Below the pieces are notes generated by a model. The model saw nothing but the letters and a program-made list of their open reading frames with translations. It was not told where the DNA came from and made no database searches. A DNA stretch of 64,000 nt, from sequence record MZ443771.1, one strand, 5' to 3'. This document shows, in pieces, positions 1 to 64,000 of the stretch (position 1 is its first letter; each line of letters starts with the position of its first letter). A program made the translations under genes and the position numbers.

Positions 1-2
1 GT

Positions 3-752
3 AGGAGCAGACACGCCGGGAGTACCACCAGTGATAGGATGATACAAGTTTTGTGTGCCCCAGTAGATAGAGAAGAAAGTGCCGCCTGAGTTGTTGAAGT
101 TGATATTCCTATATGTGACTGCGTACTGCAACCTGTTGGCTGGAATGCCGTTGGCACCCATAACAATGTTACCGTTGCTCGACCATGAATACGAAGGACC
201 AGCGACGTTAGTGAACGAGTCCAATGTCTCAGGGTACACGAATACGCCCATATTGGTTGTATACATGTTGTTGCCCTGTTGACCGTTAAGCTGACCGTTA
301 GCAAGAATATTCAGTGTTCGGTCTATACCATAAGCAGCTCTCGCTTGCGGCACACTCTCACCCGTTGGCACAGTAATCATACCTAGGGGATCACTCAGAT
401 TGAGAGCAAACTGACGTTCCATGTATCGGTAGCTGGGCACTGTCGGTTGATTCACAGGAGCGAGTGTTCCTGATACTGTACCGTTATTGCTGGCATACGT
501 GTGGCTAACCAAACGTGTATGTAACCAGCGACGTGTACCATCAGCACTGACACCGGCTGCTGGGTTAAGCGGGATCTCTCCGTTTGTCGGATAGTCTCTG
601 GCGCTCGTCACAGATTTTTCAGCACACAACTTAACGAAACTGTTCCATGTCAAAGTACCCATGTCTGGCTTAGGCGTGGACGCTTCGAACAGGAACAGGC
701 TTCGTTCTATCATATGCTTTTGAGCGGTACGTCTTGACGGCACAAAAAGCAT
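3..752 (-). CDS. Putative virion structural protein, truncated at the window edge (MLFVPSRRTAQKHMIERSLFLFEAS...)
   Basis: My own translation gives an open frame from ATG 752 (alternative ATG 713) to the window start. It is missing from the ORF track because its stop is outside the window. N/G/T-rich, with an AGGTAGG SD-like sequence upstream. Confidence 0.75.
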   Translation of the reverse strand, partial: MLFVPSRRTAQKHMIERSLFLFEASTPKPDMGTLTWNSFVKLCAEKSVTSARDYPTNGEIPLNPAAGVSADGTRRWLHTRLVSHTYASNNGTVSGTLAPVNQPTVPSYRYMERQFALNLSDPLGMITVPTGESVPQARAAYGIDRTLNILANGQLNGQQGNNMYTTNMGVFVYPETLDSFTNVAGPSYSWSSNGNIVMGANGIPANRLQYAVTYRNINFNNSGGTFFSIYWGTQNLYHPITGGTPGVSAP

Positions 753-764
753 ATGCCACCTACC

Positions 765-1361
765 TTAGTACAGGATGACAGTACCAGACTGCGCACTATC
801 GAACGTGATGGTGAGCTGGCTGTTGCTGTCATGTACGATTGACTTAGGTTGGACCTCTTCCGTACCCTGATAGATGCGCACCGCTGGGTGATAGCCGAGG
901 TTGTGAGTAACAACCCATACAGCTTCATCAGTGAATGATGTGGTGAACGCTACGGTAGGAGTAGGCAGACCGCTTTCGATACCAGACAGAAGCACAGCGG
1001 TACCGGCAACGGGTTCAGGGAACAGCACGATAGTCGTGTTTGCATCCTGAGCTTTGATGGAGGAAGGCTGAACCACTTCGCCGTTCTCGTCGTAGCACTG
1101 CACGATAGGCGTAGCAGTATTCATGTTGTGCGCGATTTCCCAGCGAGACGACGCAGATGCCTGAGCATAACGGTACATCGTCATTTGCTGCGTCAGTGGC
1201 ACCCAGATTGGCAGAGTTTCGAACTCAACACAGAACATAAGACGCTTGTCCATGAAGATTGCCATGCCGGGCTGCGGGTTCTCAGGCCAGTCAGTTACTT
1301 CTGCGAACTTAAAGTTCTTGATTGAGCCGAACGCTAAGTCTAAGCTCCCGATGACTTTCAT
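765..1361 (-). CDS. Fibre-associated structural protein with two H-N-(L/M)-G/N beta repeats
   Basis: Likely start is MKVIGS (AGGAG 7 nt upstream). N-terminus is paralogous to the 1430..3055 protein (LDL..G..IKNF). Confidence 0.8.
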   Translation of the reverse strand: MKVIGSLDLAFGSIKNFKFAEVTDWPENPQPGMAIFMDKRLMFCVEFETLPIWVPLTQQMTMYRYAQASASSRWEIAHNMNTATPIVQCYDENGEVVQPSSIKAQDANTTIVLFPEPVAGTAVLLSGIESGLPTPTVAFTTSFTDEAVWVVTHNLGYHPAVRIYQGTEEVQPKSIVHDSNSQLTITFDSAQSGTVILY

Positions 1362-1380
1362 AAATCTTCTCCTGAAAGGT

Positions 1381-1408
1381 AAAAAGGGCAGGCAGATGCC
1401 CACCCTTT
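1381..1408 (-). terminator. Rho-independent terminator
   Basis: On the minus strand, GGGTGGGCA/TGCCTGCCC stem followed by TTTTT, downstream of the 541-aa fibre gene. Confidence 0.75.
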
Positions 1409-1429
1409 ATTTTATGCTACTGAGTCGAA

Positions 1430-3055
1430 TTACTCTGCTGGCGCAACGTAGGCGTTAGCACCAGTCACGAATGCAATTGCGACTTTCTTAGCAGTGGTCA
1501 GCTCAACGCGCAGGCTGTTAGCGTCGATGAACACGATCTCATCAGGAATGATCTGATAACCGGTGTCGTCAACAACAGTAACGGTACCGTACTTCACGCC
1601 AGCGTTGTGGGTGAAGGTGTGCGCTGTAGCAGCAACATCACCGCTAGCGGTTTTGTCGTACTGGTACAGTTTAGCAGCGGAGCCGCCAGCAGAAGCTGCG
1701 ATTGTATCAACAACGAACTTCTTGCTTACCGCAGAGTTGTCTGTGTAGTCTGCGCTATCACCGGTCAGGGTGATTTCAGCAACAGAGCCACCGGTCGCGT
1801 CGATGAAGCCGCCAGCAGTTTTAACCGCTGCAACGTCAACAGCGATTTTGCTATTGGTAGTGTCCTGTTTCAGGCCATCACCCAGAGCGGCAGCAGCAAT
1901 CTGGTCGTAACCAACGCCACCAGCAGCAATTGCCAGACCATCAACAGAACGTGCCAGAGTAGCGCCGTCCAGTTTCACGCGGGTAGAACCTGCGTTATCT
2001 TCCAGGCCACCAGCAGAATCCAGCTTCGCAGTCACAGCGTTAGAGGTGATCTGAATACCAGCACCAACTTTAACGTTAACTACGTTGCCAGATTTTTCCA
2101 GACCGTCACCGGCGTTGAACTCAGAGGCACCACCGAAGGTAGTCCAAACAGTGCCGTCAAAGCGACGATACTCTTTGATATCTTTGATCCACGTTACAGC
2201 GCCACCAGCTTCGCTGTCAGTCGGGTCAAACACGATCTTGAACGCAGTACCATCGTAGCGCACGATCATGTTATCAACCAGACCGGTGATGCTACCGAAG
2301 TTCGGGTTGATCTGGTCAGCAGCCAGAATCAGGTACTGCTTGCCAGCTACCAGCTCTGGGTCAAGAGTGCCGTCCTGCTGGATAGCGTCAGAGTCGTGCA
2401 GCCAGTCGATGCCAGCAATCGCGTTTTCGATATCGATCTTACGAGCAGCATCGTTCGGGTTAGCTGGAGCAGCCAGGTTAGCAACGGTGTTACCGTTAGC
2501 ATCGAGGTCACCAGACAGTTGGCCGTTAGCCGCGTTCAGCTTGCCGCCCAGAGCAGTTTCGTTTGCGTTAGCTTTGTTGCTAACAGCAGTGATCTGCGAC
2601 TGGATGTTAGAGCTTGCACCGGACAGATAGCCCAGTTCAGCAGCAGTGACGTTTGAGGTTTGCAGTTCGCTGTCAGCGCCCGCGATAACAACGCCGTTCT
2701 CGGTCAGGCCTGTGATTTTGTCTTGCTTGGTAGAAACAACGGTTTCAACGTGTTTCTTAGAAACAGCAGCGTTGTCAGCAGAAGCAGACTGGTCAGGACC
2801 AGACAGTTCGAGGTCAGCGGTCATCGCCACTGTACCGTCTGCGAGGATAACACCCTCTACAGAACCGCCGCCAGTGCCGAACTCTTTGATTACAGTACCG
2901 TCGAAGAATTTGTACTTCTTATCGGTGCTGTTATACCAGATACGCGCTTCTTGTGATGCGACCAGATCGCCAACCAGTGGGTCAGTTGCCAGAACTTCTG
3001 GACGGAAGTTCTTGATCTGTGCGCCTAACATTAAGTCAAGATTACCAGTACGCAT
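1430..3055 (-). CDS. Putative abundant fibre/structural protein
   Basis: Likely start is MRTGNL (AGGAG 7 nt upstream). A/G/T-rich, with coiled-coil and AGDGL-type fibre repeats, a C-terminal HNAG domain and its own terminator. Confidence 0.8.
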   Translation of the reverse strand: MRTGNLDLMLGAQIKNFRPEVLATDPLVGDLVASQEARIWYNSTDKKYKFFDGTVIKEFGTGGGSVEGVILADGTVAMTADLELSGPDQSASADNAAVSKKHVETVVSTKQDKITGLTENGVVIAGADSELQTSNVTAAELGYLSGASSNIQSQITAVSNKANANETALGGKLNAANGQLSGDLDANGNTVANLAAPANPNDAARKIDIENAIAGIDWLHDSDAIQQDGTLDPELVAGKQYLILAADQINPNFGSITGLVDNMIVRYDGTAFKIVFDPTDSEAGGAVTWIKDIKEYRRFDGTVWTTFGGASEFNAGDGLEKSGNVVNVKVGAGIQITSNAVTAKLDSAGGLEDNAGSTRVKLDGATLARSVDGLAIAAGGVGYDQIAAAALGDGLKQDTTNSKIAVDVAAVKTAGGFIDATGGSVAEITLTGDSADYTDNSAVSKKFVVDTIAASAGGSAAKLYQYDKTASGDVAATAHTFTHNAGVKYGTVTVVDDTGYQIIPDEIVFIDANSLRVELTTAKKVAIAFVTGANAYVAPAE

Positions 3056-3079
3056 TGTCATTCTCCTGAGTGCGTGGGA

Positions 3080-3823
3080 TTAGAAGAAGTTACTCTCGCA
3101 GTCATCAAGGCTGCAACGCAGTGCTTGATACGCAGTGATTCGTTCTTCCGTTAGATTGATATACTTATCATCAATATTGTACTTCACTCTGACAGGCACA
3201 TCGTACCCGTCGAGTAGGCCGTGTCGTTGATACACTTCAAGGCGAAGTACCGGTGCGCTGACCTGTCCGTGTTCCATGATGTTCAGGTCAATTTTGTCGG
3301 CGTAGATGAACGGACGCTCTCGCTTACACATGATGTAATCTATCTCATGCAAATTAAAGAGTGTGAAATTCATATAGCCAATAATGAACTCCGCAATCAG
3401 CCTGAATGTCTCCGACATGTCAGACCGAAACTGTTGTGTGAGAATCAGGTCAACGTGCGGTCGTATCGCTACGCGCATGTCATACCAACTCTCACAGAAC
3501 AGCGCTGGGAAGTCTTCCGGGTGATGGGCCATAAGACCCAACACATCGTTTTCCGTATCTGCGAAAGAGCTTAGGATCTCAGTGGCATCCTCATCTGTCT
3601 GAATGCCACAACCAGTTGAAATAAAACGACGCTCAATGTCTCTCAACCAAGACTCTGATGCAGATAGGTATTGAAGCAGTGTTTCTCGTGCGGCAGCCGT
3701 GAACTCATGCCTGTTAGAGTCAAGGACTTCTCCAAGCATAAAGGCTTTCGCTTTGTAGAAATCACTATAGCGTTCGGCAGTAAATCGTCTGAACCCTATG
3801 TTATTCTTCAAATAGCCCATCAT
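3080..3823 (-). CDS. Hypothetical soluble helical protein (247 aa)
   Basis: Long ORF coupled to the upstream stop. No family recognised. Confidence 0.7.
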   Translation of the reverse strand: MMGYLKNNIGFRRFTAERYSDFYKAKAFMLGEVLDSNRHEFTAAARETLLQYLSASESWLRDIERRFISTGCGIQTDEDATEILSSFADTENDVLGLMAHHPEDFPALFCESWYDMRVAIRPHVDLILTQQFRSDMSETFRLIAEFIIGYMNFTLFNLHEIDYIMCKRERPFIYADKIDLNIMEHGQVSAPVLRLEVYQRHGLLDGYDVPVRVKYNIDDKYINLTEERITAYQALRCSLDDCESNFF

Positions 3824-4329
3824 CGCAATGCCCTCAAATCATTCAACTCCGTGTTGCCTTGAGCATTCGGGGTTGTATAAAGAGAACTGGATATGCTCTG
3901 CAATCGCAGACCGAGCTTCTCAAGTTCCTGCTGGTTCCCGCCCAACTTATCAAGCACTTCGCGCATAAGGTCGACTGAGCTTTGATGGTCACGGGACTGC
4001 TGAGAGATGATACGTTCAAAGCGCTGCATCGCACGAAGAACAGAGTTCAAGCCCTCTTTCATATCCAAATTATCGACTGGCGCGGAGTCGGAGATTGCTT
4101 GAATCATCCGCATCATTTGCGCCAAGTCGGCTTGCAGCAGACCATCATCTGGATTGATAGTGGCCGCTGCTGCTTCCAGCTCTGCGTTCCGCGACTTCAA
4201 CTGCTCCAGCTCCTCAAGCTGAGGAAGCAGTTTCAACCAAACGTAGGCACCGCCCGCGATTAGTAGAACAACAGAGAAGACAGTCGCGTAGTTGGACGCA
4301 AGCAACTTGTCTAAAATATCCGCCCACAT
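3820..4329 (-). CDS. Single-pass membrane protein with long helical/coiled-coil C-terminus (holin-, spanin- or receptor-like)
   Basis: TM segment VFSVVLLIAGGAYVWL followed by heptad-rich helices. Likely start is MWADIL. Confidence 0.7.
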   Translation of the reverse strand: MWADILDKLLASNYATVFSVVLLIAGGAYVWLKLLPQLEELEQLKSRNAELEAAAATINPDDGLLQADLAQMMRMIQAISDSAPVDNLDMKEGLNSVLRAMQRFERIISQQSRDHQSSVDLMREVLDKLGGNQQELEKLGLRLQSISSSLYTTPNAQGNTELNDLRALR

Positions 4330-4334
4330 TATAT

Positions 4335-4619
4335 TCAACCCTTACAGGTGTTATCGTTCAGGTCGACGATGACCCGTTCGGCACCTGGTTCGTTTACGTC
4401 AGTGGTTTTGTACGTGTGCGCCATCCGAGGCTTGAACTCTAAGCAGCTTTGCCCGTAACGACCATCGACAACGCAAATGGCCGACAAGCAACTGACATCT
4501 TCCTTGAGAATTAAGTTTTCAGGAGATTGGTTAACACTCCTAACAGCAGTGATCACGAAACCCACCACAGCGAGAGAAATGACAACCACAATGGCAATCC
4601 TAATTCGCTTGGCTTGCAT
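4335..4619 (-). CDS. Small membrane-anchored protein with a 4-Cys exported domain
   Basis: Basic N-terminus (KRIR), hydrophobic helix and four Cys. Preceded by a GCTAATTT motif and GAGG. Confidence 0.7.
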   Translation of the reverse strand: MQAKRIRIAIVVVISLAVVGFVITAVRSVNQSPENLILKEDVSCLSAICVVDGRYGQSCLEFKPRMAHTYKTTDVNEPGAERVIVDLNDNTCKG

Positions 4620-4654
4620 TTCGGTTTCTACCTCATGGTCCTTTTATATGACTG

Positions 4655-4662
4655 AAATTAGC
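4655..4662 (-). promoter_or_regulatory. GCTAATTT putative late promoter
   Basis: Intergenic, 36 nt upstream of ATG 4619. Confidence 0.55.
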
Positions 4663-4683
4663 GAACCACTTGAATAAAGGAGG

Positions 4684-5709
4684 TCATTCCTCCAATACTC
4701 CGCTAATCTCCGAGAACATATTTTTGTACACTAAGGAACCATCTAGCTTGTCCAGTCTATCAACGAGAACATACAGTCTGGGTGACGTGCGGATATTAGC
4801 CCACGTCTTCTCATTACGGTCAAGTCCACCAAGCATCGGGACAATGACTATGCTGAGATTTTTGTTTGCCCTGACAAAGCCTACGTCAATGTGCTTCCTG
4901 TTTATACTTCTGAACAGCCTGTTGATTGCGTCCAAACCCACAGGCCGATTAAATTCCGTATCACTGACTGTATTGACTAAGCTGATGAGTATCCCTTTGT
5001 CCTTACCCTCGATCTCAAACAACGCAGCTTTCAGGTCAGCAACCGTCGAAGCGGAGAAGTATGAAACATCGTGGTTATAGTCCTTGAGACAACTGCCAAG
5101 CGCACGGGCAGATTCGATATGCGCAGCATTGTCATCTCTAAGGATATACACAGGAGCGTCTGCTTGGTAAGTCCGAGCAGTCATGAGATTGATAAGATCA
5201 CAAGAGGGCTTGCCTACTGTGGCTAAGCCCTTATTTGCAATGAAAAACTTATCTTTATACACATCGTAAATGTTTGGTGGCATGTACTTCATGTAATCAT
5301 CGTCCAGACTAAGAATCATTCGAGGCTTAGTTAACTGGACGACGAGTTGCATACTACGAAGCGATGCCCTATATTCCGTATCAGACAGAACTCGACTAAT
5401 CGGAAGGTATTGTACGACAACGAATCGGTCATCAATCGAATCGACAACCGAACGTATGAGCGTACTGCCTAGCGAGGGACCGGCAGAGAATTGGGTAACG
5501 AGCATCAAGCTATCTTCAACTAAGCCTTTAGACTCTGACAGCGTGATACCGTTACCCGTTTGCTTTACCGAACGCTCCCACGTTATTGTGGGGTCGTCTC
5601 GCTGATCGGCATGTACATCAATTGCGCTACACCAGAGACAGGCTCCAAGAATGTAAGCAGCAATACGTTGTCTGGATCTGCTTCTGCCGGGTTGACGGTT
5701 TCCGGCCAT
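4684..5709 (-). CDS. Exported protein resembling periplasmic binding-protein-like sensor domains
   Basis: GGAG SD and a signal peptide (RSRSRQR-IAAYILGACLWCSAI-DVHA). Alternating beta/alpha pattern with a P-x-x-I-L-S-L-D-D motif. Confidence 0.6.
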   Translation of the reverse strand: MAGNRQPGRSRSRQRIAAYILGACLWCSAIDVHADQRDDPTITWERSVKQTGNGITLSESKGLVEDSLMLVTQFSAGPSLGSTLIRSVVDSIDDRFVVVQYLPISRVLSDTEYRASLRSMQLVVQLTKPRMILSLDDDYMKYMPPNIYDVYKDKFFIANKGLATVGKPSCDLINLMTARTYQADAPVYILRDDNAAHIESARALGSCLKDYNHDVSYFSASTVADLKAALFEIEGKDKGILISLVNTVSDTEFNRPVGLDAINRLFRSINRKHIDVGFVRANKNLSIVIVPMLGGLDRNEKTWANIRTSPRLYVLVDRLDKLDGSLVYKNMFSEISGVLEE

Positions 5710-6407
5710 AGGACTTCTCCTCTCTCGTCAGTGACGTAAGGAATGCCTGCCCCTTTGCCCAATCCATGACGCAAAGCCCATACTGTGTCGGCATTCTCTT
5801 GCACAAACACAAGCCCTTTAACCGTTGCCTCGCCAGTCGCGTTTTCCAGTGCAGTGACGCGCGAAGTAAGTAACTGTGCGTCAGACTGAATAGTTCGAAT
5901 CGCAGCGAGGTTCGAGTTAACGCGCTGGTTCATGTTGTTAAACATGGTGAAGAACGAGTTGTTCATCGCCGTGCGAACGCCGTCCGTATAGGACTTAGGA
6001 ATCAGCTCATCGTTGTCAAACGTTGTCACGCCTGTACGAACGAGAACTTTACCGGTAAGACGTCCACCACTTGCGCTGATAATCTGAGGCGCTGGCAAAT
6101 CAGCTTCGTCCCAGACTTGAACAGTGGTCATCACCGTGTTGTAGTCAGTCTCTTCCTGCCACGTATTTTTGTACGGAGCAGTAGCAGTCTTAGACTTACG
6201 GCGCAGAACTTTTTTATAGTTAGCGCTCGTGCCGTCTGCGATAATCCAGAGACCGTTCAGTGGAAAGACATGCGTAACAGGTTCGGCGAACGCTAAGATG
6301 ATCATAACGTCTGCGCTTACCTTGTACACGATATTGTTCGACGCTGACAGACCTTGCTGCTGGGCAAGACTAATCAACGTGTCCACGTAGTTAGTCAACT
6401 GGCTCAT
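5583..6407 (-). CDS. Structural protein with coiled coil and C-terminal HGLG beta domain
   Basis: 274-aa ORF with GGAG SD. C-terminal domain resembles the repeats in 765..1361. Confidence 0.75.
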   Translation of the reverse strand: MSQLTNYVDTLISLAQQQGLSASNNIVYKVSADVMIILAFAEPVTHVFPLNGLWIIADGTSANYKKVLRRKSKTATAPYKNTWQEETDYNTVMTTVQVWDEADLPAPQIISASGGRLTGKVLVRTGVTTFDNDELIPKSYTDGVRTAMNNSFFTMFNNMNQRVNSNLAAIRTIQSDAQLLTSRVTALENATGEATVKGLVFVQENADTVWALRHGLGKGAGIPYVTDERGEVLWPETVNPAEADPDNVLLLTFLEPVSGVAQLMYMPISETTPQ

Positions 6408-6867
6408 CCGAGACTCCTAACGTTTTAAGAAGGGTAGAACTTGAATCGGAGAAGGCCTTAGCAATAAGTTTGGCAGCAGCCTTATCGACGACGAGAGTGC
6501 TGATACGCCCTTTTGTATTGCACACGATAGTCTGTGGCGAATACTGCGCGAGAGCAAGGGCGAATAGCAGATGATTACCCAAGTCACCAGAGATACTCAC
6601 TTCAACGTCCAGTTCAGGCACGTAGACATTCTGGTTAATTGTGGCAACAAACTGCGCCAGCACTTCCGGGTCGTGCTCAGGAGGCGCTGTATCATATCCT
6701 GCTACAAGATCAATCTGACCAGTAGCAGGGTCGTATGCGAAAGCTGATGGGTCACCGAGGATGCGACTGAATAGCTCGTCACTTACCTCGATGCAGTCAT
6801 CGTCTGTCTTCTCACGCACACGGCCGACAATCGAGTTATCGGCACGGTTGATTCTGATAATCGGCAT
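6391..6867 (-). CDS. Hypothetical protein, possible fibre assembly chaperone
   Basis: Likely start is MPIIRI. Lies directly downstream of a collagen fibre gene. Confidence 0.65.
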   Translation of the reverse strand: MPIIRINRADNSIVGRVREKTDDDCIEVSDELFSRILGDPSAFAYDPATGQIDLVAGYDTAPPEHDPEVLAQFVATINQNVYVPELDVEVSISGDLGNHLLFALALAQYSPQTIVCNTKGRISTLVVDKAAAKLIAKAFSDSSSTLLKTLGVSDEPVD

Positions 6868-6868
6868 A

Positions 6869-7690
6869 TTAATCACCTACCGCTGTGTACCAGAAGTCCC
6901 AGCCAGCAGTGTTAGTGCCAGTAGACTTAATGGTGAAGCCACCTAACAAGGCGTTCTCATTCATCGCGCTAGTACCATCCAAGTTGTAGAGCGTGTATGT
7001 CTTCGCTTGGTTGAGTGCCGCATTCACAAACGTAATCTGAATGCTGATACAGCGGTTGATGAATGCCGTGTTAAACACAACGTGAATTGTGTCTGTGGTT
7101 GATGCGTTCACGACTCGACCCATGTTATGAGTAAAGCCAGTGTTCATATCACGGTTGCTGCCAACCCATGCGTTAGGGATAACAGCACCAGTCACAGGGT
7201 TCAGTGCTTGCGATACACGATACTCGTCGATAGCAGCATCACGACCTGGGCTACCGGTAGGACCAGTAGCGCCAGTAGGCCCAACAGCGCCTGTGTTGCC
7301 AGTAGCGCCTACAGGACCCGTGTTGCCAGTAGGACCGTTGCGGCCACGCGGACCACGAGGGCCCGGGCAACCGTCTTCACCGTCACGGCCATCGCGTCCG
7401 TCAGCTCCGGGAAGACCGCGTAAGCCTTCTTTACCCTGCTTACCTTCGCGGCCAGATTTAAGCTGGTCAGCAGTGGGCAGACCTAGAACGTTTGATTGAC
7501 TACCGTCAGGCCAGATGATCGTTAGCGTACCGGTAGTCGTATCGAACTGCGCACCCTGAGAGCCGGGAATCTTTGCAGCTTCTGCTGGGTCGATAAACGC
7601 AACAGCAGTGGCCGTCTTCTTACCTAACACTTTACCAATGGGGTCAGTGCCACCGTCGATGAGTGCAGGATTAATCTTCGTAAGAGACAT
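6869..7690 (-). CDS. Collagen-like fibre protein with C-terminal gp53/H-type-lectin-like tip domain
   Basis: G-X-Y run (GREGKQG...GPTGATGPTG). The tip motif IHVVFNTAFINRCISIQIT resembles F..AF..C fibre-tip domains. Confidence 0.8.
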   Translation of the reverse strand: MSLTKINPALIDGGTDPIGKVLGKKTATAVAFIDPAEAAKIPGSQGAQFDTTTGTLTIIWPDGSQSNVLGLPTADQLKSGREGKQGKEGLRGLPGADGRDGRDGEDGCPGPRGPRGRNGPTGNTGPVGATGNTGAVGPTGATGPTGSPGRDAAIDEYRVSQALNPVTGAVIPNAWVGSNRDMNTGFTHNMGRVVNASTTDTIHVVFNTAFINRCISIQITFVNAALNQAKTYTLYNLDGTSAMNENALLGGFTIKSTGTNTAGWDFWYTAVGD

Positions 7691-7701
7691 GGGCTAAACT
7701 C

Positions 7702-7905
7702 CTAACCAGTCAGTGTTGTCCAATCAGGTTGTCCCGATTGTCCGGCTTCTGGGTTTTTGACTTTCGTGTTATTGACAGTCATACGAATCCAACGCACACT
7801 GCCGTCAGAATCTTGCCACCGGACTTTCGTTCCACCGTATGCTAAATTAGCTACCCATCTGTCTCTGCTCGGGTCTTTGAATGCTAAACGTGCATAAGCT
7901 GGCAT
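7702..7905 (-). CDS. Small Trp-rich structural protein (67 aa)
   Basis: GGAG SD. Fills the gap between two fibre genes and loosely resembles the N-terminus of 10837..12861. Confidence 0.65.
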   Translation of the reverse strand: MPAYARLAFKDPSRDRWVANLAYGGTKVRWQDSDGSVRWIRMTVNNTKVKNPEAGQSGQPDWTTLTG

Positions 7906-7914
7906 AAGCTCTCC

Positions 7915-10794
7915 TTAACTATCCACTTCGTCAGGTTCCCAGCACAGGATAGGTCTGCGCCACACTTGGAATACACCGATAGGGTCTGCACGACCTCCAT
8001 CAATGAAGCAGTCCATAGTGCGTCCGCCTGAGTTCCCGCTCTGCATCAACGTCACAAGTCCTTCTGTCCATGACGCACGACCACCTGAGTCAGCTTCGAA
8101 CAACCCTTCCCACACCATATCGAAAGCGCCTTTCCACGCATTGAAGTGATGTGATGAATAAGCACCGTCACCAACTGTACACAACACCATGTACTGATAA
8201 TCTTTCACACACGGAATGTTGTAGTTGTTACCACGAGGAACAGAGGTACCGTTAGCGTTGAAGATACACTCCCAGCCAGTACGGTCAGCAGAACCTGTAG
8301 TCAAGAACAGAGGACGACGAATGATCATCATGATTCCGTTCTCGGTACCGTTGTTACTAGATTTCTCGCAGTACGCATTGCAGCGCAGTGAGCGGTCAAC
8401 AGTGAACGTGGTCGAGTTCGAGAAGTCACGGGTGTAGTAGTTCGATCCCCACTTAGGCAGATACTCTGCTGGTGGAACGAAGAAGTGACGTTCAGCGAGT
8501 TCAATCTCACCGTAACGGTCATAGGCAAACACGATGTACTCGTAGCCAGCATCAATTGGAATGTTATGGCCTTGAGTGCCTGGGCCGTTCCATTTCCAAA
8601 CTACCTGCCAATCGTTTGAGTCACGCGTTGCTTCTTCGGTAATCAGATTGTATTTGCGTTCGTAGACGTGCCACACTTTCCCTTCTTCTGTGGTGTTGAT
8701 ATACAACGAGTTCGGGTCATTGATATTCCCGTTCTCAGTGCCGCAATAAATCTTATGCGACGCACCAGCAGAGTTGTAGATAGTGCCTGACCCGATTGAA
8801 CCGAACATATCCCAGTTCATCATCAGGTGAGAGGTACACATTTCGTTCTGGCCGCTACCATCAGAGGTCGTTATGAGATATTCGCACAAGTCTTTGAACG
8901 GATATTTAACATAACGGTTGTTAGCACGGTTGACGACATGCACCCAGTCATGAGATTGAATCTTAGGCACAGGGAAGCATGGGTTAGTGACGGACACGAC
9001 GAAGGTCTTTGTCTCGTACATAGGCAGCTTCTTGAAACGATTATCTCTGATCGTTACAGTGTGCTCCATGCCCATTGTCGATGCACCGTCTTGACGACCA
9101 AGCACTTTGTAGTACGACAGATGCGCACTCTTGGTGTTTTCGAACAGGCTGTTAATGCCCATGCTCATGTTACTCTCACGGTCAGTGCCTGTCACATACG
9201 GATAACCGTTAGTGTCGAAGTCATAGCCGACAGAGAAGTAACTATCAGGGTCAGATGATTTAACGCCACGGTACATTTCGTTCCATGCGTTACCTTCGCC
9301 CACACCTGGCTCACCAAACAGTGAGTACGCAGCGCGGTACACATACTGCGAACCAGCGTACACACGACTCGATGCACCGATGCGATACATTGCAGCAGGC
9401 AGTCCGCCTTGCAAACGGTTAACGTCAGCAGTATCGTAAGACACGACATAGACGTAATGGTCAGTGCCGATAGCGTTCAGGTAAGCAGCACACGCAGCAG
9501 CATTCGCAACGCCTGGGTTAGTTCCCTCAGCAGAAGCATGAATGTCGAACGTTCGGCGTTCAACCAGCGCAAGGTCAGACTTACGAATCTTGTAGACGTT
9601 CCAGCCACGACTATCAGTGTATCGTGTGCCATTGAAGATCGTGTACCCTGTATCGCCTGTATCAAGATAGCGCTGATAGCCTACAACGTGCGAGAAGATT
9701 CGGCTACGTGCTTGCAGTGACTGCGCGTTCTCATTCGACCAAGTGACAGACACATCACCGGCAGCCATACGGGCAGCCCAATCGTCAGGCTTGTACGGGT
9801 ATGTCGTTACATCGAAGTTCACGCCATACGCATCACCGGGATTCACGCAGCAGTTATCACGATAGATGATTGCAGGGTCGAGCACAACATCGTCAGGGAT
9901 ATCAACCTGTCCGCAATAGAACTGTTTCCACGTACCGGGCTGACCGCCAATCGTTCCCGGGCCGTTCTGCACTGTGCCTGTGAACTGATATGCGGCAGAG
10001 AGTTCGTAGTTAATCTGGTTATGTAACTGAGCAACGTTAGTCCATGCGATGTGATTGCCAAACGCGTTGACGCTCTTAGCTTTCGCGTTCACGGTAGACG
10101 CAACGTAGGCTTGACCGTTACTGCGAATGCCTAACGGGTTGAAGATAGCATTGAAGTTTACGTTACCTTCGAACGCACCTTTCTGCAACACAATCAGGCT
10201 CACGCCGTTTCGATGCGCTTCACGCAAGGCATTGAGCATCGCTGTAGGCATACTCTGGTTAGTCGCAGACAGCAGCAGCATTACGCAACTGAACTGTTTG
10301 AAGTACCGGTAGTCGCCGTTGTAGCCGTAAGCACCAGCGTTAATCTCTTGCCAGCTATGCGCCAGCATGTCGAGAGGCATACGCTGCATGTAGCCTACAA
10401 GCTGTCCCCACGATTCCATCGCTGTGTCATCATTCACAGGCGCAAGGTCTGAGATGACGAGCATTGTGCTGCCCAGCGTGATGTTTGAGTTATAGCCGCG
10501 TTGCGTAAGCAGATGACGCAGCACACCCATGTTGTTAATGTTCTTATTGCGGTAGTTACCCAGCCAACCGTAGTTAGCATCTACCATAGGACTTCCATCA
10601 CGAATGAAGCGTCCATTCATGTAGACAGAGCCAAAGCCGCACACGTATGAGAGCGCATGACCGTCAACAACAAACGAAGTGAAGCGTGAGCTATCAACAG
10701 GCATTGCGTCTACTGCGGCAATAGATCCATCTCCAGGACTACCGCTGAATACGGGAGTAATGCCTCGCGCATATAAGCAACTTTGTTGCAGCAT
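7915..10794 (-). CDS. Large fibre/receptor-binding protein with GATase-like domain, ILEI/PANDER (GG-type) domain and two C-terminal repeats
   Basis: 959 aa. ILEI-like segment RGWNV...RTFD...AYLNAI...VVSYD...RAAYSLFG. Duplicated W..(V/I)....G..NIP....Y.Y.V....HF repeat. Confidence 0.7.
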   Translation of the reverse strand: MLQQSCLYARGITPVFSGSPGDGSIAAVDAMPVDSSRFTSFVVDGHALSYVCGFGSVYMNGRFIRDGSPMVDANYGWLGNYRNKNINNMGVLRHLLTQRGYNSNITLGSTMLVISDLAPVNDDTAMESWGQLVGYMQRMPLDMLAHSWQEINAGAYGYNGDYRYFKQFSCVMLLLSATNQSMPTAMLNALREAHRNGVSLIVLQKGAFEGNVNFNAIFNPLGIRSNGQAYVASTVNAKAKSVNAFGNHIAWTNVAQLHNQINYELSAAYQFTGTVQNGPGTIGGQPGTWKQFYCGQVDIPDDVVLDPAIIYRDNCCVNPGDAYGVNFDVTTYPYKPDDWAARMAAGDVSVTWSNENAQSLQARSRIFSHVVGYQRYLDTGDTGYTIFNGTRYTDSRGWNVYKIRKSDLALVERRTFDIHASAEGTNPGVANAAACAAYLNAIGTDHYVYVVSYDTADVNRLQGGLPAAMYRIGASSRVYAGSQYVYRAAYSLFGEPGVGEGNAWNEMYRGVKSSDPDSYFSVGYDFDTNGYPYVTGTDRESNMSMGINSLFENTKSAHLSYYKVLGRQDGASTMGMEHTVTIRDNRFKKLPMYETKTFVVSVTNPCFPVPKIQSHDWVHVVNRANNRYVKYPFKDLCEYLITTSDGSGQNEMCTSHLMMNWDMFGSIGSGTIYNSAGASHKIYCGTENGNINDPNSLYINTTEEGKVWHVYERKYNLITEEATRDSNDWQVVWKWNGPGTQGHNIPIDAGYEYIVFAYDRYGEIELAERHFFVPPAEYLPKWGSNYYTRDFSNSTTFTVDRSLRCNAYCEKSSNNGTENGIMMIIRRPLFLTTGSADRTGWECIFNANGTSVPRGNNYNIPCVKDYQYMVLCTVGDGAYSSHHFNAWKGAFDMVWEGLFEADSGGRASWTEGLVTLMQSGNSGGRTMDCFIDGGRADPIGVFQVWRRPILCWEPDEVDS

Positions 10795-10811
10795 GTTATG
10801 TCCTTAGATCG

Positions 10812-10834
10812 AGAATAGGGGCCGAAGCCCCTTT
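10812..10834 (-). terminator. Probable terminator with UUCG loop
   Basis: GGGGC-TTCG-GCCCC directly after the stop codon. The U-tract is weak. Confidence 0.6.
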
Positions 10835-10836
10835 CG

Positions 10837-12861
10837 TTAAGCAAATACTACGTTGGAAATGCTCAGGTAATCAAGATCGTTCGAGTCACCTCGGTCACCG
10901 CCACCTTGAACACGAAGCCAGATTTCTTGACCTGCAGGTATGTTCACATCAAACGTGAAATACTGATACACGCCACTACTGTTCCTCGGACTCTGGGCAG
11001 CACCTTCACCGGCAGTGCGCTCGTAGATATCAATTGTGTGCCAACCACCGTTCTTGCCGTCATATACCCACGCGAAAGTGATCTGCTTGATAGGTCGAGT
11101 GAAGAAGTTACCCCACTTGAACCAACCATTAACGCCACCCCAGATGTTCATGTAGTTTCCATCACGCGTCCATACTTGAGAAGCGTTAGGAGAACCTGTA
11201 CCACGACCACCAGTCTGCTCCCATGCGTTAGGCTGCCACGGAAGTTCGTCTGAATCAGGAGGCTGTGCGTTACCACCTTCAATCGTCACACAACGGTAAG
11301 GAACAGTGAAGTCACTCACGTTGATATGTGGCGGCTGAATAGGGCAGTACACGAAGTATGACCAATCACATCCGATAGGTGCAGTCGCACGAACTGTTAT
11401 GTTAGAGCGAAGCACATGCTCAGGGTATTTCCAAAATTCGAGTGTGCCAGTACGTCCCGCAGCAACGATAGAAGTATCGAGCACGTTCATGTCTTGGTCA
11501 AACACTTCGAACTTGGTATCAAACGAGTTCGCGGTACAAACAACAAGCTCGGCGCGAATGTCCGTCTGAGTTCCTAAAGCAAAATTATCTTCTGTGGTTG
11601 GATGACCGGCAGAGTAAACGCTGTAGCTCTGGCAAGGGTGCATGTATTCACGCGCACCACGTTCACCTGGGCAGTACAGGCTGTAGAAGCAACTCGCAAG
11701 TGAAGCAGCATTACCGAAGTCTTTGCTGACAACACGAACCATGATATCACACGCAACGTTTTGAGGGTCAAAGTAGAAGTACAAATAACCTTCGCCAGTA
11801 CGTGCATCGAGCGTTGTCGCTATGCGGCGTCCAGACTGATAGACCTCAATGAAATCGAATGTTTCCCACGAAGTGTAGTCGAGATACATCCAACCCGCTG
11901 TCCAACCGATGAAGTGGTAGTATTCGAAAGCGTTAGCATTCTGAATACGTTCAGCGATAGGCCAGACAGTTGCGTGACATGGTGCAGGGAAGATTGGGCT
12001 GCCGATGTAGTCTGGATGAATGACGTCAGGGAAATTGATAACGTCATACGCAGCCTGACTATCGAGCGCTAGCCCACCACGGTCAGACGGTGCTGCAAGA
12101 CGCGGCGGATAGACTTCTAAGCTCCATCCATAGCCCTGCGTTGTGCGCACACGAACCATGATACGCATATCAGCAGCGTCAGGGTCGAACTGGAATTTGA
12201 TACGCGAACGCCCAGCGAGCTTGCCGCACGTAGAAGCAACACGCACACCCATGTGATACACATCGACACTAGCACCAGCAGGCGCATACGATGCGATCAT
12301 GAGTTCAACGTAGCCCTCAATAGCAGGCATAGCGTAGTACGTTTCAGTGATGGTTGCACCACGTCCGTGTACAGACGCATAAGGCACGTTGGGGTTAGCA
12401 TACGTTCCTAGTCCTGCGCGAGAAGCAACACCAGTAGGGTCGTATGATTCGATGGCCTTGATACCGGGTCGATTGATAGATCTACCAGTAGGAGGAGCAA
12501 AAGAGTTGACGAGGCCGAAGCCAGTACGACCAGCATCAGGCAAGTCAAACCCTGCAGGATAGCCTTTAAGTATATCGTACTTCTCACGACCGCCACTCCC
12601 TATGCCATTGCCTGACCCTTTGGTTGTAGACGTCGGACCGCCACCACATGCACCAGTATCGAGATTAGAGCACGGGTCATCGTAAGTAGGGTCAAACGAG
12701 TCATCAATGTGATGCCAACGCTTGCCCCACTGATTACGCACACTGAATTTGTCTGGGCTTAATGGCGTCCAGTCTCCTTCATGTGTGCGTATGAACATGG
12801 GCGTGTCCACACAGTCATGCCAACCGTTATTCGCAGCGTTACGAACGCGAAAACGAGACAT
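10837..12861 (-). CDS. Structural protein with three tandem beta-sandwich repeats
   Basis: 674 aa. Three units of roughly 85-110 aa, each ending I(M/T)VR...W/F.Y.(P/C)P. Confidence 0.75.
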   Translation of the reverse strand: MSRFRVRNAANNGWHDCVDTPMFIRTHEGDWTPLSPDKFSVRNQWGKRWHHIDDSFDPTYDDPCSNLDTGACGGGPTSTTKGSGNGIGSGGREKYDILKGYPAGFDLPDAGRTGFGLVNSFAPPTGRSINRPGIKAIESYDPTGVASRAGLGTYANPNVPYASVHGRGATITETYYAMPAIEGYVELMIASYAPAGASVDVYHMGVRVASTCGKLAGRSRIKFQFDPDAADMRIMVRVRTTQGYGWSLEVYPPRLAAPSDRGGLALDSQAAYDVINFPDVIHPDYIGSPIFPAPCHATVWPIAERIQNANAFEYYHFIGWTAGWMYLDYTSWETFDFIEVYQSGRRIATTLDARTGEGYLYFYFDPQNVACDIMVRVVSKDFGNAASLASCFYSLYCPGERGAREYMHPCQSYSVYSAGHPTTEDNFALGTQTDIRAELVVCTANSFDTKFEVFDQDMNVLDTSIVAAGRTGTLEFWKYPEHVLRSNITVRATAPIGCDWSYFVYCPIQPPHINVSDFTVPYRCVTIEGGNAQPPDSDELPWQPNAWEQTGGRGTGSPNASQVWTRDGNYMNIWGGVNGWFKWGNFFTRPIKQITFAWVYDGKNGGWHTIDIYERTAGEGAAQSPRNSSGVYQYFTFDVNIPAGQEIWLRVQGGGDRGDSNDLDYLSISNVVFA

Positions 12862-12870
12862 GCTCTCTCC

Positions 12871-13362
12871 TTACGGTCTCACCCAGATTGCGCCGGGGCT
12901 AACCTCTTGGTCGATTGACGGGTCAGTGTCTTGCACGAACACCTGTACTGTACCGGGATTGCCTGGGGCGCCTGTAGGACCAGTAGGACCGGTCGGGCCA
13001 GCAGGACCACGATTGCCAACGTAACCCTGTTTACCGGGAGGACCGTCAGTGCCACGAGGGCCCGGACAACCGTCAGTGCCTCGACGACCATCAGTACCCA
13101 TAAGACCGTCGATACCATCACGACCAGAAGGACCAACGCCACCAGCAGGGCCGTAGCCGATACTATGAATCGTTGGCAGACCCGAGATTTGCAGCTTGCC
13201 GATGTTCGGGATATTGATAGCAAGCAGACCAGTCAGTGCGTCGAAAGAACCAGATAACTGGCTATCGTCTTCTGACGTGTCTACCGTAATGCCACCTTGA
13301 GTTGCTACTACAGGACCAGAGGCATTGGCCTTGACTAGCGATATATCAACTTTTTCTACCAC
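12871..13362 (-). CDS. Collagen-like protein (163 aa)
   Basis: G-X-Y run with GCPG. C-terminal IFVQ..DP....G.IWV motif. Confidence 0.85.
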
Positions 13363-13371
13363 GTTGCCTCC

Positions 13372-14004
13372 TTATGGCCATGTGATGTTTTGATCTTTCG
13401 TAGGGTCTACCCATATCGTTCCGGCAGCTACGTTCCCAGGGTTCGTAGCACTGACGATGATAGACAGACGACCAGCAGGACCGGCTGGGCCAGTAGGGCC
13501 TGTAGGACCTGTGCTGCCAGTTGCGCCTGTAGGACCTGTACCGCCACGAGGACCAGTAGGACCTGTAGGACCCATAGGACCTGTGCGACCATCTGGCCCC
13601 GTAGGACCAACAGGACCCGGTAGACCATCACGACCGTCAGGGCCCGGGAGACCTTGCTCACCATCAGGCCCTATGCCACCATCACACCCAGGTTCTCCGG
13701 GAGCACCGTCTCGGCCATCGCGACCGTCTTTACCGTCAGCACCTGTCTCACCTCTACCGCCTTGACGCCCTTCCGGGATATCAGAAGCAGTAGGGAAACC
13801 GCCAACTTTCACTGTCTGCCCGTTAGCAAACTTGAGCGTAAGAATACCCGAAGTAGCATCGAATGATGAATCAGCAGTGAGTTCTGACGGTACGTTTTCC
13901 TCAGATGGGTCTACTGTCAGAGTACCCAACGAAGCACGTACAGGAGTAGACGTAGACGAAGAACCTGCTTGAATGAGGCCAGTTTTTACTTTAATCAGAC
14001 CCAT
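13372..14004 (-). CDS. Collagen-like protein (210 aa)
   Basis: Long G-X-Y run with GPTG repeats. C-terminal IIVSATNPG...GTIWV motif. Confidence 0.85.
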
Positions 14005-15446
14005 TAGTTTTTCTCCGCTTTCGCAACGATATCCGTGTTGTGTACGAGCACATCACCCACGAAGTAACAGTCAAATGGATCGACGTCGATATCGACTGTC
14101 TGCACTTGCTCATCAACGCGGCGCATCTCGTAAACAGCTTGCGGTCCTTTGCGGCCTAAAACAGTTTGTCCAACAGTTACATCACGCGCAGGAACATAAC
14201 GCCATGCAATGCTATCGTAAATCAGAACAGGGTGTTCGTGTGTGAACTTCTGTCCATTGATAACATAGTAGTGGTCTTCTTGTCCGTGACGCAACGCAAC
14301 AACGTTCGCATTCACAGGCTTGCCTTTGAGACTAGGTGATGACCACTGACGGAAGTTCTTAGGCTGATTCGACATGCCCAGCAGACTCTCACCGACGCGA
14401 AGATCTTCGACTGCTTTAGGTCCTGTTAGCGTGTGAACTACAGAGCCATAAACGATACAGCCGGACGTCGATGTATTCAGCGGGTTGCGCACAACAACGG
14501 TCAAAGCAGAGCGCACTGTTACAGTAGGACGAGAGGTCTGCCCCATGTCAGTTACGACGCAGCTTATAGTGCCTTTGATTGTACGGTCAGCACCTAACCC
14601 TACACGCAGATAGAAGTTAACAATGCACGTCGAGGTTGTTGTAGCTTGAAGCGTCACACCCTCAGTAGTTGTAATAGACCATTGATACTTATACGGGCCT
14701 AAACCGCCACGAGCATTGACAGGCAGATACGCAAGCGATGTAAACACATCAGAGCCTTGCACTGTACGCTGACCTACCATGTACAGGCTTGACACTGACG
14801 CAGCAAGAGGTGTTATTGTTGGCAGAGGAGGTGCTGGCGTGACGTTGCTGGTGGGGTAGAGCCACACGAACACTCGACCGTCAGTAGGCTGAGTAGCAGA
14901 CTGAACAGCAGTAGTGATTGGCGCAGGACCCGTAGGACCTGTAGCACCCGCTATACAGCTTGGACCGTCATTGCCACGAGGACCGTCGATGCCAGTTGGC
15001 CCCGTTGGACCGTCTGGGCCTGTAGGACCAACAGGACCTTCACGTCCAGTATCGCCCGGAGGACCGTCTTCACCGTCACGTCCGGGATCACCGACAGGGC
15101 CTGTCTTGCCTCTGTTGCCGATCTTGCCTGGGCACCCATCAGGACCAGTAGGACCGTCTCGCCCATCACGACCATCTCTGCCTGGCGCACCGGGAGCGCC
15201 TCGACGCCCCGGCTTGCCAGTTCCAAACATAGAGATAGTCGGAAGTCCGGGAACGTTTATCACATCCCCGTTCTTCTTGATGAATACCAACACACCTGTC
15301 TTGCTGTTAAATCTTACGCTTGCGAGTTGCGTTAAAGTAGCAACGTCGGTCGACTCAAACTGCAAGCCCCCGTCAACGCCGACAACGGATTTACCTTCGT
15401 CGTTAGCAGTTGTTTCGATTTGCGAAAGTTTTAACTGTGTTGTCAT
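14004..15446 (-). CDS. Collagen-like fibre with Ig-like domain and C-terminal Hint (intein-like) domain
   Basis: G-X-Y run, then a beta domain, then C-IVYGS...THEHP...VLVHN-T. Confidence 0.85.
14037..14459 (-). other. Hint/mini-intein domain (141 aa) within the collagen fibre
   Basis: Cys1 (TGT at 14457-14459), block B TxxH (THEH), terminal His-Asn and +1 Thr. Confidence 0.8.
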
Positions 15447-17779
15447 TTCGGTTCAACCTTAATGCACAAGTTACCAGAGAGCGTTGACCCATAGCTTGTG
15501 ATCTGTGCGTTAGTCACACGAACCTTAGCGATGATATCAATGAAGCCCTGAGGTTGGTTCTCTTTCAGCACGGTGAACATCTGCGTAATGCTTGCGTTCG
15601 AATACGCAATAACTTCTGTCAGGCTAGTGTCAGAAGTAACAACGTTGAAGCCCGCGCTGCCAGTACCCTTCAGGCCACGACCGTATTCAGCTTCTGAGGT
15701 GCCGGGCACTTTGAACGACAGAACATATTCGATATGCTCTTTGCCGCTTGTCGGCGCGAACCCAGGGCCGAGTTGACACTGGAAGTCTGCGATACAGGTA
15801 AGCATCACACCTTTAGTGAACTCGATACGTTGAGTGATAATCAGTTCTTCCGAGTCATCAACGTTTTGCTGAATGTTGTACATGTTCTTCGGATCAGCTT
15901 CTTCGGCAAGCGCCTGAGTGTTACTGATCTTCAATTCAGGCCACGTACCTTCAATCTTAATGCCCTCACCCTGAATGATTTCAGGAGCAGCGATAGGCAC
16001 GTCGATAGGAGGCAGACCTTGACGTTTGAACATGTAGCCTGTAGGTGTAGGGATAGCGTCGATGATAACACCATCAACAGAACTATCTTTCGAACCTACT
16101 GCCATAACGTTCTCGAAGATTGTGATCTCAACGAGTGTGTTAGCAGGGATAGGCGAAGTCGTTTTCAACGCGCTGCCAGCAACCGTGAAGTCTTGCGTGT
16201 GCACCGTCAGACCACTCATGGACACAACGCAGTGCGCTTTGTTCAGAGGTGTAGTTGGCAGAGCAAATGTATCAGCATCATAAGGGAAGCGATACTGAGC
16301 AACACGAATACGAGTAGACCAGTTGGCGCGTTCTTCATAGCGAGCTACATAGAAAGTGTATTTCTGACCAGAAGGAATTGCTTCGGTCAATGTGACGCTG
16401 TTCCCGTTCGTGAGCTTGTACACGGTTGTAGGCTGCCACGTACTACCGACAACGCAGAACACCATGTCAACGCTTTCAATCGGCTTGTTACCGAGTTTGA
16501 ACTGAGCAGTCTGACCGTCACCAACACCTTCGTATGTTTCAAACAGGACAACGTGACCTTGCGACGGTTCAACACGGAACTGACGCATATCAAGCTGCAT
16601 ACGCTGTTCAGGGTAAGACGAAAGCAGAAGCTGATCGTCCACAACGCTATACGCAGTGCGCGGCTGGAGAATGCCTGACGTACCAAGCAGCAAGTCAGTT
16701 GAGCTATCGAGAATCTCGGACAGCGTGTAACGTAACTTGTCAGGAGTTGCTGTAGTCACAACAGAGCTAAACAGCATCTTGCCTGGTGGAACGAACAACG
16801 TTCCTGTAGTCTGACGAGTACCACCGGCAACAGGTCCCCAATACGGCTGCACGTCTTTACCGCGATAGAGCGCCCACGATTCAGGCACATCGTTATTCAG
16901 CGGCCACGGGATACCGGCACTTGGAGTTGTTGGGTTAGTGATTCTGCGCCACACAGCAATCGACGTCTGAGCAGACACAAACGGAATAGCATCGTCCATA
17001 TTGACGAGCTGACCATTCGTGTATTTGAAGTGACGACAAGCACCTGCGCCTGTTCCAGAGATTGTCTGGACGAGCACAACTTCATTCGCCTTCAACATCG
17101 AGAGGCTTGCGATCTTGAACGTGTTGGCATTGATGAATCCAGCAGAAGTAATCTGTCCGCTAAAGATTCGGTCATGCTCGCTGAATGCCCAGTAGTATGA
17201 GCCAGCACCGTAGCGATACGCAGTACCCGGAGAGCGTGTGCCGTCAGAGTTAACGTGCATATCAAGCACAGACACAGCGTTGAACACGTTGTCGCTCAAG
17301 CTAGGCAGATTCTGGAGAGTTGCCACGCTCGGAATCGAGGTGTAGTCTGCCATTTTCACAGCAAGAATCTTTTGGATGTCCTGCTGGATGTGTACAAGCA
17401 AGCTAACACGGCTGATAGAGTTCGGTACAGCGATGATAGGCTCTTCCAGAACAACGTGACCAAACGGTCTGTTGTCAGAGAGCATAATCAGTATCTCACC
17501 AACTCGTTTCAGCGCTTCACCCGCCAAATATTTGACTTTAATATCGAAGACAAATCGGGCACTGTTCTCGGTAAGAACCTGAACGTAAGACAATGCACCC
17601 GACGCAAGCTCGCTGCCAAGTAACTGCTCTGGAACCACAGACGGGTTAGAGCCAACAAAGTCACCTGCTTTGAATGCTACTGGAGCTATGGCAAGTCCAC
17701 CAGCATTCGCGTTCGCAACGGCCTGTTCTCCCTGAGGCGTTAATCGCAGCGCGTTAACGTAGATAGATTCAGTGGCCAT
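15443..17779 (-). CDS. Baseplate/tail-fibre attachment protein
   Basis: N-terminal T..G.......A.AGG...GD fibre-collar-like motif. Repeated G.GQT..F.L...P...V.V.G..Q....Y units. Confidence 0.65.
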   Translation of the reverse strand: MATESIYVNALRLTPQGEQAVANANAGGLAIAPVAFKAGDFVGSNPSVVPEQLLGSELASGALSYVQVLTENSARFVFDIKVKYLAGEALKRVGEILIMLSDNRPFGHVVLEEPIIAVPNSISRVSLLVHIQQDIQKILAVKMADYTSIPSVATLQNLPSLSDNVFNAVSVLDMHVNSDGTRSPGTAYRYGAGSYYWAFSEHDRIFSGQITSAGFINANTFKIASLSMLKANEVVLVQTISGTGAGACRHFKYTNGQLVNMDDAIPFVSAQTSIAVWRRITNPTTPSAGIPWPLNNDVPESWALYRGKDVQPYWGPVAGGTRQTTGTLFVPPGKMLFSSVVTTATPDKLRYTLSEILDSSTDLLLGTSGILQPRTAYSVVDDQLLLSSYPEQRMQLDMRQFRVEPSQGHVVLFETYEGVGDGQTAQFKLGNKPIESVDMVFCVVGSTWQPTTVYKLTNGNSVTLTEAIPSGQKYTFYVARYEERANWSTRIRVAQYRFPYDADTFALPTTPLNKAHCVVSMSGLTVHTQDFTVAGSALKTTSPIPANTLVEITIFENVMAVGSKDSSVDGVIIDAIPTPTGYMFKRQGLPPIDVPIAAPEIIQGEGIKIEGTWPELKISNTQALAEEADPKNMYNIQQNVDDSEELIITQRIEFTKGVMLTCIADFQCQLGPGFAPTSGKEHIEYVLSFKVPGTSEAEYGRGLKGTGSAGFNVVTSDTSLTEVIAYSNASITQMFTVLKENQPQGFIDIIAKVRVTNAQITSYGSTLSGNLCIKVEPK

Positions 17780-17820
17780 CAAAGAACTCCTTGGGTTTTA
17801 ACTCTCATAAATTACGATAA

Positions 17821-17862
17821 AACAAAAAGGGAGCCAGGAACATATAGCTCCGGACTCCCTTT
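17821..17862 (-). terminator. Rho-independent terminator
   Basis: GGGAGTC...GGCTCCC stem followed by TTTTTGTTTT after the 1511-aa gene. Confidence 0.75.
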
Positions 17863-17865
17863 ATT

Positions 17866-20800
17866 TTACTGATATCGCACGGTGATGACTGCGGAACCGA
17901 ATGCGCGAGCGTTGGTACGATAAATCAAGACGTTTTCTGTCAGGTTATCATACACCATCTTGCCAACAATCGGACCCTTCTTGCCGTTATCACCAGTTAC
18001 AGGCCACTGAGCACCGTCAAACCCTTGCCACCCTTTGTTCACATTACCTGAACCGTCTGCGGCTGCTGAGAAGACAGCTTGACCGTATGACTGTCTGACA
18101 ACAAAGTAGCCGTACTCGTCTGTCTTGGTAGAGAGAACGAATTGACCGCCTGTCGTTGAACGTAAACGTGTCGGTAACTGAGCGAGTGCAATACTCACAC
18201 CAGTAATACCGAAAGGTGCAATGCCGAATCGAGGATAGGATGAGTACGCTGTCATGAAGTGCGTTTGCGTCAGGCGCTGCTGCCCTTCAATGTAAAGCGC
18301 TTTGACACCGAACTGCGTGTCGTTCAGCAACGTACCAATAGTCAGGCGACCAGTCTGCGCATTGATAGAGATGCCTTGCACGTCCACCACATCGCCTTTA
18401 CTGTTCGTTATCTGCCACAGGCATTTTGCGCTCACATCCTCTTTCACGAACGTACCTGTACGACCGAGCAATGCGTTCATCTGCATTGAACTGTCATCAC
18501 GCACATTCGTATAGCCACCAACTGTCAGGTCTTGCGGGAAACCAATGCCTGGGCATGTGATCTCTTGGACGAGACTGATAGTGGTGCGCTGTTCGGTAAT
18601 GATACACTCGACTTTAACTTTCTGCGGGTCTTTCGAAGCAGGGAAACGGAACGTACCGTCTTGTGCTAACGTGAACCCACTAACCGAGTCAATGACGTTC
18701 CACTGGAACTTGACTGAGTTCGCATCAGGCAAACGGCTTGAGCCAGTAGCGCCTGAACGTCGCGTATAGAAAGCAGTGAAGCGATAGTCGGTGTTCGGAC
18801 TAATGTTGCCTGGAGGATTCTCGATGTAGCCGTTGAGAATCGTGTTCTGCGTCTGCAACTCGATTGTGCGCGTACCAATGATTGTCTCATCAGCAAGACT
18901 CAATGGGTTTTGCTTGGTAAAGACAGCTCTCAGGTTAATCACACCATCAGACAGTTGCGCCTGGCCGATAAACAGATGACCGTTCAGAGGATCAATCGAC
19001 ACACCGTCAACGTTTGTCTCATCACCGATAGACCAGATAGCGTCTGTAGTTATGAGTTCGTCATCAGGGTCAATGATAACACGCAGACCGTAAGGAACGT
19101 ACCAGCGCCCATTCTCGTAACCGATAGTTGGGTTTCTGTCAGACACATCCCACACAATGTCAGGACCAGTGATGCCAATCTGACGGAGATACGTGTTAGC
19201 CTGAACAAGGAACACAAGCAACGTTTTCTCAATCTGATACTGGTCACACGTATAACGAGCGCGAATCAGCACAGCACCATTGACGTTCTGACTAGGCGTG
19301 AGTGAACCCTCGGCATCAATCTCTGCCACGCTATCCGTAGTTGGGATAAGCACTGGCGTGTTATTCGGACCAGGCTGCGTGTAATAGTTCTGCACGACTG
19401 CCCACTCTGAATCCACTTCGAGATCAAACGTCTTAGGCGTTTCCTCTGCATACGACCCATCGAGTGTACGCATCACGCCACCAGTCTTGTACGTGTTGAC
19501 CAGAGTGTATGACTCAGACAGCACATCAGCACTGATTTGCGTTGCACCCTCGATACGACTGTTAACGATGTTATTGATGCTCTCTTTAGGTGCAGGCGAA
19601 ACGATCAGGTCAATCTTATTGCTCACTCGGAAGAATGAAGCAATGACCTGAGTATACGTGTCGTAATCGTACTTGCTCTTACCTGTTTGAAGAATAGCAC
19701 CATCGAAGTATGCTTTGTTCAAGTCAGCGATACTACCAATAGCGTTGAACATTGGCAGCTTACTGACTTTCATCGCACGGAAGTCTTTGTAGTCGATAGG
19801 CGTTCTGCCCTCAACTATTTCAACGACAGACATACCGCTGTATCGACCAGGCGAGAATTGCAGGAACTTATAATCGTCTGTATCTTTGTCTGGCCAGTTG
19901 CCTGTCCACTCAGCAGCAGTCACATACTCCTGACTTCCATCCGCATACGTTGCGAGCAGACGCACGAACGTTCGGGTCTTCTCGTACATCGTGTCTGGAC
20001 ATTCAATCGTAATGCTGTCCACCAGCGAGCGCGTAGGGATGAGTTGCAGATCACGATAGTTGGTGAGATGCGTTCCTTCGAACTCATACTCCATGCTGAT
20101 ACGCGCACTACCATGCAGGTCACCCTGATAGTAAAGCACATACTCTTTCACAGTACGCCCCATAACAGGGTCATGCACGTCAATCGTTGACAGACTAACG
20201 TTAAGCGTTACCCAGCGAGCGTAGTCAGGACGGTCAGGGTCAAACTGACTTGGGTCCTGTCCTTGCTCAACAGCTTGTTGTTGCAGTCGAATGGTACGTG
20301 CTCGCGCTTCTTCGATAGCACTTGCCGACGGGATGTATTCGACTTTTACTGCGGCAGCGGCAGCATAAGACAGACCGTTATTCCACAGGCACACAACAGG
20401 CAGCATCAGCGTAGAGCCGCTACTGATTGTTGGGCTTGAACGCAGATCCACAGACTTCGGAATCATGATCGTATCGTTGACGAGAACAATGCGGTTGAAC
20501 GTCACCGTACTGTTACCATCAATGAATGTGAAGTTCAGGGCGTATGCTACAGCGTCACCAGTGACAAGAGGTGCTTCGAACTCACCAGTCTGCTGATTGA
20601 CTACAGGCAGAGCGCTTACCTGCGTTGCAGTATCAGAGCTACTGAACCAGATGCCAAACACTTCGGTATAAGCAACCACGATCGAGGGGTCACGCGCATC
20701 AATCTGAGCCTGAGTAGCAGACGCAAGCACATACAGCGCCATTGCTTTTGGTCTAACGATATCGCGTTCAACCACAGTCTCAGGAACAACGAGGTCAATC

Positions 20801-22401
20801 GTTGCCAGCTTAATGTCAGGCGCTTTCAGCACAACCTGCTTCACTGTTTCGATTGGCGTTAACTCGCCGAACGAAGCATAGATAGAAGTCAGGTAATCAC
20901 CACGCATCACTTTCGATTTGAGGACGTTCTCGACAATCTCCGTGTGCTCGCTGGTGGTACGCGCCTGAGCGATACCCAGCTTCGAAGTACCGTCGTTGTA
21001 TGTCACTGCATACTTGAGCGCAATCTCCTCGCCTTGAGGGATTTCATCGTCAACGATAATGCGCAGTTCGGTCGGCACAAGGTCTTTGACGCTGCGGTTA
21101 ACATCGAACTCTTGCGTCTTGGACATATCGAACTGTCCTTGAAACGCAACGCTGATATCAATCGTTGTGTCAGCATCGACGCTAGGCAGAGTGAGTGTCG
21201 TACCGTTGAACGTACCGAGAGATGACGACAGACCAATCATACCGCTATCTGTAAGCTCTTTCATTGAACCAGTTGCGAGGTACTTGCCATAGACACGCAC
21301 CTTAGCGCTTGCATTGCCGTACAGAGTAGGGCATTCAATGAGAAGCTCATCCGGGTCAGGTTCAACGCCGATAGGATAGATACGCGACTCAAGCAATTGT
21401 TGCGTACCGTTGTACGACAGCGTGAGGTTGATAACAGAGATCGCAAGAGGCTCATTGAAGCGCACAGCGTTACCGTCACGCTCTGCAATCCACGAACTGT
21501 CTTCTACCCACACTTCGACAGTCTGCTCGGTGTTATCGCTGTAACTGACAACGGCACCGAACGTAGTCCATTCGCCACCACGCACAAACTCAGGCTGGAT
21601 GAATGCGATAGACTGCTGCAACGGAGCGCCTACAACAAATCGACGAACAGGCTCAACGACAACATGAGCACCGAGATAAATCTTAGAACTCAGGTTGATT
21701 GCCGCATACACGCCTTCTAACACTTCTTCGATAGGAGCCCACTGATAGAACAGGTCGGCAATGCGACGATAGAACATCGCAGAACGCGCAGTGTATTGCT
21801 GAATGTCATTGTTGACAGGCTCAAAGCCTATGTGGTTGAGGAACCAATCTTCTGCTTCCTGCTGCGTCATGCCTACTTCTTGCAGTGCGTTAACGATATC
21901 CTGCTCTGCGTCTTTTGTGATCGTCAGGTCAAGTCCACCGTCAATCAGTTGCGCATCGACTTCAAGGTTAACCTTGTTCGACTTGTACCACGTACCGCCG
22001 TCTTGAATGAGAGTACCAAGAGGCGTAGGCACGAACGTCTGATAGTCTGCTGTATACAGGCGAGAAGCATCGAACTGCCCGCCTAACAACATGCCGACGA
22101 ACTTAGGCCACTGAGTTGTACCAGATACTTGCTGCCAGTCAGGTAAGCAGTCGATGACACGTTTCAATGAGGGCAAACGATACTGCATCAGGTCACGCGT
22201 GATGTTGATGCCGAGCTGGCGAATACTTTCTTCGGCCAGCTCATTGTTTGTGTCTGCATTGATACGACGAATGTTAAGCAGTTGCTTGATTGTCTCAAGG
22301 TTCTGCTCGTCGTTGTGCCCATCGAGAATCTCGAACAACTCTGCCCATGCTGGGTTGGCTTCAACGAAGTCAATGTTAAAGGCTAGAGTGTTTGATTTCA
22401 C
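17866..22401 (-). CDS. Large baseplate wedge/tail protein with multiple Ig-like domains (1511 aa)
   Basis: Follows the gp6-like gene. Repeated L.I..P..(V/I).....L.A.Y.DG Ig-like units. Confidence 0.7.
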   Translation of the reverse strand: MKSNTLAFNIDFVEANPAWAELFEILDGHNDEQNLETIKQLLNIRRINADTNNELAEESIRQLGINITRDLMQYRLPSLKRVIDCLPDWQQVSGTTQWPKFVGMLLGGQFDASRLYTADYQTFVPTPLGTLIQDGGTWYKSNKVNLEVDAQLIDGGLDLTITKDAEQDIVNALQEVGMTQQEAEDWFLNHIGFEPVNNDIQQYTARSAMFYRRIADLFYQWAPIEEVLEGVYAAINLSSKIYLGAHVVVEPVRRFVVGAPLQQSIAFIQPEFVRGGEWTTFGAVVSYSDNTEQTVEVWVEDSSWIAERDGNAVRFNEPLAISVINLTLSYNGTQQLLESRIYPIGVEPDPDELLIECPTLYGNASAKVRVYGKYLATGSMKELTDSGMIGLSSSLGTFNGTTLTLPSVDADTTIDISVAFQGQFDMSKTQEFDVNRSVKDLVPTELRIIVDDEIPQGEEIALKYAVTYNDGTSKLGIAQARTTSEHTEIVENVLKSKVMRGDYLTSIYASFGELTPIETVKQVVLKAPDIKLATIDLVVPETVVERDIVRPKAMALYVLASATQAQIDARDPSIVVAYTEVFGIWFSSSDTATQVSALPVVNQQTGEFEAPLVTGDAVAYALNFTFIDGNSTVTFNRIVLVNDTIMIPKSVDLRSSPTISSGSTLMLPVVCLWNNGLSYAAAAAVKVEYIPSASAIEEARARTIRLQQQAVEQGQDPSQFDPDRPDYARWVTLNVSLSTIDVHDPVMGRTVKEYVLYYQGDLHGSARISMEYEFEGTHLTNYRDLQLIPTRSLVDSITIECPDTMYEKTRTFVRLLATYADGSQEYVTAAEWTGNWPDKDTDDYKFLQFSPGRYSGMSVVEIVEGRTPIDYKDFRAMKVSKLPMFNAIGSIADLNKAYFDGAILQTGKSKYDYDTYTQVIASFFRVSNKIDLIVSPAPKESINNIVNSRIEGATQISADVLSESYTLVNTYKTGGVMRTLDGSYAEETPKTFDLEVDSEWAVVQNYYTQPGPNNTPVLIPTTDSVAEIDAEGSLTPSQNVNGAVLIRARYTCDQYQIEKTLLVFLVQANTYLRQIGITGPDIVWDVSDRNPTIGYENGRWYVPYGLRVIIDPDDELITTDAIWSIGDETNVDGVSIDPLNGHLFIGQAQLSDGVINLRAVFTKQNPLSLADETIIGTRTIELQTQNTILNGYIENPPGNISPNTDYRFTAFYTRRSGATGSSRLPDANSVKFQWNVIDSVSGFTLAQDGTFRFPASKDPQKVKVECIITEQRTTISLVQEITCPGIGFPQDLTVGGYTNVRDDSSMQMNALLGRTGTFVKEDVSAKCLWQITNSKGDVVDVQGISINAQTGRLTIGTLLNDTQFGVKALYIEGQQRLTQTHFMTAYSSYPRFGIAPFGITGVSIALAQLPTRLRSTTGGQFVLSTKTDEYGYFVVRQSYGQAVFSAAADGSGNVNKGWQGFDGAQWPVTGDNGKKGPIVGKMVYDNLTENVLIYRTNARAFGSAVITVRYQ

Positions 22402-23861
22402 TGGTTCATTTTCCTTTCGCTATAGATGATGTTAATGCGAAGGTTACGCAGCGCAACGTACTCAAGCACCGTGTTAGGAATGATGTCCTGAACAGGGCTT
22501 TCGATATTGCAGTAGTCTACTTCTGGACGACGCACAGGACGATCTGGATCTGTCCAGTCGTACAGCACACGGTCTGTTAAGTCAGACAACGCAAGACGTT
22601 TACCGAGAAGACCAGGGCGGCGCTCAAACAGTTTAAGCACGGACGCTTCGAGTGTCGCTTGGTTTGACTCACGGTTACCGGGCGCATCTGCATACAGCGC
22701 TACGTTGAGTGTGCAATCGATCTGTAACTTGTCAGGGTTCCACGATTGAACATCGAGCGGGCTATTGAACTGAGCAAGCCAGTTAAGGAATTTATTCCAC
22801 TGCGCAGAAGTAGGGTTAGGGTTGATGCCTCCCCACGTGCTCGTATTGCGAGGAAGTACGCACACACGCACAACGCCTTGCCACTCACGATCATTCGGGG
22901 CAATCTCTGCTTGACCCTGAACGACAACATCAGCAACGTCTGGATAGAGCGCGATAGCAGCTTTCCACTCGTCACGTCGAATCAGCTTCTTACGGCTGCG
23001 GCCAACGATTGGTGCGTAGTTGCGATAGTAGTCAACAGGCGTTTCGTCAGAGCCACCGAGAATAGCGCTAACTGTTTTACCCTGCAGCTGTGGGTTAGAC
23101 AGACACTGCACTTTGAGGCCGATGCTGTCTGTGTTGCCACTAGCACCGAGAGACTTAATGCCCTGTACGCGCATCGTATAGCCTGCCGGTGGCTGTGCTC
23201 CCCACTGCTCTCCACCGAACTGAATCTCAACGTCACCTTCATCGGTTGTCACGTCAAGGAAGATCTGCTGGTCAGCATACGCTTCAAACAGGCACTTGGT
23301 GAAACGCTGATACTCAATGCGTGTGCCTGTAGGGTGCTCGAACCAGACGCGTAGATCGTCAGTCAGTTCGAAGTTATTCGTGCCCAGCTTGATAGACATG
23401 TAATCAATAGGTGTAGGCACAATCTGGCTGAACGTGAACACTTCACCGATGATGAAGTCAACGTTCTTCACTTCGCCCGGTTCCCACTGAGTAACCTCTG
23501 CAAGCAGCGCATTGAAGTTACCGATAGTGAAAGGCGTGTACTTGTCGTATGACTGTTTGGTCGAAGACAGGTTAGCAACAGAAGCTGTTACCGTAGATAC
23601 TGACTTGCGCCCAATGTCCACGCCTAAGTAACGGGCGTTAGCGAGGATTGAAGTGTTACGACGAGCGAGGCGACTGAACGCTTCACGCGCAGCAATCAAA
23701 GACGCATACGCATTCGTCACACCGATATCGCCGAGTGCATCAGCAAGCAATGCAGTCAACGAGCTTACCTGACTGTCTGTCCAGTAGCTGGACTTATTGA
23801 TACGACTCAGGAAGTCTTGTGCAAACTCCTCGTGAGTCATATACGTGTTAAGCATGGACAT
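22398..23861 (-). CDS. Baseplate wedge protein (T4 gp6/baseplate J-like)
   Basis: Motifs AREAF..A...S....A..LG, IQFGG...G..P, GG.D.E and D..A. Confidence 0.8.
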   Translation of the reverse strand: MSMLNTYMTHEEFAQDFLSRINKSSYWTDSQVSSLTALLADALGDIGVTNAYASLIAAREAFSRLARRNTSILANARYLGVDIGRKSVSTVTASVANLSSTKQSYDKYTPFTIGNFNALLAEVTQWEPGEVKNVDFIIGEVFTFSQIVPTPIDYMSIKLGTNNFELTDDLRVWFEHPTGTRIEYQRFTKCLFEAYADQQIFLDVTTDEGDVEIQFGGEQWGAQPPAGYTMRVQGIKSLGASGNTDSIGLKVQCLSNPQLQGKTVSAILGGSDETPVDYYRNYAPIVGRSRKKLIRRDEWKAAIALYPDVADVVVQGQAEIAPNDREWQGVVRVCVLPRNTSTWGGINPNPTSAQWNKFLNWLAQFNSPLDVQSWNPDKLQIDCTLNVALYADAPGNRESNQATLEASVLKLFERRPGLLGKRLALSDLTDRVLYDWTDPDRPVRRPEVDYCNIESPVQDIIPNTVLEYVALRNLRINIIYSERKMNQ

Positions 23862-24283
23862 TACTGTGACCTCATAGCAAACGTAATTGATTGTTTGTCT
23901 TCGAGCTTAGGACAACGCCATGTGACAACACACACGTAAGTCTGCTCGTATTGATCGCTCATGGTACAGGCTGTCTGCACGTTCGTCACGTCTTGCGTCA
24001 GACCGTTGTATGGGTCTTCGAGTGCGAGGCGCATGTACGTTGCAATCCAGTCTGCTGTAGTCTGGTCGAATGGGTCAAACAGGTATTGATATACGTCTGC
24101 ACCAAAGTTCTCTCGCCACTTGCGGGAACGCTTTCTCGTACCGATTACCATGAGAATCTTCTGGACAATACTGTCCATGTTCTGCACGTTATCACGCGGT
24201 TCAAGTTGAATCCACGCATTGATATCACAATAGATGCGCTCGCTTAGTGGCACGTCTATCAGTCGAATCCCGATTCCTGCCAT
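23861..24283 (-). CDS. Baseplate wedge protein (gp25-like)
   Basis: I...I..I.T..R.R..R..FG..(V)...LFDP.D motif, next to the PAAR gene. Confidence 0.8.
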   Translation of the reverse strand: MAGIGIRLIDVPLSERIYCDINAWIQLEPRDNVQNMDSIVQKILMVIGTRKRSRKWRENFGADVYQYLFDPFDQTTADWIATYMRLALEDPYNGLTQDVTNVQTACTMSDQYEQTYVCVVTWRCPKLEDKQSITFAMRSQ

Positions 24284-24573
24284 TAGCCAAATCTCACGTT
24301 AGAACTACCATTTGATGCCGTGTCGCCGCAACTGTTAGGGTCACCTGCACGTTGAGCAGGCTTGCCATTGACACGTACACTTGAGCTTGAAGTAGCACTA
24401 CCTGTATGTGGTGGTTTCTTCGGTTTCCAGTGCGGTCGATACTTGTCGCCTTGACGAACACTCCCTTTTCCATTAACAAGCACATTAGAAGATGCTTGCG
24501 CAGGAACGACAGGGAAATAGCCGCTATGTCCAGTAGACAAATCTGTGCCTAAACGAATAGCTTTCTGACCCAT
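24283..24573 (-). CDS. PAAR-domain spike tip protein (gp5.4-like)
   Basis: AIRLGTDLSTGH...SSNVLVNG...R.GD...H...SSSVRVNGKPAQRAGD..CG motifs. Confidence 0.9.
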   Translation of the reverse strand: MGQKAIRLGTDLSTGHSGYFPVVPAQASSNVLVNGKGSVRQGDKYRPHWKPKKPPHTGSATSSSSVRVNGKPAQRAGDPNSCGDTASNGSSNVRFG

Positions 24574-24574
24574 A

Positions 24575-24697
24575 TCAATTCCCTCTTTTCATTGCTGGAA
24601 TCTTAGGAGCTTTGGGCAGTTTGAATGGCGCTGGGCTTAACTTGCGCTTGCCTTTAAGCACGTCTAAGTACAAATTCCAATCAGTAGATCTGCACAT
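24575..24697 (-). CDS. Small basic 40-aa protein, not in the ORF track (MCRSTDWNLYLDVLKGKRKLSPAPFKLPKAPKIPAMKRGN)
   Basis: AGGAG SD, GCTAATTT motif 25 nt upstream, and a stop abutting the PAAR start. Confidence 0.6.
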   Translation of the reverse strand: MCRSTDWNLYLDVLKGKRKLSPAPFKLPKAPKIPAMKRGN

Positions 24698-24721
24698 CGC
24701 TTAATCTCCTCTGTTAGACAC

Positions 24722-24729
24722 AAATTAGC
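24722..24729 (-). promoter_or_regulatory. GCTAATTT putative late promoter
   Basis: Just after a terminator, 25 nt upstream of ATG 24697. Confidence 0.6.
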
Positions 24730-24742
24730 TTGATACGCCCCA

Positions 24743-24773
24743 GAAACAAAAACGGGCGACCCGAAGGCCACCC
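24743..24773 (-). terminator. Rho-independent terminator with UUCG loop closing the gene-free interval
   Basis: GGGTGGCC-TTCG-GGTCGCCC followed by GTTTTTGTTT. Confidence 0.85.
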
Positions 24774-25980
24774 AGTTCTTGTGCTTGGAATTTTGTCGCT
24801 TATCCCCTTACGCCCGATGCAAGTGCCACACGTCATTAGACGCGGAGCCGGGATGAATGACCGAGAGTAGTGGCGCACGCCACGCCTGTAAGTGACTCTC
24901 GGGACATGATAGCAAGCGACCAAGCATCGCAATTGCTATCAGCGACAACATGAGCAATATCATTATTGTCGTACTCTCTTTAAACGAACTGGGTACATCA
25001 TGGTTTTGATCAGACTACTCCGCTGCCCTTTGCCCAACATCACTAGGGTTTCAGTTTCTTCATCTCTTTACCGCCTACGTTGCGGCGAACCGCGCACAAG
25101 AGCAACACATCAAGAGCACACGGCGGAAAATGGGAAAAGTTCCGTATGCGCTAACAGCATCACTCAAGCGAAGGAGGTGGACGTATCGGTGATCTGCGGG
25201 AGTTGATACACGTTTTAACAATCGCTATCTTTTGTGCATTAAATCGAAACAGGAACGCGATTGCCCGCTAACATTTCCTGATCGATATTTCACACCCGAG
25301 TAAGCGGGTTTTCAGCTATGGCAGTACGTCAGCAGATGGCGGCAGACACACTCCATTGAACACTGTTAAGGGCAGTGCCCAACAGGCTGTGAACAGCTTT
25401 GACCAAACGTAGAGTCGCTCGTCGCCCAACATCACTTGAGTATCTCGTCTACATTCTTTTACTCCCTAACGCCGGTACAAGGAAGTCCGACGCCATGAGG
25501 GTCTGCGGATGTTTATCACTCTAAGACTCTTCCAACTTATCCCCATACGCAGTGAATCGAGTCGTCCGCTGGATAACTCACTGCGTACCCGTCAATGCGT
25601 CGTGCGACATTGAGGAATAGTCGGTGGAAACTTTTATCATGGAGAGTAGATATCTCCCCAATGCACACTGTTATTGCCAGCCAATGTGCATCAGGCAGCG
25701 TAACTGCAAACTGCTATCCCTATAAGAGAGGCCACAACGCTGGTGGTACGTTCCGCCTGTCTACGCACCTAGAGGCAAATTGCCGTGCCATGTCTGTGCA
25801 AGAATACCAGCTGGGCCTTGTAAGCGTCAGCAGCAGAGCAATAGTCTATCGCGTGGGTGCCGGGGTTATCCTCACGATTACAGAGCGCGAACTCAAACCG
25901 GCTGGAGGCTCGTCACTGATAAACGGCAGCGACAAGTTTAATACCAGACAGCACCCGCTAAGTATACTGTCTGGCTGAGA
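24745..25980 (-). ncRNA. Candidate large structured non-coding RNA (~1.2 kb); class unknown, ends approximate
   Basis: No credible CDS. At least seven stems, several with G-U pairs that form only on the minus strand, and a 3' terminator. Confidence 0.55.
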
Positions 25981-26019
25981 CATATTGATATTACTATCTG
26001 CAATTTTTATTTACAGATT

Positions 26020-27783
26020 TTAGAACGCCTTACGCTCAACATTTGAATAAAGTGTATCGTAAGGTTCAGAGTACAGTTCAGGTCCGCGTTGTGCGCGAAT
26101 CGTCACGTAACCTGTATGACGGTTAAACGCTGTGATTTCGACTGTAGGCTGTTTAGGCTTGATGGTCGCATAAATCGGAGCATTCAGTGTAGGCTCGTCT
26201 GTCTGAATCTTATTTACAGATTGCAGAGCAGCACCAGAAACAGTCGGCAAGTTGAAACGCAGTTCAGCACGTTTCTGACCGAACGCAGCGCGAATCATAC
26301 CACGCTCCATCTCTACGCCATTCTGTTTGAGGTATGCAGCAATGCGACGAGCAATACCGGTCAACTGGTCACGAGTACGAGGGTCGAATGTACCTTCGAA
26401 ACTGATTGCTTCCGGCGGCTGACGCACGGACAGATGCAGACCAGTGTTGAAGTAACCCTCAGTCAGAAGACGCAGCACTTCTTTTACGACTTCTTGCGTG
26501 TTTGGTTTGATTGCAGCGATGCGCAGCTCAGGCACATCTACTTTGACCGGGTCGCGCAGCTCAGTTTGGTTATCCATGTAACCGAGAGACACATGCTTTG
26601 CGTTTGCATACGTGTGCTGCAATACGCCAGTAGCACGAATCAGAACAGAGCCGCCTTTAGCAATGTCGTAGAGTTCGTCGCTGGTGGTTGTGCTGAACAG
26701 GTAGTAGTCTGTAGGCACTGCCATGCGATTAACCGCTTCGACTGCTTTGGTCTGTACTTCTTTTACAGTTTTACCGAAGACTATACGACTACGGTTAGGC
26801 TGAGAAGCAGACACAGGGAAGAATGCGCCGTAAACAACTTCGACGTTCTTCTTGATAGGACGCTCAGATGGAACCTTAGTGCCGCCAGACAGAGGTGGCA
26901 GCTTCACGCCCACCAGCTTGCCTTTGACGATAGCTTTGTTTTCTTTGACAGGCTTGAGGCCGTCAATCACTTTCGCCAGATCAGCACCGCTAAGAATCTT
27001 CTCCAGCGGAACAGCGAGGTTCTGCGGCAAATAGTGTTTCTTGCGATACGAGTAGATTACGGTGTCTTTCTTGATCTGAATAGGCGTTGCCATATTGCGA
27101 CCAATAACACCGACCGGCTGGAACGTGTTTGCTTTGTCGTCAGCGATTGTGCCATAAGCCTTCGTGAACTCAGTCTGGCCGATGATGTTCGCAGCACGTA
27201 AGTGACCACGAATGATAAACACAATCTTCGGTTCGTCTTTCAGGCGCAGCTCGTAGCGGTCACGGTTCAGGTAAACCATGCTGTACTTGTCGCCTTTCTC
27301 CAGTTCGAGATCGTACTCGTCGTTAGCGTCATCGACAACGACTTTCTTACCCTGATACGTAGAGTAGGTGCGAGCGCCCGCAGACTCAGAAGCAATCTCC
27401 AGTGCCTTGCCTGTATTAGACAGCGCAACTGCGAAGTCCATAACGGCGGGCATCAGGTCGAACGAAGATGCTACTGCATACGGTTTGCGTTTCGGACCGA
27501 GCTGAACGTGTACGGCACTGCTGCTGGACATGAACACGGTATTGCCTGTGTCTTCATGAGTACCAGCGAAGTGCATACCACTAATGCGCTCGATGATGTT
27601 CGCGTTGAGTGAAGGGAATGCAATATCGCTACCGGCAGTGAAGTCATAAATTTCACCGTTGCGCCATGCGTATGCGACATTGTTCGAACTAAGACCTACA
27701 AACGCATCACCCAGCTGGCGAATCGTCAGCGGCATAATGCTTAGGTCACGAATGACTCTGTGTTGCTTTTGAATGAGGTTCAT
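26020..27783 (-). CDS. Hypothetical protein (587 aa) containing one copy of the shared SH3-like paralogue domain
   Basis: TYSTYQGK...LEKGDKYS...RYELRLKDEPKIVF resembles segments of three other proteins in this window. Confidence 0.75.
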   Translation of the reverse strand: MNLIQKQHRVIRDLSIMPLTIRQLGDAFVGLSSNNVAYAWRNGEIYDFTAGSDIAFPSLNANIIERISGMHFAGTHEDTGNTVFMSSSSAVHVQLGPKRKPYAVASSFDLMPAVMDFAVALSNTGKALEIASESAGARTYSTYQGKKVVVDDANDEYDLELEKGDKYSMVYLNRDRYELRLKDEPKIVFIIRGHLRAANIIGQTEFTKAYGTIADDKANTFQPVGVIGRNMATPIQIKKDTVIYSYRKKHYLPQNLAVPLEKILSGADLAKVIDGLKPVKENKAIVKGKLVGVKLPPLSGGTKVPSERPIKKNVEVVYGAFFPVSASQPNRSRIVFGKTVKEVQTKAVEAVNRMAVPTDYYLFSTTTSDELYDIAKGGSVLIRATGVLQHTYANAKHVSLGYMDNQTELRDPVKVDVPELRIAAIKPNTQEVVKEVLRLLTEGYFNTGLHLSVRQPPEAISFEGTFDPRTRDQLTGIARRIAAYLKQNGVEMERGMIRAAFGQKRAELRFNLPTVSGAALQSVNKIQTDEPTLNAPIYATIKPKQPTVEITAFNRHTGYVTIRAQRGPELYSEPYDTLYSNVERKAF

Positions 27784-27791
27784 ATAAATCC

Positions 27792-28226
27792 CTAATACGA
27801 AACGAGGCGGAATGCGTTCTGTTTGAGCAGGTTGAGATTACCGAGCATCAGGCTATAAGCCATAGTGCCGTATTGCTCGATCAGACTATCAGGCACAATA
27901 GACCCAAAGTAAAGAGCTTTATCTGGTCGAGTGTTAATCTCTTCCCCTACGGACTTCGCCTCATTTGGTACGACGAAGCACCATGGTTCAGCAACGTATT
28001 TACCCTTTACGTACTGAATCCTATAACCAACAGCGATGTGCTGGCCTTTGGTAGGACGGTACGAGAAAACATCCGTGTTCTGGTTGCGTGACTTGCGCAC
28101 AGCAAACAATGCCATAGTGAGAAAGCGCTGTTCAAACTGCGGGATGAACGCGTTGTCTTCGCAAATCTTTTTCAGTACCGCCTCTTGTCGCGCTTTTGGT
28201 AGCGACGAGTAGAGGTTTAAGTTCAT
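27792..28226 (-). CDS. Hypothetical protein (144 aa)
   Basis: ORF coupled to its neighbours. No family recognised. Confidence 0.7.
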   Translation of the reverse strand: MNLNLYSSLPKARQEAVLKKICEDNAFIPQFEQRFLTMALFAVRKSRNQNTDVFSYRPTKGQHIAVGYRIQYVKGKYVAEPWCFVVPNEAKSVGEEINTRPDKALYFGSIVPDSLIEQYGTMAYSLMLGNLNLLKQNAFRLVSY

Positions 28227-28828
28227 GGCAGTCGCGCGAGAATTTGACGAACAACATCAGATACCGAATTAACCTCAGTATCAATAACCAAATCAAAGCC
28301 GCCAGGGACTTCGAGATAGCGTTGATTGTATTGCTCAAACACTTCTTTGGTCTGACGCTTTTCGATGCGGTCTTCACCGCCGATGCGCAGCTTGCGGCGT
28401 TCGACAGACGTTTCATACGTACAGGTCAACAGCACGGTCAAACGCTTCTCAGGAGCGAGTGCTTCCCAAGTGTGGCGATAGATGTGCGCGTTGATTTCAG
28501 ACTCACCGGCCTGATAAACGTAAGTCGATGGATAGCCGCGATCAGAAATGATGATAGTGTCTGGCTCATCTGCGAGAATGCGATCATAAGCATTCATCGT
28601 GGAAGAACGCGCTGCGAGGAACAGCATCAGCTCGGTGCGCGGGTCCATACCTTCGTTGAGACTGTTATCATTAGACAACAGAACATCACGGATATGCTCG
28701 GCAAGAGGTGTGCCGCCCGGCTCGCGCAATCGCAGAACTTTGTGCCCACGTTGAGACAGAATTTCTGACAGAGCATTACAGACGGTTGATTTACCGCCAC
28801 CTTCAGGGCCTTCGATTAAGAGGTTCAT
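28223..28828 (-). CDS. tmk: Thymidylate kinase
   Basis: IEGPEGGGKST P-loop, LREPGGT, LFLAAR and ISDR motifs. Confidence 0.92.
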   Translation of the reverse strand: MNLLIEGPEGGGKSTVCNALSEILSQRGHKVLRLREPGGTPLAEHIRDVLLSNDNSLNEGMDPRTELMLFLAARSSTMNAYDRILADEPDTIIISDRGYPSTYVYQAGESEINAHIYRHTWEALAPEKRLTVLLTCTYETSVERRKLRIGGEDRIEKRQTKEVFEQYNQRYLEVPGGFDLVIDTEVNSVSDVVRQILARLP

Positions 28829-28837
28829 AGTGATTCC

Positions 28838-29329
28838 TTAGGCGAATCGCCCACCTCGCCATGCGGCTTTGATGAGCAATTTTGCCACGATTTCGTTCTT
28901 CATTGTCTTTCGCTTGGCGTTGCTTTTGACAGATGCAGAGCCGAACTTATTCACGACAATCAGACCACAACCGAGTTCTTTAATTCGGGCTATGATGCGT
29001 TCGCCGTGCGATTCAAACAGGCGTTCGTCAATGATGAAGTACATGCGCATACAGAAAGGCAAATACTTATGCCACTTCTTATCGGTATTGAAGTCTGCCC
29101 AGCAACTCTTTACCTCAGTGATAATCATATCGCATTTGGTATTCAGGCAGAACACGTCAGCCCGTAAGTTACCGTGCTTAATCAGTCCGAGTTCGACGTG
29201 GCACGAATAGCGTTTGTCAATCCAGTAGCGTTGTGCAGCTTCGGTAAGAAAGGCCGTCTTATCAGGACGGCTCATTGACTTGAAAACGGCGGTTCGAACA
29301 GGTTCAGCTTTGCGCCTACTATAAGCCAT
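28838..29329 (-). CDS. MmcB-like PD-(D/E)XK nuclease/DNA repair protein
   Basis: E......RADV......I.I.EVKS..ADF..D.KW..Y..FC..MYF matches the MmcB family pattern. Confidence 0.75.
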   Translation of the reverse strand: MAYSRRKAEPVRTAVFKSMSRPDKTAFLTEAAQRYWIDKRYSCHVELGLIKHGNLRADVFCLNTKCDMIITEVKSCWADFNTDKKWHKYLPFCMRMYFIIDERLFESHGERIIARIKELGCGLIVVNKFGSASVKSNAKRKTMKNEIVAKLLIKAAWRGGRFA

Positions 29330-29777
29330 ACGAGTCGATAATGTCCAGGGCTTGCTCTACGATAGGTCGAAGTTTCTTATCGACTTTGCGCAGTGCTTTA
29401 TCCGCTTTGAACCACTTGCGTTCACGCGTCATGGCTTCGTCGTACTCGGTCAGCATAGTCTTGACCTTCATGACGTACCATTCAACGTGTTGCTCGCGGC
29501 CGGTCTTGCCTTTAACATACTTCATGATATCCACGAAGTCTTTCGGCTTACCGAGAACACCAGCTTCTTCCATAGCTTCTTTCAGCGCACTGTCAAGTGC
29601 AGTCATTCCCTTCTCAACGCCGCCTTTGGGTAGTCCCCAGTTTCCGGCGTGAGTTGTGCGAATCAGCAGAATCTCTACTGAACCGTCACGTTTCTTTCTG
29701 TATGGGATAACGCCTGACTGCTTGCGAGGTTTCTTCTCGCTAGGCAGCTTGGCGGACAATGACACTTTGATCATCAT
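29319..29777 (-). CDS. NUDIX hydrolase
   Basis: Nudix box WGLPKGGVE.G.T...A.KEA.EEAG, with SGVIPYR upstream and REREW-like ERKW downstream. Confidence 0.9.
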   Translation of the reverse strand: MMIKVSLSAKLPSEKKPRKQSGVIPYRKKRDGSVEILLIRTTHAGNWGLPKGGVEKGMTALDSALKEAMEEAGVLGKPKDFVDIMKYVKGKTGREQHVEWYVMKVKTMLTEYDEAMTRERKWFKADKALRKVDKKLRPIVEQALDIIDSYGL

Positions 29778-30277
29778 AATGGTTCGAGTCCCCGTGGCAG
29801 ATCAACATCCCATGAACCGGCATTGTCTTTCCACAGGCCTTCATTCTGCAACACTTGGTACGCTTCGTACAGTGTCGCGCGTGACAGCACGGAAAGTTCG
29901 TTAATGCCAGCAGCGCCCAGATCGTAGCAGTAGCTACAGCCGGGGAAGTATTGACGACGAGCAGCCTCATACGTGTCAAACACGATGCGACCTTCTTCGT
30001 CTGCTACAACCGCATGAGATGCCATGACGCCTTGACCCAGAACCACAATCTGATAGTTAGGGTGTTTGTTGTAGACACGTTGGATAAAGTAAGCAGCATC
30101 TGCAAACGGACGTGCCACCTGTGCGGCGCGATGACAGTTTTGCTCGACGGCGGATTCTGCGAGAGCGCGAGCGCCAGTCAAGTTCATAGCTGAGGCAAAG
30201 ATAAGTGTGGTGAGCGCATGTGGCTCTACAGCAGTGGGGAAGAACTTCGTGCCCCACGCTTGTGATAACGAAAGCAT
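29774..30277 (-). CDS. Hypothetical protein (167 aa)
   Basis: GGAG SD and upstream GCTAATTT motif. Confidence 0.75.
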   Translation of the reverse strand: MLSLSQAWGTKFFPTAVEPHALTTLIFASAMNLTGARALAESAVEQNCHRAAQVARPFADAAYFIQRVYNKHPNYQIVVLGQGVMASHAVVADEEGRIVFDTYEAARRQYFPGCSYCYDLGAAGINELSVLSRATLYEAYQVLQNEGLWKDNAGSWDVDLPRGLEPL

Positions 30278-30306
30278 GGACGTCTCCTTATACGATAGTC
30301 TCAGCT

Positions 30307-30314
30307 AAATTAGC
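30307..30314 (-). promoter_or_regulatory. GCTAATTT putative late promoter
   Basis: Intergenic, 30 nt upstream of ATG 30277. Confidence 0.55.
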
Positions 30315-30315
30315 G

Positions 30316-30606
30316 TCAGTCGCGCGGACAGTTAAGGACTTGCTTGCGATTCTGCATAAAGTCGCGTGGCGCTGGTCCAGAGATAACGACAGCATGTTTG
30401 ACACGATGCTTGGTCGGCTTCTTAGACACATTGCAGCCAGCATGTGACAGTGCATCGAACGCACGGTCAGTAGCAGGACCTGAAATAACAAGCGTATGAG
30501 CGAAGAAGGGTTTACCCACCTTCTTCATCGTTCTGCCCATCAGTTCGTAAATGCGTTGTGCTTCTTCCGTAGACGGTACAGTGCCACACCATATATCGAA
30601 CGTCAT
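30316..30606 (-). CDS. Hypothetical protein (96 aa)
   Basis: AGGAG SD with ATGA coupling to the upstream gene. Confidence 0.6.
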   Translation of the reverse strand: MTFDIWCGTVPSTEEAQRIYELMGRTMKKVGKPFFAHTLVISGPATDRAFDALSHAGCNVSKKPTKHRVKHAVVISGPAPRDFMQNRKQVLNCPRD

Positions 30607-31328
30607 TTCGTGTTCTCCTTGATCATAAGGAGACCATTGAAAATACCGAACTTATCAGTGAAATCGCCGAGGACGTTATGGAGAGAACCACTATCACCAG
30701 GAGCACCGTAAGGATTAAAACCTGTGATGTTGATTTGCAGATGCGATGAACTGACGGTATCGCGTCCCTTTTCCGATAAGAAAATGGTATTGCCAGAAAA
30801 ACGCTGCTTATCAGTAATGAGCACACCCATGTTAGACCACGTACGGGAAGAGGTTTCCAGCACAAAGACAGACGCTTCGAAAAACTCTCGCCCCAGCTCG
30901 GGCTTGATGTCCTCAATGTACTGAGCATCTTCATGGTCAGCAACAACAACGTCCAGCGTAATGAAATCAATCGCATCGCGACGGTTGCGCAACCAGACCT
31001 GCATACAGCGCTCAAAGTAGTCAGCCAGCGCACAGCAGATGCAGCTATAGTTCGACGGGTCTTTCTTGGCGCGTGGTATGGCTGTAACGCTACGGTCATT
31101 GAATTTCCAGCTAATGTGATCAGTTACAAGGGTACCGCTCTGCATCTCAACGTCTTCATCATTAATGAAGAACAGGTTGGTGCGTTGCATAGCGATGTTG
31201 GACATGACGTGGAGAGCACTGCCCTGTAAGCCCAGCGGATGCTGAATCATAACACGGGCAGTAACCACGCGCGGTACGCCACCATCAAGATATGCGAAGT
31301 TCATGGTGCGATGTAATACAGTGCGCAT
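30603..31328 (-). CDS. Hypothetical protein (241 aa)
   Basis: AGGA SD. No family recognised. Confidence 0.7.
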   Translation of the reverse strand: MRTVLHRTMNFAYLDGGVPRVVTARVMIQHPLGLQGSALHVMSNIAMQRTNLFFINDEDVEMQSGTLVTDHISWKFNDRSVTAIPRAKKDPSNYSCICCALADYFERCMQVWLRNRRDAIDFITLDVVVADHEDAQYIEDIKPELGREFFEASVFVLETSSRTWSNMGVLITDKQRFSGNTIFLSEKGRDTVSSSHLQINITGFNPYGAPGDSGSLHNVLGDFTDKFGIFNGLLMIKENTK

Positions 31329-31338
31329 GATGCGTCCT

Positions 31339-32127
31339 TTAGTTCAGGTTGATTGTCTGTCCATTTACAGTTACTTCCTGACCCGCTTCAATGCTCACAG
31401 CACCTTTGACGTCCAGCACGTCATCGCCCTTAATTCTGGTAACACGACTGCCACCAATCTCAACAGTCTGATTGCCTACGATCTTGGTATACTGATTGCC
31501 AGCATCGTTTTTAGGCGTACCCTTAAACTTGATACGCTTCTTAGGGTCAGGTTTGAGAGACTTGGGAGTCATCGTCGGGTCATTCAGAATGTAGTCAGGG
31601 ATATCATTCTTCGAACCTGTAATGATCAACTGCTGGTTGCCAACAATCGTCTGGTTAACATCACCCATGATTGTCATGTTGAAGTCACCGCTAGTCACGA
31701 GGAAGTGCTCGTTAGTCAGGCGGTCGATAATCAACTGCGTACCGGTAGACAGACGAACGCCCACACGATGTGGGTAGTTCACCTGAAACTCAGGCAGCAT
31801 ATCAGCTTGCGTCATGCGCACGTCAGTAGAGTAGATACCTTCATGCAACTGACCGGTAGGGAATTTGACACTGACTTTACCGCCACGCGTAGGCACGAAC
31901 TGCGCGCCAAACACTGTCCCCTGACTGCCTCCCTTGAGACCTTCGAGATGACCAACAGCAGGACGAATCCACGGAATAGATTCATCAGGGATATCGTCAG
32001 TTAGTCCCATGATACGCGCACGAATCTGACAGATTTTCTGAGGGTCGTTGTTGTCAATAACGATTGCCTCATACGTCATCTGAGGGTCAATGCCCTTCTT
32101 CGCGTTTACTTTGTTGAGTGGAATCAT
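31339..32127 (-). CDS. Baseplate spike protein (gp5/VgrG-like OB fold plus beta-helix)
   Basis: A.VIDN.DP.....IRARI......IPW...P..G..V.V.F..G motif, then C-terminal GN(Q)T..I.G repeats. No lysozyme domain is evident. Confidence 0.85.
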   Translation of the reverse strand: MIPLNKVNAKKGIDPQMTYEAIVIDNNDPQKICQIRARIMGLTDDIPDESIPWIRPAVGHLEGLKGGSQGTVFGAQFVPTRGGKVSVKFPTGQLHEGIYSTDVRMTQADMLPEFQVNYPHRVGVRLSTGTQLIIDRLTNEHFLVTSGDFNMTIMGDVNQTIVGNQQLIITGSKNDIPDYILNDPTMTPKSLKPDPKKRIKFKGTPKNDAGNQYTKIVGNQTVEIGGSRVTRIKGDDVLDVKGAVSIEAGQEVTVNGQTINLN

Positions 32128-34019
32128 TTATTCACCCGTGGTAAATACATTTCGAGTTTCTCGCCGTCCGGTGTACCGTGAGTGCCGGAGCCGTCAACAG
32201 TGCCGTCACCAAGAGAGCACAGGAAGTTACGCAAGTTCTCTTCCTGCTGGCGAATAAGCTGCGCAAGGTTCGTGCTTGGGCCGAGTAGCTTGCTGATAGA
32301 GAACGCATCGAGACACTTATCAGGAAGTGCGTCGTCGAGCATACGGTTCATATCTTCCAGTTTGTTACTGACGCAACGCTGGTTGATTTGAGGACCGTCG
32401 AGATACTCAGCAGGGATATCACCGTTAGCGATGAGACCGTTCACGTCATTCGTGAATCCACCGAGCATGTTCTCCATAGCGTCAATGCGCGATGCAAGAG
32501 AACCGAGTATGCTGCCCTTGTAGTTGATTGCCAGATTGACGCTCAACTTCTCCAGACTGTTCAACGCGTTACAGATACCTGTCAGGTACTTGGCCATGTT
32601 GAACTCTTGCATCAAGCTATTCAGGTAGTCAGCACCTTCACCGTACTTAGCAGCAAGCTCAGGGAACTTAAACATCTCACTGTCAGTCTGGAATTGGTCG
32701 AGCATAACGTCCAACTGCAATGAGTGTTGCTGCGAAATCCAGTCGATAGGGTTCGAGCCGTCAAGCGCCTGTTTGATGTTCGAGTTAATCTGGAACGGAC
32801 GCAGGACAGAAGCCACTGTAGCAAGAGGCGTCTGAATGATGTTCGAGCCACCACCAATGTTCGATGTACCTTCGACCGGCGTGAAGTTACGACTCAACAG
32901 GAACGCTTCGCTGTACATGCCACCGAAGAATACGCGAGTACGCCCGATAACAACCCACTTGCCTGAGACTTTGATATCAGTCTCTACTTGACGCTGACCG
33001 TTAATCACACCAGCAGCAACGTCAACAACGTCGAACAAGTCAACGTCTGGGCAGCCTCCTAAGATCAGAGCACGAGCAGTCTCGGTGTACGTCATCGACT
33101 GACGACGATTCGAGTAATACGCCTGCATGTACTTGTCGTGGATGTTGATATCGTTCGACGGGAACGCATAGGCTTTACGTGCACCAGCAATGTCGCCACG
33201 AACGTCACTGTTAATGTTCAGCGGGTCACGTCCCTTGACAGACACAGAGGCAAGCTCATTCGTCTTACCACTTGAGTCAGTCCACAACAGCTTCTCACCG
33301 TAGTTGGACATACCGTTGAAGATGCCACTCATCGACTTCGGCCTGAACTCATGCACGTTGTAGATTGGGCTATCGCCAGTCGGCTTATGGTTATACAGCC
33401 AGTACGCTTTCGGGTCTTCGTCAAAGAGTTTGTTGAGGTCACGCACTACCATGCGCTTATCAGCAGTGATGAACATCTTCGGCAAGGCTTCTTCGGAGAT
33501 CCACATGTGCTGTTCGATCTCATGCGCAAACTTCTTAGGAGAGCACGTTGCAGATACCCAGTTCATGATATCTGAGGTCTGTATGTCACCGAAGTCAGGC
33601 GTCAGACCACCGAACGATGCAACCTGTTTGAGAGCGTCGATAGAAGTACCGCGAATGCTAAAGCTACGCGTGTCGAAGATGAATGTAGGCGCGTCGAGAA
33701 TACACAGCACGTTAAGCATAGGCGTGTTGCCCTCTGTATATTCGCGCACAGCAAACACAGAGAACGTCAGAGTCGATGCAGACTCCGCATCAGGGCCCAT
33801 CACCATAGTTACTTTCGTGCCGTCTACAATCGCGTGTGATGATCGTAATACGTTCGTCTGGTCAGAGAGTATGAGCAGAGCGCAGGGTATAGCGAATGTG
33901 TTTTCGTACACATGGACGGAACGAATAAGGTTTGGCATAGACGGCGGTGCTTTGCCGTCTAACAGAAGACCAAAGTAACCTTGGTCCTTTACGCCACCAG
34001 CAGATGCTTGGTCAGACAT
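32124..34019 (-). CDS. Baseplate hub protein (gp27-like) with C-terminal helical extension
   Basis: Upstream of the gp5-like gene. I..V.VYE......C.L.L.D..N pattern and a G.W.(V/I) motif. Confidence 0.6.
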   Translation of the reverse strand: MSDQASAGGVKDQGYFGLLLDGKAPPSMPNLIRSVHVYENTFAIPCALLILSDQTNVLRSSHAIVDGTKVTMVMGPDAESASTLTFSVFAVREYTEGNTPMLNVLCILDAPTFIFDTRSFSIRGTSIDALKQVASFGGLTPDFGDIQTSDIMNWVSATCSPKKFAHEIEQHMWISEEALPKMFITADKRMVVRDLNKLFDEDPKAYWLYNHKPTGDSPIYNVHEFRPKSMSGIFNGMSNYGEKLLWTDSSGKTNELASVSVKGRDPLNINSDVRGDIAGARKAYAFPSNDINIHDKYMQAYYSNRRQSMTYTETARALILGGCPDVDLFDVVDVAAGVINGQRQVETDIKVSGKWVVIGRTRVFFGGMYSEAFLLSRNFTPVEGTSNIGGGSNIIQTPLATVASVLRPFQINSNIKQALDGSNPIDWISQQHSLQLDVMLDQFQTDSEMFKFPELAAKYGEGADYLNSLMQEFNMAKYLTGICNALNSLEKLSVNLAINYKGSILGSLASRIDAMENMLGGFTNDVNGLIANGDIPAEYLDGPQINQRCVSNKLEDMNRMLDDALPDKCLDAFSISKLLGPSTNLAQLIRQQEENLRNFLCSLGDGTVDGSGTHGTPDGEKLEMYLPRVNK

Positions 34020-34021
34020 GA

Positions 34022-34462
34022 TTAGCCCTCAGCATCAAGCTCAATCGCAATGGCTTTCAGTTTGGCAGCAAGGAGTTTGATATCAGCAGACTTCGCTTGC
34101 ATATTGAAGCCACCGCGACCAGGCTTGATTTCAGAATCTTTTTGAGTGTTGTACCACTTACGCACTTCAACGACACGGTTACCGGCATCATCGTTCGCCA
34201 GATCCACAGACAGGAAACTATGCGGACCTATTTGGATGCGAAAGGTTTCAGGCTCAGAGGTTTCTTTGCGTGTCTTCTTTTTCTTTTCAGAAGACTCAGC
34301 TTTCATCTCTGACTTGTCTTTCTTCTTTGCCTTCTTCTCTTTCGGGCGCTTGAGTTCAGCATCGCGTTCACTAAGAGGCTTATCGTGCTTCCTCTTTTTC
34401 TCAACGCTGTCTTTAATCTTCTTCGCTTTAGCGCCTACGATTTTGCCGTTAACCATTGCCAT
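34022..34462 (-). CDS. PC4/p15-like ssDNA-binding protein with Lys-rich N-terminal tail
   Basis: VEVRKWY......KPGRGGF.M matches the PC4 core (.DIR.WY...PG.KG..L). Confidence 0.7.
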   Translation of the reverse strand: MAMVNGKIVGAKAKKIKDSVEKKRKHDKPLSERDAELKRPKEKKAKKKDKSEMKAESSEKKKKTRKETSEPETFRIQIGPHSFLSVDLANDDAGNRVVEVRKWYNTQKDSEIKPGRGGFNMQAKSADIKLLAAKLKAIAIELDAEG

Positions 34463-34755
34463 TATATTTGCGTCCTCTTCACTTGTTTGATTGCTTGGCT
34501 AGGACGCTTTTCCGGGATTGCTACCTGCATACCAGCGACCATCTCAGATGGATGGACAAGCGAGTTAGCAATAAGCAGCATCACCCAGTTAGCGTTCGTG
34601 CCATAGTTGATGTGCGACAAGAGTTGAGGGTTCCCTTCCATAGAAGCGTCGATGCGTTTCGGAGGTCCGTACAGAGCCTCGTCAACATCGTTGAACACTT
34701 TCATGGTAAGCGGGTCAATCCCCCACTTGTCGATTACTGCGATTGTTTCAGCCAT
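34462..34755 (-). CDS. Baseplate wedge LysM-like protein (gp53-like)
   Basis: LS..NYG....W..L..AN.L..P......G..(V/L).IP pattern. Confidence 0.75.
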   Translation of the reverse strand: MAETIAVIDKWGIDPLTMKVFNDVDEALYGPPKRIDASMEGNPQLLSHINYGTNANWVMLLIANSLVHPSEMVAGMQVAIPEKRPSQAIKQVKRTQI

Positions 34756-35546
34756 TTCTTCAAGTCCTCACGCGTTACAGCAAAGTAGCTACTGACCTGC
34801 AGGATGAAGTCTACGCTGATAGGGTTACCAGTTCCATCTTCCCACACGTTGTCAAAGTTAGCACTCACGCTATCAATGACGCACGGACTCATTGAGAAGA
34901 AATTACCAATATCAACGAAGAACGCTTCACTGTCCTCAAGCACGTTACCGATAGCAGCGTTGGCGGCATCAGCACCTTGACCGGAAGCAGCGAGTGTTAG
35001 CGTTTCCATACTAACAGACTTCAATGGGCTTGGGCCCGGCGGTAACAGAAGGCCACCCTTCTCAGACGGCGCACACAGTGAAAGCAGGTTAATCGTTGTA
35101 TCAACGACTTCGCTTTTCGTATCAGAGTATGCGTCAACGAAGATAGGCAGATCGATAGAGAGATAACTAGGACCTCCCCATACGCGAGCACTTGCCAGCT
35201 TGTGCATCGAACTAGCGCCAGCGAATCGCAGCGCTTTGTCCATCATACCCGCGTTGTTACCAATGAACGAACCCACAGCACCAGCAGTACCACCAACACC
35301 CGCAAGAGCGTTACCGCCCTTTTCAGCGAAATCAGCGAGTGATGTATTGGCAAATGGTGCGTCCCATTGAGATGCGAGACTGAACGTGAAGTCAGGTGGA
35401 ATGAAACCTGTAAATTTGATTGTGCCACTCTTGTTGTATATCTTCACACGGTACATGTTATCAACAGAGATAATGTCGTCACGCGACCGTGCATTCGATA
35501 TAGAAGTGGCTTGCCCACCATCGGCGGGCATCAGGTAGTTAGCCAC
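34734..35546 (-). CDS. Baseplate tube-cap-like protein (gp48-like)
   Basis: Position, plus P......W.....SI and IG.......VI.SV...F......G.PI.V...L motifs. Confidence 0.55.
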   Translation of the reverse strand: MANYLMPADGGQATSISNARSRDDIISVDNMYRVKIYNKSGTIKFTGFIPPDFTFSLASQWDAPFANTSLADFAEKGGNALAGVGGTAGAVGSFIGNNAGMMDKALRFAGASSMHKLASARVWGGPSYLSIDLPIFVDAYSDTKSEVVDTTINLLSLCAPSEKGGLLLPPGPSPLKSVSMETLTLAASGQGADAANAAIGNVLEDSEAFFVDIGNFFSMSPCVIDSVSANFDNVWEDGTGNPISVDFILQVSSYFAVTREDLKKWLKQSQ

Positions 35547-35558
35547 ACAAACTCCTTA

Positions 35559-38258
35559 TCACATATAGCCCATAGTAATCATATTCAGCATCGGGTCGTC
35601 CATAAACACTGGAATCGAATCGAGAGAATGCGTATTACTCTGTCCACCAGATGGACCTTTAGCGCTAGGTCGTGACACAGCGCCACCTTTAGGTGTGTTA
35701 GCAGTCTGTGCTGGTGGTGCGGTAGGTACAGGCATAGCAGGAACTTCTGTTCGAGCAACATCCCCCTCAGTAACGAGAGGCTGTCTATCAACAGGAGCTT
35801 CAGGCTGAATTACCGGCGCAATGCGATTGGTATCTTGTGTCATCTCTTTAGGAAGAACATCCGTAGACGGTTTCTTCGTAAATGTCTCCGCCATAACTTC
35901 TTTGCGAACCTGACGATCAAGTTCATCGGAGAATGGCGTTCGACTATCAGCGACACCAGAACCACCCGAAGCAGCAACAACGTCCTTAGAGGACTGACGA
36001 GCAGGAGAAGGTGATTGGTCTGTATTTACAGCTTTCTTCCTATCAGCTTCTGCCACTTTGAGCAACACGTCCTTCTCGTTCTGCGCTCGCGTTGCAACTG
36101 ATTGCTGCGTTTGCGCTGAACTTGATTTGAAGTAACGGTCGGTCGTAGCGGCTTTATAGTCCTGAATGGTCTTAATCAGATCATCGTCGGACATGCCGTT
36201 AACGTCTTTGCCTTGCAGTGCATTCGAGATAACGCTTGTACCAGTACCGTACTGAACTGCCGTACTATACAGCAACTCTTTAACACCAGCACCACGCTTC
36301 GTCAGGTCAATGCCCACTTCATTCTGCATCTTCGCAGCAAGCGGCGCATAGTGCGTTCGCGTGATGTAGTCAGACTGCGCTTTGTCAAAGTCGGCACCCT
36401 GAGTAGCAGCAACGTCTTTATAGACGGAGTTGAACTGCGAGGTTCCCGGAGCAAGACCACCGAAGCGTTGCAAGAACGGTTTACCTTCAGGGCTGTTCAG
36501 GAAGTTCATCATGCTGCCGTTGTTCGTTGCAAGCTGGTGCTTACCGTAAGACACACCACCAGCATCACCCTGTCCACTAGACACAGTGCCAACACCACGG
36601 CCGCCTGACTCGAACTGCTCAGACACAGCACCAAGACCGCCCTCAGCAATTGCTTTGTTAGCGATATCGGTTACTTGCTTACTGTCATAACGTTTAGCAG
36701 GTTGCGCTCGCATAGGACCGGCGTAAGTGCCGCCACCGCTACCCATCATGCCGCCCATCATACCCATGAAGCTGAAAGGCGCTGTAGTAGGTGCAGGGAA
36801 CTTCGACTTGTCTGCGTTCTCAGCAGTCGTGTCGTTGTACTCGTCCATCTTCTCTTTGCGGTCTTTCTCGCCCTCAGCAAGCATCTTGTCTGATTCGTCG
36901 GTGATCTTGTCAGAGACATATTCACCGATAGAGCTACCGAAGTAATCTCCGAGAATGCCACCGATAGTTGCGCCTAACGCAGCACCAGCAGCAGTACCCG
37001 CTACAGGAACGACAGAACCAAGAACACCGCCAATCCAACCGCCAGCCACTGCACCGAGAGAGCCACCGGTAGCGCCACCAACGGCAGAGCCAGCAGCCTC
37101 TTTCTTAGCCTTAGCTTTCTCTGCATCAGTCATCTCCGTATCAGCGTCGATATGACTGATATTGTTTGCGTACTGCAAACCATTACCAAGCATTGAGCCT
37201 ACGACAGGAATCTTCTTCGATGCACCTGCAAGCAACACAGTCGCACCATCAACAGCGGCATCCTGCATGATAGAAGGTACACGCGGTGCTTCGCCTGTAA
37301 CTTTCTCTTTTGCTGCATCGTCTGCACGTTGTACGTCAGGCGTTTGAGTTACAGGCTGAGGTGCCGTGCTATCTGGAGACCCTGTAGAAGGAGTCTCAGG
37401 CATTCCAGCGCCAGCATTGTTAGCGTTGTCTTGCTCAAATTCCTCTTGTGATTTGTTCTTCAACCACAAGCCACCAGCAGTTGCAGCAGCTACTCCGGCA
37501 AGAGCTAACAGCGCACCAGCTTTACCTTTCAGTCGCGGGAATCGAGAGCGGGGAAGATTGCGCCCCGGGCCCCTGCGTTGTCCTGCACCCCTGCCGTATC
37601 TTCTGCCACGACGATTACGACCACCGGTACGGCGACGACGAGGATTGCGCTCATCAGGACCGAAATCAGGACCGCCATTATCATTCGAGTCATCTGGGCC
37701 TCCATCATCGTTAGCACCAGGAACTCCACCAGCTCCGGGTTGTTGTCCGTGTGGATCTGACTTAGCGCGGTTCTTCTCTTTGAACGCCTCTTTCTTTTCC
37801 CACTCAAGCCAGTCTTCGAGGGCTTTCTGCGTCTTCGTTGAGACTGCGTTACCATCTCGAATAGCTTTGACGATATCTTCACCCGACTTCTCACCTGCAA
37901 TGAACAGGTCTTCGAGTGCTGATTCGACTTCACGTGGGTTAGGCTGCTGCGCTATCGATCGAGGTGTTGCAGGCGCAGTACCTTCATTGACGTAGCGCAC
38001 ACGCTCACGCGCCGACTTCTCACGACGTTCTTTGGCTGCACGGTTCTTAGCACGAGAGCCAGGACCAACGTACACAACGTCGTCATCTTCCATCTGCGGA
38101 TCGTAATCATCGCCTGCAAAATCGAAGCTCGGAGCATCGTTTGCTGCTTTACGTTTACGCTTGCCTTTAGGCATACCGGCAACGGAAGACCCAACGTTAT
38201 CCGCATGTTCGATCATTAGTTCGAGTGCGGACAACTCTCTTTCTTTGGGCTTAGCCAT
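35559..38258 (-). CDS. Tape-measure/hub-like protein with VgrG3-type muramidase domain
   Basis: Arg/Gly-rich segment, TM helix and glycine zipper, then LG.VSEQFESG.RG.GTVS.G.GD.GG.SYG..Q. Confidence 0.75.
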   Translation of the reverse strand: MAKPKERELSALELMIEHADNVGSSVAGMPKGKRKRKAANDAPSFDFAGDDYDPQMEDDDVVYVGPGSRAKNRAAKERREKSARERVRYVNEGTAPATPRSIAQQPNPREVESALEDLFIAGEKSGEDIVKAIRDGNAVSTKTQKALEDWLEWEKKEAFKEKNRAKSDPHGQQPGAGGVPGANDDGGPDDSNDNGGPDFGPDERNPRRRRTGGRNRRGRRYGRGAGQRRGPGRNLPRSRFPRLKGKAGALLALAGVAAATAGGLWLKNKSQEEFEQDNANNAGAGMPETPSTGSPDSTAPQPVTQTPDVQRADDAAKEKVTGEAPRVPSIMQDAAVDGATVLLAGASKKIPVVGSMLGNGLQYANNISHIDADTEMTDAEKAKAKKEAAGSAVGGATGGSLGAVAGGWIGGVLGSVVPVAGTAAGAALGATIGGILGDYFGSSIGEYVSDKITDESDKMLAEGEKDRKEKMDEYNDTTAENADKSKFPAPTTAPFSFMGMMGGMMGSGGGTYAGPMRAQPAKRYDSKQVTDIANKAIAEGGLGAVSEQFESGGRGVGTVSSGQGDAGGVSYGKHQLATNNGSMMNFLNSPEGKPFLQRFGGLAPGTSQFNSVYKDVAATQGADFDKAQSDYITRTHYAPLAAKMQNEVGIDLTKRGAGVKELLYSTAVQYGTGTSVISNALQGKDVNGMSDDDLIKTIQDYKAATTDRYFKSSSAQTQQSVATRAQNEKDVLLKVAEADRKKAVNTDQSPSPARQSSKDVVAASGGSGVADSRTPFSDELDRQVRKEVMAETFTKKPSTDVLPKEMTQDTNRIAPVIQPEAPVDRQPLVTEGDVARTEVPAMPVPTAPPAQTANTPKGGAVSRPSAKGPSGGQSNTHSLDSIPVFMDDPMLNMITMGYM

Positions 38259-39103
38259 TATCCACCTCTACGGCCTCTCTGCGCTGCTAACGCAAGTGCG
38301 CGTTGTTCCTCTGCTTTGTTCTTATCGTGAACGTAGGCACTATGCCAGTAAAGCAGTTTATTGATCGTTATATCGTCCGGAACATAGATGCCTTTAGCTG
38401 ACGCAAGGTCGAGCGTCATATTCATCATGGACGTGTCAGAGAACACACGGAAGTAACCGAGAATATCAATCGGCGTTCTGTACGTGTACGTGCGGAAACA
38501 ACGGTTGCACTTATGCGTTGTCTCAAGCTCACAGCTAACGAACACGTAGTTACCTGCTTCGATTAACTCAACAGGGTCAGTGTATTCTAAGGTTTGTTCG
38601 AGAGGCACATCGCTATCAATGTACATCGCGTTCATAACCTGCGTTCTGTTATGAGTCTCTGCAAGGAGTTCCGCTTCAACCCAACGCTGAACAGTAGGAT
38701 GACGCAAGCCTTTAGGAAGCTCACGCCACTTATGAGTCAGAATCTTCTGGCGCATTACCTCTTCGGTGTTGAGCATGTTGCAATCAACTTCGAGGAACTT
38801 GCGACCATGAGGCCTGTCGTAATACCGTTCACCGCGCATATCAACGAAGAACGGTTGTGTGCATCGCCACTCATACAGACGATGCGACTGCGGCCAACTA
38901 TTCCTGTCGAACATTGCCAGCATGTAACGGAAGTCTTCGAGGTACATCTCTCTGATCTTCACGTTCGTAAAACGCTGCAACGTATCAACAAAGAGTTCAG
39001 GCAGTTTGTGCTTCTGGGCGTTGAACAGACTAGACATTGCGTTTGCAGTTATCTGGTCGATACGCACATCAGTCCTGCCTGACGGTACATAGATCTCTAA
39101 CAT
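38258..39103 (-). CDS. Baseplate hub assembly/tail chaperone-like protein (gp26/gp51-like)
   Basis: N-terminal (V/L)PS.R motif and CxxC. Paralogous to the next gene. Confidence 0.55.
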   Translation of the reverse strand: MLEIYVPSGRTDVRIDQITANAMSSLFNAQKHKLPELFVDTLQRFTNVKIREMYLEDFRYMLAMFDRNSWPQSHRLYEWRCTQPFFVDMRGERYYDRPHGRKFLEVDCNMLNTEEVMRQKILTHKWRELPKGLRHPTVQRWVEAELLAETHNRTQVMNAMYIDSDVPLEQTLEYTDPVELIEAGNYVFVSCELETTHKCNRCFRTYTYRTPIDILGYFRVFSDTSMMNMTLDLASAKGIYVPDDITINKLLYWHSAYVHDKNKAEEQRALALAAQRGRRGG

Positions 39104-39786
39104 CAGTTAACAAACACCGAAGGGTTCAGGTCCCATGTGCGTGTGCTCTTACGTCCACAGTGAGGGCACGGCAGTTCGATATCTGTCAGCAGACCGTGAC
39201 GAGAAGCTCTTACCCATTCAGAGAGTTCAAGCCACAGCGTCAGGTCTTGTTGTTCTTCAAGACGTGCGACACTGGCATCGAAGTTAGGTCCCATGTGCGC
39301 TACGTGCCACCCGAACATATCCTCAGAAGCGCGTTCATAGTGACGCATACGAGGCAGGTCGAAGTGCTCATGTTCTGCGTTAAGCATCGCTACGGTCATT
39401 GATGTTTCATCGACAACACCCACGTTGTTTGCAGCGCACGGGAACGTATTGATAGCAGCACCTTCAAGGCGCAACTCATTAACGATACCGTCGGAATATT
39501 CAAACAGCGGTTTATTGCAGCGCCAGTAAGTACGCAACGGCATCACTGAGTTCATCCACATACGCTGTTGGAAGACAAGCGCAAAAGCGTCAGGGATAGT
39601 CATCTCTTCCAGCTTAACGTTCAGGCAAGGTGCGAGAGCGTCTAACAGGATGTACTTCATATCCTTCGAGTCGATAGCCTTTGCAATAGCTCGGTTCTCT
39701 TTGCCACCGAAGCGGCGCATCTCGAATACTTCTGGCAGTTGCGCTTTATAACCACGCGACGGTAAACTCGCTGTTTGAATTTCCAT
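39103..39786 (-). CDS. Baseplate hub assembly/tail chaperone-like protein (gp26-like)
   Basis: LPSRGY...F.MR.F...E motif and C-terminal CPHCG. Confidence 0.6.
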   Translation of the reverse strand: MEIQTASLPSRGYKAQLPEVFEMRRFGGKENRAIAKAIDSKDMKYILLDALAPCLNVKLEEMTIPDAFALVFQQRMWMNSVMPLRTYWRCNKPLFEYSDGIVNELRLEGAAINTFPCAANNVGVVDETSMTVAMLNAEHEHFDLPRMRHYERASEDMFGWHVAHMGPNFDASVARLEEQQDLTLWLELSEWVRASRHGLLTDIELPCPHCGRKSTRTWDLNPSVFVN

Positions 39787-39796
39787 TGTTCTTATC

Positions 39797-40309
39797 TCAC
39801 ATCATAGGACGGGAAACATCGAGAGCCATTTGAACAGACCACATTGCTCGGCCACCGGTACCGTTAAGCGTAATGCTTTGACCGCCGATTGGCCAGCAGT
39901 TGCGGAGCTGTTGTTCGCCAACCATTTGCCCTTGGTTGTCGTATAGCTCAATGATAATGTTTTTCTTGTACGCAGACGGCAATCTAAAACCGCCAGTGTA
40001 CGGGTTCTGAATCAAGTTCTGCCACGCAGTCATATACTTCATGACTGCGAGCTTCTGGTCAAGACCAAACAGTAAGCTGAAACCATCAACGCTCGAACCA
40101 TGCGGCCAGTTGATTTGCACAGTGGCCACTTCTTTGGACTTTTGTTGATAGACAGAGAACGGCAGGTCTACCTCTTCACAGGCGAATGGGCTTAACGTGT
40201 AATTACCAATTACAGGAAACTCACGTACACGCCACTTGTCTTGCATGAAGGGATCGTCAAGGCCAGGTGCAGATGAATCATTCAGGTCGTCAAGCGTCGG
40301 CAGTGGCAT
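39797..40309 (-). CDS. Tail tube-like protein (tube initiator/gp54-like paralogue)
   Basis: Resembles 41038..41550 (TLD....DP...; WQ.L.....G....Y......YD..G........WP). Confidence 0.7.
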   Translation of the reverse strand: MPLPTLDDLNDSSAPGLDDPFMQDKWRVREFPVIGNYTLSPFACEEVDLPFSVYQQKSKEVATVQINWPHGSSVDGFSLLFGLDQKLAVMKYMTAWQNLIQNPYTGGFRLPSAYKKNIIIELYDNQGQMVGEQQLRNCWPIGGQSITLNGTGGRAMWSVQMALDVSRPMM

Positions 40310-40311
40310 GA

Positions 40312-40986
40312 TTAGTCCTCTACAATAATAAGCACAGGTCTAACTGCATCATCGAACTTGAGGAACGTAGCGCCAACCAAATAGCCGCCATTCTCTACCT
40401 GTTTGACAACAGCTTTCTCCAGCTCTGTCTCCCACTTGTCACGCTGGTTGGCTTTATAGCCTTCAAACGTTTCAGTCGCGTCATAGTAGTTATAGGTTCC
40501 ACCAGTCGGCATAGGGATACGTGCGAGGAACTGCAATCGACCAGCGTTCTTAAACTTAGTCTTGTGCAGTGCTTGAGTCAGCTTAGTGTCTTCGGCTTTA
40601 GAGCCAGGGACAGCTTTGAAGATCTTCTTCGGTTGTGGTTCTTTCGGTGCGGCAGGAAGTTTCTCACGCGCTGGCGTATTCTTATCAGTCGCTTTCTTCA
40701 CGCGTATGCCTGACACAGTGCCAGTAAACGGACGACTACGCCCGAGCAGCGAACGTGCAGTAGCAGCATCGACTTCAAACACTACTGACGGATCATCCTT
40801 ATGCAGCACATAGAACTTATTGCGCTTCGCAGCCTTGATACCGAACACATCTTTTTCTTCGATATCGGCTTCGTGCTCTTTGTTCTCAATGCTAACTCTG
40901 CGCTTACCTTCGAAGCGATACCAGTCGCAATCTTGAATCGCAATGTCTGGTAGTTTACGTGCGCTTTCGCTCAGTAGAATAAGCAT
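40312..40986 (-). CDS. Hypothetical protein with the shared SH3-like paralogue domain (224 aa)
   Basis: WYRFEGKR...IEEKDVFGI...FYVL..DDPSVVFEVD. Confidence 0.75.
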   Translation of the reverse strand: MLILLSESARKLPDIAIQDCDWYRFEGKRRVSIENKEHEADIEEKDVFGIKAAKRNKFYVLHKDDPSVVFEVDAATARSLLGRSRPFTGTVSGIRVKKATDKNTPAREKLPAAPKEPQPKKIFKAVPGSKAEDTKLTQALHKTKFKNAGRLQFLARIPMPTGGTYNYYDATETFEGYKANQRDKWETELEKAVVKQVENGGYLVGATFLKFDDAVRPVLIIVED

Positions 40987-41001
40987 AGTGTCTCCAAAAC
41001 G

Positions 41002-41030
41002 AAAAAGGGCCAGAACGAATCTTGGCCCTT
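41002..41030 (-). terminator. Rho-independent terminator after the tail tube gene
   Basis: GGGCCAAG...CTGGCCC stem followed by TTTTT. Confidence 0.75.
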
Positions 41031-41037
41031 GTGTTTC

Positions 41038-41550
41038 TTACGATGCGAGTTCGGCGTAGTCGAAGGACCATTCGATTGATACCGGAACAGCCTGCGCAGC
41101 ACCGGAGAACTGCAAGTCAGGAACCTGCTTAGGCCACACACCGTAGATGTTGTACTCTGCTACTACTGAACCGTCCATATCGAAGATACGGAAGATTGCT
41201 TTGGTCGCGTAGTCAGCTTTACGTGCGCCCAGCTGGGTTTGAGTAGCACGAACGAACTGGTGCCATTCTTCCAACTGTTTGTACACAGCCATTTCAGAGT
41301 TTTCGTTATACTCGGTTGAGAGCGCGTGAGAGAAGATCTTACGACCAGCGTAGTTGAGCTGGTGGCCGAACGCTTCTTTCAGCACTTCTTCCAGAGTAGA
41401 ACCTGGCTTAACACCAGTCTTACAGAACAGGCGCAGAGTACGCGCATAGTCTGTACCGCCAACAGGCGGGTTAGGGATCAGGAACTCGAAGTTGTCATCG
41501 AGTAACGGATCTTTCGTAGACGAAAATTCGTCAAGAGTTACCTTAGGCAT
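41038..41550 (-). CDS. Tail tube protein (gp19-like)
   Basis: Directly follows the sheath gene. YAGR....W.......Y......FD.DG......GVWP.....S.D motifs. Confidence 0.85.
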   Translation of the reverse strand: MPKVTLDEFSSTKDPLLDDNFEFLIPNPPVGGTDYARTLRLFCKTGVKPGSTLEEVLKEAFGHQLNYAGRKIFSHALSTEYNENSEMAVYKQLEEWHQFVRATQTQLGARKADYATKAIFRIFDMDGSVVAEYNIYGVWPKQVPDLQFSGAAQAVPVSIEWSFDYAELAS

Positions 41551-41560
41551 CTAAAGCTCC

Positions 41561-43246
41561 TTAGAGTGCGCCAGACTGAATGAGTTGCAGCGCGTACTGG
41601 ATATCGCCAACAGGCGGCACGATAGCAGTTACGTGAATGCGTTTGGTGTAGCGAGTAGGGTCAAGGAACACGTCGATGATCAGATCGCCACGCGCTTCAT
41701 CTTCTGCGGTGTTGTTTGAGTAGTTACAAACAACTTCATACCAGCGTAAACCACGACCGGTCTTAATCGGTTCGAGGATTGCTTCCATCGCAGACTTCTG
41801 GCGCTGTTTCAGAATGTCGTCGTTCGGTTCGAAGACAGCACTCAGGTTGTTAGCGCGAGCAGAAGCGTGAAGCATTGCCAGCAGACGACGAATGCCGATA
41901 TCCTGCAGCGGAGACTTCGTTGTGTAAGTGGTATCAGCACCCCACATGAAGATACCTTCGCCTTCGAAGATCGCAATCGGGTTAATCTGGTTGTCTACCA
42001 GAATGTCGCGGTCGCCTTGTTTGAAGCGATAGCGCACATCAGTAGCGAAGTCCAGCTTACCACGATTCATACCGCCAGGTGCCAACCACGATGCTACTTG
42101 GTCAGCAGTCAACATGCAGTACGCCATGCACACAGACGCAGGGACATAGAAGTCACGCGCGTTGTCGTTATCACGGGTCTTAACGTCAGCGTTCGAAAGC
42201 GCAGACCAAGAACCGATGATAGAGAACTCTGCTTGCTGGTACGGCTTGTTGCCACGACGATACGCCACAGCGCTATCACGCGCTTGCAGACTGACAGGCA
42301 CACCGTGAGTAGCGATACAGTCCATGCGGCTTTCGGCCAGCGTATCAATCTTGTTCGCAATCACAGGATGCTCAAGGCCACCGGAACACAGAATGCCAGC
42401 CTGAACATCTTCCCAGTCACGATAGTTATCCCACGCGCTAAGAACAGCAGACAGACTCTGGTTAGCGATAGTCGCATCAGAGTGGTCAACGTCAATCACA
42501 GCACCGTCGCTACCACCAGTGAACTGACCGTTCGGAGCAGTCGGGTTCGTTGGGTCAGCAGGGCCACCGCCGATGGAGTTAATGACCACATAGTTCGGGT
42601 CTTCCAGCAGCTTGTAGTGGTTCGCATTCAGCTTAACGCGAATGTACTTCGAGTTAACGTTGATAACGTCTTCAATGAAGAACTGATTGCCCGCTTCGTC
42701 TTTGTAGTAGCGCGTTGTAACAGTGTGCGTTTCCAGCGGCGTGAGATAGCCGACTTGGTACACTTTGATCAGGGACTTATAGCCCAGAGGATCTGTTACG
42801 TCAGGCTCGAACGTGATGTACAGGTTGTTCGCCGCTGCGTACTGAGACAGAGAGTAGATCAGGCAGATATCGCGATCAGAGAAAGCGACTTGCTCTGGGT
42901 CTGTCAAGCCCGCATTGCCAACAGGACGGCAGGTAGCGAAGTTGTTATAAGTTGTGATAAACACACCTGCGAATTTCACAGAGAGAGCGACACGCGTGAT
43001 GTTCAGCTTGGTTGCTTTCGTCATCAAAATCTTTGCGATCTGGACGTTGTTAGCATAAGGACCCGTTGCTGGACCAAAAAGCGCGTCAATCTCATCTTTA
43101 GAGGTAACAGTTGTGTTAACACCTACAGGTCCGCGAGGCATCGGCATAACCAGAGTACACATGCCAAACTGCACAAGTGACGCTTGGTTGCTGCGGTCAT
43201 TCTCCTGCGAATAGACCCCCGGAGAGGGGTGATTAGGTTGTAACAT
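41561..43246 (-). CDS. Tail sheath protein (gp18-like)
   Basis: SPGVYSQE.D start, GP..., W.APGG..RG, L....INPI..F...GI..WG and RRLL....FEPND motifs. Confidence 0.92.
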   Translation of the reverse strand: MLQPNHPSPGVYSQENDRSNQASLVQFGMCTLVMPMPRGPVGVNTTVTSKDEIDALFGPATGPYANNVQIAKILMTKATKLNITRVALSVKFAGVFITTYNNFATCRPVGNAGLTDPEQVAFSDRDICLIYSLSQYAAANNLYITFEPDVTDPLGYKSLIKVYQVGYLTPLETHTVTTRYYKDEAGNQFFIEDVINVNSKYIRVKLNANHYKLLEDPNYVVINSIGGGPADPTNPTAPNGQFTGGSDGAVIDVDHSDATIANQSLSAVLSAWDNYRDWEDVQAGILCSGGLEHPVIANKIDTLAESRMDCIATHGVPVSLQARDSAVAYRRGNKPYQQAEFSIIGSWSALSNADVKTRDNDNARDFYVPASVCMAYCMLTADQVASWLAPGGMNRGKLDFATDVRYRFKQGDRDILVDNQINPIAIFEGEGIFMWGADTTYTTKSPLQDIGIRRLLAMLHASARANNLSAVFEPNDDILKQRQKSAMEAILEPIKTGRGLRWYEVVCNYSNNTAEDEARGDLIIDVFLDPTRYTKRIHVTAIVPPVGDIQYALQLIQSGAL

Positions 43247-43288
43247 CGTGAATCTCCATAAGAATGGGCATCGTGTAACGACTGTATG

Positions 43289-43296
43289 AAATTAGC
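43289..43296 (-). promoter_or_regulatory. GCTAATTT putative late promoter of the sheath-tube operon
   Basis: Intergenic, 43 nt upstream of the sheath ATG. Confidence 0.6.
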
Positions 43297-43302
43297 GAGA
43301 AC

Positions 43303-43647
43303 TCAATAGCAAACCAGATTAACTCGCTGATCCACGTCACTTACCAGAACTGATTGTGCCATTTGTCCAGTAAAGACGAACTGCCCTTCAATGACCATCT
43401 GGCCACCAGCGAACTGGAGAATGATAGGCTCTGCGGTATCAATGTACAGCAGCCCTTTAATCTCAGGCACTTGATAGCCTTTAGGTCCTACGACGATAGA
43501 TTGCTGTTGAATCATACCATCCAGCGGAATACCAACGGCGGAGGATTGACGCGAGAGCACAGCATTCTGCCTGTCGCTTACTGAACGCACACGCGTATCA
43601 ATGACTAACGTGCGGTCAAGTTTGCGGTACTTCTGACGAGTGTACAT
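43303..43647 (-). CDS. Hypothetical structural protein (114 aa)
   Basis: TAATG-coupled ORF within the morphogenesis operon. Confidence 0.7.
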   Translation of the reverse strand: MYTRQKYRKLDRTLVIDTRVRSVSDRQNAVLSRQSSAVGIPLDGMIQQQSIVVGPKGYQVPEIKGLLYIDTAEPIILQFAGGQMVIEGQFVFTGQMAQSVLVSDVDQRVNLVCY

Positions 43648-44336
43648 TAATCTTCTTCCTCCTCATCGTCTGGCTCTACAGCAGCGGCTTTGGGCAAGTC
43701 CATGTCGATCTCAATGTCTTCGGTGATTTCACCGTAGTTGTTGATCTTAGCTTGCTCCAGATTGAAACCAATCTTGGTCTTAATCGTGATTGGAATCTCA
43801 AGCTCAAAGCTGCCGGGCGTACTACCGTCATCGAGGTCTTCGATATTAGGCAGCGGGATACTATCACCTTCAACCTGAACACGCACAGTCCATTCAGCAG
43901 TAGGCATGATGATTTTAAAACTAAGCAGCTCAGAGATTGAGGCAATCAGCAACTGTTGGGAGAACAGAAGCGCTTGGTCAACGTTCATGAACTTAACGAA
44001 CAACGTACCAGAAAGCGTTACAGGGAAGTAATAGTTCGTCACGACAATAGCGTTCGTGTCGTGCTCACCAATAGCCCAGCCGCTGCCGTGACGCGATACG
44101 TTCTTAGGGTTACCGAGAAGCTCACGGTCGAATGCCATTGTAGGCAGTTTGAACCAACCGTACGGATAGTCAGTGCTGTAGTTGTTCGTAGCACGAATAC
44201 CCTGCTTCGGGTTGTTATGCACAGACCAGACGAAACGCTTTAAGTTAAAGCCCTGTCTGAATTGTCGCTGGAAGCCAAAGATGGTTGCTTTCAACGACGT
44301 GCTATTCTTGAGCATACCAGCAAGGTTTGCACTCAT
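43647..44336 (-). CDS. Putative neck/tail-terminator-type protein
   Basis: Likely start is MSANL (GGAG SD, downstream of a terminator). Located between the capsid and sheath genes. Confidence 0.55.
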   Translation of the reverse strand: MSANLAGMLKNSTSLKATIFGFQRQFRQGFNLKRFVWSVHNNPKQGIRATNNYSTDYPYGWFKLPTMAFDRELLGNPKNVSRHGSGWAIGEHDTNAIVVTNYYFPVTLSGTLFVKFMNVDQALLFSQQLLIASISELLSFKIIMPTAEWTVRVQVEGDSIPLPNIEDLDDGSTPGSFELEIPITIKTKIGFNLEQAKINNYGEITEDIEIDMDLPKAAAVEPDDEEEED

Positions 44337-44355
44337 TTTAGGTGCTCCAGATACG

Positions 44356-44384
44356 AAAAAGGGCAGCCTATTGGCCACCCTTTT
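44356..44384 (-). terminator. Rho-independent terminator of the capsid operon
   Basis: GGGTGGCC/GGCTGCCC stem followed by TTTTT. Confidence 0.75.
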
Positions 44385-44403
44385 GGTTACCCGTAATCGG
44401 GTG

Positions 44404-44796
44404 TTAGTCGTCAAGTCGTAAGCGAATCAATGTTGAAGGGGCAGAGGATTCAGAATCAACTTCGTCCTCTTGCTCGTCTTCTAATTCGTCTTCAACTTCA
44501 TCATCAGAGTTCAGGCTGATAACTTCGTCGTCGTGTAACGGCTCGGCTACTTCTTCCTCGGCGTTAAGCTCTAAAGCAGCAGACAGCGCGGCAACGGATT
44601 CGCCCACCCCAGAAGCGTTACTCACCGAGTTAACAAGGCACGAAGCCTCGAAGTTATCAGCGAGTTCGCATTCGAGGAAGTCCTCAGTGTCTGGTGCTAC
44701 AGAAGCCTGCGCAAGCAAGCGAGCAGCATCAACCCACTGTCCTTCACGCGCTGCGATGATTGCCAGTGCAGCTAAGGAACCAGTCAAAGTCTTCAT
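44404..44796 (-). CDS. Small acidic head-assembly protein
   Basis: Follows the capsid gene. E/D-rich C-terminus containing VDSESS. Confidence 0.65.
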   Translation of the reverse strand: MKTLTGSLAALAIIAAREGQWVDAARLLAQASVAPDTEDFLECELADNFEASCLVNSVSNASGVGESVAALSAALELNAEEEVAEPLHDDEVISLNSDDEVEDELEDEQEDEVDSESSAPSTLIRLRLDD

Positions 44797-44848
44797 GTTT
44801 GGTCCTCAGTTAAGAGGGCAACATTACGCTGCCCTCAATGCACGACAA

Positions 44849-45946
44849 TTATCCGCGTACTGCTTTCGCAACGGAACGCACGTTCGCCAGAGTGAAGGAG
44901 AAGGTGCTTGACAGCAACCAGCCGCGGTCGGTGTTACCCATGTTCGCGCCGGAAGTCGGGGTAGACTGGGTACCGCCACGAGTGGTGTACACTGCGTGGT
45001 AGTCCTGGTCTGCCAGAACGTACAGCTCACCGTCGTGCAGCACACGGTGCTCTGGAGCGCGGAAGCCGTCAGTTACCAGCTCCATACCCAGCAGAGTACC
45101 CAGACGGCCGGTAGTGATCAGGTCATACTTAGACACAGGGTCCAGAGCAGAGGTGAACTGATCGTTACCAACGATATCGTTCCAGTAGTCCTGCGCCATC
45201 ACAGCGGTGCTAACAGGCAGCGGCCAGCTTGACACAGAATTTTTCAGAGTAGACAGCAGACGCGGAGTCAGGTCACCGTGAACCCAGGTGATTGGGTTAG
45301 CGATACCAACTGCCTGGTCACAAGCAGTTTTCCACAGACGGTCTTCTGCAACCATGATAGATTGCAGGCCATCTTGCTGCGCGCGGTCCAGCAGGTCGCC
45401 GTTGATCTGATCCAGATCCATTTTGCTAACACGGATGTTGGATTTCAGTTCGAACTCAGCAGGCGTGTAAACACGACCGCGGAATTGACGGTAACCGTAG
45501 TCGGTAGGACCGGTTGCGATGATAGCTTCTGCCTGGTGGATTTTCAGTTCGATACGAGCGATATCGCCTTGACGAACGGTAGCACCTTTACAGACCTTGC
45601 GCAGCAGGCCGGCACGTTCAGCACGGTCTTCGATAGATGCAACGATAGATGCACCCAGAGAAGCCCACTTCTGGCCGCTGCCGTCAGCGATAGCTTCCTG
45701 GAACAGTTCGATCTTCTCAGCTTCGGACAGGCCGTTGTCGCTAGAGACAGAGTGAACCAGTTCACCAGTTTGGAAGCTGTTCATCAGCTTGCTGATTTGT
45801 CCCAGCAGGTCTTTTTGGCTTGATGCGTTAATCTCACCAGTAGATGAGGACAACGCCAGCTCGCCTTTACCGCCGAAACGCAGGTCTTCGATAGGGGCGC
45901 CAGAACGCAGGGTTACTTTCGCGCCGCGCATTACAGAATTGTTCAT
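44849..45946 (-). CDS. Major capsid protein (HK97-fold, inferred)
   Basis: Follows protease and scaffold genes, with strongly biased codons. Q.I...EDRLW and G.LG...G...VT....R...L..GE.YV motifs. Confidence 0.8.
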   Translation of the reverse strand: MNNSVMRGAKVTLRSGAPIEDLRFGGKGELALSSSTGEINASSQKDLLGQISKLMNSFQTGELVHSVSSDNGLSEAEKIELFQEAIADGSGQKWASLGASIVASIEDRAERAGLLRKVCKGATVRQGDIARIELKIHQAEAIIATGPTDYGYRQFRGRVYTPAEFELKSNIRVSKMDLDQINGDLLDRAQQDGLQSIMVAEDRLWKTACDQAVGIANPITWVHGDLTPRLLSTLKNSVSSWPLPVSTAVMAQDYWNDIVGNDQFTSALDPVSKYDLITTGRLGTLLGMELVTDGFRAPEHRVLHDGELYVLADQDYHAVYTTRGGTQSTPTSGANMGNTDRGWLLSSTFSFTLANVRSVAKAVRG

Positions 45947-46005
45947 TAGTTGCTCCTGAGAATAATCTCGTAAGTTTCAGTTCAAACAGTTACGGTGCGC
46001 GACGA

Positions 46006-46713
46006 TTAAGCGCCGTAAGAGGAAGACATTTCGACGATCAGGTAACCACGTTCAGTGGTAGGCGCCTGCTTGATAACGCAGCCTTTCAGCACGGTACCGT
46101 TACCGCCGATGGTCAGCAGACCGTTCGGGCCGAGGGTTGGGTGGATAACGTTGTCAGCAGACCAGTCAGCAGTCGGGTCAAACATAGAGGTAGCGATGTT
46201 ACCCAGTTTGATGTAACCACAACGACCCTGAACGTTAGAAGCCAGGCCACCGATAGGAGCATCAGCAGTGTAAGAACGCGCTTCGGTCACAGACAGTTCG
46301 TAAGCATACTGGATGCGAACTTTCTTGCCTTCGTCGTCAGCGTGGAAGTACAGGTCAGCACCCTGAACACCGACTTTACCTTCTGCGGTAGGAGTCGCGC
46401 TGGCTTCCTGATCAGCTTTAGCGCCGTCAATTTTAACCAGCAGTGCACCAGCGTCTGGAACGCGAGTTGCAGTGAACTTACGAGTCGCGTCGATAGTGAA
46501 CTCTTCAACGCGGTTCATGTGCGAAGGCGGCATGGAGCGAGCCAGTGCGAAACCAGCAAACACTTCGTTAGCAGCGCCGGTAGACAGACGCAGGAAGGAG
46601 TGACCGCCTTCACGAGCCCATACCAGTGCAACACCTTCTTCGTGGATTACTTCGCCCGGCAGCAGGTCAGCTTCCTGGGTCTGTACGATATCGGTAGCAT
46701 TTTGAAACAACAT
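46006..46713 (-). CDS. Head decoration/cement-type structural protein
   Basis: Lies between scaffold and capsid genes with biased codons. Likely start is MLFQNA (GGAG SD). Confidence 0.6.
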   Translation of the reverse strand: MLFQNATDIVQTQEADLLPGEVIHEEGVALVWAREGGHSFLRLSTGAANEVFAGFALARSMPPSHMNRVEEFTIDATRKFTATRVPDAGALLVKIDGAKADQEASATPTAEGKVGVQGADLYFHADDEGKKVRIQYAYELSVTEARSYTADAPIGGLASNVQGRCGYIKLGNIATSMFDPTADWSADNVIHPTLGPNGLLTIGGNGTVLKGCVIKQAPTTERGYLIVEMSSSYGA

Positions 46714-46768
46714 AATCAGTTTCTCCAATGAGAGAGATATGTGAGAGACAAACCTTCACAGGCTGCAA

Positions 46769-48808
46769 TTACTTGCAGCGCAGGCGAGCGAGTTTATCTT
46801 CGAACGATGAGTCAGTGGAAGCTGAACTCTGGGATTCAACGGTTTCTTCTTCCTGAGACAGGAGCTGTGCAGCAGACGGCTGTGCTTTAGGAGCAACAGC
46901 AGGAGCTTGCTGAACAACGTTGGCACGAGCAGCGGTAACAGTACCGGCAGCCGCGTCGATAGACTCAGAAATTTCGTTCTGTGCCACTTCGGACTTGGAC
47001 ATCAAGTCGTTAGCTTTGGACAGAGCGACAGTAAGGAAGTCCTTACCGTGAGCGATGAACGCTTGCTCAATCAGAGCGCGTGGGTCTTTGATACCTGCCG
47101 CAGTGAGCGAGCGGGACAGAGAATCCACGATTGGGTTGCTTGCATCGCCCCAGAAGTTTTTGGTGATACCCAACTGAGCAGCAGACAGAGCAGCAACGAA
47201 ACGTTCGCTGTGTGCAGCAGTCGCTTCTTCGATAGTTGCTGTGACGTTCGCAGTAGCTTCGCTAATACGAGTGTCAGATTCTGCCACCAGCAGTTTATCT
47301 ACCGGCATTTCGATCTGATACGGCATAAAGCCGAATGCTTCACAAGTGCCGGTCACGCCTGTCTGATTCAGAGAGTGTGATACTGCACGGATGAAATTAT
47401 CAGATTCGAAACTTTTCGCTGCGTTTTCTTCGCCAACAGCACCAGATACAGAGGCGAACGTTGCGCGAGCGATTGGCTGGCCATCGTAGTACATGTGTAC
47501 TGCGGCGACTTTACCAGTTGAACGGCTCAGGCTGACCAGTGAAGGGTCGAGCGTACCGTGCTGCGCCTGTGCAGTAGACAGGCTATTGAAGACGCGATTA
47601 ACGACCTTGCTCTCAGAGTCAAACTCGTCTTCTTCGTCGTCGAGATCCAGGTCATCTTCTTCCAGATCGTCTTCGTCGTCGAGGTCTTCGTCGTCATCGG
47701 AGCTAGACTCGGAATCGAAGTCATCTTCTTCAAGATCATCTTCTTCCAAGTCTTCGTCGTCGAGGTCGTCTTCTTCAAGATCGTCCTCTTCGTCTTCCTC
47801 GTCGTCAGAGCTGGATTCAGAGTCAAACTCATCATCTTCCAGATCTTCCATGTCTTCGTCGTCGAGGTCGTCTTCGTCCAGATCTTCGTCGTCGAGGTCT
47901 TCCTCGTCGTCGATATCATCGTCTTCGTCATCGTTAGATGATTCAGAATCGAAGTCGTCATCTTCCTCGTCGTCGTCCATATCTTCGAGGTCGTCTTCTT
48001 CAACGATATCAATATCGCTATCGTCGCCAGACGTTGACGCTTCTACTGGTTCGTCAACCAGCGCAGCAGAGCAATGTGCGCAGAACACAGGCTCTTCGTC
48101 GGAGCTTACAGTGAACGGCTGGTCGCATTTAGCGGAGCAGCTATACATGTGAGCTTCAACTTCACCGTTAGTCGCGGCAGAAGACAGCGCGGTAACAGCT
48201 TCAGGAGATTCCTGAGGTTCGCAGCTATCAACAGCCTGGCCGGTGTACGGGTCGAAGTTTGCAGCAACAGCAGCATTAAAGCTACCAGTGCTAGACACGG
48301 CGGTAAACGCGTGTGCGTTGCTCAGTGCCTGTGCGAAGTTGCGTTGAGCTTCTTCGGCGGTAGCGCCTGTAGCAACCAGACCAGCGTGTTCAACTTGCTC
48401 GTCCGCAGCAGCGGATTCAGCCAGGAACTGAGTAACACGCTCGTCGGTGATTTCAGACAGGTCAGCAGAGCACGATGGGCAGCAGCCCTGTACCAGAGCA
48501 GAGCTATCAGAGATAACGTGGCTACCACAACCATCAAGACAGATGGTGTAATGAGCTTTCACATCACCAGCAGAAGACTGCGACTGGACTTCGGCGCGCT
48601 CAACCAAATCAGGATGCTCTTCCAGCAGCTCATTGCCGCCTTTCGGATTGTAGAGGTCAGCGCCACTCTGCGAAGCAAAGCCTACACCGTCAGAGGACCC
48701 GAAAATCATCAGGTTCTGTCCGAGTGCAGTACGGCGAAAGTTCTCTACTGCCTGATTATGGTTTTTACCGACACACAGGATACCCGCGAGTTGGGTAATC
48801 TTTGGCAT
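46769..48808 (-). CDS. Prohead scaffold/core protein with Cys clusters and a long D/E tract
   Basis: Likely start is MPKIT. CxxxC/CxxC clusters and ~140 residues that are nearly all acidic, punctuated by four FDSES motifs. Confidence 0.7.
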   Translation of the reverse strand: MPKITQLAGILCVGKNHNQAVENFRRTALGQNLMIFGSSDGVGFASQSGADLYNPKGGNELLEEHPDLVERAEVQSQSSAGDVKAHYTICLDGCGSHVISDSSALVQGCCPSCSADLSEITDERVTQFLAESAAADEQVEHAGLVATGATAEEAQRNFAQALSNAHAFTAVSSTGSFNAAVAANFDPYTGQAVDSCEPQESPEAVTALSSAATNGEVEAHMYSCSAKCDQPFTVSSDEEPVFCAHCSAALVDEPVEASTSGDDSDIDIVEEDDLEDMDDDEEDDDFDSESSNDDEDDDIDDEEDLDDEDLDEDDLDDEDMEDLEDDEFDSESSSDDEEDEEDDLEEDDLDDEDLEEDDLEEDDFDSESSSDDDEDLDDEDDLEEDDLDLDDEEDEFDSESKVVNRVFNSLSTAQAQHGTLDPSLVSLSRSTGKVAAVHMYYDGQPIARATFASVSGAVGEENAAKSFESDNFIRAVSHSLNQTGVTGTCEAFGFMPYQIEMPVDKLLVAESDTRISEATANVTATIEEATAAHSERFVAALSAAQLGITKNFWGDASNPIVDSLSRSLTAAGIKDPRALIEQAFIAHGKDFLTVALSKANDLMSKSEVAQNEISESIDAAAGTVTAARANVVQQAPAVAPKAQPSAAQLLSQEEETVESQSSASTDSSFEDKLARLRCK

Positions 48809-48886
48809 GGTTAAAACCCTCATAGAATTTATAGTCGTTGAATCGACAGGTTAAAATTAAGATATGCAGAAAAAATCAAGGAATTT

Positions 48887-50029
48887 TTAAATTTTTCTGC
48901 TATCAATGTCAGCTTGTGGAATATAGCGATTTTCGAAGTATTTCGAGACAACTTCTACGCCATTTAAGGTGTATACGTTGCGTAAACTATATCCCCAAAC
49001 CATCAGTTCTGCGAGCGTTGCGAAGTGCTCCGTAGGGACCGTTTTAATGGTACGTGCGGTCAGAGAATCTGGGTGGATTTTCTTGCCGCGAATGGCCTGA
49101 TCGAACTTCATACGGTCTACGTTACGCAGCATCGTATCGTCCACAAAGTGGGCTAATTCGTGCGTAATAACGTGTGCCATACTCAGGCTATTATACCCAC
49201 CAAGCAACTGTACTAACTGCGCTGGATGGATTGAAATCGCACCATACAGGAAGCCATGCACACGGTACGTAGCGATATGACTACCACCACTATCCGAGTT
49301 AGCTTTCAGAACGCCAACATACAGACGGTCGAAGGGCAGTGCAATGTTCAGGCCAACGCCGGGCATCACGTTTTCCTGAATGTCTTTGAGCACATAATCA
49401 GGAGGACTGACGCCATTCTTTTCGAACGATATCCCCGGCACACGCAGCTCATCCATACCTTTAACTTCAAGGTGGACTCTACCACATTTCTTAACAGGCT
49501 TGACAGCGTAGTTATTTGGTGTGCCGCCTGGGTAAACAGCAGAGGCATAACGCAGCGCTTTCATGTTGCCGAAATCGACTTCACCTAAACGCTGAACCTG
49601 ACGTGCTTTCATGCTGTCAGTTGTATCGTCATCACCTGCAACAGGCATTGGTGGGAGTTTATCGAGGGGTACGTTGACTTTCGAAGGAGGCAGAGGTTCT
49701 GGCGCAGGCTTCTTGACAACGGTAGGCTTAGCCTTTGGTTTAGACGCTTTCTTTTCTTCTTCGTAAGGCGTGAAGTTGAAGTCAGGCTTAAACAGCGCGT
49801 CAGGCTTCGCAGTGAATGGCCGGCTGGTGGTAGCAATCATGTCACCATCAACGCCACTGATCGCAGCAGCACGATCATATTTAGGGTGAGCTATGTAGTA
49901 CAGGTCGCTATTGACTTGAAGCAGACCCACGACCTCACGCGGCTGCATACGAATGCCGTTTGAGATCATGGTGTCGTTACCCAGATAGCGATAGTACGAA
50001 TAGTCTAAGATAGATAGACCTTCCGCCAT
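48887..50029 (-). CDS. SH3-like paralogue domain fused to an HExxH zinc-metallopeptidase-like domain
   Basis: ITHELAHFVD with downstream EHFA. Confidence 0.65.
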   Translation of the reverse strand: MAEGLSILDYSYYRYLGNDTMISNGIRMQPREVVGLLQVNSDLYYIAHPKYDRAAAISGVDGDMIATTSRPFTAKPDALFKPDFNFTPYEEEKKASKPKAKPTVVKKPAPEPLPPSKVNVPLDKLPPMPVAGDDDTTDSMKARQVQRLGEVDFGNMKALRYASAVYPGGTPNNYAVKPVKKCGRVHLEVKGMDELRVPGISFEKNGVSPPDYVLKDIQENVMPGVGLNIALPFDRLYVGVLKANSDSGGSHIATYRVHGFLYGAISIHPAQLVQLLGGYNSLSMAHVITHELAHFVDDTMLRNVDRMKFDQAIRGKKIHPDSLTARTIKTVPTEHFATLAELMVWGYSLRNVYTLNGVEVVSKYFENRYIPQADIDSRKI

Positions 50030-50030
50030 A

Positions 50031-50810
50031 TTACGCCATCCTTAACAGGTGCTCTTTGTAGGTTGCGGCACATGCGAATGCCGGGTCGTCTACGCTACTG
50101 CACTCAAAGCCTGTCAGGAGTTTGCAGTCACGATAGACCAGACGCCCTGTACGTGCATCGAGATACGTAGGCTTGTTGAACGCTGTATGCGAACAGAAGT
50201 TACGCGCACGAGGTGTTACCAACTGACCACAGATACTGCATTTATATGCACGGTAGGTTGTGCCTTTGCTGTACGTGTTCAGTTCACCGCTCATGATTCG
50301 GTCGCAGCGCTCTTTGCAGCGTGTACGGTCGAATGCAAGCAGCAACGTCAGACGTGCGTGGTCGCCACGGAAGTTCTTGAGCTTCGACAGGTTAGAGTCA
50401 AAGATCATGCCCATAGCTTGACGGTAGTCTTTGTTGTTGTGCTCGATGAACGTCGGCTTACCGATGAACGTCTGATACGCAAGGCGTCCTTGGTCAGGGT
50501 TGAACGTCAACCATTCTTGCAGACTAAACGCATCACCGTTCGTGTTCGGAAGTTCTGTGATGTTCACAGGAACAGGCACAATGATATAGTCGCGGATATC
50601 GCGTGACGTGTTGTACTGCTCGGCAGCTTTAGGCAACCACACGTTCACGTCGAGGTTAAAAGAGCCAGTCTGAATACCGAAACGCGAAGCATCCACACGA
50701 ATAGACTTAGCTGTTTTGCTAACGTCTTCCTTGTGAAGGTCAATCGCGTTCAGTCCGACTAAGCCCATGTCCGAGGTATCAAACGACTCGGAACGAATGG
50801 ACTGATCCAT
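50031..50810 (-). CDS. Prohead maturation protease with inserted zinc-finger-like segment
   Basis: Likely start is MDQSI (AGGAG). F.GKP..IEHN, G.IFD, YSKG, CSICG...CSH and FECSSVDDPA motifs. Confidence 0.75.
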   Translation of the reverse strand: MDQSIRSESFDTSDMGLVGLNAIDLHKEDVSKTAKSIRVDASRFGIQTGSFNLDVNVWLPKAAEQYNTSRDIRDYIIVPVPVNITELPNTNGDAFSLQEWLTFNPDQGRLAYQTFIGKPTFIEHNNKDYRQAMGMIFDSNLSKLKNFRGDHARLTLLLAFDRTRCKERCDRIMSGELNTYSKGTTYRAYKCSICGQLVTPRARNFCSHTAFNKPTYLDARTGRLVYRDCKLLTGFECSSVDDPAFACAATYKEHLLRMA

Positions 50811-50820
50811 CGTGTTCTCC

Positions 50821-51231
50821 CTATTGGAATTTGTCGATATTGTTGCGCGTATTAGCCAGACGCACGTTACCCTCATCTGCTTGGAAGCAGTCAAGGTTGT
50901 CAGAGCTATTCAGCCAATAACGCAAGCGGCCATTAGAAATTACTGCACTTTCAACAAATGCAGGTACTTCAAAGCCATCTTTTGTTTTGACATAGACCTC
51001 GACGCCGGGATAGAAAACGTCGAAGGACTTGGTGCTGAATATAGGCTGCACTATATCGCACTCACGAACAGGGTGCTGCGCATAGCGGCTTTGAATCATA
51101 TAGATCGCCTCATCCTTGTTAATCAGGATAGAGTTGATCGTGCCACGTAGCGTACAAGGCGAACAATACTCAGACGGTACGTTGAATGAAACAATGTCAG
51201 CGATGTTGTATGCAAAAGAGAACTGTGCCAT
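50821..51231 (-). CDS. Hypothetical protein, two similar small beta domains
   Basis: GAGG SD. Duplicated F...(D/E).V.....G.(I/V).S..I...Y. Confidence 0.7.
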   Translation of the reverse strand: MAQFSFAYNIADIVSFNVPSEYCSPCTLRGTINSILINKDEAIYMIQSRYAQHPVRECDIVQPIFSTKSFDVFYPGVEVYVKTKDGFEVPAFVESAVISNGRLRYWLNSSDNLDCFQADEGNVRLANTRNNIDKFQ

Positions 51232-51232
51232 G

Positions 51233-52114
51233 TTAACCTCTCAGTGCACCACGCGCCCATGACTTAGCCAACGCAAGAGTCATACGTGCAGGGTTATGCA
51301 GTTTGACTTCCCCTTTGTGGACAGCGGTGAAAGGCTCGTGTGCGTTCTGACCGCGACCAGAGCGATAGGCAGCTTCGTTGAAACCATCGAACAGGGTAAC
51401 TACCCAGCCCGTAGATTTCTCAGAGCACTCACCACATGCTTTATCCCACACAATCTTACCGCACACACGGCCACCAGCATTGACTGCATAGCTGATTTGC
51501 TCAGTGCCTTTGTAGACGTCTTGGGACTTGAGTGTCTTAAACGTCACACGGGAAGACGACTCGGAGCGTGGCACCATCTTCTCTTTCATCGACTCGATAT
51601 CAAGCGATGACCAGAAAGACTCAAACAGCGCGGCAAACTTCTGCTCAATAGGCAGGTCTACCGCGTTGATTTGTGCAATGGTGCTGGAGCTATCAGCGAG
51701 CACACGGTTGAGGAAGTAGCCACCGAGAATAACAGGCATCTGTGTGCCTTGCGTTCCGGTAGTTAAGCCAGACTTCTTGCAGTAGATTTCTGACAGGCCG
51801 ACAGCAAGACGCGCAAGAGTCATGAACGTTTGCTTCTCGGTGCTGCCAGCAACCTCTGTGTAGATACGCGCAGCAATAGCAGGTACGACAGTGCGCTTTG
51901 CCACGCTCAGGATATCTTCTGGCTTAATCTCTTGCCCCAGCTTCTTCTTCGCAGCCAGTTCGAATGCGTTAATCAGGCTGGCTTTGTTCGCTGGTGTCAG
52001 AGACTCGCTCAACTTCATAGTTGTCTGCTCTGAGCTGTTCACCAGACCTTGCTGGGGTTTCTTCTCCAGACGACGAACCCCCGACGTCGATCTCATTAGT
52101 CGCTTCACTGTCAT
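51233..52114 (-). CDS. Hypothetical (possibly head-associated) protein
   Basis: Start is either ATG 52114 (AGGA 8 nt upstream) or ATG 52018. Contains LSESL and RSESSS. Confidence 0.7.
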   Translation of the reverse strand: MTVKRLMRSTSGVRRLEKKPQQGLVNSSEQTTMKLSESLTPANKASLINAFELAAKKKLGQEIKPEDILSVAKRTVVPAIAARIYTEVAGSTEKQTFMTLARLAVGLSEIYCKKSGLTTGTQGTQMPVILGGYFLNRVLADSSSTIAQINAVDLPIEQKFAALFESFWSSLDIESMKEKMVPRSESSSRVTFKTLKSQDVYKGTEQISYAVNAGGRVCGKIVWDKACGECSEKSTGWVVTLFDGFNEAAYRSGRGQNAHEPFTAVHKGEVKLHNPARMTLALAKSWARGALRG

Positions 52115-53219
52115 TTGATTGTTCCTGAGTAGTAGGCTGCAAGTAGGCAAGCAGCCCGGAGTTCTGAATTGCCTCGTTCAGGTCTTCGCCACGGTGCGTG
52201 GTGAGCTGTGCGAGATAGTTAAGAGCCGGTTGGACCATACCGAGGTTGCGACAGCCCCAGTAGGCTAAGTCGTAGCACATGTCTAAATTAATAGAGGTTT
52301 GGTCGAACAAGAAACTTTTTGGATTCTGCTTAACAGCGTCGATGCCCTGAATAGCAAAGCCTACAGCATTCATCATATCGTCACGACGATAGAAGATATC
52401 AGCAAGCATCGCATAGCATTCAACGCGATCAGGTCTTGCAGCAATCGCACGGTAACAGGCAAAGATAGACTCCTGCGTGTAACCGCTTTTAAACTCTGCT
52501 TTCGCCAGTTCGAGGTTTGCAATCGCAACGTAGTCAGACCATTTAGCGATACCTGCGAGGCGTGCTACTTCGGCGCGAGCCATATCGAGCATATCGAAGT
52601 GGTTGCCGTAGTTAACAGCATAGCAGAGTTCACGCGCGTAATAGAAACTGCAACGGTCATCATGCGGGTAGCTACCTACATCCAGACCAAGCTCCAACAG
52701 ATAGTTGCGCTCTTTCTCCGTGTCAGGATAATGGTCAGTAGCAAACGTTGCTTCGACTGTACGCAGTCTCTGGTCAGGCTTACGCGACGACAGGACTTCG
52801 TGCGCACGGTACTTCCAGAAGTAAGAGCGACGACGATACGCTTTCATCTGCTGGTAGTGACTATCACCGTTGCGCATCAGAATCCAAACTGCTTCGGCGT
52901 GTTTAATGTGTTTCGTATTGCGTAGCGTTTCAACCCAATTAGGATCATCGAAACGTTCGTCAATGTCGAGCCACACAACGAGGTCATCCTCTGTGAATGG
53001 CGTAGCGGCCAGCTCCCTGCTTGCACCCAGATTGCGTTCATCTGACACATCAAACGAGTGATAGATGTTTGGGTGCTGGAATGCCGCGATGATGTTTGTG
53101 GTATTGTCCGTGCTGCCTGTATCAACGATACTGATCGCATCAGCAGCAGCAACGTGTTTCAACCACTCACCGATATTCTTTTCTTCATTACGGCAGATAG
53201 CCGCTACGCAAATTCTCAT
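51969..53219 (-). CDS. GT2 family glycosyltransferase with C-terminal TPR repeats
   Basis: I..ICRNEE.NI, VDTGSTDNT and LDIDE (DxD) motifs, then helical TPR-like repeats. Confidence 0.88.
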   Translation of the reverse strand: MRICVAAICRNEEKNIGEWLKHVAAADAISIVDTGSTDNTTNIIAAFQHPNIYHSFDVSDERNLGASRELAATPFTEDDLVVWLDIDERFDDPNWVETLRNTKHIKHAEAVWILMRNGDSHYQQMKAYRRRSYFWKYRAHEVLSSRKPDQRLRTVEATFATDHYPDTEKERNYLLELGLDVGSYPHDDRCSFYYARELCYAVNYGNHFDMLDMARAEVARLAGIAKWSDYVAIANLELAKAEFKSGYTQESIFACYRAIAARPDRVECYAMLADIFYRRDDMMNAVGFAIQGIDAVKQNPKSFLFDQTSINLDMCYDLAYWGCRNLGMVQPALNYLAQLTTHRGEDLNEAIQNSGLLAYLQPTTQEQSNDSEATNEIDVGGSSSGEETPARSGEQLRADNYEVERVSDTSEQSQPD

Positions 53220-53235
53220 ACATGCCTCATTTGGG

Positions 53236-54153
53236 TTATACTAAAATGTTGCCGCTATCCCACCAGCGCTTGCCGTAGATATCAGACAGGCGATAGTCAA
53301 GAATGAGTGGCTGGTCAAGATCGACTTGCGTTATGTAACGCTGTAAGTACGGACTCCAAACTGTTTTCTCCTCAGTGTAGAGTCGTATCTCCAATTCAAT
53401 GTCGCCTTGAGAGTTCTTCGGTACGAACGGATGAGAGTAGTCCCCATCAAAGCCTGCACCGAGTGAGTCGTCAAAGTATGTGTACGCACGAATTTCTTCT
53501 GCGCTGTTAATCAGCGTCGGTGAGTACACTTGACGGTTGTAATACGAGGTGTAATCAGCAACAGTCGCTTGCATGACAGTGCGGCGCTTATAGATACGCG
53601 TCACACCTTTGCTGTCTGTCTCAGCGCGGTACTGGTTGTAATACCAGCGAATCTCCGCAAACTTAACAGGCTTCAACTGTGGCTGACCTGCTGCATACTG
53701 CATGAACGGCTTCGCAGTGAAACGATGGTACGTCTTCTGCGTGTTCAATCTGTAGAGCAGAATCTGGTACGTGTACCACTGATAAACATCAAGGGTGATC
53801 GTACCGCTATCTGATTGCTGCGTACCGTTAGTGAGAATGTAAGAGAAACAGTCTGCACCAACGTAACCGCTGCGTGGGTTATAGAGGAACGCATCGTTGA
53901 AGTAGTTCAGTCGCACTGTGCCCACCATCGGGTCGTTAACCTTGATAGCAGCAAGACGCCAGCCCCTTTGAGCTGGCACCTTATCGAGCACACCCTCTGT
54001 CGGGCTATGCAGCGTCACTTCATCACGAGCGCCTTGTAAGATCTTTTCGAGTGTGATTTCAGTTTGACCTGAGTTACGCACTCGCACTGTCAGGTTCGGA
54101 GCTAATGGTTTGTAGTTACGCCAGTAGTCGAACGTACAAGGCAAAGAGAGCAT
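53236..54153 (-). CDS. Structural protein with Ig/cadherin-like (Big_9-type) domain
   Basis: G.V......F.Y.P..GY.G.D.FSY...NG motif. Likely start is MLSLPC. Confidence 0.7.
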   Translation of the reverse strand: MLSLPCTFDYWRNYKPLAPNLTVRVRNSGQTEITLEKILQGARDEVTLHSPTEGVLDKVPAQRGWRLAAIKVNDPMVGTVRLNYFNDAFLYNPRSGYVGADCFSYILTNGTQQSDSGTITLDVYQWYTYQILLYRLNTQKTYHRFTAKPFMQYAAGQPQLKPVKFAEIRWYYNQYRAETDSKGVTRIYKRRTVMQATVADYTSYYNRQVYSPTLINSAEEIRAYTYFDDSLGAGFDGDYSHPFVPKNSQGDIELEIRLYTEEKTVWSPYLQRYITQVDLDQPLILDYRLSDIYGKRWWDSGNILV

Positions 54154-54155
54154 AA

Positions 54156-56102
54156 TCACTCCAGTTTGTATTTGCTCTTGAACTCCGCGATACTCATAAC
54201 AGGGATGCCTTTGTCCATCGCTTTCTGGAGTTTCGCAGAACCAGATCCAGGGTCTTTAGCAATCAGGATTGTCGTGTCAGCTTTCATGCTGTCAGTCGCA
54301 ACGCCGCCGAGTTCAGTGATACGCTGCATCAGGTCGCGGTCACGCACACCAGTGAATGCCACGTTGACGCCTTTGAGCTTGCTGCTGGTGACTTTCACTT
54401 TCTTCGGTGCAACGAGCGTCACATCCATTTCGACTGCCATGAGATAGGACTTAACAGCAGCATCAGCAATCTGCGGAGCCAGCTTGTCTACCCCGTGCAT
54501 ACCGCTAATCTTGAGAGTCAGATCAGCAGTCTTACCTTTCTTGAGATATTGCTCAAGGTTAGGAATGGCATCAACAACCTTGTCGAATGTCGTGTTAGCG
54601 CCGCGCATGAAGAATGACGCAGTAGCTTTAAGCCACGTATTCATCGGCACGCCAGCTTTCAACGTCTTCAGGTCTTTCGCTAACTGACGACCGCGAGAGT
54701 CACCAACGATTTCACGCAGTGATGCCATAGGCGTCATGAACAATTGTTGAGGCGTTTTAATGCCAGAAGCAACGAGCAACTTACAGGTGCTTGGACCTGT
54801 GTTCGCAATATCAAGTCCGCGCAGGAACGAACCGAGAAGACGAGCATCAGCAACAGAGGACTTCGCTTTGACAACGAACTCTACACCGTTAATCTTGTAC
54901 GGTACGTCAGGCAGCTTAGGCTTCTTAGCAGGCTTGAGAATCTCCATGATGTATGGGATTACCTTGCCACTTCGAATCAACTTAACCTTAGCGCCAATGC
55001 CTAACGGTCGTTTAGGACCAAGCACTGCACCTTTCTTCTTCGGCTTGAGATAGCCGTGCTCAACGTAGAAACCGTTGTGCGCAGAAGCACGTTCAACAGT
55101 CACACCGCCGGGCATGATTGTTGGCGGGAAGATTGCAACAGGCGCGAGCACACCGTACTTCGACTCTTGGTAGATAACGTCTTTGACAGTCACAATAACC
55201 GTGTCAGACTCAACGTTCATTTTGAACTTGAACGCGTGACGTGGGTTACTGGCAGTTGCTTTAGGCGTAGGAATATCACGGGTCATTACGATCCCATCAA
55301 GTTCATACTTCGCCTTAGCAATACGTTTGTCCAACCACGGGATGAGTTGTTCTTCGTCATCAAAACGCAGAGGACCGAAGTGACGAACGACTTCGAATCC
55401 CCATTTGTCTAACAGCTTGAACTGACTGGACTGCTTGAGAGTAGCACCTTTACCAGCAAGTATGCCGAAGCACACCATGTGGACGTACTTGAACTCTTTC
55501 GCAGTCTCGAAGTTACGGACCAACCCTGACGCAGCGTTACGCGCAGCTTTGAAGCGACCACCAGCAGACTCATGCAGCTTTGCCATGAACGTCTTATACG
55601 GGATAAGCGCCTCACAGCGAAGCACCACTTCACCCTTCTCAGGAATCTTTTGGGGGATGCGCATCGAAGGTAAGTGCTGAGACACGTCTTTGCCGTGAGT
55701 AGCGTCACCACGAGTATACGCTTTGACAGGCACGCCTCTCTGGTACACGATCTCAATACTCAGACCGTCCAGCTTATCTGTCAGCATCCACTCAACGTCT
55801 TCTGCAAGAGCTTTGGACAATTGTTTGCCGCCGAGAGCATACTGGTCAAGACTTGCCATTGGTACAGGCAGCTTAACATCAGAATCATCACGCGCACCAA
55901 TCTTACGCGCCAGCTTTGACTTAGGCCAGCGTGTGTCGATGTAGTTACGAATGTGATCATACACTGCATCTGATACAAGACCTTCAGAATCAGTGTGGAA
56001 CGCATCATCAAGATGCGCCACAAGTTTCGTTGCCTGAGTCAGATTGAGCGTGTCGAGAACCTTGTTAGGATTCTTCTCTAATCGCTTCAAAGAGATTTGC
56101 AT
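54156..56102 (-). CDS. ligA: NAD-dependent DNA ligase
   Basis: SDAVYD (domain Ia), KLDG, TRGD, DGIV, A.K, OB-fold RSG.VIP and C-terminal BRCT (FTG...KA...GIP) motifs. Confidence 0.92.
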   Translation of the reverse strand: MQISLKRLEKNPNKVLDTLNLTQATKLVAHLDDAFHTDSEGLVSDAVYDHIRNYIDTRWPKSKLARKIGARDDSDVKLPVPMASLDQYALGGKQLSKALAEDVEWMLTDKLDGLSIEIVYQRGVPVKAYTRGDATHGKDVSQHLPSMRIPQKIPEKGEVVLRCEALIPYKTFMAKLHESAGGRFKAARNAASGLVRNFETAKEFKYVHMVCFGILAGKGATLKQSSQFKLLDKWGFEVVRHFGPLRFDDEEQLIPWLDKRIAKAKYELDGIVMTRDIPTPKATASNPRHAFKFKMNVESDTVIVTVKDVIYQESKYGVLAPVAIFPPTIMPGGVTVERASAHNGFYVEHGYLKPKKKGAVLGPKRPLGIGAKVKLIRSGKVIPYIMEILKPAKKPKLPDVPYKINGVEFVVKAKSSVADARLLGSFLRGLDIANTGPSTCKLLVASGIKTPQQLFMTPMASLREIVGDSRGRQLAKDLKTLKAGVPMNTWLKATASFFMRGANTTFDKVVDAIPNLEQYLKKGKTADLTLKISGMHGVDKLAPQIADAAVKSYLMAVEMDVTLVAPKKVKVTSSKLKGVNVAFTGVRDRDLMQRITELGGVATDSMKADTTILIAKDPGSGSAKLQKAMDKGIPVMSIAEFKSKYKLE

Positions 56103-56141
56103 GATTTTCTCCGATCGTCATTAACACTGGTATTTACAGCA

Positions 56142-57989
56142 TTAAGAGGCGATTGGGTCCTTGTTAACAGGGAAGTCTTCGGTCATGTCGAGCACACGAT
56201 TGAACAGCTTCGGTGCCATGTCCTTGACGTGTTCTGCGTAGTCAAACAGGTTCTGCTTACGCGCACGGTTCACACGCACCTGACGAACTTCATCTGGGCT
56301 GTTCGTGATATCGTACACTGTGTAGATAACGATGTTATCTGAGGCAGAGTGCGTACTGACCTTCAATACTACCCAGTCGCGTTTGAGTTTCGCATCTGCT
56401 CTGAATTGCAGCACGTCACCTTCTTCTGCTTCCTCGGCGCGATGCTGAGGAGTAGACTTGTTAGCGGCAGCAATCTTCTTCGCAGTCTCACGCGCTTCCT
56501 TCTCGGCAGCAGCAACGTCAGAGTCGGTATCTTCTTCGGCAGAGGTTTCATCTACCGCATCGGCGGCATCAGCATCCTCGTCCTCTGAGTCGCCATCTTC
56601 ACCTTCATCGTCAGTTGTTCCGTCGTCAGACTCGGCATCATCCACAGATCCATCGTCTTCGGAATCGTCTTCCCCATCTTCTGCATCATCAGCACCTGTA
56701 TCGCTATCGTCAGTGTCTTCTTCTGCATCTGGGTCTTCCTCTTCTTCGGGATCGACTTCTTCTTCGCCGTCAGTATCTTCCTCTTCAGGTTGAGGTGCAG
56801 GCTTCTTGCCTTTAGCGCGAACTTTAGGTGGCGGAGCGTCTTCTTCGTCGTCATCAGGCTCGTCAATGTCTGACAGGTCGAGTGCAGGTTCTTCATGGTC
56901 AGCAGAGTCATCGCCACCAAACAGAGAGCCTACAGAATCTTCGATGTTAAACACATCGCCTGAGAACGGACTACGTGCGAGAATGTCTTCCAGCTTCTGC
57001 TCGTCGAGGTCAAGATCGATTTCGACTTCTTCGATTGCGTCGTCCAGAATTTCTTCTTCAATGACACGCATACGCTTGCCACGTCTGTCCGTATTGTCCT
57101 CATAGACAGTACGCACTTCGGCTTTAGGAGCTTCAATTTCACCGCTACGCACTTTCGAGCGCAGGTCTTTCATCTCGGCAGCACGTTCCTGAGCTTTCTT
57201 ACGCGCTTCTTTCTGGAGTTCTTTGCGTTGTTGCTTCTGCTCCAGAACCTTAGCGTTGTTAGCGAGGCGTTGAGCTTCTTCCTCTTCTGCCTGACTGCGA
57301 CGACGAGCACGGCGTACTAACTTGCGATAGTTTTTGAGCGTGTCAACATCGACAGTACCTTTCGGCCAATCATTGAAAGGCAGGATGTTTGTATCATGCA
57401 CAATCAGATCGTACTGCGCGTCATCAACTTTCAGGAACAGACCGTCAGTGTTAATGACAACACCGCCTTTACCTGGGCGTAAGAAACGAACACCAATCAT
57501 GTCGTTCTTGTAGAGCTTCGTCATACCCTTTGAAGTCTTCACTGGGTATTCAGAGCTTGCCACCATGCGCCACTGGTAGTTATCGAAGTCAACACCGTAT
57601 ACGGCTTCTGACTTGACTTTACGCGGTGAGAATCTCGCAGCATCGAACTGCACACGGTTCAGTTGTCGCTGCATCGTTTGAGCACCGGCAACCTTTGTGC
57701 GCTTACCATCACGATTAACGACGTCAGGTACTTTACGCAGCTTCGACGCACGTTCCATCAAGAATAGGCCAGTGGCTTTATCAAGAGGGAAGTCAACGTG
57801 AGGCATATCTGGGAAAATAAGAGTGTAGCGACCGCCATTACGCAGCGGGAGAATACCGAAGATATCTCCGTCACGAATCATGCGCTTATGAGTTCGTTGG
57901 GATACTTCTTTTCCGCGTGAGCCTGTGTACTTCATCCACGCGTACTTCGATACGGCATCTTGATATGATGCGGATACGGAAAGTATCAT
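56142..57989 (-). CDS. Protein with two SH3-like paralogue domains, coiled coil and long acidic tract
   Basis: Likely start is MILSVS, 34 nt after GCTAATTT. AWMKYTG...GDIFGI domain plus a D/E-rich linker. Confidence 0.75.
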   Translation of the reverse strand: MILSVSASYQDAVSKYAWMKYTGSRGKEVSQRTHKRMIRDGDIFGILPLRNGGRYTLIFPDMPHVDFPLDKATGLFLMERASKLRKVPDVVNRDGKRTKVAGAQTMQRQLNRVQFDAARFSPRKVKSEAVYGVDFDNYQWRMVASSEYPVKTSKGMTKLYKNDMIGVRFLRPGKGGVVINTDGLFLKVDDAQYDLIVHDTNILPFNDWPKGTVDVDTLKNYRKLVRRARRRSQAEEEEAQRLANNAKVLEQKQQRKELQKEARKKAQERAAEMKDLRSKVRSGEIEAPKAEVRTVYEDNTDRRGKRMRVIEEEILDDAIEEVEIDLDLDEQKLEDILARSPFSGDVFNIEDSVGSLFGGDDSADHEEPALDLSDIDEPDDDEEDAPPPKVRAKGKKPAPQPEEEDTDGEEEVDPEEEEDPDAEEDTDDSDTGADDAEDGEDDSEDDGSVDDAESDDGTTDDEGEDGDSEDEDADAADAVDETSAEEDTDSDVAAAEKEARETAKKIAAANKSTPQHRAEEAEEGDVLQFRADAKLKRDWVVLKVSTHSASDNIVIYTVYDITNSPDEVRQVRVNRARKQNLFDYAEHVKDMAPKLFNRVLDMTEDFPVNKDPIAS

Positions 57990-58022
57990 GTTATTATCTC
58001 TATGTTGTACAAACACTCGTTG

Positions 58023-58030
58023 AAATTAGC
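58023..58030 (-). promoter_or_regulatory. GCTAATTT putative late promoter
   Basis: After a terminator, 34 nt upstream of ATG 57989. Confidence 0.6.
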
Positions 58031-58042
58031 TTGCGCAAGGGT

Positions 58043-58065
58043 AAAGCGGGGATTAACCCCCGCTT
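58043..58065 (-). terminator. Probable terminator
   Basis: AAGCGGGG/CCCCGCTT stem at the end of the 1377-aa gene, just before a GCTAATTT motif. Confidence 0.6.
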
Positions 58066-61000
58066 AAATATCCTCTAGCGGCACAGGACATAGAACCGCA
58101 AGATTCTTCACACACGGTGATCTGCGCCCACGTCCAGTAACCGTTAGGCTGCTGGATAGCATACACCACAGAAGGATCGAAGCCCCAGACTTGGGTAGCG
58201 TTCTGCAACGCTGCAAGTTCCGTAGCGAAATAGCCCTCTTCAAGAGGCTTATCAATCGAACCGTGGTTAGGCTCTACTGTCCACGCTTCAACTACAGGCG
58301 CTGTAACAGCATAGACCGTCGTGCTAGCTTTTCGTGTCTTCTGAATCTCAACACGAATAGGCTTAGGCGTAACAGGATTACCAACCTGACGAGCAACGCG
58401 AATCACTCTGTCAGTATTGACCTGCTGGCCTTCAAGCTGATCTGTTTTACCAGACTGACTTGACTGGATGAACTGCCCCTCAATCAGATGCCTGTAGACA
58501 GTAGACGTATCGACTGTTTGAGGGTCGAACGCTTCATGGTCTGCGGCAACTGCTTTGAGATGATAGAAGTCGCTCGGTGCCGGTGCTACTGGGTACTGAA
58601 CAGGCTCTTTCATCCACTGAGCATCTGCTGGTTCGTAGTGGTAGTATACCGGAGCTGGCATACGACGAACAAACGGAATCTCAGGAATAAACAACACAGC
58701 AGGGTGATAGATCGGGTCAACGTACTTAGCAGTGTGCGCATCTACTCGATACGTCACAGTTGCCGGTACCCACTGCGGTCTAGCCCAACCAATCTGATAC
58801 ACAGCACTTGGTGAAACGTACTTAGCATCAGTCATCTCCTGCCTGAACAGTCCACCAAGAGAGGCATTACGAGGCTCTGTTGGTCCAGCATAATACAGAC
58901 CGAGACCATCAACCTTATGCGGTGCAAGCGCATCAGCTTTATATGCAGCACTGTCCTTAGTGTAGCGTGGCAGAATCTGATCAGACTTCGCCTTGACTGA
59001 CGTGCGATACTCAGGGCTTCTCAAGTCGAAATACTGAGGCTCGTTGTCCAGATGTTCGATGAAGGTGTTGATGAACGTATCATTAACAACATACAGCGCT
59101 TCGGTGAAGTCTGGCCAGAACGTGTCGGCTACAACATCAGCACCTACCGTAGCTTCGAACAGTGGGAACTCGTCCTCGGTATCTTTCTGTCCTACAGTCA
59201 GTTCAAACAGTGGGAACGTGTCAGCAGTCAGCGCCTCAGTCTTATCGACAAACTCAGGCAAAGGCATTGTCGTAACAACGTCCTTCTGACCTTGAGTAAG
59301 TTCGAACAAGTCAAACTTGTCGAGCACGATATCAGACTGAGCAATCAGGTCGAACATGCGGAAGTTATCCACAAAGTCCTTGTTGCCTGTATCGAACTGA
59401 GGACCAGCAGCGTACTGAGCGTCTACAGCGCTACCTGTTTCGATAACGCGATTGATAGAGTCACCAATATGCGTCTGAGCATCAGAGAAGTCCAGCCACT
59501 GGAGTTGAGTGTCAAGCTCTGGGTCGTACACAGGTGTCAGGTTAACGCTGTGCGTACCTGCACTGATATACGTCGTATCAATAACGGTCACAGCCTCCGC
59601 AACAGCAGCAACATGCGTCACGTCAAAGATCTGCACAGAGTCAGTGGCATACGCAGTGTAGGACGGATCTACCGTCATGTCGTACAGCCAACCGAACGGT
59701 GCATTGCCGAACATCAGCGTATGAGGCTGATCGTGTGACGGCAACCCATAGATCTTGAGCATCGTGTCAGCACACTCAAACGGACCGATGACAAGGTCCT
59801 GCTCTTTGTATACACCACGCGAGTCAAGCTCTTGCACGACACGCACACCATCAACGTCCAGTAACATGCCAGCAGGAACTGTCATGTACGTCCAGAAGTT
59901 ATCTGGGATGTTGTCGATGAACAATGTGCCGCTATCACCCATGACATAACGCTCTGCGCGTTTAGTCGGTGCTGGTGTTCCTAACCATTGTGCGTCTGCC
60001 CACACGTACCATTCATAGCTGTACTGATCAGAGTGGAACTTGATCGTGTACTGCTTGTTTTCAGTAGGCGTGAACTTAATGCTGGTGGTTCCATCTACAG
60101 GCAGCGTGATGGTCTGACTGCCATTCGCAAACACAGCGTCAGTAGCAGTGATTGTCAGCGTCAGAGGAATCGTACCCGTGTTACGCAGCACATCAGACTG
60201 AACCAGTTTGCCGACAGGCATATACGCCCAATGGCGGCCAACGTCAATCTGTCCTTCAACTATCGTGAACAGACCGAAGCTGGAGCTGCCTTGACCTACG
60301 TGCACCTCGATGCGCGTTGTGTCGTTATTGTGCAGGACTTCAAAGCCGAGTTTCTGATTGTTGCGAATGAGCACAGGCATTGCTGTCTCTACACCATTCA
60401 CAAAGATCTTAACGCGGTCGTAATCTTCTACACCATCCACCAGCACACTGACAGGCACAGCAACGTTGATGCCACTGATAGTGACGTCTTCGGTGCGGTT
60501 CCATGTGTCGTTGTCGATGCCGAGAATGTTCTGCCACACGAATGGGTTTGGCGTATCATCAGCTTTCATCTCGAACTGATAGACAGATCGACCGATAGAA
60601 ATCGGGAACGATGTGCTGGTGATGTACGCGTGGCTTAACGTAATCGTGACTTCTTGCCCGTCATATACTTTCGTCACAGGCACGGTTGTCGTTGTTTCTA
60701 CAGGCACACCGTTAACGATATCAGTAGTGGTTTCTTCAATCGTTGCAGCGACAGTCACGCCGGCAGGAGCAGTGATAGGCAGACCAATATCAGGGTCTCC
60801 TGCATCTACTGTCACTTTGAACGTAACAGACGAACCCAAGTCGATAGCACTCAGGTCAGGCATGTTCACCGTGTAGTCACGAATAGCAAGATGTTTCAGA
60901 CCAGTAGTAGGACGCGCTGCGTAATAGAACAGGCGGTCATATGTGTCGTCTTGCTTGTATGGAGGTGTGATGAGTTCAACGTAAGGCCAACCAGAACGTG

Positions 61001-62186
61001 TCTGAGTAGGGCTGTCAGTCGAAGCGAAGTCAAACAGCGCATTGCTACCGTTCGTGTCCATACCAGCAACGAGTTTGCCGCCAGTATCTGTCCATGCAGC
61101 AGTCGTGTTAAACACAACAAGGTCGTTTGCAACAAGAGGACGCGCTGCAACGTTCTGCACGTTATCACGAAGGTTGAACTGGTAGATGTTCGTGCCGTCA
61201 TGCCCGAGAACAAGCACAGAGCTTGGAACAAATTGATACCAGAAAACGGACGCAGGCGCAGCAGAAGTATTGCCACCCACCAACTTACCGTCAAGTGTTG
61301 ACAGCACATCGTAACTGTCTGAGCCATTAACGTAAAACTGATCTGACTTAACAGACGTTTCAACGAAGCTGGCATTCAGGTAGTGCGCACGGCCATCAAG
61401 GTCAAACGCAACATAACTATCGACAGTGTTTGTGCCTACGCCAGCACGACGACACACAACGCGACTGACTTTGTAGCCGAGCTGTTTAGGTTCACCAAAC
61501 TGCGTCATCGCCTCATCCAGCACATCAACCTGACCAGACGTGTGGAAAACGACAGCGCTACGTTTACCTGTAGAGTCGTAACTGACTTTATAACCAGCGA
61601 TATCAACGTCATACATACCGCCGAACACTTTCGTATTCGATACATCACCATCAGTGTGAATGTAATACAGCATACGTGCTGCACGGTCGTGGACGATTGA
61701 AACAGGCTTGGTTAAATCGAAGAAGGTGGATTCGAAGTCCGAGAACTTCGCTACAGCCGATTGCTGCATGTCTTGAACAGTGGGGATGCGAACGCCACCG
61801 CCAAGCACAAGACCGCCATACGTAGGATTGATTGCAGCGCCCAAAGGCAACGCATCCATACCTTTTGTCACCAGACGATAGTCCAGCTCTTTCGTTTGCG
61901 GTCTAACAAAGATGCGCGACATAGAATGCACAAGCACCCACAAGTCACCGTCTTTGTAATACAACAAAACAGGCTGAGTAGCAGAGGCAGCAACCGTCAC
62001 GTTAGCCAGAAGACTAATCGGGTACACTGAACCTGAACTCGGTGCGATATCCTTTTCTGTGGTGGCATCAGCAAACGTACCGCCAACAACACGGAACGAT
62101 AGCGTGTCAGTATGACTAGCGATAGTGATATCGTTTTGCCACGACTGAGCACCAGTAGCTGATACAACAGGAATCATTTCAGCCAT
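58053..62186 (-). CDS. Large virion structural/fibre protein (1377 aa)
   Basis: Beta-propeller-like N-terminal half, a D.TP..F......V.ISGI..V.V..NG fibre domain, short internal repeats and a Cys-containing C-terminus. Confidence 0.7.
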   Translation of the reverse strand: MAEMIPVVSATGAQSWQNDITIASHTDTLSFRVVGGTFADATTEKDIAPSSGSVYPISLLANVTVAASATQPVLLYYKDGDLWVLVHSMSRIFVRPQTKELDYRLVTKGMDALPLGAAINPTYGGLVLGGGVRIPTVQDMQQSAVAKFSDFESTFFDLTKPVSIVHDRAARMLYYIHTDGDVSNTKVFGGMYDVDIAGYKVSYDSTGKRSAVVFHTSGQVDVLDEAMTQFGEPKQLGYKVSRVVCRRAGVGTNTVDSYVAFDLDGRAHYLNASFVETSVKSDQFYVNGSDSYDVLSTLDGKLVGGNTSAAPASVFWYQFVPSSVLVLGHDGTNIYQFNLRDNVQNVAARPLVANDLVVFNTTAAWTDTGGKLVAGMDTNGSNALFDFASTDSPTQTRSGWPYVELITPPYKQDDTYDRLFYYAARPTTGLKHLAIRDYTVNMPDLSAIDLGSSVTFKVTVDAGDPDIGLPITAPAGVTVAATIEETTTDIVNGVPVETTTTVPVTKVYDGQEVTITLSHAYITSTSFPISIGRSVYQFEMKADDTPNPFVWQNILGIDNDTWNRTEDVTISGINVAVPVSVLVDGVEDYDRVKIFVNGVETAMPVLIRNNQKLGFEVLHNNDTTRIEVHVGQGSSSFGLFTIVEGQIDVGRHWAYMPVGKLVQSDVLRNTGTIPLTLTITATDAVFANGSQTITLPVDGTTSIKFTPTENKQYTIKFHSDQYSYEWYVWADAQWLGTPAPTKRAERYVMGDSGTLFIDNIPDNFWTYMTVPAGMLLDVDGVRVVQELDSRGVYKEQDLVIGPFECADTMLKIYGLPSHDQPHTLMFGNAPFGWLYDMTVDPSYTAYATDSVQIFDVTHVAAVAEAVTVIDTTYISAGTHSVNLTPVYDPELDTQLQWLDFSDAQTHIGDSINRVIETGSAVDAQYAAGPQFDTGNKDFVDNFRMFDLIAQSDIVLDKFDLFELTQGQKDVVTTMPLPEFVDKTEALTADTFPLFELTVGQKDTEDEFPLFEATVGADVVADTFWPDFTEALYVVNDTFINTFIEHLDNEPQYFDLRSPEYRTSVKAKSDQILPRYTKDSAAYKADALAPHKVDGLGLYYAGPTEPRNASLGGLFRQEMTDAKYVSPSAVYQIGWARPQWVPATVTYRVDAHTAKYVDPIYHPAVLFIPEIPFVRRMPAPVYYHYEPADAQWMKEPVQYPVAPAPSDFYHLKAVAADHEAFDPQTVDTSTVYRHLIEGQFIQSSQSGKTDQLEGQQVNTDRVIRVARQVGNPVTPKPIRVEIQKTRKASTTVYAVTAPVVEAWTVEPNHGSIDKPLEEGYFATELAALQNATQVWGFDPSVVYAIQQPNGYWTWAQITVCEESCGSMSCAARGYLSGG

Positions 62187-62210
62187 TGTTCACCTCACGA
62201 TGCGGAAACT

Positions 62211-62233
62211 AAAAAGGGCGCCCGAAGGCACCC
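62211..62233 (-). terminator. Rho-independent terminator with UUCG loop
   Basis: GGGTGCC-TTCG-GGCGCCC followed by TTTTT. Confidence 0.85.
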
Positions 62234-62241
62234 TGTGAGGA

Positions 62242-63420
62242 TTAGGCTCCGGCGCCTTCTGGGGCTTTATAGCCTTTCAGGAAGAAGATACGCATACCAG
62301 TGTTGTTCGGACTGTTAGCAGTCAGAGCTTTATAGGTACGCTTCTTCGGCGTGCTGCCGTCATCTTCCATTTCGTTGTACACCTGCACGTCAATTTCGGT
62401 GCCGTTAGAAATAACGTCAGCAGACGCATAACCAACGATATCCATTTCGTACGGGTAGCTGTAACGCTGAGTGTTAAAGCCCGCAGGCAGACGGAAATCG
62501 AAGTGGTTATCTTCGGAGAACGGAACCATCTGATACGGGTTGATAACAGCAGAGCTATCAGCACTGTGTACGTGTGCTGGTGCTGGGATAGTTGGCGCGT
62601 TCACGTCAGATTCACGCACGGTGAAGCGCATGATCTGGAATGAACCAGGGCTGTACGTTACTGGGCGCACTTCGATATCGTTGTTGATTGAACCGCCACC
62701 GTTCACGCTGAACATACAGAACAGCGGAGCTTTGCCGTCAACGACAACAGTACCATCGGAGTTGATAGCACGTTGAACAACGAGCCACGCAGCACGGCAA
62801 CCATCAGAGTCACGACCTTCAACACCGATATGCAGAGCGAAGCCGTGGTCAGTGAAGGACAGGTGATACGTGAACGGAGTAGCTTCCGGGTCAGCCCAAA
62901 TCAGACTGTCTGGGTTAGTCTGACCTGCGGTAGCGGTAGTGGCGTTCGTTGGGTAAGCCATAGTACCACCGTAATAAACGGAGGTGTTTGGGCCCACGAC
63001 ACCACGATGATAGAAGCACACATCGTTATCGCCAGCAGCACCTTGGTTGCCAGTGAAACGCGCACCAATCTGACCAGCGTACTCAGGTACACCAGAAGCG
63101 TTGATAGCAGCAGAACCGGTCTTAGCAACAGTGCCTGTGTCAGAAATCTGCTCAGGTGCAGCACAGAACAGGTTAGTACGCTTCTCTGTACCCTTCATCG
63201 CTAAACGCCAGCGTTGTTTACCAACACCAGTACCAGCCAGTGGGTCGATAGTAGCGGTAGCTTCTACGACGAACGACGCAAGGTCAGTCGTTGGCAGAGA
63301 GGACGCGATAGTTCCGTTGTAGCTCACCAGCTGGAAGCCGTTAGCGATCATGTCCTCAAGGATTGAACGCCACATCTTCAAGTTGCTGGTGAAACCAGAT
63401 TTAACAATCAGTTTGTTCAT
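62242..63420 (-). CDS. Virion structural protein, paralogue family member
   Basis: 392 aa with biased codons. Shares TDHG.ALH, W.VVQR, PLF..FS and NTQRY with the next gene. Confidence 0.8.
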   Translation of the reverse strand: MNKLIVKSGFTSNLKMWRSILEDMIANGFQLVSYNGTIASSLPTTDLASFVVEATATIDPLAGTGVGKQRWRLAMKGTEKRTNLFCAAPEQISDTGTVAKTGSAAINASGVPEYAGQIGARFTGNQGAAGDNDVCFYHRGVVGPNTSVYYGGTMAYPTNATTATAGQTNPDSLIWADPEATPFTYHLSFTDHGFALHIGVEGRDSDGCRAAWLVVQRAINSDGTVVVDGKAPLFCMFSVNGGGSINNDIEVRPVTYSPGSFQIMRFTVRESDVNAPTIPAPAHVHSADSSAVINPYQMVPFSEDNHFDFRLPAGFNTQRYSYPYEMDIVGYASADVISNGTEIDVQVYNEMEDDGSTPKKRTYKALTANSPNNTGMRIFFLKGYKAPEGAGA

Positions 63421-63439
63421 GAGTTGTTGTCCCCTTTAA

Positions 63440-64000
63440 TTAAGCCGCGTCGCCAGTGCCGATAGGAAGCATCAGACGCATACCACGGTTGTCTTTACCG
63501 TTAGCGTTCATGCCCAGGTATTTGGTTTTGTTCGTCGCTTTCAGAGGGTTCAACTGAACTTCTGAGCCAGCAGAGAGAACATCAGCAGAGGTGTAACCCA
63601 GCATGTCCAGTGTAGCGAAGTACACATAGCGCTGAGTGTTGATCATCTGCGGGAACAGAACGATAGCACGGTTGCCCTCTGCGATCATAACCTGCTGGAG
63701 CGGGTTAATGATAGGTGCAGTGTCCGGAGTAGGCTGCACAGCAGACTTAGGCTCGGTAGCAGCGAAGATACCCTCTTCGATTACAGTGTAGCGCAGAGCA
63801 GCTTCTGGCTTGAGCGTATCAGGGTCGCCAGCAAGGCCGCCACCGCAAGAGAAGATAGCAAACAGCGGGCTATGATCGCCTGGGGTAGTATCGCCAGCTT
63901 GTACGCCACGCTGAACAACGAACCAGCTAAACGCTGTACCTTTGTTGTCGAAACCTTCTGCGTTGATATGCAGAGCGATGCCGTGGTCGGTTGTGATGAA
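63440..64000 (-). CDS. Virion structural protein paralogue, 5' end outside the window
   Basis: Frame is open to position 64000 (FITTDHGIALHINAEG...). Confidence 0.8.
   Translation of the reverse strand, partial: FITTDHGIALHINAEGFDNKGTAFSWFVVQRGVQAGDTTPGDHSPLFAIFSCGGGLAGDPDTLKPEAALRYTVIEEGIFAATEPKSAVQPTPDTAPIINPLQQVMIAEGNRAIVLFPQMINTQRYVYFATLDMLGYTSADVLSAGSEVQLNPLKATNKTKYLGMNANGKDNRGMRLMLPIGTGDAA

Follow-up and report, generated by a model that had tools for sequence, protein, structure and literature searches.

The window, by which we mean the entire analysed stretch of 64,000 nucleotides (record MZ443771.1), comes from the genome of the Erwinia jumbo phage pEa_SNUABM_20 (Alexandravirus). 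It encodes a glycosyltransferase (GT in what follows; Table 1) that, judged by sequence comparison, belongs to the GT2-TPR family accompanying Thr-rich collagen-like proteins of the BclA/SgtA type. GT may well be an SgtA-like enzyme that O-glycosylates the phage's own collagen-like fibres, a reading based on sequence, structural modelling and analogy, which we hold with about even confidence; virion fibre glycosylation with such an enzyme has not been described so far for such phages. The alternatives that we aimed to weigh against it are the following: GT could act on other virion proteins, on a host or small-molecule target, or on the phage DNA.

Table 1. Location of GT, its domains, its neighbours and the candidate acceptors in the window
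Feature	Coordinates	Strand	Remarks
GT2-TPR glycosyltransferase gene (GT)	51969..53219	(-)	416-aa ORF; RefSeq twin gp148, labelled 'beta-1,4-glycosyltransferase'
GT-A catalytic domain of GT, residues 1 to about 165	52725..53219	(-)	DxD = D85/D87; AlphaFold2 fold, Pfam and GmaR match
TPR-like all-helical domain of GT, residues 174-360	52140..52700	(-)	AlphaFold2, Foldseek; presumed acceptor-binding module
Disordered acidic C-terminal tail of GT, residues 366-416	51972..52124	(-)	net charge -11; pLDDT below 50
Collagen-like fibre, 480 aa	14004..15446	(-)	29 triplets; C-terminal Hint-like domain; RefSeq twin gp111 'virion structural protein'; candidate acceptor
Collagen-like tail fibre, 210 aa	13372..14004	(-)	30 triplets, 10 with Thr at Y; candidate acceptor
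Collagen-like tail fibre, 163 aa	12871..13362	(-)	21 triplets; candidate acceptor
Collagen-like tail fibre, 273 aa	6869..7690	(-)	24 triplets, 7 with Thr at Y; Gp53-like C-terminal domain; candidate acceptor
Ig-like (Big_9) protein, upstream neighbour of GT	53236..54159	(-)	Pfam Big_9 E=8e-5; PHROG 36743
Conserved downstream neighbour of GT, 261 aa	51233..52018	(-)	PHROG 31537
Head maturation protease	50031..50810	(-)	PHROG 18299, E=4.8e-126; RefSeq annotation

Domain architecture of the glycosyltransferase

An earlier sequence-only reading had described a GT2 enzyme with TPR-like repeats at this locus, and the open reading frame, the Pfam GT2 match and the TPR-like domain of the AlphaFold2 model bear it out. 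The protein is 100% identical to the pEa_SNUABM_3/20 proteins. It is a member of the GT2 family, having the GT-A fold with the nucleotide-binding Asp motif and DxD. Pfam Glycos_transf_2 (PF00535) matches residues 5-112 with E=1.6e-8 (35.1 bits, the cutoff being 23.3), while the NCBIfam models gave only GT2 matches far below the threshold. In the model (pLDDT 88, pTM 0.80), the secondary structure of the N-terminal domain is that of an alternating beta/alpha Rossmann-like fold. The motifs D33-T-G-S-x-D38 and D85-x-D87-E88 show no variation among 37 homologs, R68 and H140-E141 being further invariant residues, and GT keeps all 35 of the 35 columns that are invariant across the jumbo-phage, small-phage and bacterial homologs, DTGSxD, DxDE and HE among them.

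The Pfam TPR_14 match of GT is below the threshold (E=0.017). Despite this, the TPR-like domain is taken to be real on the strength of the model, because residues 174-360 are all-helical there, with pLDDT above 90 in the helices, because Foldseek matches this part to the consensus TPR, to the TPRs of OGT and GmaR and to the helical domains of SunS/ThuS, and because Pfam TPR matches are present in homologs with 26-31% identity to GT. The ordered part of the protein comprises residues 1-365. The acidic tail that follows extends into the beginning of the next gene; in the alignment, this tail is missing from the JA-type and small-phage homologs. We observed no membrane segment in GT, the maximum hydropathy over 19 aa being 0.83. 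Overall, GT is predicted to be a soluble, metal-dependent (DxD) GT-A enzyme fused to a TPR-like acceptor-binding domain.

Structural and sequence relatives

The top full-length Foldseek matches of the GT model are the peptide S-glycosyltransferases SunS and ThuS (PDB 7msn, 7msk; E about 6e-12, about 380 columns). They resemble GT in the combination of GT-A and TPR-like helical domains and act on a polypeptide, but they S-glycosylate Cys of a small bacteriocin precursor, are 14-16% identical to GT, and differ from it in the domain orientation (rmsd about 12.7 A, TM about 0.5). Membership of GT among the glycocin S-glycosyltransferases was rejected: its score with the NCBIfam SunS model TIGR04195 is 13.1 bits compared with a cutoff of 350, and a gene for a small Cys-rich peptide, which would be the glycocin precursor context, is absent near GT, so that the likeness is structural only.

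The best sequence match in the PDB is the GT domain of GmaR from Listeria monocytogenes (PDB 22ao, 7x9r), covering residues 5-104 with E=6.5e-6, and the TPR part of GmaR is a structural match. GmaR is a GT2-TPR flagellin O-GlcNAc transferase, modifying Ser/Thr of a fibre-forming protein, and at the same time an anti-repressor. It differs from GT in being longer, in doubling as a transcriptional anti-repressor, and in having flagellin, not collagen, as the acceptor; a flagellin-type acceptor is not encoded in the window.

The closest functional precedent, which the sequence-only reading had cited correctly, is SgtA of C. difficile, a Mn-dependent enzyme of 358 aa consisting of a GT-A domain and four TPRs, which transfers beta-O-GlcNAc from UDP-GlcNAc onto Thr/Ser of the BclA3 collagen-repeat peptides and whose gene adjoins bclA3 (PMC7157674). 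Compared with this published description, GT has the same arrangement of an N-terminal GT-A domain and C-terminal TPRs, a similar ordered length of about 360 aa, and is likewise predicted to be soluble and of the DxD/metal type; its bacterial relatives adjoin BclA_C collagen genes, as sgtA adjoins bclA3, and the acceptor motif, Thr at position Y of G-X-Y, also occurs in the phage fibres. The differences are the extra acidic tail of GT, its location in a head-gene block, 37-45 kb away from the collagens, and the nature of the candidate acceptors, which are virion tail fibres as opposed to exosporium hairs. An Anaerovoracaceae homolog has more than 7000 relatives, and among the best 120 of them no protein is named SgtA or assigned to C. 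difficile.

Homology of GT to the collagen-linked enzymes is full-length, both for the small-phage set (hhalign, E=5e-44) and for the bacterial collagen-adjacent set (hhalign probability 100%, E=2e-38, 322 columns), the members of the latter being 354-370 aa long. At the same time, the identity of GT to the collagen-linked homologs is only 26-31%, and this counts against the collagen reading.

If GT modified the phage DNA, producing hypermodified bases that protect against restriction, it would play the textbook role of phage glycosyltransferases, a role that publications also assign to them by default; two genes upstream, there is indeed a gene for an NAD-dependent DNA ligase. The alpha- and beta-glucosyltransferases of T4 have the GT-B fold, whereas the GT model, with GT-A and TPR-like domains, is nearest to protein and peptide glycosyltransferases, no GT-B enzyme being found among the top Foldseek matches; membership among the T4-type DNA glucosyltransferases was rejected on this ground. 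The family is, besides, linked to collagens also in bacteria, for which one would not expect DNA glycosylation, and the paper on AD1/JA reports no sign of modified DNA. DNA is thus a very improbable acceptor.

More can be said for a host or small-molecule target (LPS, exopolysaccharide, a host protein such as flagellin, or a peptide), which would be modified for host takeover or superinfection exclusion, as is commonly supposed for phage GT2 'morons'. GT matches PHROG 13126 (E=2.5e-119), a family filed as 'moron, auxiliary metabolic gene and host takeover', and has a weak match, limited to the GT domain, to the GtrB-like enzymes of O-antigen conversion (PHROG 841, E=5e-6). The teichoic-acid glycosyltransferases TarS and RmlT are also among its structural matches by Foldseek, and GmaR-type enzymes modify flagellin. 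In two bacterial homolog contexts (PAP2, HD and AAA neighbours) we observed no collagen within 10 kb, and the phage literature takes roles in DNA or cell-wall modification for granted. GtrB is anchored in the membrane and, having GtrA and GtrC as partners, acts on undecaprenyl-phosphate and O-antigen, in temperate phages and with serotype conversion as the result. GT has the GT2 catalytic domain in common with these enzymes, but it lacks a membrane segment, carries the TPR-like domain and comes from a lytic jumbo phage, and the RefSeq annotation at 62-137 kb contains neither a second glycosyltransferase nor a GtrA/GtrC-type gene. The TPR domain and the likeness to SunS/GmaR point to a polypeptide acceptor, GT is a core gene in the structural block of lytic jumbo phages and not a variable moron, and the linkage of its family to collagens is strong; given these points, we regard a host or small-molecule target as improbable.

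Linkage of the enzyme family to collagen genes

In Bacillota, a collagen-like ORF is present in 53 of 80 loci of the enzyme family, and in 38 loci it ends within 500 nt upstream of the glycosyltransferase gene (median gap 122 nt). These neighbours are Thr-rich collagens bearing Collagen and BclA_C domains, as in the BclA-type exosporium proteins.

The same tendency was observed for viral loci. A collagen-like ORF occurs in 52 of 80 IMG/VR loci. If the count is restricted to loci whose upstream sequence amounts to 3 kb or more, it is 45 of 56, and in 36 of these 56 the ORF is found no further than 3.1 kb upstream of the glycosyltransferase gene and on its strand. The median fraction of Thr at Y in the collagens of the IMG/VR loci is 0.67. 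Among random viral loci with an equal base count, a Thr-rich collagen-like gene was seen in 2 of 119 (Fisher p about 1e-24, relatedness uncorrected). The linkage is present in 14 of 16 genomic backgrounds, but the small-phage loci partly constitute one related group, since 55 of the 84 clustered loci (80 from IMG/VR and four earlier phage contigs) fall into one neighbour-sharing group. Some of the viral collagens adjacent to the glycosyltransferase gene carry phage-fibre domains (Mtd_N, endosialidase chaperone, Collar), and the cultured phage DSL-LC01 provides a further case of the linkage. Some IMG/VR contigs classified as viral may be bacterial, for example L018, which encodes BclA_C. In the jumbo-type cluster (n = 8, of which 6 could be assessed), none of the 6 loci has a collagen within 10 kb of the glycosyltransferase gene.

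The four collagen-like fibre proteins

The four collagen-like proteins of the window noticed in the sequence-only reading are real (Pfam Collagen, E about 1e-14), although their description as Thr-rich, with GPT/GAT/GNT triplets, needs qualifying. Thr occupies 26 of the 104 Y positions of the four proteins (25%), Asp being about equally frequent, compared with about 65% in the collagens adjacent to glycosyltransferase genes (medians 0.62-0.67). The Thr-bearing triplets (GPT/GAT/GNT/GST) cluster in the C-terminal half of each collagen domain. The low fraction of Thr at Y counts against the collagen reading.

The collagen genes are located 37-45 kb from GT on the same strand. All annotated CDSs at 62-137 kb of the RefSeq twin are oriented in the same direction as GT, and thus GT and the collagens belong to one co-directional structural block.

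Co-retention in the jumbo-phage lineage

Both GT and the N-terminal module of the collagen fibres are present in Erwinia 48, Dickeya 8, Yersinia, Alcaligenes, Salmonella and NCTB phages, and the sets of phages having GT and having the fibre module largely coincide; for the orthologs of the 13372..14004 fibre, the set is the same as that for GT. In PaBG and Lu11, the glycosyltransferases are 27-30% identical to that of the window, and each phage has four collagen fibres, which were found by a direct scan and with a PaBG fibre as the query, the window fibre query having missed them. The outgroup phage phiRSL1 has neither GT nor collagen fibres. Thus, the co-occurrence check proposed in the sequence-only reading came out in its favour, with the enzyme and the collagens kept together in the jumbo lineage and both absent from phiRSL1, this co-occurrence representing essentially one vertical lineage and one outgroup. 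In all jumbo relatives, GT is situated apart from the collagens and beside the head protease, an arrangement that counts against the collagen reading.

In the PaBG virion proteome, obtained by SDS-PAGE and MALDI and mapped to RefSeq by subtracting the gp number of RefSeq from about 486 to arrive at the number used in the paper, neither GT nor the collagen fibres are among the proteins of the 14 gel bands; since only these 14 bands were analysed, the proteome is neutral with respect to glycosylation. A literature search yielded glycan data for none of these phages.

Gene neighbourhood of the glycosyltransferase

The placement of GT among head genes, as given in the sequence-only reading, holds for the downstream side, where two small genes are followed by the head maturation protease, KMPT-N, an acidic scaffold-like protein, a virion protein and the major head protein; upstream, there are the Big_9 protein and then the DNA ligase. 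The order of ligase, glycosyltransferase, two genes and protease is kept in PaBG and Lu11, and a gene in the position of 51233..52018 is also present in these two phages and in contig L008. The latter encodes a glycosyltransferase 30% identical to GT and, just upstream of it in the position of 53236..54159, a protein of ~305 aa with no Pfam match. PDB sequence searches gave no match for the product of 51233..52018 and no informative one for that of 53236..54159. A scan for promoters and terminators at 44-60 kb was at chance level and therefore yields no operon boundaries; searches of the window for tRNAs and Rfam families were negative.

This neighbourhood bears on the alternative that GT acts, in the manner of mycobacteriophage enzymes, on virion proteins other than the collagens, namely head, decoration or Ig-like proteins or the large adhesin. 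The place of GT between the ligase and the genes for head protease, scaffold and head protein is kept in PaBG and Lu11, an Ig-like protein is encoded directly upstream, and local Thr-rich stretches occur both in a 1377-aa fibre/adhesin-like ORF (58053-62186) and in the major head protein. Virion glycosylation near capsid genes has, moreover, been published for mycobacteriophages, where, according to PMC12619734, which cites Freeman et al. 2023, the acceptors are the C-termini of capsid and tail-tube subunits. So far as that citation goes, the two cases are alike in that the mycobacteriophages use their own glycosyltransferases, encoded in the structural block, on their own virion proteins, the window GT also being located in the head/tail block, and they differ in that the major head protein of the window has no C-terminal extension. 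A C-terminal acceptor tail of this kind was rejected for the head protein: its Thr stretch is internal, at about residues 318-342 of 365, and is followed by an ordinary C-terminus. The family of this head protein also reaches phages without GT, the neighbour observed family-wide is a collagen-like gene and not a capsid gene, and the gene order kept in the jumbo lineage may be plain inheritance. We therefore consider it unlikely that GT acts on these proteins instead of the collagens.

Proposed role of the enzyme

Returning to the collagen fibres as acceptors, the claim that a protein-directed enzyme modifies the phage's own fibres is favoured by the structure, by the family-wide linkage and by the co-occurrence in jumbo phages, and disfavoured by the distance of 37-45 kb, by the head-gene position and by the moderate Thr content. 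For the acceptor and the sugar used by this phage, and for when and to what biological effect they are joined, we infer the following course of events. GT would be expressed together with the late structural genes and, in the cytoplasm of the host, would draw on a host UDP-sugar, UDP-GlcNAc being the donor suggested if SgtA and GmaR are taken as models. The TPR domain would grip an extended or unfolded collagen repeat, and the sugar would be transferred by an O-glycosidic bond to Thr (possibly Ser) at Y of the G-X-T triplets. The acceptors would be the four collagen-like tail-fibre proteins, the modified triplets being those clustered towards the C-terminal end, in the second half of each collagen domain. 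The likely outcome would be a triple-helical fibre of the virion that is hydrated, stabilised and coated with glycans. Altered receptor binding or a shielding of the virion, as proposed in the sequence-only reading, may be further consequences.

More tentatively, and at somewhat less than even confidence, we suggest that a GPT-type Thr-rich collagen fibre and an SgtA-like GT2-TPR enzyme form an unrecognised widespread cassette, which serves both on the spore surfaces of Bacillota and in hundreds of environmental phages. As such a cassette, if real, would be common to both, many phage tail fibres might be collagens modified by O-glycosylation. In the 'hairy' jumbo myoviruses (Alexandra/Y3/AD1/PaBG/Lu11), the enzyme would be a core late gene serving four fibres, perhaps the tail 'hairs', and glycosylated Thr would replace hydroxyproline in the stabilisation of the triple helix, giving a glycan coat.

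That a phage can glycosylate proteins of its own virion is a recent finding, made in few systems (the mycobacteriophage capsid and tail tube), and phage GT2 genes are usually annotated, by default, as DNA- or cell-wall-modifying (PMC10202952, PMC7029224). If our reading is correct, the name 'beta-1,4-glycosyltransferase' propagated through RefSeq would be corrected, and glycans would be expected on a large class of receptor-binding or 'whisker' fibres, encoded in at least 312 IMG/VR contigs and in the whole Alexandra/Y3/PaBG lineage. BclA glycosylation on the spores of Bacillota and the modification of phage fibres would then represent one shared, exchangeable module, and in fire-blight biocontrol phages there may be effects on the stability of the fibres, on adsorption, on persistence in the environment and on recognition by antibodies.

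Genomic context of the glycosyltransferase gene

Positions 44000-60000 (16 kb) are 100% identical to Erwinia phage pEa_SNUABM_20 (MZ443771.1), and by the coordinate offset the window corresponds to bases 62001-126000 of this record. The RefSeq genome of pEa_SNUABM_3 (NC_061445; Alexandravirus), a lytic jumbo myovirus of ~266 kb infecting Erwinia amylovora, is 99.9% identical. The name 'hairy Myoviridae' has been given to Alexandra, Y3, the Dickeya phages AD1 and JA, and the Pseudomonas phages Lu11 and PaBG (PMC6143709). At 62-137 kb of pEa_SNUABM_3 all annotated CDSs are on the minus strand and make up one long block, in which a few enzyme genes are scattered among those for tail fibres, baseplate, tail and head.

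The sequence-only reading had placed a GT2-TPR glycosyltransferase (GT) among head genes. The ORF was confirmed, with a Pfam GT2 match and a modelled helical repeat domain. Its placement holds: in transcription order, GT is followed by two small genes, both conserved, and then by those for the head maturation protease, a metallopeptidase-like protein with KMPT-N, a scaffold-like protein of high acidity, a virion protein and the major head protein. The exception is the NAD-dependent DNA ligase, which lies upstream together with an Ig-like protein (Big_9). The conserved head-block position and the precedent of mycobacteriophage virion glycosylation would agree with modification of other virion proteins; this seems unlikely, however, given the linkage of the GT family to collagen genes and a major head protein without a C-terminal acceptor tail.

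Several neighbouring features were recorded (see the table). The 684-aa protein encoded between the protease and the head protein is called 'ATPase' in RefSeq and PHROG, although Pfam shows no ATPase domain; with its long, extremely acidic D/E-rich region of repeated FDSES-type units, it resembles an internal head protein or scaffold more than an ATPase. On either side of the ligase-GT-protease segment is a protein with KMPT-N, a domain fused to the N-terminus of KTSC/metallopeptidase proteins; one such protein is also retained in contig L008, whose GT is 30% identical. A 1.3 kb stretch amid tightly packed genes has no long coding-strand ORF and is unannotated in pEa_SNUABM_3 (between gp117 and gp118); its DNA shows 70-77% identity across Alexandravirus and AD1, and in part Y3. 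An Rfam scan of this stretch gave nothing above chance; it may serve as a regulatory region or encode an RNA not yet described.

Coordinates of the glycosyltransferase gene, the collagen-like fibre genes and other features
Feature	Sequence	Position	Strand	Remarks
GT gene	window	51969..53219	-	ORF, 416 aa
Collagen-like fibre	window	6869-7690	-	Pfam Collagen E ~1e-14; tail fibre/virion structural annotation
Collagen-like fibre	window	12871-13362	-	Pfam Collagen E ~1e-14; tail fibre/virion structural annotation
Collagen-like fibre	window	13372-14004	-	Pfam Collagen E ~1e-14; tail fibre/virion structural annotation
Collagen-like fibre	window	14004-15446	-	Pfam Collagen E ~1e-14; tail fibre/virion structural annotation
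Protein between fibre genes	window	7915-10794	-	959 aa; weak ILEI (interleukin-like EMT inducer) match, E=7e-5, below cutoff
Stretch without long coding-strand ORF	window	24700-26020
Acidic 'ATPase'	window	46769-48823	-	684 aa
KMPT-N protein	window	48887-50029	-	also HExxH-like motif region
KMPT-N protein	window	56142-58016	-	long acidic tail
Modification cluster	phiRSL1 (L304)	~16100-24500		record 163-171.5 kb
Collagen-GT cassette with halogenase	DSL-LC01 (L293)	6535-13077
Collagen-GT cassette with tailoring genes	L010	10001-13043
BclA-type collagen beside GT homolog	L018	8580-9803		contig filed as viral

Structure and class of the enzyme

GT matches Pfam Glycos_transf_2 above the curated cutoff (residues 5-112, E=1.6e-8) and PHROG 13126 ('beta-1,4-glycosyltransferase', E=2.5e-119). 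The AlphaFold2 model, built with 37 homologs, is confident (pLDDT 88, pTM 0.80). It places a GT-A domain at residues 1 to ~165 and an all-helical repeat domain at 174-360; residues 366-416 form a disordered, strongly acidic tail (net charge -11). The Pfam TPR_14 match is sub-threshold in GT itself; the 'GT2-TPR' label is right, as distant homologs bear genuine Pfam TPR matches in the region equivalent to the helical domain. Among solved structures, GmaR is the closest by sequence, through its GT domain (E=6.5e-6). In fold comparison, two glycocin S-glycosyltransferases, ThuS and SunS, match best over the full length (E ~6e-12, ~380 aligned columns); consensus TPR proteins, TarS and RmlT (both teichoic-acid enzymes), and OGT and GmaR, each through its TPR domain, come next. 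The enzyme class that GT resembles is that of sugar transfer onto polypeptides. The family-invariant D-T-G-S-x-D (nucleotide-binding) and DxD(E) motifs and the H-E pair are all kept, and, judging from its sequence, GT looks catalytically competent.

Action on the host envelope or another cellular target would be in line with the PHROG category, a weak GtrB-like match, the TarS and RmlT matches and two bacterial contigs with GT homologs near which no collagen was seen. We consider it improbable, since GT is soluble (no membrane segment was found in its sequence), contains a TPR domain and is a core gene in lytic phages.

Collagen-like fibres and their co-occurrence with GT in jumbo phages

The four collagens previously described as Thr-rich are all present, but their Thr-richness is moderate: among the 104 triplets, Thr occupies 26 Y positions (25%), Asp being about equally frequent. 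Thr is concentrated in the C-terminal half of each domain, and the N-terminal halves consist of charged GRD/GKD-type triplets.

All four fibres have a common conserved N-terminal module (~70 aa) before the collagen region and a Cys-containing triplet (GCP/GCD-type) mid-domain, both also seen in the PaBG and Lu11 orthologs; the former may be a common attachment module and the latter an interchain disulfide knot. In the largest fibre (14004-15446, 480 aa) the C-terminus is a Hint/intein-like domain (matches to Pfam PT-HINT, residues 337-470, E=5.5e-5, and Hint_2, E=2e-3, both below cutoff), which suggests a self-processing C-terminal module.

In the jumbo lineage GT is not adjacent to the collagen genes. 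Even in PaBG and Lu11, whose GTs are 27-30% identical to that of the window, it keeps its place after the ligase and a few small genes and, with two genes in between, before the head protease. GT and the collagen N-terminal module occur in the same Erwinia, Dickeya, Yersinia, Alcaligenes, Salmonella and NCTB records, and direct scans found four collagen-like fibre genes each in PaBG (whole genome) and Lu11. Ralstonia phage phiRSL1 has a head-protein family in common with the window phage; GT is absent from it (best tblastn E=0.42), and no collagen-like ORF was found in its whole genome. Thus, GT and the collagens are kept or absent together across these phages, although with one vertical lineage and one outgroup this concordance is statistically weak.

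phiRSL1 carries another modification cluster, with genes for a deoxyuridylate hydroxymethyltransferase, a sulfotransferase-like protein, an APS kinase and a sugar-nucleotide pyrophosphorylase/nucleotidyltransferase, pointing to a DNA or virion modification of a different type.

Linkage of the GT family to collagen genes

The neighbourhoods of distant GT relatives were surveyed, the collagen-linked members having low sequence identity to GT (26-31% over residues 1-335). Four unrelated contigs of small phages carry the homolog within the structural module; capsid and adaptor genes were seen among its neighbours, as were Mtd_N fibres, a 'Collar' fibre protein and another glycosyltransferase. In all four, intensely GPT/GAT/GST-rich collagen-like ORFs are situated a few kb upstream. 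L008 repeats the jumbo synteny (KMPT-N, NAD ligase, Nudix, 305-aa protein, GT, 261-aa protein).

An IMG/VR scan yielded 312 relatives. Counting as collagen-like any ORF with 8 or more G-X-Y triplets in runs of at least 6, 52 of the best 80 loci had one, as did 45 of the 56 with at least 3 kb of upstream sequence; in 36 of these 56 it was on the same strand, at most 3.1 kb upstream (median distance 1.9 kb). Most collagen-negative loci lack upstream sequence or are jumbo-type contigs. The median Thr fraction at Y in the linked collagens was 0.67, and sampled ones bear fibre modules (Mtd_N, endosialidase-type chaperone). The loci are not independent, as one broad group takes 55 of the 84 clustered (the 80 plus the four earlier phage contigs); when they are grouped by shared neighbour genes, linkage is seen in 14 of 16 assessable backgrounds. 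Among 119 control loci, drawn from IMG/VR via an arbitrary 14-mer (1.10 Mb vs 1.17 Mb) and representing random viral DNA rather than matched structural modules, two had such an ORF (odds ratio ~109, Fisher p ~1e-24, related loci counted separately).

In a cultured case, Actinomycetia phage DSL-LC01, the gene order is collagen, collagen, hypothetical, halogenase, GT. This flavin 'tryptophan halogenase', as well as a methyltransferase and a Glyco_transf_17 enzyme following a 579-aa GT in contig L010, may be signs of more elaborate modification of the fibres. A bacterial origin is possible for some IMG/VR contigs: L018, where a collagen with the BclA C-terminal domain adjoins the homolog, is either a phage with an acquired BclA-type fibre or a bacterial contig.

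A bacterial scan (one genome per species) gave 377 relatives, the best 80 being nearly all from Bacillota. A collagen-like ORF was present in 53 of these 80 loci, was the nearest same-strand upstream gene in 46, and ended at most 500 nt upstream in 38 (median gap 122 nt). The median Thr fraction at Y was 0.62, and three of four sampled neighbours had the BclA C-terminal domain, which marks those three as exosporium-type collagens. In profile-profile comparison the jumbo GTs are full-length homologs of both the bacterial and the small-phage collagen-adjacent sets (probability 100% for each; E=2e-38 and 5e-44). The fold and these bacterial contexts make it highly improbable that GT glycosylates DNA, for which the nearby ligase and convention speak, and nothing else.

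SgtA of C. difficile, the precedent characterised by experiment, has a GT-A domain followed by four TPRs; its length (358 aa) is comparable with that of the bacterial relatives (354-370 aa). It is Mn-dependent and UDP-GlcNAc-specific and, in agreement with the earlier claim that it acts on a Thr-bearing BclA collagen, modifies Thr (and Ser) in collagen-repeat peptides of BclA3 with beta-O-GlcNAc; the sgtA gene adjoins bclA3 (PMC7157674), whereas the window GT is not next to the collagens. The GT and SgtA families are very likely identical; no C. difficile-named protein was among the 120 matches listed in the relatives search.

Predicted function

With moderate confidence, we predict that the window GT is an SgtA-like protein O-glycosyltransferase. 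The fibre O-glycosylation proposed from the sequence alone is favoured by the fold, the family-wide collagen linkage and the co-retention in jumbo phages, but the separation of GT from the collagens and their modest Thr content at Y count against it. GT would be active late in infection and use a host UDP-sugar, the transferred sugar being, by analogy, possibly a HexNAc. The TPR domain would hold the collagen repeat, and Thr at Y positions in G-X-T tracts of the four fibres would be the acceptor. Glycosylated Thr in hydroxyproline-free collagens offers an analogy, by which the glycans might add to triple-helix stability and form a coat on the fibre.

In the literature searched we found neither a link between phage GT2-TPR enzymes and collagen-like fibres, nor reports of glycosylated collagen fibres in phages, nor proteome or glycan data for Alexandravirus. 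The published gel-band proteome of PaBG, a shallow one of 14 bands, includes neither GT nor the collagen fibres. Papers on freshwater actinophages and pelagiphages interpret glycosyltransferases as DNA- or cell-surface-modifying, and for phage collagen-like and tail-collar proteins the modifications predicted by Iyer et al. 2010 were hydroxylation and sulfation rather than glycosylation. GT is a divergent, newly recognised example of an already known enzyme type; the O-glycosylation that it is predicted to perform on the virion's collagen fibres would be a new form of known phenomena, namely glycosylation of spore BclA and of mycobacteriophage virions.
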